A stretch of 64,000 nt of DNA. It comes from Basidiobolus meristosporus CBS 931.73. Taxonomy: Eukaryota > Fungi > Basidiobolomycota. The first letter of the stretch is position 1; every line of letters begins with the position of its first letter. A model generated the notes under the pieces. It did no database searches, had not been told where the DNA came from, and saw nothing but the letters and a program-made list of their open reading frames with translations. The stretch lies in the NCBI GenBank assembly GCA_002104905.1, contig MCFE01000332.1:28983-92982 (forward strand), read 5' to 3'. The position numbers were made by a program, and so were the translations under genes. Positions 1 to 64,000 of the stretch are shown here, piece after piece.

Positions 1-726
1 CATTAGTTATCACAGATGTTATTCAGCTTTGTGATCTGTATATGTATCTACATTAGGCAAGTACCTGTGTCAGTACCCATGACACATGTCCTAAATCTGT
101 GCTACCATCCCTACCATTTAAATATCATATATGGTATCTCTGTGTTGCATACATTTCAGACTACTGATCCCTAGCTGGGTGGATGTGCTGTGTCTTTTAG
201 AACCTTCCAGGACATTCTTGGCATATTTTTAGCTCATATTGATGTCATCAAGAATTCCACTGATGCCTGGAATTTTCTAGAACCTTGTCATTAGTAATAA
301 CTTGGCAATCAGGAAAAGCATTCAAGGTAAGTCAATCAATCATCATTAAATCATCCCTTCTATCAGTAACACTTTACTTTTACTGATCAGCAGTTGATCA
401 CTGCACCTACCTTTAACAGTTACATCTCAGACTTGCCATCAAGGAGCTTTTCAGGGTAGTGCACAAGACACACAAAGGCCTTTGAAGACACTTAGAGCAT
501 ATTGGTAGCTAGAGAAGCAGGAGCTTTTACCATAGTGACATGTTAGACTTATTCCGTTGATAGTGCCACATAGTGCCAGCCGGTTTATAGTGCCGGATTG
601 ATCTGACACTCTACGGCACTATCTGGCACTATAATTTCTACCATTATGCCAGTGGTATGATACAGTTACTGGTAATTTTACTCAATCTTACTTATGTTGC
701 TCAGAATAGTGCTTTCCTTGCTTTAT

Positions 727-1611
727 TTACTCTTCATAATGCTCCAGACACATTTCTCTCAGTGGATGTCTTCTTGTATGAGCATACTGTGCATTGATAA
801 GTATCTTAACTATTTTACCTATTCTGCTGTTTTCTCCTATATATGACTTTCCTCTGTATTTACCTGCCAATATGCTGAATCTCTTCAGATATCCAAATGT
901 GTGCTCCACCCTTACTCTGAAATGATTAAATATCTCATTGTAGAGCTTCTGCTTCCTGCTAAGCACACCATTCCTTGGCTTCCTATAAGCTGTAATACAT
1001 CCTAATCTCTGACAATCCTCTCCTATATAGGCCAAGTCTGCCATACATTTCTCCCCTCTACTGAATTCAGGATGATTCTCTACCCAGAGTGCTTTGTCAT
1101 GCCTACTTCCAGCAAATGGCCCACTAAACCAGATGATGTTACCCTCAATGTCAGACAGTGCTGGAAACTTCACACAGTGTGCCTTGTACTTGCCAGAATA
1201 AAAGTGCCTCTGCCCTCTAGAAGGTCTGTTAATCCTCACTGGGAAGGTATCCAAAACACTCCTGATATGGAACCTGTTGCTGAACACTCTGGGATATGGA
1301 AGTCTATTGGAGCTTCCGAACCTAGTATTCCAAGCTTGCTCTAAGTCATTCATACCCTCTGCAAGGTGGTTCTCCATTGCTGTCAGCTGGGAATGAAAGC
1401 TTCTAGGACTTTTGTTGCCATGGATGGTGGGATGAAACCTTGTAGGGCAATAGTTCTTGTAATACCAGAGAAGCTTAACAAGGGATCTCCTTGAGTAGAT
1501 TGGGGTTGATGGTCCACAGTACTTGGAATAGATCTCCTCCAGTGTGTCAAAAGGAAATCCAGTGGTAGTGATGGGATTGATGAGAAAAGACCATTCAGAT
1601 GAGTAAGTCAT
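727..1611 (-). CDS. DDE_Tnp_4-family (Harbinger/IS5-like) transposase, 294 aa, intact
   Basis: Motifs LDTFPV (D), YSGKYKAHCVKF, GPFAGSRHD, MADLAY (D) and RVRVEHTFGYLKRF (E). Nearly identical to 62661-63545. Confidence 0.92.
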   Translation of the reverse strand: MTYSSEWSFLINPITTTGFPFDTLEEIYSKYCGPSTPIYSRRSLVKLLWYYKNYCPTRFHPTIHGNKSPRSFHSQLTAMENHLAEGMNDLEQAWNTRFGSSNRLPYPRVFSNRFHIRSVLDTFPVRINRPSRGQRHFYSGKYKAHCVKFPALSDIEGNIIWFSGPFAGSRHDKALWVENHPEFSRGEKCMADLAYIGEDCQRLGCITAYRKPRNGVLSRKQKLYNEIFNHFRVRVEHTFGYLKRFSILAGKYRGKSYIGENSRIGKIVKILINAQYAHTRRHPLREMCLEHYEE

Positions 1612-1970
1612 ATTAAAATTGATGGATGATCGTATGGAGGCGGTTTGAATTGATTCGGCGCGATCTGCGTTATTTATCTGATTTTTAACACATTATGGTT
1701 AAATCTCCATCAATTGCCATGTATCCCATCATTATGTCGCAAAAATCATCTGCAAACAATGCCTTGGTACTTTTATTGATGCTTTAATCATAGGTCTATA
1801 ATCAAATAGGAAATCTGCGATTGATGTGATCTGATCCGTGTCAACGCAATCCAAGATGCATCATGCATAATATATGGAAAATTCAACAATCACATTAGTT
1901 TTCATATATATTTCATATAAGACCAGGTTGATGCCAATATACTGCTGTATAAGTATCCAAATCCGTTGCT
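1612..1970. promoter_or_regulatory. Putative bidirectional promoter between the divergent transposase and ORF2 of H1
   Basis: ~360-bp AT-rich spacer between head-to-head ATGs (1611 minus, 1971 plus), conserved in H3 and H4. Function is inferred from geometry only. Confidence 0.5.
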
Positions 1971-2444
1971 ATGGTCCCCATACCAAGCCTCAACTCATCT
2001 TTAGTACAACCCAGACAAAACCCATCCCCCAGCTCACAAGCGCGGTCCGGACCGGAAAAGTCAATGTCAGATCCGTTTGAGTTCTCGCCAAATGATTTTA
2101 GTATGGCCCAAGTGTCTATGATGAGCCTTCATACAGATATTTGGGTACTACTGATTAATCTAGCAGAACTAGATACCTCAGAGAGTTGACAAAGATGGAA
2201 GAATTTGAGTAGAAAGCTGTGGCATGAGTTCTACATCAAGATGCCAGCTAATGTATGTAAAAAGATATATAACAAGACAAGTATTGAAATCAAGAATGAG
2301 CTGAGAGTGAGGGGATTTGACAAGGAAGCTGTGCGGGAACGATTTTGCGCGCAATTTGCACAGTACAGGCCGGACGCGTCCGTTTGTGCCTCAACTTTGG
2401 GAACCAAAGAGATTTTGAATGAGTTTTTGCCTCAAATGACTAAT

Positions 2445-3178
2445 AGACTTGTTCCGTTGGATAGTGCCACATTGAGCCATGTGTGCCAAATGATGCCATA
2501 GTGTGCCAGAGAGGTCAAGTGAGCCTATACTTGGCCACCAAGTGTGAAACATAGCTCTGCATCTTCATGTAAAGCAGCCCCTGTGTTTCACCCATTGCGC
2601 AGGAGAAAATCCATTTTTTGACCTTTTTTTGTGGATCAAAGTAGCTCAGGATGTGTAAGAGCACAGGAGAACTGAAGATATGCATCTGGTACTCAATACC
2701 CATGGCACTCTGAGTCTAGCTCCTGTAGCTTGTATCATGTCACAAAAATGAGCGGCACTATCTTGGTCCACTGGTACTATCTGGCACTATATTTAAATAT
2801 TAGCCCTAAAGTAAGATCTATACAAAGCACTTATAGTGCCAGATAGTACCAGTGGACCAAGATAGTGCCGTTCATTTTGTGACATGATACAAGCTACAGG
2901 AGCTAGACTCAGAGTGCCATGGGTATTGAGTACCAGATGCATATCTTCAATCTGCTTGTGCTCTAACACATCCTGCACAACATTGATCCAAAAAAAAAAG
3001 GTCAAAAAATGGATTTTCTCTAACACATTGGGTGAAACACAGGGGCTGCTTTGCATGAAGATGCAGAGCTATGTTTCACACTCTGTGGCCAGGTAGAGGC
3101 TCAATTGGCCTCTCTGGCACACTATGGTATCACTTGGCACTCATGGCTCAATGTGGCACTATCCAACGGAACAAGTCT
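2445..3178. mobile_element. 734-bp fold-back MITE M1 of the H family
   Basis: Ends AGACTTGTTCCGTTGG / CCAACGGAACAAGTCT. TSD AAT, with the empty site CAAATG(G/A)CTAATGTACT seen in H3 and H4. The 347-bp arms (2445-2791, 2832-3178) are inverted around a 40-bp loop. Confidence 0.93.
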
Positions 3179-3618
3179 AATGTACTACGTGATATATTAG
3201 TAGAGCTAAGTGGCTTCCAAGAACAATATACACAGGACTCATCCAGGCAACAGCTCCAAAGTATCAGACAGAGGGTAAGTGAATACCTTGAGGAATCAGA
3301 TGGTGAGCTTCAGGAGGAAGAATACAGACCGCAAGCAACATTGTCCAGATTGCGCCAGCACGCCTTGCTGGATTCCCTACCATCTCTTGCAACCACAGCA
3401 CGCCAGTGCACGTCAGTCCAGACCACGCCAACACCCTTTACCAGAACGCCCCACGTCAAGTCAATGCACGTCAGGTCAACGCGCGTGCTTCAGAGCAAAA
3501 CTACCAGAACTCGCCAAACTGCTCATTTAGACACAAGTCCATTGGAGCGGACCGAGTCACGTCAACATGCGGCATCACATCGAACTCAGCCAAGGGCCAT
3601 CTCAACGCGTCAAGGCGC

Positions 3619-4689
3619 TGTAGTGGGGTGACAGTGACACCCACTGACAGATGTGCTCATTCCCTTATTTTCTACTTCCCTATATCTCTACTACACTTAT
3701 TTTAGTTTTATCCCATTTGTCTTACCCAATCAGTACTATCCCATAAGCCGGTTGACTATCACACCTGCTTACCTTATTGCATAAGTTACCCCTCACTTTA
3801 TGTAAGATTACTAGCTATAAGTACTTCTATATTAGGCAAGTACCCGCGCCAGTACCCGTGACACATGATCAGCCTGCGTCACCATCCCTACCATTTCCAT
3901 ACCATATATGGTATCCCCATGTTACACAGGTTTCAGAATACTGATCCCTGATTGGTTGAATGTGCTGTGCCTCTTAGAACCTTCCGGCACCTACTTAGAA
4001 CATTCTTAGGTCATTCTGATGTCATTAAGATTTCTATTGATCTCTGGAACCTTCTGGAACACCATGATTAGTAATCACTTAGCCAGTGAGAAAAGTATAT
4101 AAGGGAGGCTATCCCTCAACAATAAATCATCATCCCTTTTATCAATATACCAACTTGTTGATTAGTGTGATCACTGCTACCTGCTGCTACCTGAACTTCC
4201 AACCCTAAACCACAGGACACTCCCAGGAAACCGCGCTGACAGCCAACTGACCTTAGAGGCACTACTTGTGAGGAATACTCAGAGTAGGTATCTTTTATTA
4301 TATTTGATTCTTTCCCAAGTTTGTTCTTGTACAGGCAAAGATACTTTTCTGTCTTTGTAACTATTGACCAAAGCTGCATTCTTATCAAGTCCCTGCTGGT
4401 GGAGTTTACAGTTGTTTTGACTTTGGAAGCTTTAGTACATTGTCATCTCAAAGGACGCTGAACCCAGCACATACTTTTGTTAAGACACCAACTAAGTTGG
4501 GGATTGTAGCTCAATAGTTTTCCCTTGACAAGCTTGTGGCTTTATTACCCTTCACATTAGATTAGAGACAGAACCCAAGTATCCCTAGCAAGCTTTTGCC
4601 AGAGGTTATTGCACCCAGTGAACACCCCACACACAAAACACTTGAGAAGTGTTGGACGTATCTCTCCCTTGGACTTATACACCACCACA
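3619..4689 (+). mobile_element. Solo LTR of gypsy family A (1071 bp)
   Basis: TGTAGTGGGG...ACCACCACA with 4-bp TSD GCGC (3615-3618, 4690-4693). The empty site CAAGGCGCGCCTGCG is present in H4. Homologous to the LTRs at 5891-6730 and 11396-12112. Confidence 0.9.
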
Positions 4690-6730
4690 GCGCGCCTGCG
4701 CGTGCCGTTTTGCCTGACCATCAGCAAGTTACTTCTGGTGAACTGACTGATGATGACCAACATGAAGTGACTCAACCACCGGAGCCCTTGGCAAGTAAAA
4801 GAACGCGTCAGCGCGTGGCACTACAGGCCAGTTCAGTTGGTTCAGTTGGTTCAGTTGGAGCGATTCAGCGCGGCCAAGCTGCAGCATAGCACTCATCAAC
4901 TAGGAGGCAAAATACTGACTACAAATACACAAGTAGCCAAGATGATAGTCAGCCAGGAAGTAGTATAGGTGTGCAAAGTGAGTCACTACCAAATGCTTCA
5001 GTAGTAATCCCTGTGAGAAAAAAACCCAGGAGAAGATGATGCGATTGCTTTGAATCGCTCACATTTGTAATGATCCCAACAACCCTTTTTTTTTGCAATC
5101 CGAATCAAGCCATTGCAAATCAGTGATCATCAAATTTTTGATATAAGTAATATCAAGGTTGTCTCACATTTGAGACAGAACCCCTATAAATAAACACCCT
5201 GCATATATATACGTCATCTGTAATACCAGTGCAGCTATTGGATCTGTTTTGCACCTACACGATCGCTTGCGTGCTAGCTATGACACCTTGCCCAATCACT
5301 AGGATCAGGGATTTACTTGCTCAATGGGCTAAATGGGATATTTGATGGCAAATCAGGTAGCTTTTTCAGTAGTCAATGAGCCAATTGGGGGCTGCCAGCT
5401 TCAGGATACTTTTGGACCAATTAACCACTGAGATACCGTCCAATTGGAGTGAGGGTAACCAAAATGGTAAGTATCAGTGTAGCTTATAGTGTGATACACA
5501 TTTATTTCCATTTACATTAAAGAAACATATCCAAATACCGGATTTTACCTGCCATTGTAGCGGTATCCGATCGCGCACGTGATGCAAGCATTACAAGTTG
5601 GCGCGATCATCCGCGCCAACCTCATCGTGTCAGATTGTGCCATAGTGTGCAAGATTGTCCCGCATAGTGCAAAATTGTCCAAGAACAATCCTGCCTTCTG
5701 GTAGCTATTATATTGCGCCCAATCGTTCTTTGCAACCGCAGATTGCGCCGCGCGCCCTGGCACGGTACGGTGGAACAAGTCTGTTGACAGAGACATCAGC
5801 AGTTTGGAAACAGAGGTTATTGCACCCATCAGACACCTGACACACCTTGAGTTGTGTAGCTTCTCCCAGGAATACCTCTACAACACCACAGCATCCCTTG
5901 AGATGACAATGTACTAAAGCTTTCAAAGTCAAAACAACTGTGAACTGCACCAGAAGGGACTTGATAAGAATGCAGCTGCGGTCAATAGTCACAAAGACAG
6001 AATAGTATCTTTGCCTGAATCAGAACAAATGTGGGAAAGAATCAAATATAATAAAAGATACCTACTCTGAGTATTCCTCACAAGTAGTGCCTCCAAGGTC
6101 AGTTGGCTATCAGCATGGTTTCCTGGGAGTGTCCTGTGGTCTGGGATTGAAAGTTCAAGTAGCAGCAGGTAGCAGTGATCACACTAATCAACGAGTTGAT
6201 ATATTGATAAAAGGGATGATGATTTATTGTTGAGGGCTTGCCTCCCTTATATACTTTTCTCACTGGTTAACTGATTACTATTCATGTTGTTCCAGAAGAT
6301 TCCAGATATCAATAGAAATATTAATGACATCAGAATGAGCTAAGAGTACTCTAACTAGGTGCTGGAAGGTTCTAAGAGGCACAAAACATCCAACCAATCA
6401 GGAATCAATAATCTGAAACCTGTGTAACATAGGGATACCATATATGGTATAGAAATGGTAGGGATGGTGACATGGTTTGACCATGTGCTACAGGTACTGG
6501 CACAGGTATTTGCCGAATATAGAAGCACTTACAGCTAGTGATCTTACATAAAGTGAGGGATAACTTATGCAATAAGGTAAGCAGGTGTGATATTCAGCCA
6601 GCTTATGGGATATTACTGACCAAGTATGACAAATGGGATAAAACTAAAATAAGTGTAGTAGAGAAATAAGGAAGTAGAAAATATGGGAATGAGTACATCT
6701 GTCAGTGAGTGTTACTGTGAGCCTGCTGCA

Positions 6731-6744
6731 TCCACCCCCCTCTC
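6731..6744 (-). other. Polypurine tract of gypsy A
   Basis: Minus strand GAGAGGGGGGTGGA immediately precedes the TG start of the 3' LTR. Confidence 0.8.
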
Positions 6745-6769
6745 AGCTATGAGCTTGGGTCAAAGCAAA

Positions 6770-9700
6770 CTAATCCAGATGTGCAAAGTTCCTATGCTTG
6801 AATAACTTAAGTTGGTTCCCTGCCACTGGTGCTCTCAATTGGGTGTTGTCAAGCTCAGATATGTAATAACTTCTGTTTCCAATCACTTTGGAAATGAGGT
6901 AGGGGCCAGTCCATTTGTTGTCAAACTTCCAACTCCATTGTTTGTCCAGGGTGGAATCATAGAGTAATACTGGGTCTCCTAGTGATGGTGGCCTTGGTCT
7001 TGTTAAGTGTGACTTGTCAAATGGCACTTTGTTCTTCAGCCATGTATCCTTAAGTTGTTCAGCAGCTCTGTTGATATTTGGGTCATGGTGATCAAGTTGC
7101 TGTATACCAGTAGCTAAGATGTCTTCAGCCTGCATATTAGATTTCCAATCCAAGGAGTTCCAAGTAACTATGTCTAACTCAACTGATAGTATGCAGTCAT
7201 GTCCAAAGAGTAGCTCAAGTGGAGATAATCCAGTTGTTGTCTGGGTAGTAATTCTATCTGCCCTGTGTGCAAGATGTAATTGCTTTGGCCACAGTGTTGT
7301 ATTATTCTCACAGGTCTTGGCAAGAGAGCTTACTAGTGGTCCATGTCCTCTCTCTACAGTTTGATTGGCTTGAGGATGGTAGGCTGTAGTAAAAGCAATG
7401 TGTATCTTGTACTCTGAGCACAACTCCTGGATTGTTACAGATGTCATCTCTCTTCTGTCAGCAACAAACTGTTGGATGCAGCCAAATCTGCAGATAATGT
7501 CTTCAAGTATAAATCTCCATATTGTATGGCTCTTGTTGTTGAGCAAGGCTTGAGCTTATGCCCATCCACTAAGGTCATCTCTAGAAACTATCAGGTACTT
7601 CTTTGATCCAGCTGTTGGCATGTGGACAAGGTCAATACCAACATTTTGCCATAGACAGATTGTGTAAGTAGGATGCAGTGGTTCTTCATAATGCTTAGAG
7701 GATCTCTTCTGGCAGGCTATACATGACTCAACAGAGTGTTGGATATCATAGTACATGTTTTAACAGTAGTACCTCTGAGCTGTGGTATTGTAGGTGGCTT
7801 CTTGTTCTCTATGTCCTCCTGGTTCTCCTTGGTGGATACATGTAATGATGTTCAGTTGCTCTTGTGGGGTAGTGACTACTCTTCCTGGCATAAGTCCAGG
7901 CTTCACACTGTAAAGGGAAGATCATCTTTGAGACAGTAGTGGGGTGCCTTCTTTTTGAGCTTTCTAAACTCATGAATTTCCATCCAACTAGGTTTCTTGA
8001 GTGTCCTAGATATACTTTGATCAGGCTCCAAGTGGTTCTCTCTTAGTCTTTGATGGCAATCTGTTGGATCTCTGCATCAATCATATCATCAAAGTAAGGG
8101 TCCAAGTCTTCAAATAATTGTGGTCCCTTCCTGGAGAGTGCATCAGCCACAACATTTGTCCTGCCATGGATATGTCTGACCTCAGAGTCAAACATTTTTA
8201 GCCATGCCATCCATTTGTTTGTGGCATTATCAGGTAGGTCAGGCTGATTGAATATTCCTATAAGTGGCTTGGCATCTGTCTCCAGGATGAAATGCGTTAT
8301 GTAGAGTTGTGACTTCTGCTTCCTCAGCATCTTCACAGCTCCTAGTAGCTCTCTCTTAATCTGCAAATATCTTCATTCTCTAGGAGAGAATAGACAGCTC
8401 TCATATCTGCAGGCATGGTGGTTGCATCTTCATCATCTTGACCAAGTAGTGCTCCAGCTCCTATGGGGCTTGCATCAACTGTCAAAATAGGTGGGCATTC
8501 AGTGTTCTGATAGTCAGGAGGTCTTAGAACTGGTGGAGATACTATGGCCTCTTTTAGTAATTACATGGCTTCTTCTTGTTCTTGTCCCCATATAAATGGG
8601 GTATTCTTTCTCTGTAGGCGGTAGATTGGTTCTGCTATCTCAGAAAATGTTGGGATCCAGATACTAAAGAACCCACAAGCTGCCACAAAGCCACAAGCTT
8701 GTGTTAGACCTGTGGGGGTAGGCCAGTTGCATATTTTTGTGTCTTGGAGTCTCCAGGTGATTGACCAAAGGTGTTGCATTTTTGTCCAACAATGGATATC
8801 TCTGATATACCAAAGATGCTTTTCTCAGCACTGATGGTGAGTCCAGCATCTTTGGTGGCTCCTAATATAGCATCATTGTTGGAAATATGGTCCTAGACAA
8901 ACTTTCTTACTCAGGTACAACTTCAGTGGTGTCCTGGAATTTTGGACCTTTGATGCCTATGTCATCAACAAAGACAGCAAGTTTCCCTGGTATAAACTGG
9001 TACAGCACATTCACCATGCATCTCTGGAACTAAGCCACAGAGTTTGTAGCCCCTTGGCTGAGTCTTGTCATCCTTAACACTCCAAATGGTGTCTGGAGTG
9101 CAAACATATCTTTTGATGTCTCATCTAGGGGGATCTGGTCATATGTTGAGTAGATGGAGTGACCACTAAAGCTCTCTGCAAAGTCATCAGCAGATGGAGG
9201 TATTGCAGCATCTCCAATAGTGACAGCATTTGCAGGTTGCAAGTTTTGTTTGAATTGGAGCTTTCCATTCTCTTTTGGTCACAAACCATCTGTTGGCATA
9301 AGGTCCATGGCAAGGCTCTAGGACACCAGCATCAATCTTCTTCTTAAGTAGATCATGCACATTAACATGGAGTCCTCTGTGCAGTTGGTAAGGCTTATAA
9401 GACCAAGGTGTGTATGGCTCTGTTTAAATCTTGGCAGGATTTTCAACCAATGTCTTTAAGAGCACCATCTCCTTGTCATTATATGAGTAAACCTTATCAT
9501 GCCTTTTCAGGGTTTCTTCAAATAATAAAATTTCCTCTGGTGTTAGGTTTCCATCACCAGTGATAAGTTGCATAAGTCTCTTGAGTGTAAGTTGCATATT
9601 TCTGGTGGTCTGATGTAATCAGCAGGTTGAGATCCATAAGTCAAAGGTGTAAGTGATGGTCTAACCTTCTGTTCAACCGTCTTGTATTTTGTTCAAACTA

Positions 9701-11254
9701 TGGCTGTCTGCTCCTGTATACCTAATGAGCAGCTCCAAATGTTGGGGTGTATATTGTCATGCTTCTCATCATCTATAAAAAGATGCATCTTCTGGCAAGC
9801 AGTATATATACTCGTATTGTGGGGTGTTACACCACAGGACATTGACTGTAGCCCTGGGTTTGATCCTTGTAAAGTATATCACACTGACCCATCAGAGTAA
9901 CTGATAGTTGTAGCCTTAGTACTGGTCTCCCATGGTCTGCCTAGCTGAAGGTCAAAGTTTGCCTTCTGGCAGATAAAGAGGGGAAGCCAGACCTTGATTC
10001 CTTGTACTTCAATAGGAAACTTGTGCATTACACCATAGAGTGGACTAGATCCTGAGTTCGCATCAGTCATGTTTCATCCAATATCTATATCAACAGGGAG
10101 TAGCTCCTTACTTCTAAGTGTCTTCCAGAAGTCTAGCAGCATAACACCAATCTCTGAGCCACTGTCAATATCACAGTCAACAGGGTCATCATACTTATAT
10201 CCTTACACCACAGCGGTTGCAACTGAGTAAAAGGTCTTATATTCAGTAGTGTTGTCATCCTTTTGGAGGACTTCATGGCTTGTCTGAACTCTATGGGTGT
10301 CCATTTGTTCAACAGCTTGTTGTCTTTGTCTAAGCTGCTCATTGAAAGTCTTCCTAACAGATGGGGATATACTCATGATTTCTTTAACCAACAAAGTAAG
10401 GTTCTGCTTCAGCAGCTTCTCAACAATCAGCTGAGGGTTTGAGTAGCTTGCTATCTTTGAGGTCATCTGAACATGAGGCAACAAATCTTGAGTGGGCAGT
10501 ATACCAGGCCTTTTGTCAATGATAACTTCAGGCTCTTCAAATTGTGGTCTTTTAATGATGGGTTTGGTAGCAAAGGCATTGACTTTGTATTGTCTTTTGT
10601 CAAGGCTGCTTGGACTCACTGTATGAGCTCCAATATAGGCTTCAGCAGTAATCTTTCTGGTTGCTGAGTTAGATTGTCTGGAAAAGAGCTCTCATCCTTC
10701 CCTTTCCCAAATTGGTGGGGATCCTTCTACCTTCCCTGTCAGCAAGCATTCCATTGGCATCAAACTGTAAAGCTCCTTCTCTAAGTAGCTGACAAAGCTC
10801 TGAGCATTCTCATCTGGCATGCTGAGTAGAGTCATGCCAGATGCAGTATCTGGGCAAAGGTCTTTGGCTCTCAGTACCTCCTTTGGCTGAGCCACTAATT
10901 TTGAAGGCTAGCTTTGGTAGCTGTTCATCAAGTTGGTCAATTCTGTTGGTAGTGTATGTCTGATGCAGTCCTTCCAAAGTGTCTGAGGGCTTCTATTCCA
11001 TAGTATATCTGAGGTCTACCATACTTGGTCTGTATGTAGGTCTTGATTAAGGTCCAGTCAGTGAGAATGTCTCCTTGTCTGAAAAGCTTAGTGGTAATAT
11101 TATTGGTGCAGTAGTAGGGTAAGTCTTCATCCATTTCTTGTTCAGATAGGCTGCACATCTTGCAGAGCAGTTCCCATTTGAATATGAAGCTTTCCACATT
11201 CTTTGCATCAAACTGTGGGGCTCCATGTGACAGTGGTAATGGCATAGAGTTCAT
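6770..11254 (-). pseudogene. Gypsy A gag-pol, multiply disrupted
   Basis: Integrase 6770-7756 (GIDLVHMP, TAYHPQAN). RNase H 8043-8500 (ETDAKPLIG, NVVADALSR). RT about 8560-9350 (AVFVDD, RLSQGATNS). Protease IDSGSEI at about 10150. Gag fragments 10203-11254. Confidence 0.85.
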
Positions 11255-11374
11255 TTTGGGTAGGTAAGTTGTTATACAATCTTGATAATATAGGTAGTCT
11301 CATTGCAATAAGTGGATAATTGCTCAAATCTTCTGGTAAATCTTGTTGGGTCCAAGGGAGCTTTTATGAACCCC

Positions 11375-11391
11375 CCCCACATTGGGTGCCA
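11375..11391 (-). other. Primer-binding site, tRNA-Lys(1,2)-type, CpG-decayed
   Basis: Minus strand TGGCACCCAATGTGGGG lies 4 nt after the LTR end. It matches the known Lys1,2 PBS TGGCGCCCAACGTGGGG except at two CpG transitions. Confidence 0.75.
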
Positions 11392-12112
11392 AATATGTGG
11401 TGGTGTATAGGTCCAAAGCAGAGATACATCCCACACTTCTCAAGTGTTTGGTGTGTGGGGTGTACACCAGGTGCAATAACCTCTGGCAAAAGCTTGCTAG
11501 GAATACTTGGATTCTGACTAAAATCTAATGTTATGGGGAATTAAGCCACAAGCTTGTCAAGGGAAAACTATTGAGCTACAATCCCCAGCTTAGTTGGCAT
11601 CTTAACAAAAGTATGTGCTGGGTTCAGATTCCTTTGAGATGACAATGTACAAAAGCTTCCAAAGTCAAAACAACAGCAAACTCCACCAGCAGGGACTTAA
11701 TAAGAATGCAGCTGTGATCAGTAGTTACAAGGACAGGAAAGTATCTTTGCCTGTACAAGAACAACCTTTGGAAAGAATCAAATATAATAAAAGATACCTA
11801 CTCTGAGTATTCCTCACCAGTAGTGCCTCCAAGGTCAGTTAGCTGTCAGCATTGTTTCCTGGGAGTGTCCTGTGGTCTGGGATTGGAAGTTCAGGTAGCA
11901 GCAGGTGGCAGTTATCACACTTATCAACAAGTTGATATATTGATAAAAAGGATGATATTTTATTGTTAAGAGCTTACCTCCCTTGTATATTTTTCTCACT
12001 GGATAAGTGGTTACTAATCATGGTGTTCCAGAAGGTTCCAGAGATCAATTGAAATCTCAATGACATCAGAATCAGCTAAGAGTACTTTAAGTAGGTGCTG
12101 GACGGTTCTAAG

Positions 12113-13160
12113 CTTATATATGGTAGTGAGTCACGCCAAAGGGAAAATAGTGTTGCATATATGTGTGTACATGGTGCCACAACATTATTTATAATGCTAC
12201 CTATTGTGGGCCATCATTGAATCTTAAATTCATGTAGGTGCAATGTCTCAAATACAAGACTGCTCTAAATTCACATGAGTATTGACAAAAAAGTGATATA
12301 ATAGCGTTATATTGTTGAAGGCCAAATTGTTTGACCCATGGACATGATTACTCTGATTCAACGCTGTAAGAGAAGAGAAAAAGACCATGAGGCTGTTGTA
12401 GAAAGCCTCTCAGCCATGAAGGATGCAGAGAGCATATGAAGTATTACAAGGATCAAAGCCAGTATATTGCCACAAAAGTCATATTTGACCATTCATCAGT
12501 CACTGCTGCACCAACATTATCTTGCTGGATAGTTGATACTTCTATATTGGGACCTGGCCATCTTTCTCACCTTGCACAAACTGAGTCAGGAGCCCAGTAA
12601 GCCATCTACTGGTGAATGATGTAATGTTGTGGCTAAAGAAGTGGCACATATCCACTAATATCACTAATGGGGGCTTTGAGGATTTATTACCGCTTCTTGC
12701 CAATATCATTCCAGGATATAACTTACCAAGTGTATGATACAAGTGGACAACTGCCATGAGGCTGGCAACATATGACCCAGAGACTGTCCTGATGCCGGCA
12801 TGTGTTAACAGTTGCATGGCATTCACATCTGAAAATGCTACCATAGCGACTTGTCCAAACTGTCAGGAATCCACCACAATTGAGGGAAAACATCATTCAC
12901 AATCTGGATATATCTTAGTAATACCCCATATAAAGAAGCTCATGCAGTCCAACAAATATTGAAAAGTTTTAAAGTACTACACTCTGTATCAATCAAGCAC
13001 AAAAATATCCATAATATTTAATGGCAAACATTACAAACAGCTAAGAAGCAAGGGCTACTTTGAAAGTATATATGACTATGCCTTTGCCTTGGCACTTGAG
13101 GGATTCTCATTAAACACTTTACCGGCAAATCCTGCTGGCCACTAATTTTCATCAACCTAC
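12113..13160 (+). pseudogene. CACTA/EnSpm-like transposase 5' remnant
   Basis: Homologous by eye to 49500-50750, including MRLATYDPETVLMPACVNSCMAF. Confidence 0.75.
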
Positions 13161-14940
13161 AGTGACCAAGACTAGTCCAGAGCTGTTAACAATAAATATC
13201 ACAATGTCTATTTTAGCTCTTAAGGAGATTGTTCTCATCAGCCACATATGTTGGAGTGCACTGTAGTCAGTATTTTGGACCTGTTAATGCCTCCTGAGGT
13301 CTGAAGTATTTCTTAGCTTGCTTGCTGTATGAAAATCCCTTACAGATACTCAGTTTTATTGGAATTTAGTAATTTAGGCCCAAATCAAGCTGATTTTTCA
13401 CTAATTGGCTGTTTTTCTGCTCCCCAATGTGTCCTAGCCTCCTATACATCATCTCCCAGTTAGGTTCATCAGTTTCAGTAATCTTGTCATACTCAGGAGC
13501 AATGATCTTGCACTGTAACTTGTATGTACTTTGATATCTCACTCCAAAAGCTAGTTTTGGTACATTTGCACTCAGTATTGATCAATTCAGCTTAGTAAGA
13601 AACAGTTTTAGTCCCTGAGTAGTTGCTCCACTGACTGAGAGTAGGTTCTTAGCAATACCAGGTGCATAGAGTATGTCAATCAGTTTTGCTGTTGGTGCCC
13701 CTGAGACATCACTCATATTTAGCTGCGTTGACCAACTAGCAGTGGCTGCCTGTGCAGAGTTATCTCCCCAACAAACCTTTCTTACAGAAATAGTCTTGAG
13801 TTCCTCAGCCACTCCTTTATACCACAGAAATACTATGATACTTCAGAGTCAATAGACCAATCATTACTTTGGTTACTTGCACTCTCTTGTATAGTTACAA
13901 ATAGCTGTTGAGAAGCAGTTATATGGTTTGCCTGCTCTGTTTCTGTTTTTTGTCCGCTTGTTTCTTCATGAATTTGGTTGCCTAGTGTCCTGGCTTTGTA
14001 CAGTAGCAGCAGGAACCTGGGGTTTTTTTGTTTTGTTGCTTTCCCTTCTTTCCTGTCTGTCTTTATGAGCTGAATAAGGCGTTATATTTGATTTTCTCTC
14101 CTTAATCATAACATCTGAGTTCTTCATGGACAAGTATTACTTTGACATAGTCCAAAGCCAGATTGCCTTCTCTGCTTTCAAAAGAAATTATGAGTGGCTC
14201 ATACTCATCTGGCAAGCTGCAAAGCAGACAGAGTCTCTTTTCTTCATCATCCGCACCAGCATTAATAATGTATAGTTCTTCTGCAAGTGTCTCTATTCTG
14301 GGAATGAGCTGTACCATATCATCATCTGGCTTCTTCTTCATGTTGAAGAACTTTTGCTGTAAATAAAGCTTGCTTAATACCAACTTTACTTTGGCAGCAT
14401 CTGAACCATGAATCTGTCCAATGAAGGAATCTTGCGCATTGATACAAATGGCATTCAAGGCTTTTCTCTCTTTCTCTTGAAACTTCTCCACTTCTCCTGC
14501 TTTTCCTTTGGCCTCAACTTCTCTTTCTGTTGCCATATTTCAAAGCTCTCTTTCCTTAAGGCAGATATGCGTATAAATATTCCAAAGTCTGTAGTTCTTC
14601 CCACCAAACCTCTCCTTTACAGGGAAGATGTTTGTATTGTTCTGTTTGCTGTTAGATGTCTTCTATAGAATAGATGAAGGCCATTGGGCCTAATAACCTG
14701 TCATAATTATGAGAAGTGATTTGGATATAAGGAACTTATCAAGAATTAGTGATATTGGTTGGACCTTTGTTTGTTCATAAGGAACCTCAGCAGTTATACC
14801 TTTGTGAAGTCACACAACTGTAATATTAAGTAAGAAGAGCTTCTCAACGCTCAGGAGCATTCTTTAACAGTTTCAGAGTTAGTACATAATGCCTGGTAAA
14901 AGTGTTATCTGATCCTGACTATAGGAGTATGATCATAGGA
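13160..14940 (-). mobile_element. Ty1/copia family B remnant (5' LTR 14699 to about 14940, PBS, gag, deleted pol)
   Basis: PBS-like GGTTATTAGGCCC at 14686-14698 (minus). Gag 14102-14536 (KLYLQQKFF, LLCSLPDEYEPLIISFE). Protease-region DILYAPGIAKNLLSVS and RT scraps at 13200-13560. The LTR is homologous to 28314-28682. Confidence 0.75.
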
Positions 14941-17210
14941 CCATAAATCTAAATAAAGTGGCAAAGTTAGGGCTGTATGTTAGTCCCACAGTGTCCATGA
15001 CTGGTCCAGAATTGTTAAGTAAATTTTTAGCTGCTGAATGATACCAAATAGTCATATATTTCAATAGATTTCTGGGCAGTTTCTCAGCTTTTGCGGTACA
15101 AGCAAATATTCCTATATATTTGCATGCACTAATACTCCATTTTGCAGTGGGGAGTATTTTATATAGTTGCTTGCTTTGTGCCATGAATTTTGCAGAAGTG
15201 GATGAAGAGTTTGAAGTATATTCTTCATCAGTGTCCAAGCTTCCTATTATAGTTTTTTAACCTGTTTCTCTCTTTGCCTTGGCTTTAAACTCCCTAAGCC
15301 TAGACAGAGCTTCTTCATTTCTACCCATGTTTATCTAGTATAATCATCATTAAAAGAGATTTGATACTTCATCCTGCCTAGGGATAAATTTTGCATAGGT
15401 CCACACAGATCTGAGTAAATTAGATCAAATTATCTTAGCTTTGACTGACCCAGAGCTCTTGAATATTTTTTTGGCTTATTTCCCATATATTCAGATTTCA
15501 CAATATTCTAAATTAGCAGGGAAATCAATCTTTACTCTGGTAATTAGCTGATCTCTGATCATTTTGTGCAAATAATCAAAATTGATATGTCCAAATCTCC
15601 TGTGACAAAGCATTGGTGTTTCCTCACCTAAGTGACTTATATTGGCCTCCAGATATAATGGAATATGAGTTAACCTGTAAATACTCTGATCTCTGATACC
15701 AAGACAATATGAGCCCTATATTGATCAGTGTTACTGAATCCAGAATTGCCAAAGCTGAAACTGATCCATTGCGTAGTGGCCTTGCTTAAATATAGTAGGT
15801 TCTTGGCTATTTCTGGTACATAGAGTACTTTGTTGAAGGTGACTGTATGGCATTCTTTACTGCTTCTCATGTTTACCAGTACAACTTATGTTGCAACCAC
15901 ATCAAGTGCTCTAAAGTCACTCATGCAAAACTTCTTGATTGCAATATTGTGATTTTGGGTTAAAAGCTCCTTTTGGGTGTTAAGTGTTGAAATGCTTCAG
16001 AATAAATATACTACATCTCAGAATCCTTGTTTGCAGTCATATATAGCGCAGATAGAATGGTCTCTCTTTGGGTGTTGCAGCATATACATATTCAGGTTGT
16101 TTCTACTCTCTTTCTTTATGAAGCACTGGTCTGATGTGTGTCCTTTTCTTTTGCTGTGGTTGAAAAGCAGGTTACTATTGCCTTTAAAGTGCCCCAGAAG
16201 TCTCCCTTGTGGCTGACCATTGCTTATTTAAGGATTTTCTTCTTCCTTCACATTGGTGCTTAATATTCTTAATTCTTCATTGATAATACTTCCATATATG
16301 TAATTTTAGGTCAAACACTCAGTTCCAGACTATAGGGCTGCTACAAGGCCCTGAAACCTATCTGTCAGGCTATTCTGGATGGTAACTATTACATCCTCAA
16401 CAGTAGTTGTTTTGTCCACCAATTCCATCTTCAGTAGGGTAGTCATGTTAATAGAGCTCTCAGTTTGTTTACTGGCAGCATCTTTGTAGTTAAGAATACA
16501 TGTCTGAGATACATTTTCATAGCAACAGAACATGACTAGTATATGTTGTCCAATGTCTTTAAGGCATTTTTGCAATTTTTGCTCTTCAGTATTGCATTAG
16601 CAATTTGTCTTAGACATTAAGGCTGATGCAGTAAAAGGCACTTAATTATTTCTTCTGGTGCTTCAGGGTGTCCTCTCCCACATTTTAGATTGGTATCCTT
16701 CTCCCATGTCAATATCTAAAAGGCCTCTTTCTTATAGCAGTATCTTCATTTTCACCCTCCACAATTGGTTGTGAGACCCCCTCCCCAACTTTTCAGCACA
16801 AGGAAGAAATCTAGAAATAGTAGAGAACATTGCAGAGAGTAATAGCTTGAGGCAAATAACCTGTTGCAAGAGTCTTGGAGATATTGGAAGTGATTATGGG
16901 GACAAGTTGATTATGTGGTATTAATTCAACTTTTCATATAATGTAAAAGTAGCATTCATGCTTTTATATGGTCTTGGCATGACAAGCATCTAGAATAGGC
17001 TTAGGATGGTCCCAATAAAATGTAGGCAAAGTTTTGGGGCTGCTTGGAAATCTTTGAGAATTTTCATGTTTTGGGTAACTAATATTGTACTAAAAGTATT
17101 TTAAGTGAATCTGCACAAGGATTTTGGTCAGTGCTCTCTAGAATTTGAAGGAACAAGTCTAATTGACTAAGTAAGGGGCTATTTAGGTGCATTTACAAAT
17201 TCTTACAATA
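14940..17210 (-). mobile_element. Ty1/copia family C-related remnant (5' LTR 16862-17210, gag, protease, integrase N-half)
   Basis: The LTR aligns to 55998-56344 and is followed by a degenerate PBS (GGTTATTTGCC). Also KVLYVPEIAKNLL, GAG-pre-integrase sequence and integrase fragment 14933-15420. Confidence 0.75.
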
Positions 17211-17890
17211 AGTATGACAAGAATTGCAGCCAGAGTTTTGCTACACAAGTCATATTTGACCATTCATTGGTCACCACTGTACTGACCATATCTTGCCAGC
17301 TGCTTCATACTTCTATAATGGCACCTAGCCATATTTGTCACCTTGTGCAAACTGAATCAGGTGATATTATGACACCTTTGGGCTCACCTCAGCCATCTGA
17401 ACAAGGCACTCTGCATCATACACTACAAAAAATTACTGTGATGATCCCATCAGGACACCATGCAGAGACTGTTGAAAAATCATTGCACCCCAGATTTCAC
17501 ACAAACATGGTCAAATTTTTGATCATAACATTATATAAATGGCTTTTGATTGGTTCCCTGCCAGTTTGGGCACTTTCTGATTGCAGATACTTAATCACCT
17601 CCCACATTTGTGTATATTGAGAGGCTAATGCCTCTTTTTTGCATTCCTTACTTCCTCACTCTACTGTTTCTCTTACTTTTCATGCATACAAGCTAATTTA
17701 TTTCCATTGCAACTTCAGTTGTGCCTCATTTGCCAAATGCATTGGCCTATACAAGTCCATACACCCTACAATAACATTAAGCCCAACCCTGCATTCAATA
17801 AGAAACTCAATTAAAGTTCACCACTCAATCAGTATTTCTGCTGTAATGCTCTGTTTCCACAACTTTGGCAGGGACCCAACAACTTTATGG

Positions 17891-18592
17891 CACTGTTCAT
17901 TCACTGATTCTCAAACATCCTGGTCTTCAGCTGGCACTGCAAGGTCTAGCACCTCATTTGCTGGTCTTTGCAATAAATCCTCGCAATATTCAAGTGTGTT
18001 CTCTTGAGTGCTGCTCTTGAAGAAGTGCTGCAACCACATGGTGTGCCTATTGATGTTCCAAAACTTCACTGAAGGCATTGTGTCAGTGTTTTGAGTTCTT
18101 GACATTGTAGCCTTGTCCGTCAGTGGGGTCCCCACTCTGTCAGCAATGGATGATGTGGAGGCTCTGGTAGACAAATTGCCTTTTTCAGCAAACTCATCTA
18201 CCTTGCTGGAGTGTAGCTCAACTGGTGGCACAACTTCATGCCACTGTTCATTCACTGATTCTCAAACATCATGGTCTTCAGCTAGCACTGCAAGGTCTAG
18301 CTCCTCATTTGCCAGTCTTTGCAATAAATCCTTGCAATATTCCAATGTGTTTTCTAGAATGCTGCTCTTGAAGGAGTGCTGCAACCTCTTGGTGTGCCTA
18401 TAAATGCTCCAAAATTCCACTGAAGGCATTGTGATAGTCTTTTGAGCTCTTGACATTGTAGCATTGTCTGTCAGTGGGATCTCTACTCTGTCAACAATGG
18501 AGGATGTGGAGGCTGTGGTAGACAAATTGCCTTTTTCAGCAAACTCCTCTACCTTGCTGGAGTTTAGCTCAACTGGCTGTGCTTCCAACTCT
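17891..18592. repeat. Tandem duplication with 351-bp period inside the CACTA accessory gene
   Basis: CACTGTTCATTCACTGATTCTCAAACATC recurs at 17891 and 18242. ORFs 17911-18255 and 18262-18588 are paralogous, and K2 has one unit. Confidence 0.85.
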
Positions 18593-19625
18593 TGTGAAAA
18601 AAGCTTCTTTCTTGCTGGTAATTATTCTTGGCTATGATAGGTTTCAGTCTGTTCCAGGCCTGCAGCTTTAATTGGCAAGAACTGCAGTTTTTTGGATGCT
18701 TCCTTGTCAAAAGCTGGATAGACATTTTTCCCTTGCCTTTTTCTTTACTACTGCCAGATCTTTCACCGCTACTTTGTCCAAGTACTTCCTGTATGGGGCT
18801 GCATTTTCTCCTTGATAAACACTGCTCTGATGCATCTGTATTGGCCTGCTTGTCTCTTGCTGGCACTCTGTGGGCATCCTTACATTCTTTTCTGCATATT
18901 TTGAGCTCTCAGCTGTAGTTGTGATGGGCCCCTGAGAATGCCACTGATTTTATTACTACCAGGACCTACACTGCTACATTGACTGAGTGCTTCTTGAGTA
19001 GTACTACACTTTTTCCTTCATAAATGTTGTGCTGGTGCATCAGAGTCTGCCGGCTTTTCTCTTATTGGCACTCTTCCAGCTACCTGAGGTCTCTTTGACA
19101 CTTGTCTGGAGCATTTGGTCCTGCTTGTAATGGGCTGTTGAGGAAGCAGCTGGTTTTTAGCCATGGCACCCTTGTTCTTCTGCCTTTGATAGCTTCTGGT
19201 ATTCATAAGATACTTTCTTAGCATATCAATGCTGGCCCAAAATCTGTTAGCCTGTTTGCATCCAGGATAATGCTCATGAAGCAAGTCAAGTGCATTCTGC
19301 TTGGCCTTGAGTTTCTGATGGTCCTATGGTATGCTTGCCTTGAGGTAATGGTGTGCTCAACTACTGAAGGCCTCTTGAATATTAGCCAACTCTTCATTGC
19401 TGCACTCAATAACTTCACAGACCTTTGATGTCTTTTGATTTTTAGGCTTTGGTGTATATATCATATTGCCTCCCTCCCATTCTGTGATAGGTTTTTCTTT
19501 GGGCTTTATCTTTAGACAGTAATCTTGTGCTTCAAAGACTGTATGGTGTTACATCAGGAAATGGCTCAATTCTTGGCTGTGACATTGAGCTACTTGAGTT
19601 CAAGAAAGAAGCAGCCTTCCTCAAG

Positions 19626-22600
19626 ATGTTCAATAATGAAGAATGGAAGAATGCCATGCAGCAAATCCTGGCCCAACAGCAACTGTTACTCCAGATCCTC
19701 AGCCAACAGCAACAAGGAATGACTACCATGGCTCAGAGCCAGCAAAGCCCTATCAAGAGCAACTTTAGTGTGAAGGTCAACCAGTACCATGGCAGAGTCA
19801 ATGAAAACCTGGGAACTTGGCTCTTCCAGACTGAAGAAGCTTGTAAAGCTAAAGGAATTGCTCCAGAAAGTAAGTTGCATTATGCAGCTTCTTACCTGGC
19901 AGATGCAGCCTTACAGTGGTACAACAACAAGAGCAGGTCAGCCACCATGATGGGATGCTCTACAATCTCTACCTGGGATGAGTTTGTGTCGGAAATTCAG
20001 TATGCTTTTGAACCTCCACACCAGCAGACACTACTAAGAAGGAAGTTAAAGACACTCAGACAGAAAGGAATGGTGCAAGAATACATCTATGAGTACAGAT
20101 GTCTACTTGGACAAATTAAAAAAATGGACCCCTTAGATCAAGTTGAATACTTTATTGATGGGTTGAAAGAAAGAACTTGCAAGGAAGTGAATTACCAAAG
20201 ACCTCAGACTATTGAAGAAGCCATCACGATTGCCATTGACTATGACTCAGCTATGTTTGGAGTTGGGAAGCCTACAGTGACTAAGCAGAAAGGCTACAAT
20301 CATTATGAAAGAAGACAGTCCAAAGCAGTACCAATGGAAATAGATGCTATGCAGAAGAATCCTGCCTTGGAAGAATGTAAGAAGAAAGGACTTTGCTTCA
20401 ATTGCCACCAGCAAGGACATATTGCAAGGTACTGCCCTCAGAGAAGAAATGGACACCAGCCATCAAGAACCTTTAACCGTATTGAGGCCATGGGGCATAG
20501 TAACATGAAGGATGAACTTGAAGAAGACTCAGAACTCACCTTCCACATGACAGAAGAATACCTATCCCAGATGACCTCAAACTCAGGAAAGCTATTACAC
20601 TTGAATGGAGTAATCAATGGAGTACCTGCTAAGATCATGATTGACTCACGAGCATTGCATGAATACATGTCAGAGCAATTTGCCTTGAAAGCTGGAATCA
20701 ACTCAGAACCTACCAAATCAACTTCAGTCTCCACAGCTGATGGGAACTCCCACATAATCAACCATATTACCCAGCCAGTAAGAATGAAGATCAATGACTA
20801 TGAAGAAGACCTACAGGCTTATATATTTGGGAACTGCAAGTTTGACCTTGTACTTGGAAAAACCTGGCTATTTTGTTGTAATCCATCAATCAACTGGAGA
20901 ACCGATGCTACTCAGATCCAAAAAGACAACAAGACCTATGAGCTATTACCTGCCAGGCTGGATTTCAACTTGGTCAATTCCAGTATGTGTGAGACAAGTG
21001 AACTTAGCAAGACCCAGTTCTGTAGAGCGCTTAGAAAAGGTACTCAGATGTTCCTCATGGCGGTTTTACAGGAGGATTCCTCTACCCCAGCACCCCAGCA
21101 GGTCCAGACACTCTTGAAGAAATATTCAGATGTGTTTCCAGATGAGCTTGTAAGCCTACCACCAGTCAGAGATGTGGATCATGCCATTGACACAGGAGAT
21201 AGCCCTCCAGTGAGCAAGACACCTTACAGAATGAGTCCATTGGAATTGGAGGAAATGAGGAGACAAATTGATCAGCTATTGGGGCAAGGATATATCAGGC
21301 CCAGCAAGTCACCCTGGGGAGCACCAGTGCTTTTTGTGAAAAAGAAGGATGGAACACTTAGGATGTGCATTGACTACAGAGCCCTGAACTCCGTTACCGT
21401 CAAGAATAAGTACCCCATACCTCGGATTGATGAGCTTTTGGACCAACTTAATGGAGCCACTATTTTCAGCAAGATTGACCTCATGTCAGGATACAACCAG
21501 ACTAGGGTGAAGCCAGAAGACATCCCTAAGACAGCATTCAGGACCAGATATGGACATTACAAGTACCTAGTCATGAGTTTTGGCCTCACCAATGCCCCTG
21601 CAACTTTCATGACCCTGATGCAGACTGTCTTCCAGGAGTACTTAGACAAGTTTGTGATAATCTACCTGGATGACATATTGATATACAGCAAGACAGAAAA
21701 GGATCACATGGTGCACATTGAAAAGGTCTTGAAGAAACTAAGAGAGAACAAGCTATATGGCAAGCTAGCCAAGTGTGAATTCTTCAAGGAACACATGGAA
21801 TACCTGGGACACATAGTGACTAGCACAGGAGTGACCTTAGACCCTAAGAAGGTCAAAGTTATAAAGAATTTGAAGCAGCCCCATAGTATATCAGAACTCA
21901 GATCATTCCTTGGAATGGTTTCCTATTATCGGAGATTTGTCAAGGCTTTTGCAAGTATTGCAGCCCCTTTAACTGATATCCTCAAGAAAGACAATACCTA
22001 CAAGTGGGACATAGCTTGTGAGACTGCCTTCCAGATGCTCAAGAATGAACTTGCTAAGCTGCCAAGCTTAAGAATACCAGACTTCAGAAAAGAGTTCCCT
22101 CTGTGCACAGATGCTTCAGATTATGCAATTGGTGGAGTGCTGAGCCAAGAACACAGGGAAAGGACTACCCTGTTGCCTTTGAATCCAAGAAACTGAACTC
22201 AGCAGAACAAAACTATCCAGTCCATGAGAAGGAGATGCTTGCTATAATACACTGTTTGAAGACATGGAGATGCTATATTGAAGGAGTCAAATGCACTGTG
22301 AAGACTGATCATACCTCCCTCAAGTATATATTTACTCAGAAGGTACTCTCTAGAAGAATGACAAGATGGAGTGAATACATTCAGCAATTTGACCTGGAGA
22401 TTGTCTACTGCCCTGGAAAAAACAACACGGTTGCTGACGCCTTATCAAGATTAGATCAAGTTGCACAGCTTAACTTGGTGCATGAATCAGATTGGCCTAG
22501 CCTATTACTAAAGTACTTGGGGGACTAAGCCATTCCTAATGCGGTGGATGAAGATATCAAGAAGATAATCCATGATGAAGCCAGCAAATTTGTAGTACAG

Positions 22601-23755
22601 GATGAAACACTCCACCAAATTGTTGATGGAAGCCCTATTGCCTATTGCCCTTATGTTTCTTGCCTGAATTTAATATATAAGCTACACAATGAATATGGAC
22701 ATCTTGGGATTGAAGGAACCTATAGCCTTGTGAAAGCCAGAGCATGGTGGCCCAGAATGAAACAAGATATTGAGAAGCTAGTGAAAACATGCCCAAACTG
22801 CCAAATCAATCAAGGCCAGCCACAAAGAATTGCCAAACTCTTCCCTTTGGAGCCTGTAAGACCATTTGAGAGATGGGGAATTGACTTAATTGGAAGATTG
22901 CCAACTACCAGGAAATGCAACCGTTGGATCCTAGTAGCAATTGACCATGCCACTAAATGGCCAGTTGCTAAAGCTGTACCAATAGCCAGTGAACAAGAAG
23001 TTGCAAGTTTCATTTACCATGAGATCCTGATGAAGTATGGATGCCCTGTGGAGATCTTATCTGATAGAGGAGCAAACTTTATGGCAAAGACATTAGAGGC
23101 TTACCTGGAAATGCAGTAGATCAGACACTTGAAAACCTCGGCATATCACCCCAGAACTAATGGAGTCACTGAGCGGTTTAATGGATTATTTGGAAAAATC
23201 CTCACCAAGTATGCAAATGGAGTTGTCAGTAGATGGGATGAGTATATAGACCAAGCACTCTTTGCATGCAGAGTCAGAGTACACAACACCACCCAGCAAT
23301 CACCATTTTACTTAGTGTATGGATGTGAACCAAGGATTTCAGGAGATCTCACACAACCAAAGCTTACAGACACCTTAGAAGATGAACTCAGTCAGCCAAG
23401 TAGACACCAGCAACTGGAACAAAGACGTCAAGAGGCACAGACCAAAGTATCTCAAAGTGCAGAAAAGATGAAGCCGAGATTTGATAAGACTATAGCACCA
23501 GAAGCATTGACAGTTGGGAACTTTGTATTGCTAAGAAACAACACTTGGAAGAAGTTTCAGCCACAATGAACAGGACCATTCAAGATCATCAGAGAATGTC
23601 CATTTGCAACTTACCAACTGGTGGACAAACAAGGCAATATCCGGGAAGACTTAGTGCATAGGGACAGACTCAAGCTTGCAAGACTTGCTGATAATACTGA
23701 ACCATCAAGATATTGGTATCACAAGAAAAGAGGTTCAGGAGAACCCTCTCAACTT
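19626..23755 (+). pseudogene. Gypsy E gag-pol (capsid, CCHC knuckle, protease, RT, RNase H, integrase), few lesions
   Basis: Motifs [71 protein letters not shown] and TSAYHPRTNG. A 1-nt frameshift lies at about 22160, with stops at 22526, 23117 and 23567. Confidence 0.92.
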
Positions 23756-24136
23756 TAGTAGGGGAGAATGTTATGATCTGCCACTTGAATGTTTAAGTTA
23801 GATCAGTTTTTAGTCAAATCAATTAGTATATGTTTAGGTTATCAGTATATCAGTATTATCTATCAAATCAGTAGCATTAGTCAGCAAATGAATCAGCAGA
23901 TCCTTATTGAACAGAAATAGACATATTAAGCAGGATCTTATTGGGTGATGATGATGCAATCAGATGAGTCATCAGCCACAACCTACATTAGGAAATACAA
24001 TTAGTCAGCAATTGATCTGGCAAAATGTTTATAAGGAGCTGCTGGAACCTCAATAAAAATCAGTTCAAGTTTTAGTGAATACAATACTAGCTAAACTCCC
24101 TATTCCTCTACAACTCTTATACCAAGACTTGTAACA
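19626..24136 (+). mobile_element. Ty3/gypsy family E, 5' LTR missing, 3' LTR 23769-24136
   Basis: PPT GTAGGGGAGAA precedes TGTTATGATC...CTTGTAACA (368 bp). No matching LTR upstream of gag. Confidence 0.88.
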
Positions 24137-27100
24137 TGTGCATATTACTGGGCCTTGCTTCACCTTTTGGGGTTCCCTATAATGTGGATGTGTGGGGAGA
24201 TAGGAAGACAAGTCAAATTGTAGGTACTAGCATATCTCAATATCATCAACAATATTACCTTCAAGACCATGATGAATTTGGTAGGTTGATACATGGAGGA
24301 CAACCAGGAAGTGTTGGAAGATATTGAGGACAGATGTGCACAAGGAAACACCTTTACCTGTGGAATTAATAAGCTAAGCAGCCACAATGTGTGGGTAGTT
24401 AGTTAAGTAATACAAAATTGGGTTGGGTGCAACAAGCAACTAATTTACATTTGGAAAGCTCTACCAGTGATGACAAGTTTCTCTAGGTCACAAGCCAACT
24501 TCTACACCATTCAATACAGAATTCACTCAAACAAGATCCAGAGCACACCTATAAGGGGGAGTAGAATTTAGCAGGGAGAAGCATTATCTTGGCCAAGTAC
24601 TAATAAGTTATTTGTGGAGATTCAGGAGGTATTTGTGGCAGAAGTGGTGGCAACCAAGCATATGCTTCCAAGATGTATATATTGCCATCAGTACAAGGTA
24701 TCTAGCAACTTTGCAATTATCACACTAAAAGGCCTTCAACTTGAGGTGATAGAAGTATGTCAGTTGCAGCTGGTGTGTGGATTTGTAGAGGTTTGTAAGC
24801 AGGAGGCCACAGTTCTTTTTTGGTTTAAGCTATATGTGGAGTATCTAACATAGTAATGGGTAAGCAAATGAAGTGGGGTGACTCTGCAGTGGAATATATG
24901 AATGGCACAAGGGGAGGTAGAAAAAGGAAATACTATTTGGTATATTGGTACAGTATCATTGTGGAGAACTAGCTGTAGGCTACTATGCTGCCATAATAAT
25001 ACTAATGAACAGTTGCAATGAGGCTGTCACAGCACTGTCAAGTCTTTTTCCATGTAAGGCAACTTGATGTACTGGCTGGTTTGATCCATTGAAAGAGTTG
25101 GAGAGCACATTAAGACTGCAACAATGCCACTCAATAATAGCTACAGTACTGATCAAACCCTGTCAAGTTTTTTCACCTCATTTAGCAGTAAAATTAGCCA
25201 AACACCATTGTGAACCTGTCATAAAATCTTCAAGAAGGCCACTAGTTCCAAGCTGCTGGTATCATGACAGTTTCCCAATGGGATCCTGATAGCTGATCTG
25301 GTGTGGATTCACCCATGGGACCAAGCTATTTTTCATAGTGATCAATATTAATATGCACATTCAAAAATACAAATGCAAAGACTGGATGAACAAGATATGT
25401 ATATATTCAAGTGCTATTCAGAAGCCATTCCTACAAATAATACAATACAGGCTTTGGGACTCATACGCTGATGTTGTACAAATATTTATCTAGAAGCCAA
25501 TCACCAACACCAACTTGATGCATCTACAACTGTTGTGCAAGGAGTCTGTAATGGGATTTGGGAGGCCACACTACAAACATAAAGCTGATATGTAAATCAC
25601 TGCTGTTACTGTATCTGTTCTCAACTCCATCTCGCTTAGTGTTGGAGAATATTGGGCCTTTCTTCACCTTTCAGGAGTTTCCTATCAAGTCCATCATGGA
25701 AATGGTGAGTTGGCTCTTGGAGGACAGCTAGGAAGAGTTGGAAATACTGAAGACAGATTTGTTCAAGGAAACATCTATGCCTATAGATTTGAGAAGCTAA
25801 GCAGCCCCAATGTGTGGGTAGTTAATTAAGTAATGCAAGATTGAGTTGGGTGCAACAAGCAGCTAATCTTTATAAGGAGAGCTCTACCAAATTATGACGG
25901 GTCTCTCTTGGTCATAAGCCAACTTCTACACCATTCAATACAGAATTCACACAAACAGGGGCCAGAGCACACCTAAAAGTGGAACCTGAATCCAGCAGGT
26001 GAAGGAATATATTGTCTAAATACCAAGTAGTTATTTGTAATATTCAGGAAATATGCATGGTAGAAGTGGTGGCAACCAAGCATATGTTTGCAAGATGTAT
26101 ATGTTGCCAGAAGTACAAAGTATATGGCAACTTTGCAAGTTTTACACTAAAAAGCTGTAAAACTGAGATTATAGAAATACATCAATTGCAGCAGGTGAAC
26201 ATGTTTGTAAAGGTTAGTAAGCAGGAGGTCATAGTTACTTTTGAATCAAATTATATGTAGAAAACCCACGGTAGTAGTGATTAAGCCAATAAAGCAGGGT
26301 GATTCTACAGTAGAATATATGAATTGCACAAGAGGAGGTAGAGAAAGTAAATACCATTTGGTAAATTGGTAAGGAAGCGTTATACAGCACTAGCTGTAGG
26401 CTGCCATGCTGCCTTAACAATGCCACCAGAGACTCACAACAAGGCCGTCAAAATACCATCCAGCTTTTTGCCATATAAGTCAATTGGATGTACTGGCCAG
26501 TTAGGTCCATTTAAAATAGCTGTAGAGAGCATTAAGACCAGAACAATGCCGTGCAAATATTGCTACAGTGCCAATCAAAACCCATCATGTTTTATAACTT
26601 TATTTGGTAGCAAAAGTAGCTAAAAGCCATTATGAACCTGTTATAAGATTGTTAAGAGGGCCAATAATCTCAAGCTGCAGGGATTATGATGGTCACCAAA
26701 TGGAATCTGATGGCTGATCCAGATTCAATCCTCCAGTGAGACCGGATTATTTTTCATAGGATAAAGCTCTGAAGAAGAAGGCTAACAGAATTATTTGGAC
26801 CTATCTCTCCTAACAACAGTACTTTACATTAGCGTGGCAAAACTCTATATTGCAATGAGAAAACACCTATTGAAAAAAATGCCAAGGATATTCTTGGGGC
26901 CATCTGCCACTAGTAATCAGTCTTCTAGTTGATGGTGTGATGTTGTGGCTTTAGAAGTAGCAGGTTTCCACTAATATCAGTGATGGGGACTCTGAGGGCT
27001 TACTACTACTTCCTGCCAAGATCATTCTGGGATGTAGTTTACTACATGCTTAGTACAAAAAAAAACCAGCATGCAACTGGCTTCATACAACTCAGAAACT

Positions 27101-27285
27101 AGACTTGCTCCATTGAATAGTGTCACATAATGCCAGCCTGTTTACAGTACTAGACTGATCTGGCACTCTTTGGCACCATCTGGCACTGTAACTTCTACCA
27201 TAATGCCAGTGGTAGGATATAGTTACTGGTAATTTTACTTAATCTTACTTATGTTGCTCAGAGTGTTGCTTCCCTTGCTTTATTC

Positions 27286-28100
27286 ACTCTTCATAATGCT
27301 CCAGACACATTTCTCTCAGTGGATGTCCGGTTGTATGAATGTGCTTTGCATTGATAAGTATCTTAACTATTTTACCTATTCTGCTGTTTTCTCTTATGTA
27401 TAACTTTCCAATGATTAAATATCTGATTGCAAAGCTTTTTCTTCCTGCTAAGCACACCCTTCCTTGGCCTCCTATAAGCTTTGATACATCCTAATCTCTG
27501 ACAATCCTTGCCTGTACAAGCCAAGTCTGCCATACATTTCTCCCCTCTACTGAATTCTGGATGATTCTCTACCCAAAGTGCTTCATCATGCCTACTTCCA
27601 GCAAATGGCCCACTAAACCAGATGATGTTACCCTCAATGTCAGACAGTGCTTGAAACTTAAAACAGTGTGCCTTGTACTTGCCAGAATAAAAGTGCCTCT
27701 GCCCTCTAGAAGGTCTGTTAATCCCAACTGGGAAGGTATCCAAAATACTCCTTATATGGAACCTGTTGCTGAAAACGCTAGGATATGGATTCATAGAGGA
27801 GCTTCTGAACCCGGTATTCCAAGCTTGCTTTAAGTCACTCATACCCTCTGCAGGGTGGTTCTTCATTGCTGTCAGTTGGGAATGAAAGCTTCTAGTACTT
27901 TTGTTGCCATGGATGGTGGGATGAAACCTTGTAGGGCAATAGTTCCTATAATAGCAGAGAAACTTAACAAGGGATCTCCATGGGCAGATTGGAGTAGATG
28001 GTCCAGAGTACTTGGTATAGATCCCCTATAGTGTGTCGAAAGGAAATCCAGTAGTAGTAATGGGAATGATGAGAAAAGACCATTCAGGTAAGTAAGTCAT
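27286..28100 (-). pseudogene. H2 transposase pseudogene
   Basis: ORF 27372-27866 is homologous to the intact transposase, with a deletion/frameshift near the C-terminus and stops in the N-terminus. Confidence 0.85.
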
Positions 28101-28313
28101 ATTAAATTGGTAGATGATCTGGCGTTGAATTGATTTGGCACAATCAGCTTTATTTACTTGATTTTCCATGCATTATGATTAAATCTCCATCAATTGCCAT
28201 GTATCCCCTCATTATGATGCAAAAATCATCCTCAAACAATGACTTGGTATTTTTATTGATGTTTTACTCAGAAGTCTATAATCAAACAGGAAATCTGCAA
28301 TTGATGTGATCTG

Positions 28314-28682
28314 TGTTGAAATATTGGACTATTTGGTATCATTCAGCAGCTAAAAATTTACTTAACAATTCTAGGCTAGTCTTAGTCACTGTAGGACTTA
28401 TTTACTGCCTTAATTTTGCCACTTTCTCCAGATATATGATCTTATGATTATTCCCTTATAGTCGGGATCAAATTAGCACTATTACCAAACATTATGTACT
28501 AACCCTGAAACTGTTACAGAATGCTCCTGAATATTGAGAAACCCTCCCTACTTAGTGTTGCAGCTGTATTACTTCTACAAAGGTATAAATACTGAGCTGC
28601 TTTATGAATAAACAACAGTTCAACTATTATCACTATTTCTTGATAAGTTCCTTGTATCCAAATCACTTCTTAAATTGCAACA
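28314..28682 (+). mobile_element. Solo LTR, copia family B
   Basis: TGTTGAAAT...TTGCAACA, 369 bp, homologous in reverse to 14699-14940. No TSD; the flanks are non-contiguous H sequence. Confidence 0.7.
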
Positions 28683-30199
28683 AGAACCACTTTCAGGTGT
28701 GCAAAGTAAATCACAACCAAATGCTTCAATAGCAATCCCTGTGAGAAAAAAACCTAGAAGAAGATGATATGATTGCATCAAGTTGCTATTATTTGTCATG
28801 ATCCAAACAACTCATTTTTTTTGTAATCCGCATCAGGGCATCACAAATCAGTGATCACTAAATTTTTGATTTAAGCACCATGGAGGTTGTCTCACATTTG
28901 AGACATGAGCCTATAAATAAACACCCTGCATGTTTATACATCATCTGTGGCACCAGTGCAGCCATTTGATCTGATTTGCACCTGTACAATTGGTTATGTG
29001 TCAGCTATGACACCTTGTCCAATCACTAGAATCAAGGATTTACTTGCCTAATGAGCAAAATGGGATATTTGATGGTAAATCAGGTAGCTTGTGTAATGAT
29101 TAAATAGCCAATTAGGGGCTGACAGCTTTGGGATACTATTGTACCAATTAACCATTGAGATACCATTTAATTGGAGTGAGGTAACCAAAAAGGTAAGTAT
29201 CAGTGTAGTTCATAGTGTGATATGCAACTTTTTAATTTACATTAAAGAAACAATCCAAATACCAGATTTTACCTACCATAATAGTGGTATCTGATTGCGC
29301 ACATGATGCAAAAATTACACGTTGGTGCAATCATATGTGCCAACCTCATTGTGTCAGATTGTGCCATAGTGTGCAAGATTGTCCCACATGGTGCAAAATG
29401 GTCCAAGAGCAATCCTGCCTACAGGTAGATACCATATTGCACCTGATTGTTCTTAGGGATTGCAGATTGCACTGCTCACCCAGGCATGGTACAATGGAAC
29501 AAGTTTACTATCCTGATTCCAGCATATGTTAACAGTTGTATGGTATTTATATCCAAAGATGCCACCATTGCAAGGCGTCCAATTTGTTCAGATCCACCAC
29601 CATAGAAGCAGCATAGATCTCAACAGATACTGTATCCATTCTCATTTTCATCTTGGACGGTGTATGGAAAATATTGGACCTTTCTTCACCATTTGGAAGT
29701 TTCCTATGGAGCAGATGTGTGGGGAGATAGGACAACAAGTGGAGTTGCAGGTAATACCATATCCCATCTCATCAGGAATCAAACCTTCAAGTCTGTCATG
29801 TTTGTGATGAATAAGCACATAGTGGACAGCCAGGAAGAGTTAGAAAATTCTGAGGACAGATGTGCACTTGAAGACACTCCTGCTTATGGCATTAAGAAAC
29901 TAAGCAGTTCCAATGAGTGAATAATCAGTTAAGCTATGCATGGTTAGATTGAACACAGCAAGCAACTAATTCTTTCTAGCGCAAATTTACTAAAGAATTC
30001 CACATTTCTCATGGTCACAAGTCAGCCTCTACACCACTTGATACGGGATTTACACAAGCAAGAGCTGTAGGCTACTGTTTGGTTGTTATAATACCAGCAG
30101 CAGTCTGCAATGAGGCCATCAGAGAACTGTCAGATTTAGGGCCATATTAGGCAACTGGAAGGATCAACTGGTTAGGACTGCTCAAATAAATGCAAGTAT

Positions 30200-31374
30200 A
30201 ATAGCCTGTCAGAATACCCTGCAACATTTATCAAATGGTTTTAGAGAATGTACATAGGTGTAGGAGGTATTTGAGTGACTGGGGCCCAAAGGTTAGAGAA
30301 GTGGCAGAAAACTACTCAAAAGACACTGATGCATAGTAGCAAAGTACAATATTGATCAAGTTTTTTGTGAGATCTGAAATGCAGTATCTTTAAGCAGTTT
30401 CTGTTGAGATATAGGAGGGATATGTTGGAAGTGAAATGAAGAATCAGAAAAATAAGTGATACTCACTTGATGAAATATTGAGTTACAGCACAGTATATAT
30501 ACTTGTTGCCAAACTACATAAATGTACCTTTTTAATCACTATTGAGGGAGTCTCTGGAATACACGTGTCAAGCTTTAGCTCATTGGGACAAGTTGCACAT
30601 TTTCCTAATATTCTATACTTTTCTTACTCACAGTAAATAGCAGATATCCTAAAACAAATTTGCAACTCATTATTCTGAGATACATCATTTAACAAAGTGC
30701 TAGTTCATAACATATTATAATTAGGATGACTTCCAATCATTTCAACACTCCCACTCACATATAATGTTCATATTTTTATGAGGTTCCTATGGTATTGTGC
30801 ATCTTGCTGTTGAAATTAAACCTGCAATTAACCATATAACTGATTGGACAAACATACCCTCCAATATATGTTGGGGTGGCTTATCATCTGTAATAACTAA
30901 CTATAAGCCTATATTATTAATCAAATACCTCATATCAAATTACTTGGAGTCAGAATTCTGATCTTATCAAAAAATACCTACGGGAGAGTATCATCCACTT
31001 GATTGGGAAGAAGCTCTTCCAATACTACTCATATCCAATCATACTCTCTGTCATTAGGTAGCTGTGCTTTCAGGTCTTCTGCTGCTTTTTTCTTGAGCAT
31101 AAAGTTCTAAAATTGGCAAAGCTAGGATGTAGCTTCCTTCCAGTAGATCTGAATCATCCAGAGCTCTGATTTATAGTAAAATTCACTGCAACTACTCTCA
31201 ATGTATCCATAATGAGATCTGGGTAATAAGATTCTTCATATATTCCAAATATCATCTGCTTGAGCCAAGAACTGGTCTTCATTGTGGAAGCCTTATTCTT
31301 CATCAGTTGGGCTAATTTTTCCTCTTCCCAACTAGTGCTCTCAATGTGCTTAGCCTAGGTTTTCTTCATTTATT
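30200..31374 (-). mobile_element. Heavily decayed retroelement remnant (probably LTR-type), continuing 34798-34842
   Basis: Only scraps are recognisable, such as an integrase zinc-finger-like KCATCP near 30590 on the minus strand. No long ORF. Confidence 0.35.
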
Positions 31375-31512
31375 AGACTAGTTCCGTTGGATAGTGCCAT
31401 ATACTGCCAGCCTGTTTATAGTGCCAGATTGATCTGGCACTCTATGGCACTATCTGGCACTAAAATTTCTACCATGATGCCAGTGGTATGATACAGTGAG
31501 TGGTAATTTTAC

Positions 31513-32442
31513 TCAATTGTATTTATGTTGCTCAGAATAGTGCTTTACTTGCTTTGTTAACTGTTCATAATGCTCCAGACACATTTCTCTCAGTGGATGT
31601 CTTCTTGTATGAGCATACTGTGCATTAATAAGTATCTTAACTATTTTACCTATTCTGCTGTTTTCTCCTATATATGACTTTCCTCTGTATTTACCTGCCA
31701 ATATGCTGAATCTCTTTAGATATCCAAATGTGTGCTCTACCCTCACTCTGAAATGATTAAATATCTCATTGTAGAGCTTCTGCTTCCTGCTAAGTACACC
31801 ATTCCTTGGCTTCCTATAAGCTGTAATACATCCTAATGTGTGACAATCCTCTCCTATATAGGCTAAGTCTGCCATACATTTCTCCCCTCTACTGAATTCA
31901 GGATGATTCTCTACCCAGAGTGCTTTATCATGCCTACTTCCAGCAAATGGCCCACTAAACCAGATGATGATACCCTCAATGTCAGACAGTGCTTGAAACT
32001 TCACACAGTGTGCCTTGTACTTGCAAGAATAAAAGTGCCTCTGCCCTCTAGAAGGTCTGTTCATCCTCACTGGAAAGGTATCCAAAATACTCCTTATATG
32101 GAACCTGTTGCTGAACACTCTGTGATATGGAAGTCTATTGGAGCTTCTGAACCTAGTGTTCCAAGCTTGCTCCAAGTCATTCATACACTCTGCAAGGTGG
32201 TTCTCCATTGCTGTCAGCTGGGAATGAAAGCTTCTAGGACTTTTGTTGCCATGGATGGTGAGATGAAACCTTGTGGGGCAATAGTTCTTGTAATATCAGA
32301 GAAGCTTAACAAGGGATCTCCTTGAGTACATTGGGGTTGATGGTCCACAGTACTTGGAATAGATCTCCTCAAGTGTGTCAAAAGGAAATCCAGTGGTAGT
32401 GATGGGATTGATGAGAAAAGACCATTCAGATGAGTAATTCAT
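31513..32442 (-). pseudogene. H3 transposase with premature TGA and lost stop codon
   Basis: The LLWYY codon TGG is mutated to TGA at about 32296. The terminal GAG TAA is mutated, giving read-through to 31513. Confidence 0.85.
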
Positions 32443-32803
32443 ATTAAAATTGGTGGATTATTGTATGGAGGTGGTTTGAATCAATTTGGCATGATCTCTG
32501 TTATTAATCATATTTTTAATGCATTATGATTAAATTTCCATCAATTACCATGTATCCCATCATTATGTTGCAAAAATCATCCGCAAACAATGCCTTGGTA
32601 CTTTTATTAATGCTTTACTCATAGGTCTATAATCAAATAGGAAATCTGCAATTGATGTGATCTGATCCGTGTCAATGCAATCTGAGATGCATCATGCATA
32701 ATATATGGAAAATTCAACAATCACATTAGTTTTCATATACATATTTCATATAAGACCAGGTTGATGCCAATATACTGCTGTATAAGTATCCAAATCCTTT
32801 GCT

Positions 32804-34051
32804 ATGGTCCCCATACCAAGTCTCAACTCATCTTTAGTACAACCCAGACAAAACCCATCCCCCAGCTCACAAGCATGGTCCGGACCGGAAAAGTTGATGT
32901 TGGATCCATTCAAGTTCTTGCTAAATGATTTTAGAAGGGCCCAAGTGCCTATGATGTGCCTTCATACAGATATTTGGGCACTACTGATTAATCTAGCAGA
33001 ACTAGATACCTTGGAGAGTTGACAAAGATGGAAGAATTTGAGTAGAAAGCTGCGGCATGAGTTCTACATCAAGATGCCAACTGATACATGTAAGAAGATA
33101 TATAACAAGACATGTATTGAAATCAAGAATGAGCTGAGACTGAGGGGATTTGATGAAGAAGCCGTGCGGGAACAATTCTGCGCACAATTTGCACAGTGCA
33201 GGCCTGACGCATCTGTTTGTGCCTCAACTTTGGGAACCAAAGAGATTTTGAATGAGTTTTTGCCTCAAATGGCTAATGTACTGCGTGATATATTAGTAGA
33301 GCTAAGTGGCTTCCAAGAGCAATATACACAGGACTCATCCAGGCAACAGCTCCAAGGTATCAGACAGAGGGTAAGTGAATACCTTGAGGAATCAGATGGT
33401 GAGCTTCAGGAGGAAGAATACAGACCGCAAGCAACATTGTCCAGATTGCACCAGCACACCTTGCTGGATTCCTTACCATCTCTTGCAACCACAGTGTGCC
33501 GGTGCACGTCAGTCCAGACTATGCCAACACCCTTTACCAGAGTGCCCCACGTTGAATCAACACACATTGGGTTGATGCGCACGCTTCAGAGCAAAACTAC
33601 CAGAACTTGCCAAACTGCTCATTTAGACACAAGTCCATTGGAGCGGACCAAGTTGGGTCAACATGCAGCATCACATCAAACTCAGCCAAGGGCCATCTCA
33701 ACGCGTCAAGGTGCGCCTGCGCGTGCCATTTTGCCTGACCATCAGTCAGTTACTTCTGGTGAACTGACTGATGATGACCAACATGAAGTGCCTCAACCAC
33801 CAGAGCCCTTGGCAAGTAAAAGAACGCGTCAGCGTGTGGCACTCCAGGCCAGTTCAGTTAGTTCATTTGGAGTGATTCAGAGCGGCCAAGGTGCAGCATT
33901 GCACTCATCAACTAGGAGGCAAAATACTGACTACAAATACACAAGTAGCCAAGATGATAGTCAGCCAGGAAGTAGTATAGGTGTGCAAAGTGAGTCACTA
34001 CCAAATGCTTCAGTAGTAATCCCTGTGAGAAAAAAACCCAGGAGAAGATGA
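32804..34051 (+). pseudogene. H3 ORF2, 415 codons with a single internal TGA (33020-33022)
   Basis: ORFs 32804-33022 and 33038-34051 are in frame. H4 has CAA at the stop position. Confidence 0.85.
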
Positions 34052-35840
34052 TGCAATTGCTTTGAATTGCTATTATTTGCAATGATCCCGACGACCCATT
34101 TTTTTGCAATCTGAATTAAGCCATCAAAAATCAGTGATCATCAAATTTTTGATATAAGTAATATCAAGGTTGTCTCATATATGAGACAGAACCCCTATAA
34201 ATAAGCACCCTGCATATATATATATCATATGTAATACCAGTGCAGCTATTAGATCTGTTTTGTACCAACCTAATTGCTTGCGTGCTAGCTATGACACCTT
34301 GTCCAAACACTAGGATCAAGGATTTACTTGCTCAATGGGCAAAATGGGATATTTGATGGCAAACCAGGTAGTTTGCTTAGTAGTCAATGAGCCAATTGGG
34401 GGCTGCCAGCTTCAGGATACTTTTTGGACCAATTAACCACTGAGATACTGTCCAATTGGAATGATGGTAACCACAATGGTACGTATCAGTGTAGTTTATA
34501 GTGTGATACACATTTATTTCCATTTACATTAAAGAAACATATCCAAATACTGGATTTTACCTGTCATAATAGCGGTATCCAATTGCGCACGTGATGCAAA
34601 CATTACAAGTTGGCACAATCATCTGTGCCAGCCTCATTGCGTCAGATTGTGCCATAGTGTGCAAGATTGTCCCACATAGTGCAAAATTGTCCAAGAACAA
34701 TGCTGCCTTCTGGTAGCTTTAATATTGCGCCCAATCATTCTTTACAACCACGGATTGCGCCACGCGCCCTGGCACGGTACAATGGAACAAGTCTATTATC
34801 AGGGATATTGGACTCTGACTGAAGCTACATATTGTGGTGCTACCCTATGAAAAATGGATTGGTCCTCCAGGTACATCCAATCTGGGTCAGCCATCAAGTT
34901 CCCATCAGGAGACAGCTATACTACCAGCAGCTTGGAATTAATGACCATCTACACAATCTTATGACAGGATCACAACAGTGTTTTACTAATTTACAACTAA
35001 ACAAAGTTGATAGAATATAATGGTATTTTTACAGTGTTTTGTCAAGGGTCACATGGCATTGTTGCAGTCTTAGTGCACTTTACAAATATTTGAGTAGATC
35101 TAACTGGCCAGTAAGTCTAATTGCCTTATGTGGCAAAAACCTGATGGTGCTTTGATAGCCTAATTACAAGTCTTTGACAGCATTATCATGGCAGTATGGT
35201 GGCCTACAGATAGATTTGTGTAATGCTACTACACCAATTTACCAAATGGTATTTCCTTTTTTTACCACCCCTTGCACAATTCAAATACACCAATGTAGAA
35301 TAACCCCCCTTTATATGCTTACCCATTAATACTGTGGGTATTCCACAGATAGTTTGAATCCAAAAAATATTAAGGCCTCCTGCTGACTAACCTCTACAAA
35401 CATGCACACCTGCCACAATTGACATCCTTCTATCACCTCAACATTACAGCTTTTCAGTGTGATGCTTGCCAAATTGCCATATACCTTGTATTGCTGGTAG
35501 CATATACATTATGTAAACATATGCCTGGCTTCTGCCACTTCTGCCATGTCTACCTCCTGAATATCTGCAAAGAGCTTTTTGGTATTTAGCCCTATATTTC
35601 TTCTCCCGGCTGGGGCCTAGTCCCCCTTATAGGTACACTCTGGCTCTTGTTAGTGTGAATTCTGTATTGTATGGTGTATAAATTGGCTTGTGTCCAAGAG
35701 AAATCTGGCATACTGTTGTAGAGCTTTGCTAATAAAATAAGTTGCTTGTTGAACTCAACCCAACATTGCATTACTTAACTGATTACCCATGCTATGGGAC
35801 TACTTGGCTTCTTAATGCAACAGGCATAGGTGTCTCCATG

Positions 35841-38800
35841 TGTCATGATTACATAACATCCTTGGTCTCCAATTATCTAGCCAAATCAAATCAGTGAAGA
35901 AATCCCAGTTCCTTCTAGAAAGTTCTACTACATTCTAGCAACTTCTTGAAAGCTCCAAGTCAACATAACACAATGAAACATTCTATGGAAGCTTCCCATT
36001 GGATTTTGTGTAGTCCCATGCCATATATGGGAGCTACATGTCACATGACCCAGTCACATGATCAGCTGACACCTGACATATCTCCATGTGATATTCCAGT
36101 CTGTTCTCTTGTGTATTCTATCTTGGAACACTTACTGTGCCTCACCCCAGAACCCTATCAGTATTAGCTAATATCCCTTGGCATCCATTTTGCCAAAAAG
36201 TATATATAGTCTTATCCCCCCTTATGTATTCCTCAGTCTGATAAACACAGGTCTTGAATAAACAGCCTTGCCTTGGAAATCCGCCTTGCCTTGGAAACAT
36301 GTCTTGCCTTGTTGATCCACACCTAAGTCCTTTCCTGGTCCTGCCTTGCTTAGCTCTACTCTCCTGCCTTGTGTCATTGCTAAAAGCTTTATCAGACTGC
36401 TCCTGACTTAGCTGTGGATCTCTGCCTTCTACCCAAAGTTCTTGAGAAGAACTTGTAAAGGAATACCTACCATAGGCATTACCCTGAATCTTTCCCAAGT
36501 CTTGTCCTCTATAGGTCGTGTAATCATCCTGTGAACAATCTTCTCCTGAATTGTTGGGAAACTCCAATGTACAGTTACAATTTCAGGCTTTCAACTGGAC
36601 CCTCCAATGAAAATGCAGTACATTTAAAAAATATCATACGCTACCAAGTCCTTCCAGTCCTTAAGAATGCCTGTCAACATCCACCTCCCTGAATCCAGCC
36701 CTGTCTGTGTCCTTGCCCTCATAGATTCTGGTGCTTCCTCCTGTTTCATTGACCAATCATTTGTCCAGAAGCACAAAATCCCTACTGTTCTGAAATCCTG
36801 TCCTGTCTAAGTAGAAGTTATTGATGGAAGGTCCCTCTCTTCTGGTGCTGATACTCATGAGACATGTCTGCTCCAGCTGTCCGGTATAGATCACCACAAG
36901 ACATTAGCCTTCAGCATCATCAACTCTCTACACTACTCCATAGCCCTTGGAAGCTCATGGCTTAGTCACCATAACCCAGCTATCAACTGGAAGGCCAAAA
37001 TCCTGACATTCATCAGAATCCACCATGTCAACTCCATGAAACCACCTGATTTTTCAGGCAAAGAAGTATCCTTTCCTAGCCTACCCAAGATCCAGAAGCC
37101 CATCATCACTGAAGGAACCCCATCCAATGTAATACCTGCCAAATATCAAGAGTTTGCCCATGTCTTTGAAAAGAAGAAAGCCAAACTACCCCAGCCCATA
37201 GACCCTTTGATTTTACCATTGACCTTGAAGAAAGAAAAACCCCACCATTTGGTCCTATTTACAACCTCGCACAGCCTGAGTTGGAAGAACTCCATGGCTA
37301 TATTCAAGAAAACCTAAAGTAAGGTTTTATTCAGCACTCTAAGTCCCCAGCTGGTGCCCCAATCCTCTTTGTCAAAAAGAAGGATGGTACCCCAAGATTA
37401 TGTGTAGACCACTGTGCCCTGAATAAGATCATAATTAAGAACCGGTACCCTCAACCCCTGATCAGCACCCTGTTGGATCAACTCTCTGCTGCCAAAGTAT
37501 CTATTATGACTGACCTCAGAGGAGCATATGACCTTGTCAGGATCAAGCCTGGTGATAAATGGAAAACTGTGTTCAGAACAAGATATGGTCATTTTGAGTA
37601 TAAAGCTATGCCATTTGGTCTCAACAATGCCCCAGCTGTCTTTCAACACCTGATGAATGACATATTCTGTGAATACCTTGACCAATTTGTGGTTATCTAC
37701 CTTGATGACATCTTGATCTACTCCATGACACAAGAAGAATGTAATTCCCATGTCAAGAAAGTCTTGACCAAACTTGACACTGCTGGCTTCTATGCCAAAC
37801 TGGAGAAATGTGAGTTTGACCAGAAAGAAGTTGAGTTCTTAGGTTATCTTATGAGCTCAAATGCAACACAAATGGACCCCAAGAAAGTAGAAGCCATCCA
37901 GTTGTGGAAAACTCCCTATTCTGTAAAAAATGAGCAGTCCTTTCTTGGATTTCCCAACTACTACCGTAGATTTTTTGCCAACTACTCCAAGATAGTCACT
38001 CCCTGGACAAAGCTCACCCAGAAGAATCTGACCTTTGCCTAGAATGAGAAACAATCTAAGGCCTTTAATTCCATCCAGAAATCCTTCCTGTATGCTCCCC
38101 TGCTTGCTCACCCTGACCTTGAGAAACCTTTTGTCATAGAAACTGATGCCTCTGACTTTGCACTTGGTGCAATCCTTTCCCAGTACAATGACAAGAATGT
38201 ACTACACCCTATTGCATTCTACTCCTGGAAATTTCCTCCAGCTAAAGTGAACTTCAATATCTATGATAAGGAACCACTTGCAATCACAGTTTCCTTTGAA
38301 CAATGGAGACACTACCTTGATGGTGCAGCACAACAGATAAGGATCTTATGTGACCACAAGAACCTTGAGTACTTTACCACCTCAAAAGTACTAAACGCAA
38401 GGCAAGCCAGATGGTCCCTCTTCCTGTCCTGCATTGACATTGTCATCACCTATAGACCAGGTATAAAACAGGGGAAGCCTGATGCCCTGTCCAGAAAGGT
38501 GGAGTATTCCCTTGAAGAAGGGGATGATGCCTGTTGGCAAATGAAAACCTGGTCTCAGCAAAAGACACTTTGAGCTCCTTGCAACCCAGTCCTCCAGTAT
38601 TATTGCTCCCTCACTCTTTGAGAAAGTCAAGGCCAGCCAAGCCACCAATTCCCTAGCCATAACAATCAACAAATATCTCAAATTCTCCACTGACCCACCA
38701 CCCAAGCTCCCAAACCTCCAGTACCTACATCTAGTCAATGACATCATGTACCACCAACACCAACTGTTTGTTCCAGACCTTGATACCCAGTTGGATATCA

Positions 38801-40417
38801 TCCTTTCTTGCAATGATTGAATGGCTGCAGGACATTTTGGTACTGCTAAAGCCATGAATGCAATCAAGCAAGACTTCTGGTGGCCCAGGATGATATCTCT
38901 TGTCAAGGAGTACCTCCAATCCTGCAATACATGCAACCTTGTAAAATCTGCTAGACACCAGCCATATGGACTACTCCAACCCTTGCCAATCCCTGACCAG
39001 CAATGGAAGTCAATTTCAATGGACTTCATTGCCAACCTCCCAGAATCCAACCAATTCAATTCAATCCTGGTAGTGGCAGATTGGCTCATCAAGATGGCTC
39101 ACTTCATTCCCTGTTCAAAGAACATAGATGCTAGGAGACTGCGCACTTAGTGATCAAGAACATTTTCTGGCTGCATGGTATCCCCAGTGACATTGTATGA
39201 GATAGAGGACCCCAGTTCATATCAAAATTCTGGAAGCACTTCATGCAATATCTTGGTGTGCAAGTCAAGCTCTCAACCACTTTTCATCCACAGTCAGTTG
39301 GCCAGACAGAGAGAATTAACCAGATCCTTAAACAATACCTCTGGTGCAATACTAACTATCAGCAAGACAACTGGACCCAACTGCTACCACTTGCAGAATT
39401 TGCCTACAACAACTCATGTCATAGTGCAATAGGTCTCACTCCATTCTATGCAAATTTTGGATTTCATCTGCAATTTGATATCCAGATCCCAACCAACCCT
39501 ATAAGCCCCCCAGCAACTGAACATGTGTCAACAATTCTAGAAATCCAAGAAACACTCAAGAAAGAACTATCCGTAGGCCATCAGGGGTACAACAAGTTTG
39601 CAGGCAACAAATGGCAGCCAAGCCCCAAGCTTAATGAAGGAGATTCAGTATGGCTCATGAGACAAAACATTGCTACCAGCTGCCCTTGTGACAAGTTAGA
39701 CTACAAGAAACTAGGTTTAATCAAGATCAAGAAGAAACTTAGTCCAAATGTGTATCAACTACAGTTGCCACCAAGTATGAAAATTCATGACACATTCTAT
39801 GTATCCCTCCTAGAACCATTTCATGAAAGTACTCTACCCAACCGGCACCCAGCAAATCCCCCAGCCATCCAAGTGGACAAACACCAAGAGCTTAAAGTTC
39901 AGCAAGTGTTGGATTCAAAGTACATCAGACCTCAACTTCACTATCTGGTAGATTGAGCGGGTTATGGCCAAAATGATCAAACTTGGGAACCAGCAGCAAA
40001 CCCAACAAACTGTCAAGATCTAGTTGCGCTATTTACCTGACATACCCCAACAAGCCACAGACAAAAGCTTGAGGAGAGCCCCTCAAAAGAGGAGAATAGT
40101 GTCATGATCACATGACATCCCTGGTCTCCAAACATCTAACCAAATCATGTCAGTGAAGAAATCATGGTTCCTTCTAGAAAGTTCTACCGCATTCTAGCAA
40201 CTTCTTGAAAGCTCCAAGTCAACATTACACAATGGAATATTCTATGGAAGCTTTCCATTAGAATTTGTGCAGTCCCATGCCATATATGGTAGCTACATGT
40301 CCCTTGGAAATCTGCCTTGCCTTGGAAACATGTCTTGCCTTGTTGATCCACACCTAAGTCCTTTTCTGGTCCTGCCTTGCCTAGCTCTACTCTCCTGCCT
40401 TGTGTCTATTCCTAACA
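35841..40417 (+). mobile_element. Ty3/gypsy chromovirus family D
   Basis: TGTCATG...CCTAACA with 5-bp TSD CCATG. 5' LTR 35841 to about 36375, lacking its 3' end and PBS. PPT AAAAGAGGAGAATAG precedes the 3' LTR 40100-40417, which has an internal deletion. Confidence 0.9.
36400..40070 (+). pseudogene. Gypsy D gag remnant and pol (protease, RT, RNase H, integrase, chromodomain)
   Basis: IDSGAS at about 36722, VIYLDD, ETDASD, ISMDFI, TTFHPQSVGQTERIN, and chromodomain-like QVLDSKYIRPQLHYLVD*..YGQNDQTWEP. Several stops and frameshifts. Confidence 0.88.
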
Positions 40418-41058
40418 CCATGTGCCCATCTGTCCTCAGTTTCTTCTAACTCATTCTGGCTGTCCTCCATGTGCTAACTCATCATACCCCTTATGGGTTT
40501 GAGGGTAAAATCTTAATGAGACTGAGATATGGCAGTACTGCAACTTAACTAATCTTACTATCTCCCCACACATCCACTCCATTGGAAACTCCAAAAGGGT
40601 GAAGCAAGGTCCAATATTCTCAACACACCAAGCAAGATGGAGTAGCAAAGGGATACAATAGCGGCAGAGATCTACACATTCAGTTTTATGTTTGTAGTGT
40701 AGCTGCCCAAGTCCTGTCACAAACTCCTTGCTCAACAGCTTTTAATGTGTCAAGTTGGCATTGATGAACTGCTTCTAGATAAATATTCCTACAATATCCA
40801 CATATAACTCCCAATTTTTCCAATGTACTCTTGGTAGGAAGGCTTCAGAATGCCTCTTGAATAAATACATATCCAGTTCTTCCATTAATTTGTATTGTTG
40901 CATATGCATATGATTGTTGATTGGAGCCTGTGAGAGGTAGTTAGGGTAGTGGATACTCTGTTATATCTTGTCAATTCTTTCAAATTTCTCTGGTTTCATG
41001 AAGGCCACAGTTGGCTTGAAATGCCCCATTTTCAACCTGGTCATCTAATGGGGATATT

Positions 41059-41792
41059 AGACTTGTTCTGTTGGATAGTGCCACATTGAGCCATGAGTGC
41101 CAAATGATGCCATAGTGTGCCAGAGAGGCCAATTGAGCCTCTACCTGGTCACAGAGTGTGAAACATAGCTCTGCATCTTCATGCAAAGTAGCCCCTGTGT
41201 TTCACCCATTGTGTTGGAGAAAATCCATTTTTTGATCTTTTTTTTTGGATCAATGTTGTGCAGGATGTGTTAGAGCACAAGCAGATTGAACATATGCATC
41301 TGGTACTCAATACCCATGGCACTCTGAATCTAGCTCCTGTAGCTTGTATCATGTCACAAAAATGCATGGCACTATCTTGGTCCACTGGTACTATCTGGCA
41401 CTATAAGTGCTTTGTATAGATCTTACTTTAGGGCTCATATTTAAATATAGTGCCAGATAGTACCAGTGGACCAAGATAGTGCCATTCATTTTTGTGACAT
41501 GATACAAGCTACAGGAGCTAGATTCAGAGTGCCATGGGTATTGAGTACCAGATGCATATCTTCAGCTCTCCTGTGCTCTTACACATCATGAGCTACACTG
41601 ATCCACAAAAAAAGGTCAAAAAATGGATTTTCTCCTGCACAATGGGTGAAACACAGGGGCTGCTTTACATGAAGATGCAGAGCTATGTTTCACATTCTGT
41701 GGCCAAGTATAGGCTCACTTGACCTCTCTGGGACACTATGGCATCATTTGGCACTCATGGCTCAATGTGGCACTATCCAACAGAACAAGTCT
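41059..41792. mobile_element. 734-bp fold-back MITE M2
   Basis: Same length and termini as M1 with the loop inverted. TSD ATT. Inserted in the CACTA transposase remnant. Confidence 0.92.
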
Positions 41793-43079
41793 ATTGTTGA
41801 AACTCAAATGCATTGCTCCCAGTGAAAAGCTTTTGCCCCAACAAATGCCCTCTATATCAAGTATCTCCTGTCTCTGATTGATTCCATATTCTGGCTGATG
41901 GCCTATAGCTTGCCAAACTTGCTGCAACTGCATGCTGACTTCTCTACATTCTCTCTGTGGGAAGATGGTGTTCTTAGTGTTGGTGTTTAGATAATGTTAA
42001 TGTGTGTGAGTATTGGAGTAAATCCCTTGGATCTTCCACATTCAACAGCAATACCATCCATTGTGCCCAGAAATGCCAGCTATCTTGCTGATGGCTGGTG
42101 CATCTGTAATGCAGATAATAATATGCACTTTACATGATGGCCATTTACTGTTATCCCACTGGAAAGCATACAAAATTGACCCAGCAATGGATACAGCTGC
42201 AAGTGAGACTACCATTGGATATTTGCTCTGATACCATAAGATAGGCAGCAGATTCAGTCCAATGAGAATCAGTGGCCAGCAGGATATGCTGGTAGAATAC
42301 CAGTCTAATGAGAATTCATCAAGTGCTAAAGCAAAGGCATGGTCATACGTACCCTCAAGTAGCCCTTACTTCTCAGCCATTTGTAATATTTGCCATTGAA
42401 TATATTGGATATGTTTATGCTTGATTGAAACTGAGTGAGGTACTTTATGGCTTTGCAATACTTGTTGGACTGCATGAGATTCTTTAGACAGGGTATTATT
42501 GGAATATATCTGGAGTGTGGACAATGTCTTCCCTCAATGGTGGTGGATCCCTGACAGTTTGCACACATTGCAATGGTGGCATTTTTGGATGTGACTGCCA
42601 TAGAATTGTTAACACATGCTGCAATCAGGAGAGTCTCTTGGTCATATGTTGCTAGCTACATGATGGTTGTCCACTTGTACCATGTACATGGTAAGTTGTA
42701 TCCCTGAATAATTTTGGCAAGAAGCGGTAATAAATCCTCAAAGCCCCCATTACTGATGTTGGTGGAAATGTGCCACTTCTCTAGCCACCACATTGCATCA
42801 TTCACCAGTGGATCAATTACTAGGCACACTTGACTACATAAAGTATCCTTAGCATTTGTTTCAATGGGTGTTGTCTCATAGCATATTGGGATTTCATCAG
42901 GCTCATATGTGGTACTGTTGTTAGGGGAGTTTGGCTCACAATCCATCAGCTGACCTTCTTTGTTAGAGCTATCACTCTGTGTGCCATACTCAGAGGGCTG
43001 AGGCAAGCCTAAAGGTGTCACAAACTCACCTGACTCAGTTTGGACAAGGTGACAAAGACAACCAGGTGCCAATATAGAA

Positions 43080-43400
43080 CCCTATGAAATATCTCAAACT
43101 TGGAATTCATCTAACTTTTAGCTAGTATTCAGCTGGTATTCTAATGGTATTTTGCTAGTATTCAGCTTTTGTTTTGGGTTCAAAATTTCAAATGCAATTT
43201 TTGATGGAAGTACTGGTCATCTAATAACCAAATTTGCTATGTATGCTAGTTTGCCTAGTCTCCTCCTGGAGCACCTGTTTGCTTGCCTGCCCATCAGCTA
43301 AGAACAGAGATATTGAGAGTTGTCAATTCTGAGAAACTTGGAATTCAGCCAATACTTTGATGGTATTTTGCTGGCCTTTTCTCAGTTTTTTTACTTAGGG
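43080..43400. mobile_element. Putative 321-bp non-autonomous element with CCCTA...TAGGG ends
   Basis: Interrupts otherwise contiguous CACTA sequence. Starts CCCTATGAAA, ends CTTAGGG and contains an internal direct repeat AAACTTGGAATTCA. TSD not resolved. Confidence 0.5.
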
Positions 43401-45298
43401 AGTAGTATCAGCTGCCTGGCAAGATAATGTTGATACAGTAGTGACTGATCAATGGTCAAATATGACTTGTGTAGCAAAACACTGGCCATGATCCTTGTAA
43501 TACTTCCTATGATGTCTGTGTGCCTCATGGCTGAGAGGCTTGCTAAAATAGCCATATGGTCTTTTTTCTCTTCTCTTACAGCTTTAAGTCAAAGTAGTGT
43601 TGTCCATGGGGTAAACAGCTTGACCTTCAACAACTTATGCTATCAAAGCACTTATTGGTCAATACTCATGTGAATTTAAGAAAGTCTTGTACTTGAGACA
43701 TTGCACCCACATGAATGTAAGATTCAATGATGACCTGCTATAGTAGGCACTATAAATAAAGTGGTGACACCATATACACATGTATATGCAACACCATTTC
43801 CCCTTTGGTTTGACTCACTTCCACATGTATGCAACCAAAAAATAAAGCAAAGTTGTCTGGCTCCAACCTAACCCCACCTCTGATGGCAGCAGTAGGATGG
43901 TTGCACAACAGCTTTCTTTGACATTCAGTGCAACTAGCAGGGCTACATCCTAAAAAGGCCATGCTAACAATGTGCCCACTGAAGGGAATAATGCGGACTC
44001 CTCAGGCTCTCAGTCAAGTGAGCAGTTGAAGACCTCTGCAGAGCTGCCAGCTGACCAACATGCTCAGGCAGCTGAGATTGTAGCATATGCAGTACCCTCA
44101 GTTAAAGACCAGCTAATGGCTGTCAAAACATCACCACCACCCATATTAACAAGTATGTTGTCAGCTCATACAAAAGTGTTAATGAAGCAACTATGTGCAG
44201 CAGCTGACAGTATAGATGCAATGGCTCAGAAAATCAGGAAATAGCCCAGAAACAGAATGAGTGGATAAAGGGTGTAGAGCAATCATTATCCCAGGTAGAG
44301 AATGCCGAATCATTGGTGCAAAGAAGGAACTCAAGTAGCTCAATGTCACAGACAAGAATTGAGCCATTTCTCAATGTAACAGTGGAGGAACACCGTTCAG
44401 TCCTTGAAGCACAGCAACAGTGCCCAAAGATAAAGCCCATGGAAAAGCCTTTCACAGCCTTGTAGGGAGACAATGTAGTGCTTATACCAATGCCTAAATG
44501 TCAAAAGACATTGAAGATCCATGAAGCCATAGAGTACAATAATGAAGAGTGGGCTAATATTCAAGAGACTATCAGAAGTCTAGCATGCCATCACCTTGAG
44601 GCCAGCATAGCATGGGACCATCAGGAACTCAAGGTCAAGCAGAATGTGCTTGACTTGTTCCATGAGCATTATCCTGGATTCAAATGGGCAAATGGATTCT
44701 GGGCCAGCATTGGTATGCTAAGGAGGTATCTCAAGAATAGAAGAAACTATCAAAGGAAGAAGAACAATGGTGCCATGGCTAAAAACCAGTGGCTACTTCA
44801 AGAGCCTGATACAGGCAGGGCCAAAAGCTCTAAAATAGTGTTAAGGAGACATCATGTAGCTGGATGAGTCCTGATAAGGGACAGCAGGCAGACATGGATG
44901 CACCAGCACAACATTTATCAAGGATAAAGCATAGTATCACTCAAGAATCACTTTGTCAAAATAGTGGTGAAGGGCCTGGTAGTGATAAGAACCAGTTGCT
45001 TTCTCAGGAGCCCCATACAACTATGGCTGAGAGCTCAAAATAAGCAGAAAAGAAACATCAGGTTCCCAGGAGAGTGCTAGCAAGGGACAAGCAGGCCAAA
45101 ATAGATGCATCAGAGCACAAAAAGCACTTAGACAAAGTAGCAGTAAATGATCTGGCACGGATAAAGGAGAAGGTAAAGTGAAAAATGTCTACCCAAGCCT
45201 GAGACAGGGTGGCATGCAAAAAAAAATTGCAGAAAAGGCAATTTGTCTACCATGGCCATCTACAATGAAGGAGAGAATCCAGTTTTTTACATTTTTTT

Positions 45299-45673
45299 GG
45301 CACTATAAGTGCTTTGTATAGATCTTACTTTAGGGCTCATATTTAAATATAGTGCCAGATAGTGCCATGCATTTTTCTGACATGTTACAAGCCACAGGAG
45401 CTAGATTCAGAGTGCCATGGGTATAGAGTACCAGATGCATGCCTTCAATCCTTTTGTACTCTTACACAGCCTGCACAATATTGACCTAAAAAAAAGGTCA
45501 AAAAATGGGTTTCTCCAACATAATGGGTGAAACACAGGGGCGGCTTTGCATGAAGATGCAGAGCTATGTTTCACACTCTGTGGCCAAGTATAGGCTCACT
45601 TGGCCTCCCTGGCACACTATGGCATCATTTGGCACTCATGGCTCAATGTGGCACTATCCAACAGAACAAGTCT
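45299..45673. mobile_element. Half copy of fold-back MITE (M3: loop plus one arm)
   Basis: Loop and arm match M1/M2. Ends CAGAACAAGTCT followed by AGT. Confidence 0.85.
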
Positions 45674-46330
45674 AGTAACTAATAGGGTCTGTAGCTGGAG
45701 TACTTGCTTAATAAAAATTCATCAAGTGTCATAGCAGATGTATATTGCCAAGTATGCTGAAAGTAGCCCTTACTTCTTAGTTGTTTGTAATATTTGCCAG
45801 TAAATATGAGGAAGTGTCCAAGCTGGATTGATGCTGAGTGCAGTACTGTATGGCTTCACTAAATTTGTTGGACTGCATGGGCTTCATTAGACAGGGTATT
45901 ACTGGAGTATATCCAGAATGTGAATAATGATTCCTCCCAAAGTGGTGGAATCCTGGCAAGTTGGATGCCTTACAACTTTGTCCATATGTACTCTATACCT
46001 GGTATATTGCATCCTGGAATGATTTTGGCAAGAAGTAGTAGTAAATTCTCAACACCTCTATTACTGATACTTGTGGAAACACACCACTTCTCTAATTGAA
46101 ACATTGCATTATCAACCAGTATATAGCTTACTGAGCTCATTTGGCCCCACATATTATCCTTTGCATTTTTTTGTTGGTAATAACTGATTGCACAATGGGA
46201 CTTGCCAGTCTCAAGCAGGGTACAGTTATTATGTGAGATGAGCTCATAATCCATCTGTGAGCCTTCTTCTTTATACCCATTACTTTACACCTCAAATAAA
46301 GGTTACAGAGGTGAGCCAAAAAGCATCTTA
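45674..46330 (-). pseudogene. CACTA transposase remnant K6
   Basis: Reverse homolog of about 49980-50720. Confidence 0.7.
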
Positions 46331-46422
46331 AACTCACCTACCTTGGTTTTCTCATGACAATAAGTGCCACTAGGTGCTGTTCTAAAGCTATCAGGAGGCC
46401 AGCAAGATATTGTTGGTGCCAT

Positions 46423-47120
46423 TGTAGTGATAGATAAGCTCAAGGGAGAAATACAACCAGCTCTTCTCAAGTTTTTTGTATGTGGAGGGTTCACTGGGTG
46501 CAATAACATCTAGCAAAAGCTTGCTGGGAACACCCAGCTTTGACTTTACTCTAAGGTGAAGGAAAATAAAGTCACAAGCTTCTCAGGAGAAAACTAATGT
46601 GTTGCAATCCCCTACTTAGTTGATTTCTTGACTAAAAGCATGTGCTAGATTCAGCATCATTTGAAATAATAATGTACTAAAGATTCCAAAGTCAAACAGC
46701 TGTAAAATCCATCAACAGGTACTTGGTATAAGTGCTGCAGTGCTCAAAAGTTACAAAGACAGAAAAGTATTCTAGTTGGTACAAGAACAAACTTAGGAAA
46801 GAGTCAAATGTAAAAAAAAGAAACCTACTATGAATACTCATCACAAGTAGTGCCTTAAAGGTGAGTTGGCTGTCAGTGCAGCTTCCTGGTAGTGTGCTGT
46901 GGTCTAGGATTGGGAGCTCAACTAAGAGCAGGTAGCAGTGGTCACACCAATCAACAAGTTGGAATAGTGATGAAAGGGATGATGGTTTATAGCTGTAAAA
47001 TTGCCTCCTTTATATACTTTTCTTGCTGGCTCAGTGATTACTAATTATGGTGTTCCACAAGGCTTTGGGGATCAATAGAATGTTTAATGACATCAGACTG
47101 AGCTAACAATGCTCTGAGAA
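46423..47120 (-). mobile_element. Partial LTR of gypsy family A
   Basis: Aligns to the reverse of about 4000-4689 and is truncated by the K2 terminus. A PBS-like TGGCACCAACA abuts its end. Confidence 0.75.
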
Positions 47121-47399
47121 CCCTATGAAAAATTATTGAGATGATCCTGTCAAAAGGCTGTCACAAAGTTAAAGTTCCGTGACTAAGAGGTACTGATCCC
47201 ATCAGGACACTATCCAGAGACTGTTGAAAAATAATTGCACCCCAGATTTCACAAAAAACTTGGTCAAAATATTCATCACAACAATGAATAAGTGGCTTTT
47301 GATTGGCTCTCTTTCTGATCCTGGACACTATAATGCCACCTACATTTGTGTGCATTGATTGGTTATTCCCTCTTTTTCACACTCCTTACTTCCTGACTC

Positions 47400-49414
47400 A
47401 ACTGTTTCTCTTAATTTTCAAGTATACAAATTGATATATTTCCGTTGAAGCTTGTGTTGTACCTCAATTGCCAATATTATTGACCTATACAAGTCCCTAT
47501 ACCCTACACTAACATTAAGCCCAACCCCTCACTCAACAAGTAACTCCATCAAAATTCACCACTCAATAAGTATTTCTGCTGTAAAACTCTGGTTCCACAA
47601 CCTTAGCAGGAACCAAACAGCTTTATGCCAGTGTTCATTCACTGGTTCCCACACATTCTGGTCTTCAGCCAGTACTGCAAGGTCTAGCACCTCATCTGCC
47701 ACTCTTTGTAATATATCCTTGCAATATTCCAGTGAGTTTTCTTGAGCACTACTCTTGAAGAAGTACTGCAACCTCTTGGTGTGCCTATAAATGTTCCAGA
47801 ATTCCACTGAAGGCATTGTGATAGTCTTTTGAGCTCTTGACATTGTAGCCTTGTCTGTCAGTGGGATCCTTCCTCTGTCAACAATGGAGGAAGTGGAGGC
47901 TGTGGTAGACAAATTGCCTTTTTTGGCAATCTCATCTACCTTGCTGGAGTGTAGCTCAACTGGCTGCACTTCCAACTCTTGTGAGAACAGCTGCTTTCTT
48001 GTTGATAATTTGTCTTGGCTATGATGGGATTCAGTCTGCTCTTAGCTTGTGGTGTAAGTTAGCAAGAACTGCAATTCTTTTTGCATGCCTACCTGTCTCT
48101 GACTTGGGTAGACATTTCTCCCTTTACTTTTTCATTTATCACTGCCAGGCCTTTTACTGCTACTTTGTCTGAGTGCTGCTTGTAAAGAACTACATTTCTC
48201 CTTGATAAATCTTGCTCTGATGCATCTGTTTTGGACTGCTAGTCCCTTGCTGGCACTCTTCTGACAACCTGATTTTTCTTTTCAGCATATTTTGAGCTCT
48301 CAGCAGTAGTTGTGACAGGTTCCTGTAAAAGCCGCTGGCTTTTATCACTACCAGGTCCTTCACTGCTACTTTGACTGAATGCTTCTTGAGTGATATTATG
48401 CTTTTTCCTTGATAAATGTTGTACTGGTGCATCCATGTCTGCCTGCTTGTCCCCATTTGGCACTCTTCCAGCTACCTGAGGTCTCTTTGACACTTGTCTG
48501 GAGCATTTGGCCCTGCTTGTAATGGGCTGTTGAGGAAGCAGCTGGTTTTTAGCCATAGCACCCTTGTATTTCTGCCTTTGATAGCTTCTGGTATTCATAA
48601 GATACTTTCTTAGCATATCAATGCTGGCCCAAAATCTGTTTGCCTGTTTGAATCCAGGATAATGCTCATGGAACAAGTCAAGTGCATTCTGCTTGGCCTT
48701 GAGTTCCTGATGGTCCCATGATATACCAGCCTTAAGGTGATGACATGCTAGACTTCTGGTGGCCTCTTGAATGTTAGCCCACTCTTCATTATTGCACTCA
48801 ACAGCTTCACAGATCTTCAATGTCTTTTGACACTTAGGCTTTGGTATAAACACCACATTGTCTCCCTCCCATGTTGTGATAGGTTTTTCTGTGGGCTGTA
48901 TCTGTTGGCACTGTTGTTGTGCTTTAAGGACTGAATGGTGTTCCTCTGCTGTTACATTGGGAAATTGCTCAATTCTTGGCTGTGACATTGAGCTACTTGA
49001 GTTCCTTCTTTGCGGCAAATATACTGCTTTCTCTACCTGGGATATTGATTGCTCTACATGTATTATCCACACATCCTGTTTCTGGACAATTTCTTGATTT
49101 CTTTGGGCCATTGCATCAATCCTATCAGCCACTGCACTTATTTGCTTCATTAATGCCTTGGTATGAGCTGACAACATACTTGCTAATATGGGTGGTGGTG
49201 ATATTATGATGTCCACTTACTGGTCTTCAACTGAGGGTACTACATGTGCTACTTTCTCATCTACCTGAGCATAACAGTCAGCTTGTGGCTCTGCAGAGGT
49301 TTTCAGTTGCCTACCTGCCTGAGAGCCTGAGGAGTCTGCATCATTACCTTCAATGGGCATACTGCCCACAGGGCCTTTTTTGGATGTAGCTCCACTTGTT
49401 GCACTGAATGTCAA
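47400..49414 (-). pseudogene. CACTA accessory gene of unknown function (longest fragment 325 aa)
   Basis: ORFs 49217-49414, 48239-49216 and 47556-47975, with homologs in K1 and K3. Conserved block IPKPK...NNEEWANIQ...HHL...WDHQELK...FHEHYPGFK...WASI.ML. Confidence 0.65.
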
Positions 49415-49697
49415 AGCAAGCTGTTGTCCAACAGTTCTTCTATTGCCCTCAGCAGTGAGGTTGGGTTGAGAAGCAGAAAACTTTGCTTTTTTTTGGCAGC
49501 TTATATATGGAAGTGAGTCAAACCAGAGGGTAATAATGTTACATATATGTGTGTATGTGGTGCCACAACTTTATTTATAATGCTCACAATGGCAAGTCAT
49601 CATTGAATCTTATATTCATGTAGGTGCAATGTCTCAAATACAAGACTGTCTTAAATTCACATGAGTATTGACCAAAAAGTAGTATAATAGCATTACA

Positions 49698-52300
49698 TTG
49701 TTGAAGGTAAAACTTTTGCCCATGGACAAGACTACTTTGACTCAAAGCTGTAAGAGAAGAGAAAAAAGGCCATGTGGCTATTGTAACAAGCCTCTCAGCC
49801 ATGAAGCACTCAGACAGCATAGGAAGTATTACAAGGATCATGGCCAGTGTTTTGCCACCCAAGTCATATTTGACCATTCATAGGTCACTACTGTACCAAC
49901 ATTATCTTGCTGGCCAGTTGATACTTATATATTGGCACCTGGGTGTCTTTGTCACCTTGCACAAACTGAGTCAGGTGAGTATGTGACACCTTTATGCACA
50001 CCTCAGTGTTCTGAATGCGGCATGCCAAGTGATAGCTCTGACAAAGATGGTTCACTAATGGATTTTGAGCGTACCTCCCCAAACAACAGTACCATGTATG
50101 AGCCTGGTAAAATCCCTATATGCAACAAGACAACACCCATTGAAACATATGCCAAGGATACTTTATGGAGCTTAGTGAGTCCAGTAATCCATCTATTGGT
50201 GAATGATGTAATGTTGTAGCTAGAGAAGTGGCGCATTTCAACTAATATCAGTAATGTGGGCTTTGAGGATTTATTACTACTTCTTGCCAAAATCATACCA
50301 GGATGCAACTTGCCATATACATGGTACAAGTGGACAACCTGCATGCAGCTGGCAACATATGATCCAGAGACTGTCCTGATTTCAGCCTGTGTTAACAGTT
50401 GCATGGCATTTACATCCAATAATGCTACCATTGCAATATGTCCAAGTTGTCAGGAATTCACCACCATTGAGGGAGAACATTGTTCACACTCCAGATATAT
50501 TCCATTCATACCCCATCTGAGGAAGCTGATTAAGTCTGGCAAATATTGCGGAGCTATACAGTACCACACTCAGTATCAATCAAGCACAAACATATCCAAT
50601 GTATTTGTTGACAAACATCACAAACAGCTAAGAAGCAAGGGCTACTCTGAAGGTATGTATGACCATGCATTTGCTTTAGCACTTAATGAATTCTCATTAA
50701 ACAAGTACTCCACCAGCAAATCCTGCTGGCCACTGATTCTCATAAATCTGAATCTGCTGCCCATCTTATGGTATGAGAGCAATGATCTGATGGTAGTCTC
50801 ACTGGTATCTGGGCCTAAACCACCATCCAACCTGGAGAGCTACCTGCATCTATTGCTGGATAAATTTTTTATGCTTTCCAGCAAGATAACAGTAAATGGC
50901 TGTTGTGTAAAAGTGCATATTATTATATGCATTGGAGATACCCCAGCCATCAGCATGATAGAAGGTTTTTCTGGGCACAATGGATGGTATTGCTGTTGAA
51001 TGTGTGAGAATTCAGGGGATATATTCCATATCTTGCACACATCATTATTACCCAAACACAAACACTAAGAACATCATCTTCCCACAGGGTGAATGTACTG
51101 AAGTCCGCATGCAATTGCAGCAAAGTTGGCAAGCTTTAAGCCATTGGTTGGAATATGGAATCAATCAGAGACCAGAGATACTTAAGATAGAGGGTATCTG
51201 TTGGAGCAAAAGCTTCCCACTGGGAGCAATGCATTTTCTTTTCAACAATATCCCTTTACCAATGACCAAGTTGTACCAGGGGCATTTCAAGCTAAATGAG
51301 TCCTTTGAGATACCGGGGAAATTTGAAAGAATTGTCAAGATATTACAGAGTATCCGCTACCCTAAGTACTTCTCACAGGCCACAATTAATATTCATATTA
51401 ACATGCAACAAATGAATGCAAAGACTGGATTAACCGGATGTGTATTTATTCAAGTATCATTCTGAAGCCATTCCTATCAACAGTACACTGGAAGCATTGG
51501 GAGTCATATGAGGACATTGTAGGAATACTTATCTAGAGGCAGATCACCAATGCCAACTTGATACAGCTACAGCTGTTGTGCAAGGAGTTTGTGATGGGAT
51601 TTGAGCGGCTATACTACAAACATAAAGCTGAATGTGTAGATTTCTGCTGCTACTGTACCCATTCTCTACTCCATCTTGCTTGTTGTGTGGATATTACTGA
51701 GCATTGCTTCATCTTTTGGGAGTTTCCTATGGAGCATATGTGTGGGGAGATACAAAGGCAAGTCAAGTTGCAGGTACTACCATATCCCAATCTCATCATG
51801 AATATTACCTTCAAGTCTGTCATATATGTGATGAGTTTGCACATGGAGGACAGCCAGGAAGAGTTGGAAAATACTGAGGACAAATGAGCACATGGAGACA
51901 CCTATTCCTATGACATTAAGAACCTAAGCAGCCCCAATGCGTGGGTATTCAGTTAAGTAATGCAAAGTTGGGTTGGATGCAACAAGCAACTAATTTTTAT
52001 TAGGAAAACTCTACCAAGGTATGCCGGATTTTTCTTGGTCACAAGCCAACTTCTACATCATTCAATATGGAACTCACACAAGCAAAAGCCAGAGTGCACC
52101 TATAAGGGGGACTAGAATCCAGCAGGCAGAAGAAATATATTGGCTAAAAACCAAGAAGTTCTTTGCGGATATTTGTGAGGTATTCAGGGCAGAAGTGGCA
52201 ACAACCAAGCATATGTTTGCAAGATGTATATGTTACCAGTAGTACAAGGTAGATGGCAGCTTTGCAAGTATCACACTAAAAAGCCATAAAGTTGAGGTGA
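49698..52300 (+). pseudogene. Transposase_21 (Tnp2/EnSpm-type) transposase, disrupted
   Basis: N-terminal CGYC...H...H, then ACVNSCMAF...CPSC, SCWPLILINLNL, VSGPKPPSNLESYL, CIGDTPAI, and a C-terminal HSLLHL...FWEFPMEHMCG block typical of fungal CACTA transposases. Confidence 0.78.
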
Positions 52301-52759
52301 TAGAAGTCTGTCAATTGCTGCAGGTGTGCATGTTTGTAGAGGTTAGTAAGCAGGGGGCCATAGTTTTTTTTATTTGAACTATATGGGGAATACCCAAGGT
52401 AGTAGTGGGCAAGCAAATAAAGAGGGGTGATTTTACAGTGGAATATATGAATTGCACAAGGGGCGGTAGAAAAAGGAAATACCATTTGGTAAATTGGTAC
52501 AGAAGCATTATACTGAACCAGCTGTAGGCTGTCATACTGCCAATATAATGCCAACAGAGTCTTGCTGTGAGGGCTTCAAGATACCATCAAGTTTCTTGCC
52601 ATATAAGGCAATTGGATGTCCTGGCTAGTTAGATCCACTCAAAATAGTTGTAGAGTGCTAAAAGACCGCAACAATACAATGCAATTATTGTCACAGCAAC
52701 AATTAAATCTTGTCAAGTTTTATCCCTTTATTTGGTTGTAAAATTAGCAAACCACCATT

Positions 52760-52872
52760 GTGGTGGTGTCTACATACTCCTGGGAGAAGCTACACAACCT
52801 GAGGTGTGTGAGGTGTCTAATGGGTGCAATAAACTCTGTGTCCAAACTGCTGGTGTCTTGGTCAATATGTCA
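52760..52872 (-). mobile_element. 3' end fragment of gypsy A' LTR
   Basis: Reverse complement matches 520-544 plus 5786-5890 and ends CACCACCACA. Confidence 0.75.
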
Positions 52873-54271
52873 CTATGGTAAAAGCTTAGAAGGACAGTAA
52901 GTGTAAGCTAAGTTATTCTCTATAGCTTCACATATGAAATGATTTATAGTATCTACATGCTTAGTTCTAGCATGAAAAGTTGGATTTCTGAAAAGTTGGA
53001 TTTCTACCCAGTTGTATACATCCTTGATTATCTTGATATCAAGTAATAGGTGCTGTTTGACATAGGCATAGATCTGTAAAAGCTTTCTTAACCATATTGC
53101 TTCTTTTGTAGCCTCACAGGCTGCCATATACACTGTCTCTGTGGTAGAAAGTGCTATGGTTGGTTGCTTTCTTGAATTCCATGAAGTTGCTCCTTGACAG
53201 TAAAGAAAGGTGCATCCTGTGGTGAATATTCTGTCATCCAAATTTTGTCCCCAATCAGCATCAGAGTATCCCATAAGATCCTGTTCTGAATCTTTATAAG
53301 TGTATCTTAAGCAGATATCAGCAGTTCCTTTTAGGTATCTAAAAATCTGCTTAACTGCTGCAATATGATCAGATCCATAGTTCTGATTATGTTGGCTGAC
53401 AACTCCCACTGAATATGAGATAACTGGACATGTTCCAAGCAGGATATACATCAGACTGCCAACCATATATTGATAAGGGAAGTCAGGGCTTTCAGATGGC
53501 ACCAAGCTCTCTTAATTTGGTTGAGTTTTGACCAAGTTAAGGTTTGTCTCCATTGGGGTAGCTGCTGGTTTACAGTCTTCCATTTTGTACTTCTTTAGTA
53601 TATCTCAAATATACCAGGATTGGCTTAGGGTAGTAGTCTGGCTACTTCTGTCCATGGAGAACTTAATCCCTAAGTAGTAACTGAGTTCTCCTAGATTGGA
53701 CATCTTGAACTCCTTAGATAGGCTGGATTTAGTCTCTTCCATTGTTGCTAGGTTATTGGCAGCTATAATAAGATCATCCACATATAGAGCAAATAGAACA
53801 GGATTTGCTCTATCTGGCTTATAGTATATACTATAGTCAGCATTACTCCTTTGAAACTGAGAGATTCCAAACAAGAGCTTATCTTCAATTCCAGACTCTC
53901 AGTGATTGTTTGAGCCATATAGAGGCTTTTTAAGCTTGCAGATCAAGTGGGGGGTATCTTGGTCAACAAACCCATCAGACTGGTCCATATGCATGTCCTC
54001 ATCAAGTTCTCCATTCAAAAATGCAGTTTTTACATCCATTTGATGAATAAAAAACTGATATTTGGCTGCAATAGCCAATATTAATCGGATGGAATTAAAC
54101 TTGGCTACTGGTGCAAAGGTCTTAGTATAGTCATGTCCTTTTGTTTGAGAGTATCCTTTGGACACAAGTCTTGCTTTGTATTTTTCAACTGTACCATCAG
54201 CCTTGTATTTTGTCTTGAAGACCCATCTGCATCAAATTGATTTTGGTTGATTGGTAATTTGACCAAGTCCC

Positions 54272-54995
54272 TGTCATGATCACATGACATCCTTGGTCTC
54301 CAATTATCTAGCCAAATCAAGTCAGTGAAGAAATCCCAGATCTGTCTAGAAAGTTCTACTACATTCTGGCAACTTCTTGAAAGCTCCAAGTCAATGTTAC
54401 ACAATGGAACATTCTATGGAAGCTTCTCATTAGAATTTATGTAGTCCCATGCCATATATGGTAGCTACATGTCACATGAACTAGTCACATGATCAGCTGA
54501 CCCCTGAGATATCTCCATGTGATATTCCAGTCTGTTCTGTAGTATATTCTCTCTTGGCACACTTACTGTGCCTCACCCCAGAACCCCATCAGTATTAGCC
54601 AATATCTCTTGGCATCCATATTGCCAAAAGGTATATATAAGACTTGTTCCATCATTCCAGCTGATCATAGTGCCCAATAGTGCCATAGCATGCCAGATGG
54701 TGCCTGATCATGCCACAGAGTGCCAGATGGTGCCATACAGTACCAATTTGGGATCAAAATTGACATGCATATGACCCTAAAATATCAAATTAATAACAAA
54801 ATATACAGCACTTTCTGGCACTATGATCAATGGCACAATGGAACAAGTCTATAGTCTTATCCCCCCTTATGTATTCCTCAGTCTGATAAACAAAGGTCTT
54901 GAATAAACAGCCTTGCCTGGTTGATCCTCACCTAAGTCCTTTCCTTGCCCTGCCTTACCTAGCCCTACACTCCTGCCTTGTGTCTATTCATAACA
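54272..54995 (+). mobile_element. Solo LTR of gypsy D, containing a MITE
   Basis: TGTCATGATC...CATAACA with 5-bp TSD GTCCC (54267-54271, 54996-55000). Confidence 0.9.
54640..54850. mobile_element. 211-bp MITE N of the H family
   Basis: AGACTTGTTCCATC...CAATGGAACAAGTCT with TSD ATA. The empty site GTATATATAGTCTT is seen in the LTR at about 36200. Internal (A)GTGCCA repeats. Confidence 0.9.
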
Positions 54996-56344
54996 GTCCC
55001 AAGTTTGATTTTCCACCAGAGCCTGATATTCCGCAGTCATTGCAAATCTGCAAAAATTTGTTTGAGGGCTATTCAGGGCCTCTTTTACAGTCTGGGGTTC
55101 ATCAATATGGACTGAAAAGGTATAGGCTAAGTCTGTACCCTCATTGACATAGTAATTTAGGCTATTTCTTGTCCAATTGGATCTCTAGGCATTTGATACT
55201 TGAATGATCACTTCTGGGATTTTGCTGGGCACTACTTCAGGCTGAACCATTGTTGTAGAGTTCTCTAGAGTGAAAAAATTTGCTTTTTTTGCCCTGATTC
55301 AATCCTGACAATTGGTGGACTTGAGCTCAGATTTTTGTCATCATCTGATGTCATTTTTGGTGTAAATTTTGAATTGTCACCAAACAACACATCCCTAGAC
55401 TTGATTAGCTTCTTTGCTTTAGTATTGTAGCATCTGTATGCTTTACTCTCATTGCAGTAGCCCAAAAATATGCATTGTACATTTTTTGGCTCAAATTTTG
55501 ATTGTTTCCAGGCAGTTTCTTGGCATATACTGTACACCCAAATATTCTTAGATGTTCTGCACTTGGTCTGTATCCATACCATGCTTCAAATGGAGTAGAA
55601 GTGCAAAGTATCCAGTTATAGCTCATATTTTTAAGGTATAAAGTTGTGGCAACTGATTCCACCCAAAAATTATAGAATAATTTTTGATCATGGATCATAG
55701 ATCTTGCCATATCAATTATTAATCTGTTTGCACATTCTGCTACTCTATTTTGCTGTGGGGAATATGGTACAGTGATCTCTTGCTTTATCCCATGAATTTT
55801 TCAGGAGTGGATGAAGAGTTTTAAGGTATATTCTCCACTATTGTGACAGCAAATTTTCTTGATTTGTTCACTAGTTTCTCTCTCTACCATAGCTTTAAAC
55901 TCCCTGAGCTTTGACAGAGTTTCTTCCTTTCTCTCCATGAAATAGACCCAAGTGTATTGTGTATAATCATTGATAAACCTGTTTCAATGCTTCATTCTGT
56001 TGTAAAAATATGTAATTCTACCTGAATATTCACCTAACTTGGTCACTTAGATCATTACCTTCAAATCCTAGAGAATGCTGACCCAATTCCTTGTTGGGAT
56101 TCATTTTGAATATTTTCACAAAAATACCAGGTACCCAGAACATGAAAATTCTCAAAGTTGTCTAAACAGCCCCAAACTTTGCACACATGTTCTTGGGACC
56201 TTTCTTAACCTTTTCTATGCATTTGTAATCCAAGGCCATGTAAAAGTATAAATACTACTTTTACATTCAATAAATCATAAGTGACAACCACATAATCAAC
56301 TTGTCCTCCCAGTCACTTCCAATATCTCCAAGACTCTTACAACA

Positions 56345-56356
56345 GGTTATGAGCCC
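56345..56356 (+). other. Copia-type PBS (half-tRNA-iMet type GGTTATGGGCCC variant)
   Basis: GGTTATGAGCCC directly follows the LTR-terminal ACAACA and resembles the Drosophila copia PBS. Confidence 0.7.
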
Positions 56357-59300
56357 TAAGCTGTCACTCTCTTCAATGTATACTACTGCTATTACTGGAA
56401 CTTTTCCCTTTGCTGAAAAGTTGGATGGATCTATCTACAAAGTGTAGAAGGTGAAGATGAAGATGCTGCTACAAGAAAGAGGTCTTTGGGATATTGTCAT
56501 GGGAGAAGAATGCCCTCCTATAAGTGTGGGAGAGGAAGCCTTAAAGTACCAGAAGAAAGAACAAAGTGCCTTTAGCTGCATTTGCCTTAATGTCAAGGAC
56601 AAATTGCCAATTCATTGCTCAAGAGCAAATGTGGCTCAGAATGCCTGGAAGGTGTTAGAAGACACCTACCAGTCAGGTTCAGCTGCTAAGAAAATGTATC
56701 TGAGACAAAAATTCTTTACTACAAAGATGCTGCCAGGAGAACAAATGAAAAATCTAATTAGCGGAATTACCTTGCTGGTAGATGAAATGGAATCTGTGGG
56801 CAAACCAACTACTGATGAGGATGTGATATTACCATCCTGAATAGCCTGATAGACAAGTTTCAGGGCCTTGTATCAGCCCTAAAGTCCAGAACTGAATATT
56901 TGACCTTAAGTTATGTATATGGAAGGCTCCCGGATGAAGAATTAAGAAAATCAAGCGCCAAACAAAGGAAGAAGAAAATGCTTTAATAAGCAGTGACTGC
57001 CAACAAAGGAGATACCCAAGACCTTTTAAAGGCAACAGCAACCTTTTTTGCAACTACTGCAAAAGGAAAGGACACACATCTGACTGGTACCTCAAAGAGA
57101 AAGATAGCTAGCAGAAAAAGCCTGAATATGGAAATGCTGCAACAACTGAAGATAGACTATTCATATCTGCACTAAATATGACCACAAACAAGGATTCTCA
57201 GTCATCGTATATTGACTCTGGAGCATATCAACACTTTACACACCAAAAAGCACTCTTTGCACAGCAGTAGGACTCAATTTCAGCTTTAACAATTCTGGAT
57301 GCAGAATCACTGATCAAAACGGTGCCCATATTGCTTTGGGTATCAGAGATCAGAGTCTATACAAGTTGACTTATATTCCATCATATCTGGAAGCCAATAT
57401 ATGTAACTTAAATGTAGAAACACCAATGCTTTGGCACAGGAAATTTGAGCACATCAATTTTGATTATTTGCACAAAATGATCAAAGATCAGCTAATTTCT
57501 GGAGTAAAAATTAATCTCCCAGCTAATTTGGAGCACTGTGAAGCCTGCATATATGGGAAACAAGACAGACAATTGTTGAAGAGCTCAGGGTTGATCATAA
57601 CTAAGTAAAATTAGATCTAATTCACTCAGATCTGTGTGGACCTATGCAAAATTTATCCTAAGGCAGGATGAAGTATTTGATCACCTTTATTGATGATTAT
57701 ACAAGTTACACATAGGTCTACTTCATGGAGAGAAAGGAAGAAGCTCTGTCTAAGTTCAGCAAGTTTAAAGCCATGGTAAAGAGAGAGACTGGTGAAAAAA
57801 TCAAGAAAATACGCTCTGACTATGGTAGAGAATATACCTCGAAACTCTTCATCCACTTCAGCAAAGTTCATGGGATAAAGTAAGAGGCCACTGTACCATA
57901 CTCCCCACAGCACAATGGAGTAGCAGAACATGCTAATGGATCAATAGATGATATGGCAAGATCTATGATCCATGATCAAAAATTATCCTATGATTTTTGG
58001 GTGGAATCAGTTGCCACTGCTGCATACCTTAAAAATAGGAGTTATAACAGAATACTTTGAGATTCTACTCCATTTGAGGCATGGAATAGATATAGATCAA
58101 GTGCAGAACATCTAAGAATGTTTTGGTGTACAGCATATGCCAAGAAACTGCCTGGAGATCAGTCAAAATTTGAGCCAAAAAGTGTATAATGCAGATTTTT
58201 GGGCTACTGCAATGAGAGTAAAGCATACAGACTCTATAATACCAAAGCAAAGAAGCTAATCAAGTCCAGGGATGTGCTATTTGATTAAAATTCCAAATTT
58301 CACAAAAAATGACATCAGATGATGACAAAAGTCTGATCTCAAATCCACCAATTGTCAGAATTGAATCAGAGCAAAACTATGAAAGTTTTTTCACTCCAGA
58401 GAACTCTACAACCATGGTTCTGCCAGAATCAGTGCCCCAGAATACCTCAGAGGTGAACATTCCAGTATTAAATGCCTGGAGATCCAATCAGAAAAGAAAT
58501 AGCCCAAATTACTATATTAACAAGGGTACAAACTTAGCCTATGCCTATTCAGTCCATATTGATGAACCCCCAACTGTAAAAGAGGCCCTAAATAGCCCTC
58601 AGATGAAGTTTTGGAGATCTTCAATGACTGAGGAATATCAGGCTCTGATGGAAAATCAAACTTGGGACTTGGTCAAAATACCAATCAACCAAAAATCAAC
58701 TGGATACAGATGGGTCTTCAAGACAAAATACAAGGCTGATGGTACAATTGAAAATACAAAGCAAGACTTGTGTCCAAAAGATACTCTCAAACAAACGGAC
58801 TTGACTATACTAAGACCTTTGCACCAGTAGCCAAGTTTAATTCCATCAGATCGATATTGACTATTACAGCCAAATATCAGTTTTTTATTCATCAAATGGA
58901 TGTAAAAACTGCATTTTTGAATGGAGAACTTGATGAGGACATGTATATGGACCAGTCTGATGGGTTTGTTGACCAAGATAGCCCCCACTTGGTCTGCAAG
59001 CTTAAAAAGCCTCTACATGGCTCAAACAATCACTGAGAGTCTGGAATTGAAGATAAGCTCTTGTTTGGAATCTCTCAGTTTCAAAGGAGTAATGCTGACT
59101 ATAGTATATACTATAAGCCAGATAGAGCAAATCCTGTTCTATTTGCTCTATATGTGGATGATCTTATTATAGCTGCCAATAACCTAGCAACAATGGAAGA
59201 GACTAAATCCAGCCTATCTAAGGAGTTCAAGATGTCCAATCTAGGAGAACTCAGTTACTACTTAGGGATTAAGTTCTCCATGGACAGAAGTAGCCAGACT

Positions 59301-59901
59301 ACTACCCTAAGCCAATCCTGGTATATTTGAGATATACTAAAGAAGTACAAAATGGAAGACTGTAAACCAGCAGCTACCCCAATGGAGACAAACCTTAACT
59401 TGGTCAAAACTCAACCAAATTAAGAGAGCTTGGTGCCATCTGAAAGCCCTGACTTCCCTTATCAATATATGGTTGGCAGTCTGATGTATATCCTGCTTGG
59501 AACATGTCCAGTTATCTCATATTCAGTGGGAGTTGTCAGCCAACATAATCAGAACTATGGATCTGATCATATTGCAGCAGTTAAGCAGATTTTTAGATAC
59601 CTAAAAGGAACTGCTGATATCTGCTTAAGATACACTTATAAAGATTCAGAACAGGATCTTATGGGATACTCTGATGCTGATTGGGGACAAAATTTGGATG
59701 AAAGAAGATCCACCACAGGATGCACCTTTCTTTACTGTAAAGGAGTAATTTCATGGAATTCAAGAAAGCTACCAGCCATAGCACTTTCTACCACAGAGGC
59801 AGAGTATATGGTAGCCTGTGAAGCTACAAAAGAAGCAATGTGGCTAAGAAAGCTTTTCACAGATTTAGGCATATGTCAAAAAATGCCAATTACTTTATAT
59901 C

Positions 59902-60250
59902 TGTTGTACAAATTTGTATTTCCACCTAAATATTCACCTAACTTAGTCACTTAGATCATCACCTTCAAATCCTAGAGAATACTGACCAAATTCCTGGTTG
60001 GGATTTACTTAGAATATTTTCACCAAAATACCAGGTACCCAGAACATGAAAATTCTCAAAGTTGTCCAAACAGCCCCAAACTTTGCACACATGCTCTTGG
60101 GACCTTTCTTAACCTATTCTACAAGTTTGTAATGCCAGGAACAGGTAAAAGTATAAATACTACTTTTACATTCAATGAATCATTAAGTGAAAACCACATA
60201 ATCTACTTGTTCTCCAAATCACTTCCAATATCTCCAAGACTCTTACAATA
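59902..60250 (+). mobile_element. Solo LTR of copia C inserted in the RNase H of its own family
   Basis: TGTTGTACA...CTTACAATA with 5-bp TSD ATATC (59897-59901, 60251-60255). The reading frame ITLY|QDNQG rejoins on removal. Confidence 0.9.
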
Positions 60251-61069
60251 ATATCAAGATAATCAAGGATGTACACAATTAGGTAGAAATCCAACTTTTC
60301 ATGCTAGAACCAAGCACATAGATATTAGACTTGTGCCATCATACCGTGCCAGGGCGCGCGGCGCGATCCGCGGTCGCAAAGAATGATTGGGCGCAATATT
60401 ATAGCTACCAGAAGGCAGGATTGTTCTTGGATGATTTTGCACTATGCGGGACAATCTTGCACACTATGGCACAATCTGACACAATGAGGTTGGCGCGGAT
60501 GATTGCGCCAACTCGTAATGCTTGCATCACGTGTGCGATAGGATACCGCTATAATGGCAGGTAAAATCCGGTATTTGGATATGTTTCTTTAATGTAAATG
60601 GAAATAAATGTGTATCACACTATAAACTACACTGATACTTACCATTTTGGTTACCCTCACTCCAATTGGACGGTATCTCAGTGGTTAATTGGTCCAAAAG
60701 TATCCTGAAGCTGGCAGCCCCCAATTGGCTCATTGACTACTGAAAAAGCTACCTGATTTGCCATCAAATATCCCATTTAGCCCATTGAGCAAGTAAATCC
60801 CTGATCCTAGTGATTGGGCAAGGTGTCATAGCTAGCACGCAAGTGATTGTGTAGGTGCAAAACAGATCCAATAGCTGCACTGGTATTACAGATGACGTAT
60901 ATATATGCAGGGTGTTTATTTATAGGGGTTCTGTCTCAAATGTGAGACGACCTTGATATTACTTATATCAAAAATTTGATGATCACTGATTTGCGATGGC
61001 TTGATTTGGATCGCAAAAAAAAAGGGTTGTCGGGATCATTACAAATGTGAGCGATTCAAAGCAATCGCA

Positions 61070-62301
61070 TCATCTTCTCCTGGGTTTTTTTCTCACAGGG
61101 ATTACTACTGAAGCATTTGGTAGTGACTCACTTTGCACACCTATACTACTTCCTGGCTGACTATTATCTTGGCTACTTGTGTATTTGTAGTCAGTATTTT
61201 GCCTCCTAGTTGATGAGTGCAATGCTGCAGCTTGGCCGCGCTGAATTGCTCTGACTGAACCAACTGAACCGGCCTGTAGTGCCACGCGCTGACGCGTTCT
61301 TTTACTTGCCAAGGGCTTCGGTGGTTGAGTCACTTCATGTTGGTCATCATCAGTCAGTTCACCAGAAGTAACTCGCTGATGGTCAGGCAAAACGGCACGC
61401 GCAGGCGCGCCTTGACGCGTTGAGATGGCCCTTGGCTGAGTTTGATGTGATGCCGCATGTTGACGCGACTCGGTCCGCTCCAATGAACTTGTGTCTAAAT
61501 GAGCAGTTTGGCGAGTTCTGGTAGTTTTGCTCTGAAGCGCGCGCGTTGACTTGACGCGGGGCGTTCTGGTAAAGGGTGTTGGCGTAGTCTGGACTGACGT
61601 GCGCCGGCGCGCTGTGGTTGCAAGAGATGGTAGGGAATCCAGCAAGGCGTGCTGGCGCAATCTGGACGATGTTGCTTGCGGTCTGTATTCTTCCTCCTGA
61701 AGCTCACCATCTGATTCCTCAAGGTATTCACTTACCCTCTGTCTGATACTTTGGAGCTGTTGCCTGGATGAGTCCTGTGTATATTGCTCTTGGAAGCCAC
61801 TTAGCTCTACTAATATATCACGTAGTACATTAGTCATTTGAGGCAAAAACTCATTCAAAATCTCTTTGGTTCCCAAAGTTGAGGCACGAACGGGCGCATC
61901 CGGCCCGTACTGTGCAAATTGCGCGCAGAATCGTTTTGCGCGGCTTCCTCGTCAAATCCCCTCACTCTCAGCTCATTCTTGATTTCAATACTTGTCTTGT
62001 TATATATCTTTTTACATACATTGGCTGGCATCTTGATGTAGAACTCATGCCACAGCTTTCTACTCAAATTCTTCCATCTTTGTTGACTCTCTGAGGTATC
62101 TAGTTCTACTAGATTAATCAGTAGTGCCCAAATATCTGTATGAAGGCTCATCATAGACACTTGGGCCATACTAAAATCATTTGGTGAGAACTCAAACGGA
62201 TCCAACATCGACTTTTACGGTCCGGACCGCGCTTGTGAGCTGGGGGATGGGTTTTGTCTGGGTTGTACTAAAGATGAGTTGAGGCTTGGTATGGGGACCA
62301 T
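61070..62301 (-). pseudogene. H4 ORF2 with a single 1-nt frameshift near 61940
   Basis: 1232 nt equals the H3 length (1248) minus a 15-nt repeat unit and minus 1 nt. ORFs 61855-62208 and 61070-61876 overlap in different frames. Confidence 0.85.
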
Positions 62302-62660
62302 AGCAACGGATCTGGATACTTATACAGCAGTATATTGGCATCAACCTGGTCTTATATGAAATATATATGAAAACTAAAGTGATTGTTGAATTTTCCATAT
62401 ATTATGCATGATGCATCTCGGATTGCGTTGACATGGATCAGATCACATCAATCGCAGATTTCCTATTTGATTATAGACCTATGATTAAAGCATCAATAAA
62501 AGTACCAAGGCATTGTTTGCGGATGATTTTTGCAACATAATGATGGGATACATGGCAATTGATGGAGATTTAACCATAATGTGTTAAAAATCAGATAAAT
62601 AACGCAGATTGCGCCGAATCAATTCAAACCGCCTCCATACAATCATCCATCAATTTTAAT

Positions 62661-63545
62661 ATGACTTACTCATCTGAATGGTCTTTTCTCATCAATCCCA
62701 TCACTACCACTGGATTTCCTTTTGACACACTGGAGGAGATCTATTCCAAGTACTGTGGACCATCAACCCCAATCTACTCAAGGAGATCCCTTGTTAAGCT
62801 TCTCTGCTATTACAAGAACTATTGCCCTACAAGGTTTCATCCCACCATCCATGGCAACAAAAGTCCTAGAAGCTTTCATTCCCAGCTGACAGCAATGGAG
62901 AACCACCTTGCAGAGGGTATGAATGACTTAGAGCAAGCTTGGAATACTAGGTTCAGAAGCTCCAATAGACTTCCATATCCCAGAGTGTTCAGCAACAGGT
63001 TCCATATCAGGAGTATTTTGGATACCTTCCCAGTGAGGATTAACAGACCTTCTAGAGGGCAGAGGCACTTTTATTCTGGCAAGTACAAGGCACACTGTGT
63101 GAAGTTTCAAGCACTGTCTGACATTGAGGGTAACATCATCTGGTTTAGTGGGCCATTTGCTGGAAGTAGGCATGACAAAGCACTCTGGGTAGAGAATCAT
63201 CCTGAATTCAGTAGAGGGGAGAAATGTATGGCAGACTTAGCCTATATAGGAGAGGATTGTCAGAGATTAGGATGTATTACAGCTTATAGGAAGCCAAGGA
63301 ATGGTGTGCTTAGCAGGAAGCAGAAGCTCTACAATGAGATATTTAATCATTTCAGAGTAAGGGTAGAGCACACATTTGGATATCTGAAGAGATTCAGCAT
63401 ATTGGCAGGTAAATACAGAGGAAAGTCATATATAGGAGAAAACAGCAGAATAGGTAAAATAGTTAAGATACTTATTAATGCACAGTATGTTCATACAAGA
63501 AGACATCCACTGAGAGAAATGTGTCTGGAGCATTATGAAGAGTAA
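62661..63545 (+). CDS. DDE_Tnp_4-family (Harbinger/IS5-like) transposase, 294 aa, intact
   Basis: Complete ORF with D (LDTFP), D (ADLAY) and E (RVEHTFG). Only a few residues differ from 727-1611. Confidence 0.93.
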   Translation: MTYSSEWSFLINPITTTGFPFDTLEEIYSKYCGPSTPIYSRRSLVKLLCYYKNYCPTRFHPTIHGNKSPRSFHSQLTAMENHLAEGMNDLEQAWNTRFRSSNRLPYPRVFSNRFHIRSILDTFPVRINRPSRGQRHFYSGKYKAHCVKFQALSDIEGNIIWFSGPFAGSRHDKALWVENHPEFSRGEKCMADLAYIGEDCQRLGCITAYRKPRNGVLSRKQKLYNEIFNHFRVRVEHTFGYLKRFSILAGKYRGKSYIGENSRIGKIVKILINAQYVHTRRHPLREMCLEHYEE

Positions 63546-64000
63546 ATAAAGCAAGGAAAGCACTATTCTGAGCAACATAAGTAAGATTGAGTAAAATTAC
63601 CAGTAACTGTATCATACCACTGGCATCATGGTAGAAATTATAGTGCCAGATAGTGCCGTAGAGTGCCAGATCGATCCGGCACTATAAACAGGCTGGCACT
63701 ATGTGGCACTATCCAACAGAACAAGTCTATTAAACATCATTCATACTTGAAGCTATAGAGAATAACTTAGTTAGCTTAGTTTACTGTCCTAAGATGAAAT
63801 GATTGCAGACATATTGCCAAATCATTAGCTAAAGACAAGTTTGAATATCTTAGGTCAAAATTAGGACTAGACAGTATGAATATTTAGCTGAGTGGAGTGC
63901 TGTGAAAATTTGTAATTCCACCTAAATACTCACCTAACTTAGTCACTTAGATCATTACCTTCAAATCCTAAAGAATACTGGCCAAATTCCTAGTTGGGAT

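Follow-up and report, generated by a model that had tools for sequence, protein, structure and literature searches.

In the survey of Han et al. (2015, PMC4482050), the groups of the PHIS superfamily (PIF/Harbinger-ISL2EU-Spy) were defined by the composition of their target site duplications (TSDs). One of these groups, Pangu, corresponds to Harbinger2 of Repbase (PMC12730594). Pangu elements make 3-bp TSDs of the form ANT or AWT and have terminal inverted repeats (TIRs) of 11-40 bp, which usually start with AG or GG. Autonomous elements have a mean length of about 3487 bp, and most families encode a DDE transposase without any other domain, accompanied by a second ORF without known motif (PMC4482050). 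Fungal Pangu transposases are 268-487 aa long, and the shortest one (268 aa) is from Talaromyces (PMC4482050, Table S3); the other fungal hosts are Tuber, Tremella, Melampsora and Puccinia (PMC4482050). In that survey fungal Pangu was found in Dikarya only, and neither Basidiobolus nor Conidiobolus was in the genome list (PMC4482050). The ISL2EU and Spy groups belong to the same superfamily and share a related DDE core with the family described here. ISL2EU is distinguished by a 2-bp AT duplication and the HTH_Tnp_4 domain (PMC4482050, Table S2), neither of which was found in our family, as judged by Pfam for the domain. Spy is described in a paper title (Han et al. 2014, cited in PMC12730594) as making no target duplication, in contrast to the 3-bp TSD found here.

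The window, that is, the whole 64-kb stretch of Basidiobolus DNA that was analysed, lies in a eukaryotic genome rich in repeats and strongly depleted in CpG. BLAST of positions 60327-63728 against the whole window located four autonomous-type copies (Ha to Hd) and four short derivatives (MITEs, M1 to M4) of one transposon family. By the published TSD-based definition, we place this family among the Pangu/Harbinger2 cut-and-paste DNA transposons of the PHIS superfamily, with a probability of about 0.8. The members in the window are listed below.

545-5782, minus strand: Ha; TSD GTT; 97.5% identity to Hd
2445-3178, unstranded: M1, a 734-bp foldback MITE nested in Ha; TSD AAT
27101-29506, minus strand: Hb; TSD ACT; an old, internally deleted copy with about 18% divergence
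31375-34794, minus strand: Hc, 3420 bp; TSD ATT; 93.4% identity to Hd
41059-41792, unstranded: M2, a 734-bp foldback MITE; TSD ATT; 88.6% identity to M1
45357-45673, minus strand: M3, a single arm of an M1/M2-like MITE; AGT directly after the terminus
54640-54850, unstranded: M4, a 211-bp MITE; TSD ATA; about 10 densely packed RTGCC(A) motifs
60327-63728, plus strand: Hd, whole copy of 3402 bp with both ends; ATT at 60324-60326 and 63729-63731
60327-60351, plus strand: left TIR of Hd; core AGACTTGT; 3 changes in the first 15 bp; first GTGCCA motifs inside
63714-63728, minus strand: right TIR of Hd, AGACTTGTTCTGTTG

All eight members share the ends AGACTTGTTCC..., which is also the perfect core of the TIR; the imperfect repeat reaches about 25 bp. 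The left ends of the copies other than Hd read AGACTTGTTCCAYYGTACCGTGCCA. When up to 2 mismatches were allowed, the TIR pattern AGACTTGTTCCRTTG occurred 14 times in the window against 0.36 expected. This count and the BLAST result bear out the original prediction of four copies and four derivatives with common termini.

Identical 3-bp flanks were found at all seven complete elements (GTT, AAT, ACT, ATT at three elements, and ATA), and these, with the AGT following M3, agree with the TSDs that had been proposed. Five of the seven have the form ANT, as does the AGT of the half copy, while GTT and ATA are one-base departures from it, each identical on both flanks; the sample is a small one of seven complete elements and a half copy in one 64-kb window. 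Given the base composition, a random site would read ANT with a probability of about 0.09. The base preceding the TSD was T at 6 of 7 sites, giving a wider target context of T/ANT/R in this small sample of 7-8 sites.

The terminal T of the element, the A that opens the TSD and the T preceding it at most sites make shifted boundaries seem possible to the eye. The family might then be a canonical PIF/Harbinger, ISL2EU or PHISTA element with misread boundaries, whose real duplication is TWA, AT or TA, and two distant relatives (L012 and L009, see below) do fit TA. An empty site served as control. M1 is nested in ORF2 of Ha, and two other copies show the uninterrupted sequence ...ATGACTAATGTACT... 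with a single AAT, where a TA model would need AATAAT. The single AAT proves a 3-bp duplication with AG...CT ends and excludes both TA and TWA. Moreover, shifted 3-bp frames yield TAT, TGT or a mismatch, never TWA, true inverted repeats exist only with AG...CT ends, and neither HTH_Tnp_4 nor Myb/SANT was matched in Pfam. We therefore rejected the TA, AT and TWA readings on the empty site and the shifted frames, as the original prediction had done for TWA, and consider misread boundaries hardly conceivable.

The internal organization of Hd is as follows.

61070-62208, minus strand: ORF2, about 415 aa if intact; here split by a 1-bp deletion
62209-62660, unstranded: spacer of 452 bp between the divergent genes
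62661-63545, plus strand: transposase gene, 294 aa, intact; DDE triad D121/D192/E236
63641-63713, unstranded: subterminal array at the right end, with TAGTGCC(A) motifs in either orientation

The transposase is short and intronless. In Pfam it matched DDE_Tnp_4 at 8.7e-24 and otherwise only DDE_Tnp_1; no match to HTH_Tnp_4 or Myb/SANT was obtained. The short, intronless DDE_Tnp_4 gene and its head-to-head arrangement with ORF2, here across the spacer, are as had been predicted. An exhaustive HMMER search with the transposase returned 1693 relatives, 289 of them at E <=1e-10. Several full-length relatives (276-296 aa) align with it end to end, and among the relatives the columns of D121, D192 and E236 show little or no variation. 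The AlphaFold model is RNase H-like with a pLDDT of 93.1. In this model D121 is predicted in strand 1 (115-127), D192 right after strand 4 (187-190) and ahead of helix 198-202, and E236 inside the long helix 219-242, which is the secondary-structure context expected for the triad in the PHIS superfamily. Membership in PHIS is judged by alignment of the whole DDE region with PHIS/IS5-type enzymes at E <1e-4, and the DDE_Tnp_4 match, the 289 relatives and the hhalign result given next place our protein there. Alignment by hhalign to a cyanobacterial transposase with HTH_Tnp_4 and DDE_Tnp_4 gave 99.5% probability over residues 9-273. These results identify the 294-aa product as a DDE transposase whose core is RNase H-like, and show that its helical N-terminal part corresponds by homology to the HTH region in enzymes of IS5/ISL2 type. 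A sequence search of the PDB found no solved relative, and Foldseek with the model gave weak matches only, to Tn5, ISCth4, Metnase and retroviral integrases. A word-index protein search gave 3 matches with the transposase alone and 7 with a 28-sequence profile, and no record was identical in sequence to the transposase in an exact look-up.

The homology to the cyanobacterial enzyme along the entire protein, the short enzyme without intron, and the ANT targets given by Han et al. (2015, PMC4482050) for IS5-type elements would also suit a bacterial IS5/ISL2-type insertion sequence that was recently acquired and spread in a eukaryote. Such a horizontal origin had been raised in the original prediction. 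It is contradicted by several results. Identity to bacterial IS5 proteins was only 24-34%, and the top matches, on bacterial plasmids, had no more than 34% identity and covered no more than 70% of the protein. The score against NCBIfam transpos_IS5_4 was 53.1 bits, far under the cutoff of 140. IS5 elements have a single gene, whereas the family has two, and relatives of eukaryotic type share the two-gene layout. The codon usage suits a host in which CpG is mutated. In a tree of 94 proteins, which was built without named Pangu, Harbinger, ISL2EU, Spy or Nuwa reference transposases, our protein fell inside a 70-row clade apart from the clade of HTH_Tnp_4 carriers and cyanobacterial proteins (SH-aLRT 95%). 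Since this 70-row clade of its nearest relatives includes a chromodomain fusion (P0012, related at E 2.9e-39, with a Chromo domain), a recent bacterial origin is unsupported. A bacterial origin was rejected on the low identity, the IS5 score below cutoff and the tree position, and we regard it as very improbable.

The nearest proteins to the transposase were metagenomic or SRA sequences, the first with 63% identity and the next with at most 43%. The first belongs to a sister family found in run SRR949943. On the contigs of the relatives P0162 and P0014, a minus-strand ORF without Pfam matches lies head-to-head with the transposase gene. A metagenome scan yielded 18 relatives, most of them on contigs too short to hold both ends. 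L012 and L009 have clear ends (28-32% identity) and look like makers of TA duplications, which indicates that the TSD type varies across the 70-row clade. Being distant and TA-like rather than ANT, they are unhelpful for defining the group of the window family.

All diagnostic features of Pangu were present in the window family. The TSDs and the AG start agree with the published ones, the TIR of 11-25 bp lies within the published 11-40 bp, the length of about 3.4 kb is close to the published mean, and the two-ORF make-up is the same, with no other domain in the DDE transposase and no known motif in ORF2. The family differs from the described members in that 2 of 7 TSDs are not ANT, in its CpG-free transposase gene, and in its host lineage, Basidiobolus (Zoopagomycota) as opposed to Dikarya. 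With canonical PIF/Harbinger elements it shares the superfamily, a DDE_Tnp_4-type core, a 3-bp duplication, a gene for a (here putative) accessory protein, and MITEs. However, those elements have TWA TSDs and usually G-starting termini, against ANT and AG here, and their partner protein contains Myb/SANT, which was not detectable in ORF2 by Pfam.

We also considered a separate, unnamed PHIS lineage, a clade of compact transposases (about 290 aa) that is distinct from Pangu/Harbinger2 and converged on ANT. The distance to the closest proteins, the grouping of our transposase with other proteins of 276-296 aa in a tree that held no reference Pangu sequence, and the seemingly variable TSD type among more distant relatives are compatible with it. 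On the other hand, every Pangu feature is present, the published fungal Pangu transposases range down in length to that of Talaromyces, and Han et al. group by TSD composition, so that by their rule the family is Pangu. A separate lineage is thus unlikely in our judgement, and the new lineage offered in the original prediction is superfluous for explaining the data. The other proposal made there, a PHIS element of Pangu type, is supported by the agreement with the published diagnosis, and we retain the assignment to Pangu/Harbinger2. The family adds a member to an already described, little-studied transposon group, and is not a new element type.

Each of the four copies in the window has a disrupted ORF2, so that none of them is fully intact. 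In Hd, ORF2 is frameshifted by the 1-bp deletion at about 61937/61938 and has a 15-bp in-frame deletion as well. The description of this element as complete therefore holds structurally only. The transposase gene of Ha (727-1611) is intact; ORF2 of Ha contains a TGA stop and is moreover split by the MITE M1 and by a solo LTR at 3619-4689. In Hb the transposase gene is damaged by a stop codon and by a deletion of 68 bp. In Hc the transposase stops at codon 49, and ORF2 has a TGA stop at 33020-33022.

Hd and Ha diverged by 2.5%, and transitions in CpG context made up 43 of the 84 differences between them. The CpG observed/expected ratio outside the transposase gene was 0.81 in Hd, 0.76 in Ha, 0.39 in Hc and 0.11 in Hb. 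The copies form an age series that runs from the young Hd and Ha through the older Hc to the old Hb, and they decay mainly through CpG-to-TpG/CpA transitions. Not one CpG occurred in the 885 bp of the Hd transposase ORF, in which each of the 28 arginines was encoded by AGA or AGG; the rest of the young copies had near-normal CpG. When the codon order of this ORF was shuffled, at least 5 CpG were always obtained. In the sister family the CpG observed/expected ratio was 0.03 in the ORF versus 0.73 in the flanks. Because the transposase gene is CpG-free, the decay strikes ORF2 and cannot strike the transposase gene. Between Hd and Ha the transposase diverged by 0.9% and ORF2 by 3.2%, and between copies the transposase region diverged about three times more slowly than ORF2. 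ORF2 was killed by TGA in two copies where a third copy reads CAA, as expected if both codons came from CGA. We know of no description of a CpG-free transposase gene for Pangu. The lineage may have evolved a CpG-less transposase gene that is safe from the CpG-directed repeat decay of the host, with the partner gene and the ends staying CpG-rich, an explanation that we put forward tentatively and with some doubt. If this holds and the trait is adaptive, the transposon would encode a kind of mutational robustness.

The N-terminal part of the ORF2 product is helical, its long tail is rich in S, T, R and Q, and the C-terminus is basic (KKPRRR). No family or homologue of it was found by Pfam, word search or two ESM Atlas searches, and tblastn against the loci of the transposase relatives gave nothing significant. 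A single-sequence AlphaFold model showed three helices at a pLDDT of just 60.7, and Foldseek with this low-confidence model gave no match. A W-x17-W-x7-W pattern aligns with the upstream ORF of L012, but at a non-significant BLASTP E value of 4.9. The spacer between the two genes is presumed to be a bidirectional promoter. TAGTGCC motifs were enriched at the element ends and in the MITEs. The array was kept in the sister family, where the adjacent spacer was not alignable, and judging from this sequence pattern it is probably a set of protein binding sites.

We infer a mechanism in which the transposase would recognise the 11-25-bp TIRs (AGACTTGTTCC...) and probably also the subterminal TAGTGCC arrays. 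It would excise the element and reinsert it at A-N-T with a 3-nt staggered cut, by which 3 bases are duplicated. In analogy to the second PIF/Harbinger protein, the ORF2 protein may be an accessory factor in end binding and/or nuclear import. The 734-bp foldbacks and the 211-bp MITE, which have only the ends and the putative binding motifs, would be moved in trans.

The present result is an annotation, and no new mechanism was discovered. To our knowledge, Pangu/Harbinger2 is known solely from one bioinformatic survey and Repbase entries, and transposition has not been demonstrated for any Pangu member. The exact ends, fixed by the empty site, and the intact transposase genes make the family well suited to a first functional study of Pangu; its conserved array of candidate binding sites and the 211-bp MITE as a possible donor are further assets for such a study. 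The Basidiobolus host would extend the Pangu group to early-diverging fungi. A "huge expansion of PIF-Harbinger" was reported in Basidiobolus (PMC5751038), and a Pangu family in this fungus would help explain that expansion.

Transposon remains made up nearly the whole of the 64-kb window, which was 40.9% G+C and very CpG-poor (CpG observed/expected 0.14). BLAST of the copy Hd against the window showed it to be one of four long copies of one element. The terminal pattern AGACTTGTTCCRTTG, with at most two mismatches, occurred 14 times in the window against 0.36 expected, and matches to it delimited four short derivatives. The members of the family are as follows.

60327-63728: Hd, the copy under study
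545-5782, minus strand: Ha, 97.5% identical to Hd after subtracting two nested insertions
31375-34794: Hc, 93.4% identical to Hd
27101-29506: Hb, an old, deleted copy, about 82% identical to Hd
2445-3178: foldback element, 734 bp
41059-41792: foldback element, 734 bp
ending at 45673: half of a third foldback
54640-54850: short element (MITE), 211 bp

Other repeats were also present. An 889-aa Ty3/gypsy gag-protease-RT-RNase H ORF lay at 19527-22196 (CpG observed/expected 0.09). A large inverted duplication (43637-49693 and 50256-50999) with arms of about 1.6 kb and 80-86% identity adjoined an EnSpm/CACTA-type Transposase_21 ORF. At 53078-59857 lay a palindrome of about 6.8 kb with 1107-nt outer arms, 98% complementary, and more inverted arms nested inside; one arm alone contained the 211-bp MITE. 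This mixture of PIF/Harbinger-type and EnSpm-type elements is consistent with Basidiobolus as described in PMC5751038.

Matching trinucleotides flanked all seven complete elements (GTT, AAT, ACT, ATT, ATT, ATA and ATT), and AGT lay directly beyond the terminus of the half copy. The foldback at 2445-3178 interrupts the second gene (ORF2) of Ha, and at the matching position both Hd and Hc read ...ATGACTAATGTACT... with a single AAT, a paralogous empty site (alignment A1). This site proves the exact element, AGACTTG...CAAGTCT, and a target site duplication (TSD) of three bases. The geometry of an A start and a T end permits TA with G...C ends or a shifted TWA as well, and the empty site ruled out both. 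A-N-T fitted five of the seven duplications and the half copy. The two others were each one base off, yet the same on both flanks, which indicates that A-N-T targets are preferred but not obligatory. Within this small sample, T preceded the duplication at six of seven sites and a purine followed it at all seven. The terminal inverted repeats (TIRs) had an 11-bp perfect core common to both ends, with about 25 bp shared imperfectly. Inward of the core, TAGTGCC(A) motifs were repeated in both orientations, chiefly at the transposase-side end, and the 211-bp MITE was filled with them. Two distant relatives on metagenome contigs, L012:173-3608 and L009:1203-4175 (28-32% identity), had clear TIRs, flanked by TAA to the left and TTA to the right. 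These are best read, from one copy each and without an empty site, as elements with A...T ends that duplicated TA; on that reading the TSD type seems variable within the wider clade.

The transposase ORF of Hd (62661-63545, 294 aa) matched Pfam DDE_Tnp_4 at 8.7e-24. It is intact in Hd and Ha, which differ by five amino acids, is stopped at codon 49 in Hc, and in Hb has both a stop and a deletion of 68 bp. When 1.84 billion representatives were searched exhaustively with HMMER, 1693 relatives were found, 22 of them with E ≤1e-30, and the best was 63% identical and likewise 294 aa long. Several relatives of 276-296 aa could be aligned from residue 4-17 through 283-286, indicating that a short uninterrupted ORF is the usual form in the lineage; the reading frame of L009 was in pieces, compatible with introns. 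On contig L003 (25-3185) a nested element truncates a relative's transposase; the nested element has 33-bp TIRs and encodes an 842-aa protein that matches DDE_3 weakly. The columns of D121, D192 and E236 were invariant or nearly so among relatives. An AlphaFold model built from a 28-sequence alignment (pLDDT 93.1, pTM 0.91) predicted a core with RNase H-like strand and helix order and the three acidic residues positioned as in PMC4482050. No solved structure was related to the transposase by sequence, and Foldseek with the model gave weak similarity only, to Tn5, ISCth4, Metnase and integrases. The N-terminal 110 residues were helical. Pfam called no HTH_Tnp_4 domain in the transposase; hhalign against a Leptolyngbya transposase (99.5% probability, residues 9-273) aligned its N-terminal helices with the HTH_Tnp_4 region.

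A horizontal origin from bacterial IS5/ISL2 elements, which the original prediction had raised, was not supported. A quick IQ-TREE run on 94 proteins split them into clades of 24 and 70 rows with 95% SH-aLRT support. The smaller includes the cyanobacterial enzyme, with HTH_Tnp_4 in six of ten tested members; the window protein falls in the larger, together with its 63% sister (99% support) and with P0012. Matches on bacterial plasmids did not exceed 34% identity or cover more than 70% of the transposase, and the NCBIfam IS5 model gave 53 bits where its cutoff is 140. Together these results leave a recent bacterial source unsupported, and the similarity to bacterial enzymes reflects the ancient shared origin of IS5 and PHIS (PIF/Harbinger-ISL2EU-Spy) enzymes. 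Many relatives end in a conserved tryptophan-rich extension of about 60 aa not recognised by Pfam (P0009, P0010, P0011, P0002, P0014, P0020, P0023, P0026 and P0040; alignment A2), which occurs in several members of the larger clade; one relative, P0012, ends in a Chromo domain instead. The window transposase has no tail of either kind. These tails suggest that integration is directed to chromatin in sister lineages.

The element had been described as complete and two-gene. Both genes are indeed present, but ORF2 is broken in each of the four copies and the window holds no fully intact element. ORF2 runs from 62208 downwards on the strand opposite to the transposase, across a 452-bp spacer. In Hd it has suffered two deletions, one of 1 bp near 61937/61938 and one of 15 bp that keeps the frame; in Ha both the foldback and a solo LTR interrupt it. 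This LTR (3619-4689, TG...CA, about 1.07 kb) created a 4-bp duplication, GCGC, as the empty site in Hd shows, and a second, inverted LTR copy at 5889-6730 adjoins an integrase-like ORF (6770-7546). At 62083-62085 Hd has the ORF2 codon CAA; Ha and Hc both have TGA at the matching site (33020-22 in Hc). This is as expected if an ancestral CGA decayed on either strand, and it shows CpG decay inactivating the partner gene. Read across copies, the ORF2 protein is about 415 aa, with helical first 160 or so residues followed by a long tail that is rich in S/T/R/Q and ends in a basic stretch. Pfam assigned it no family, the word-index search gave no homologue and the Atlas no neighbour; its fold prediction was of low confidence, and no similarity was found to the upstream ORFs of relatives. 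Relatives share the layout, with a minus-strand ORF that resists annotation head-to-head with the transposase. By analogy with the second proteins of PIF/Harbinger, ORF2 may be an end-binding or nuclear-import partner.

Hd and Ha differed at 84 of 3401 aligned bases, and 43 of these were CpG-context transitions, so that non-CpG divergence was 1.2%. Outside the transposase, CpG observed/expected was 0.81 in Hd, 0.76 in Ha, 0.39 in Hc and 0.11 in Hb, an order that parallels divergence. On both grounds, calling the element apparently recent is justified for Hd and Ha when they are compared with the other sequence in the window. The transposase ORFs at 62661-63545, 727-1611 and 31513-32400 contained 0, 1 and 0 CpG, respectively, against about 0.8 observed/expected in the remainder of the young copies. 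All 28 arginines of the Hd transposase are AGA or AGG, and codon-order shuffles of its ORF gave a mean of 14 CpG and a minimum of 5. The sister family L002, with a transposase 63% identical to that of the window, was divided likewise, with 1 CpG in its ORF (L002:188-1072; observed/expected 0.03) and an observed/expected ratio of 0.73 in the flanks. Between copies, ORF2 diverged about three times as fast as the transposase region. Three copies, making up 16% of the window, contain 62% of its CpGs.

Groups of PHIS are delimited by TSD composition (PMC4482050). For Pangu, which is the Harbinger2 of Repbase (PMC12730594), the diagnosis comprises 5'-ANT-3' duplications verified by empty sites, TIRs of 11-40 bp mostly starting with AG or GG, autonomous elements averaging about 3487 bp, and two ORFs, a DDE transposase without other domain and an ORF without known motif (PMC4482050). 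In the fungal families in Table S3 of that 2015 survey, which did not cover the genus Basidiobolus, transposases range from 268 to 487 aa and second ORFs from 180 to 555 aa (PMC4482050). The window family shows all features of this diagnosis, so the proposed placement in the Pangu branch was borne out, and the data give no sign of an element of a new kind. By the published feature list and TSD definition, the element is a well-preserved new family within the described group Pangu.
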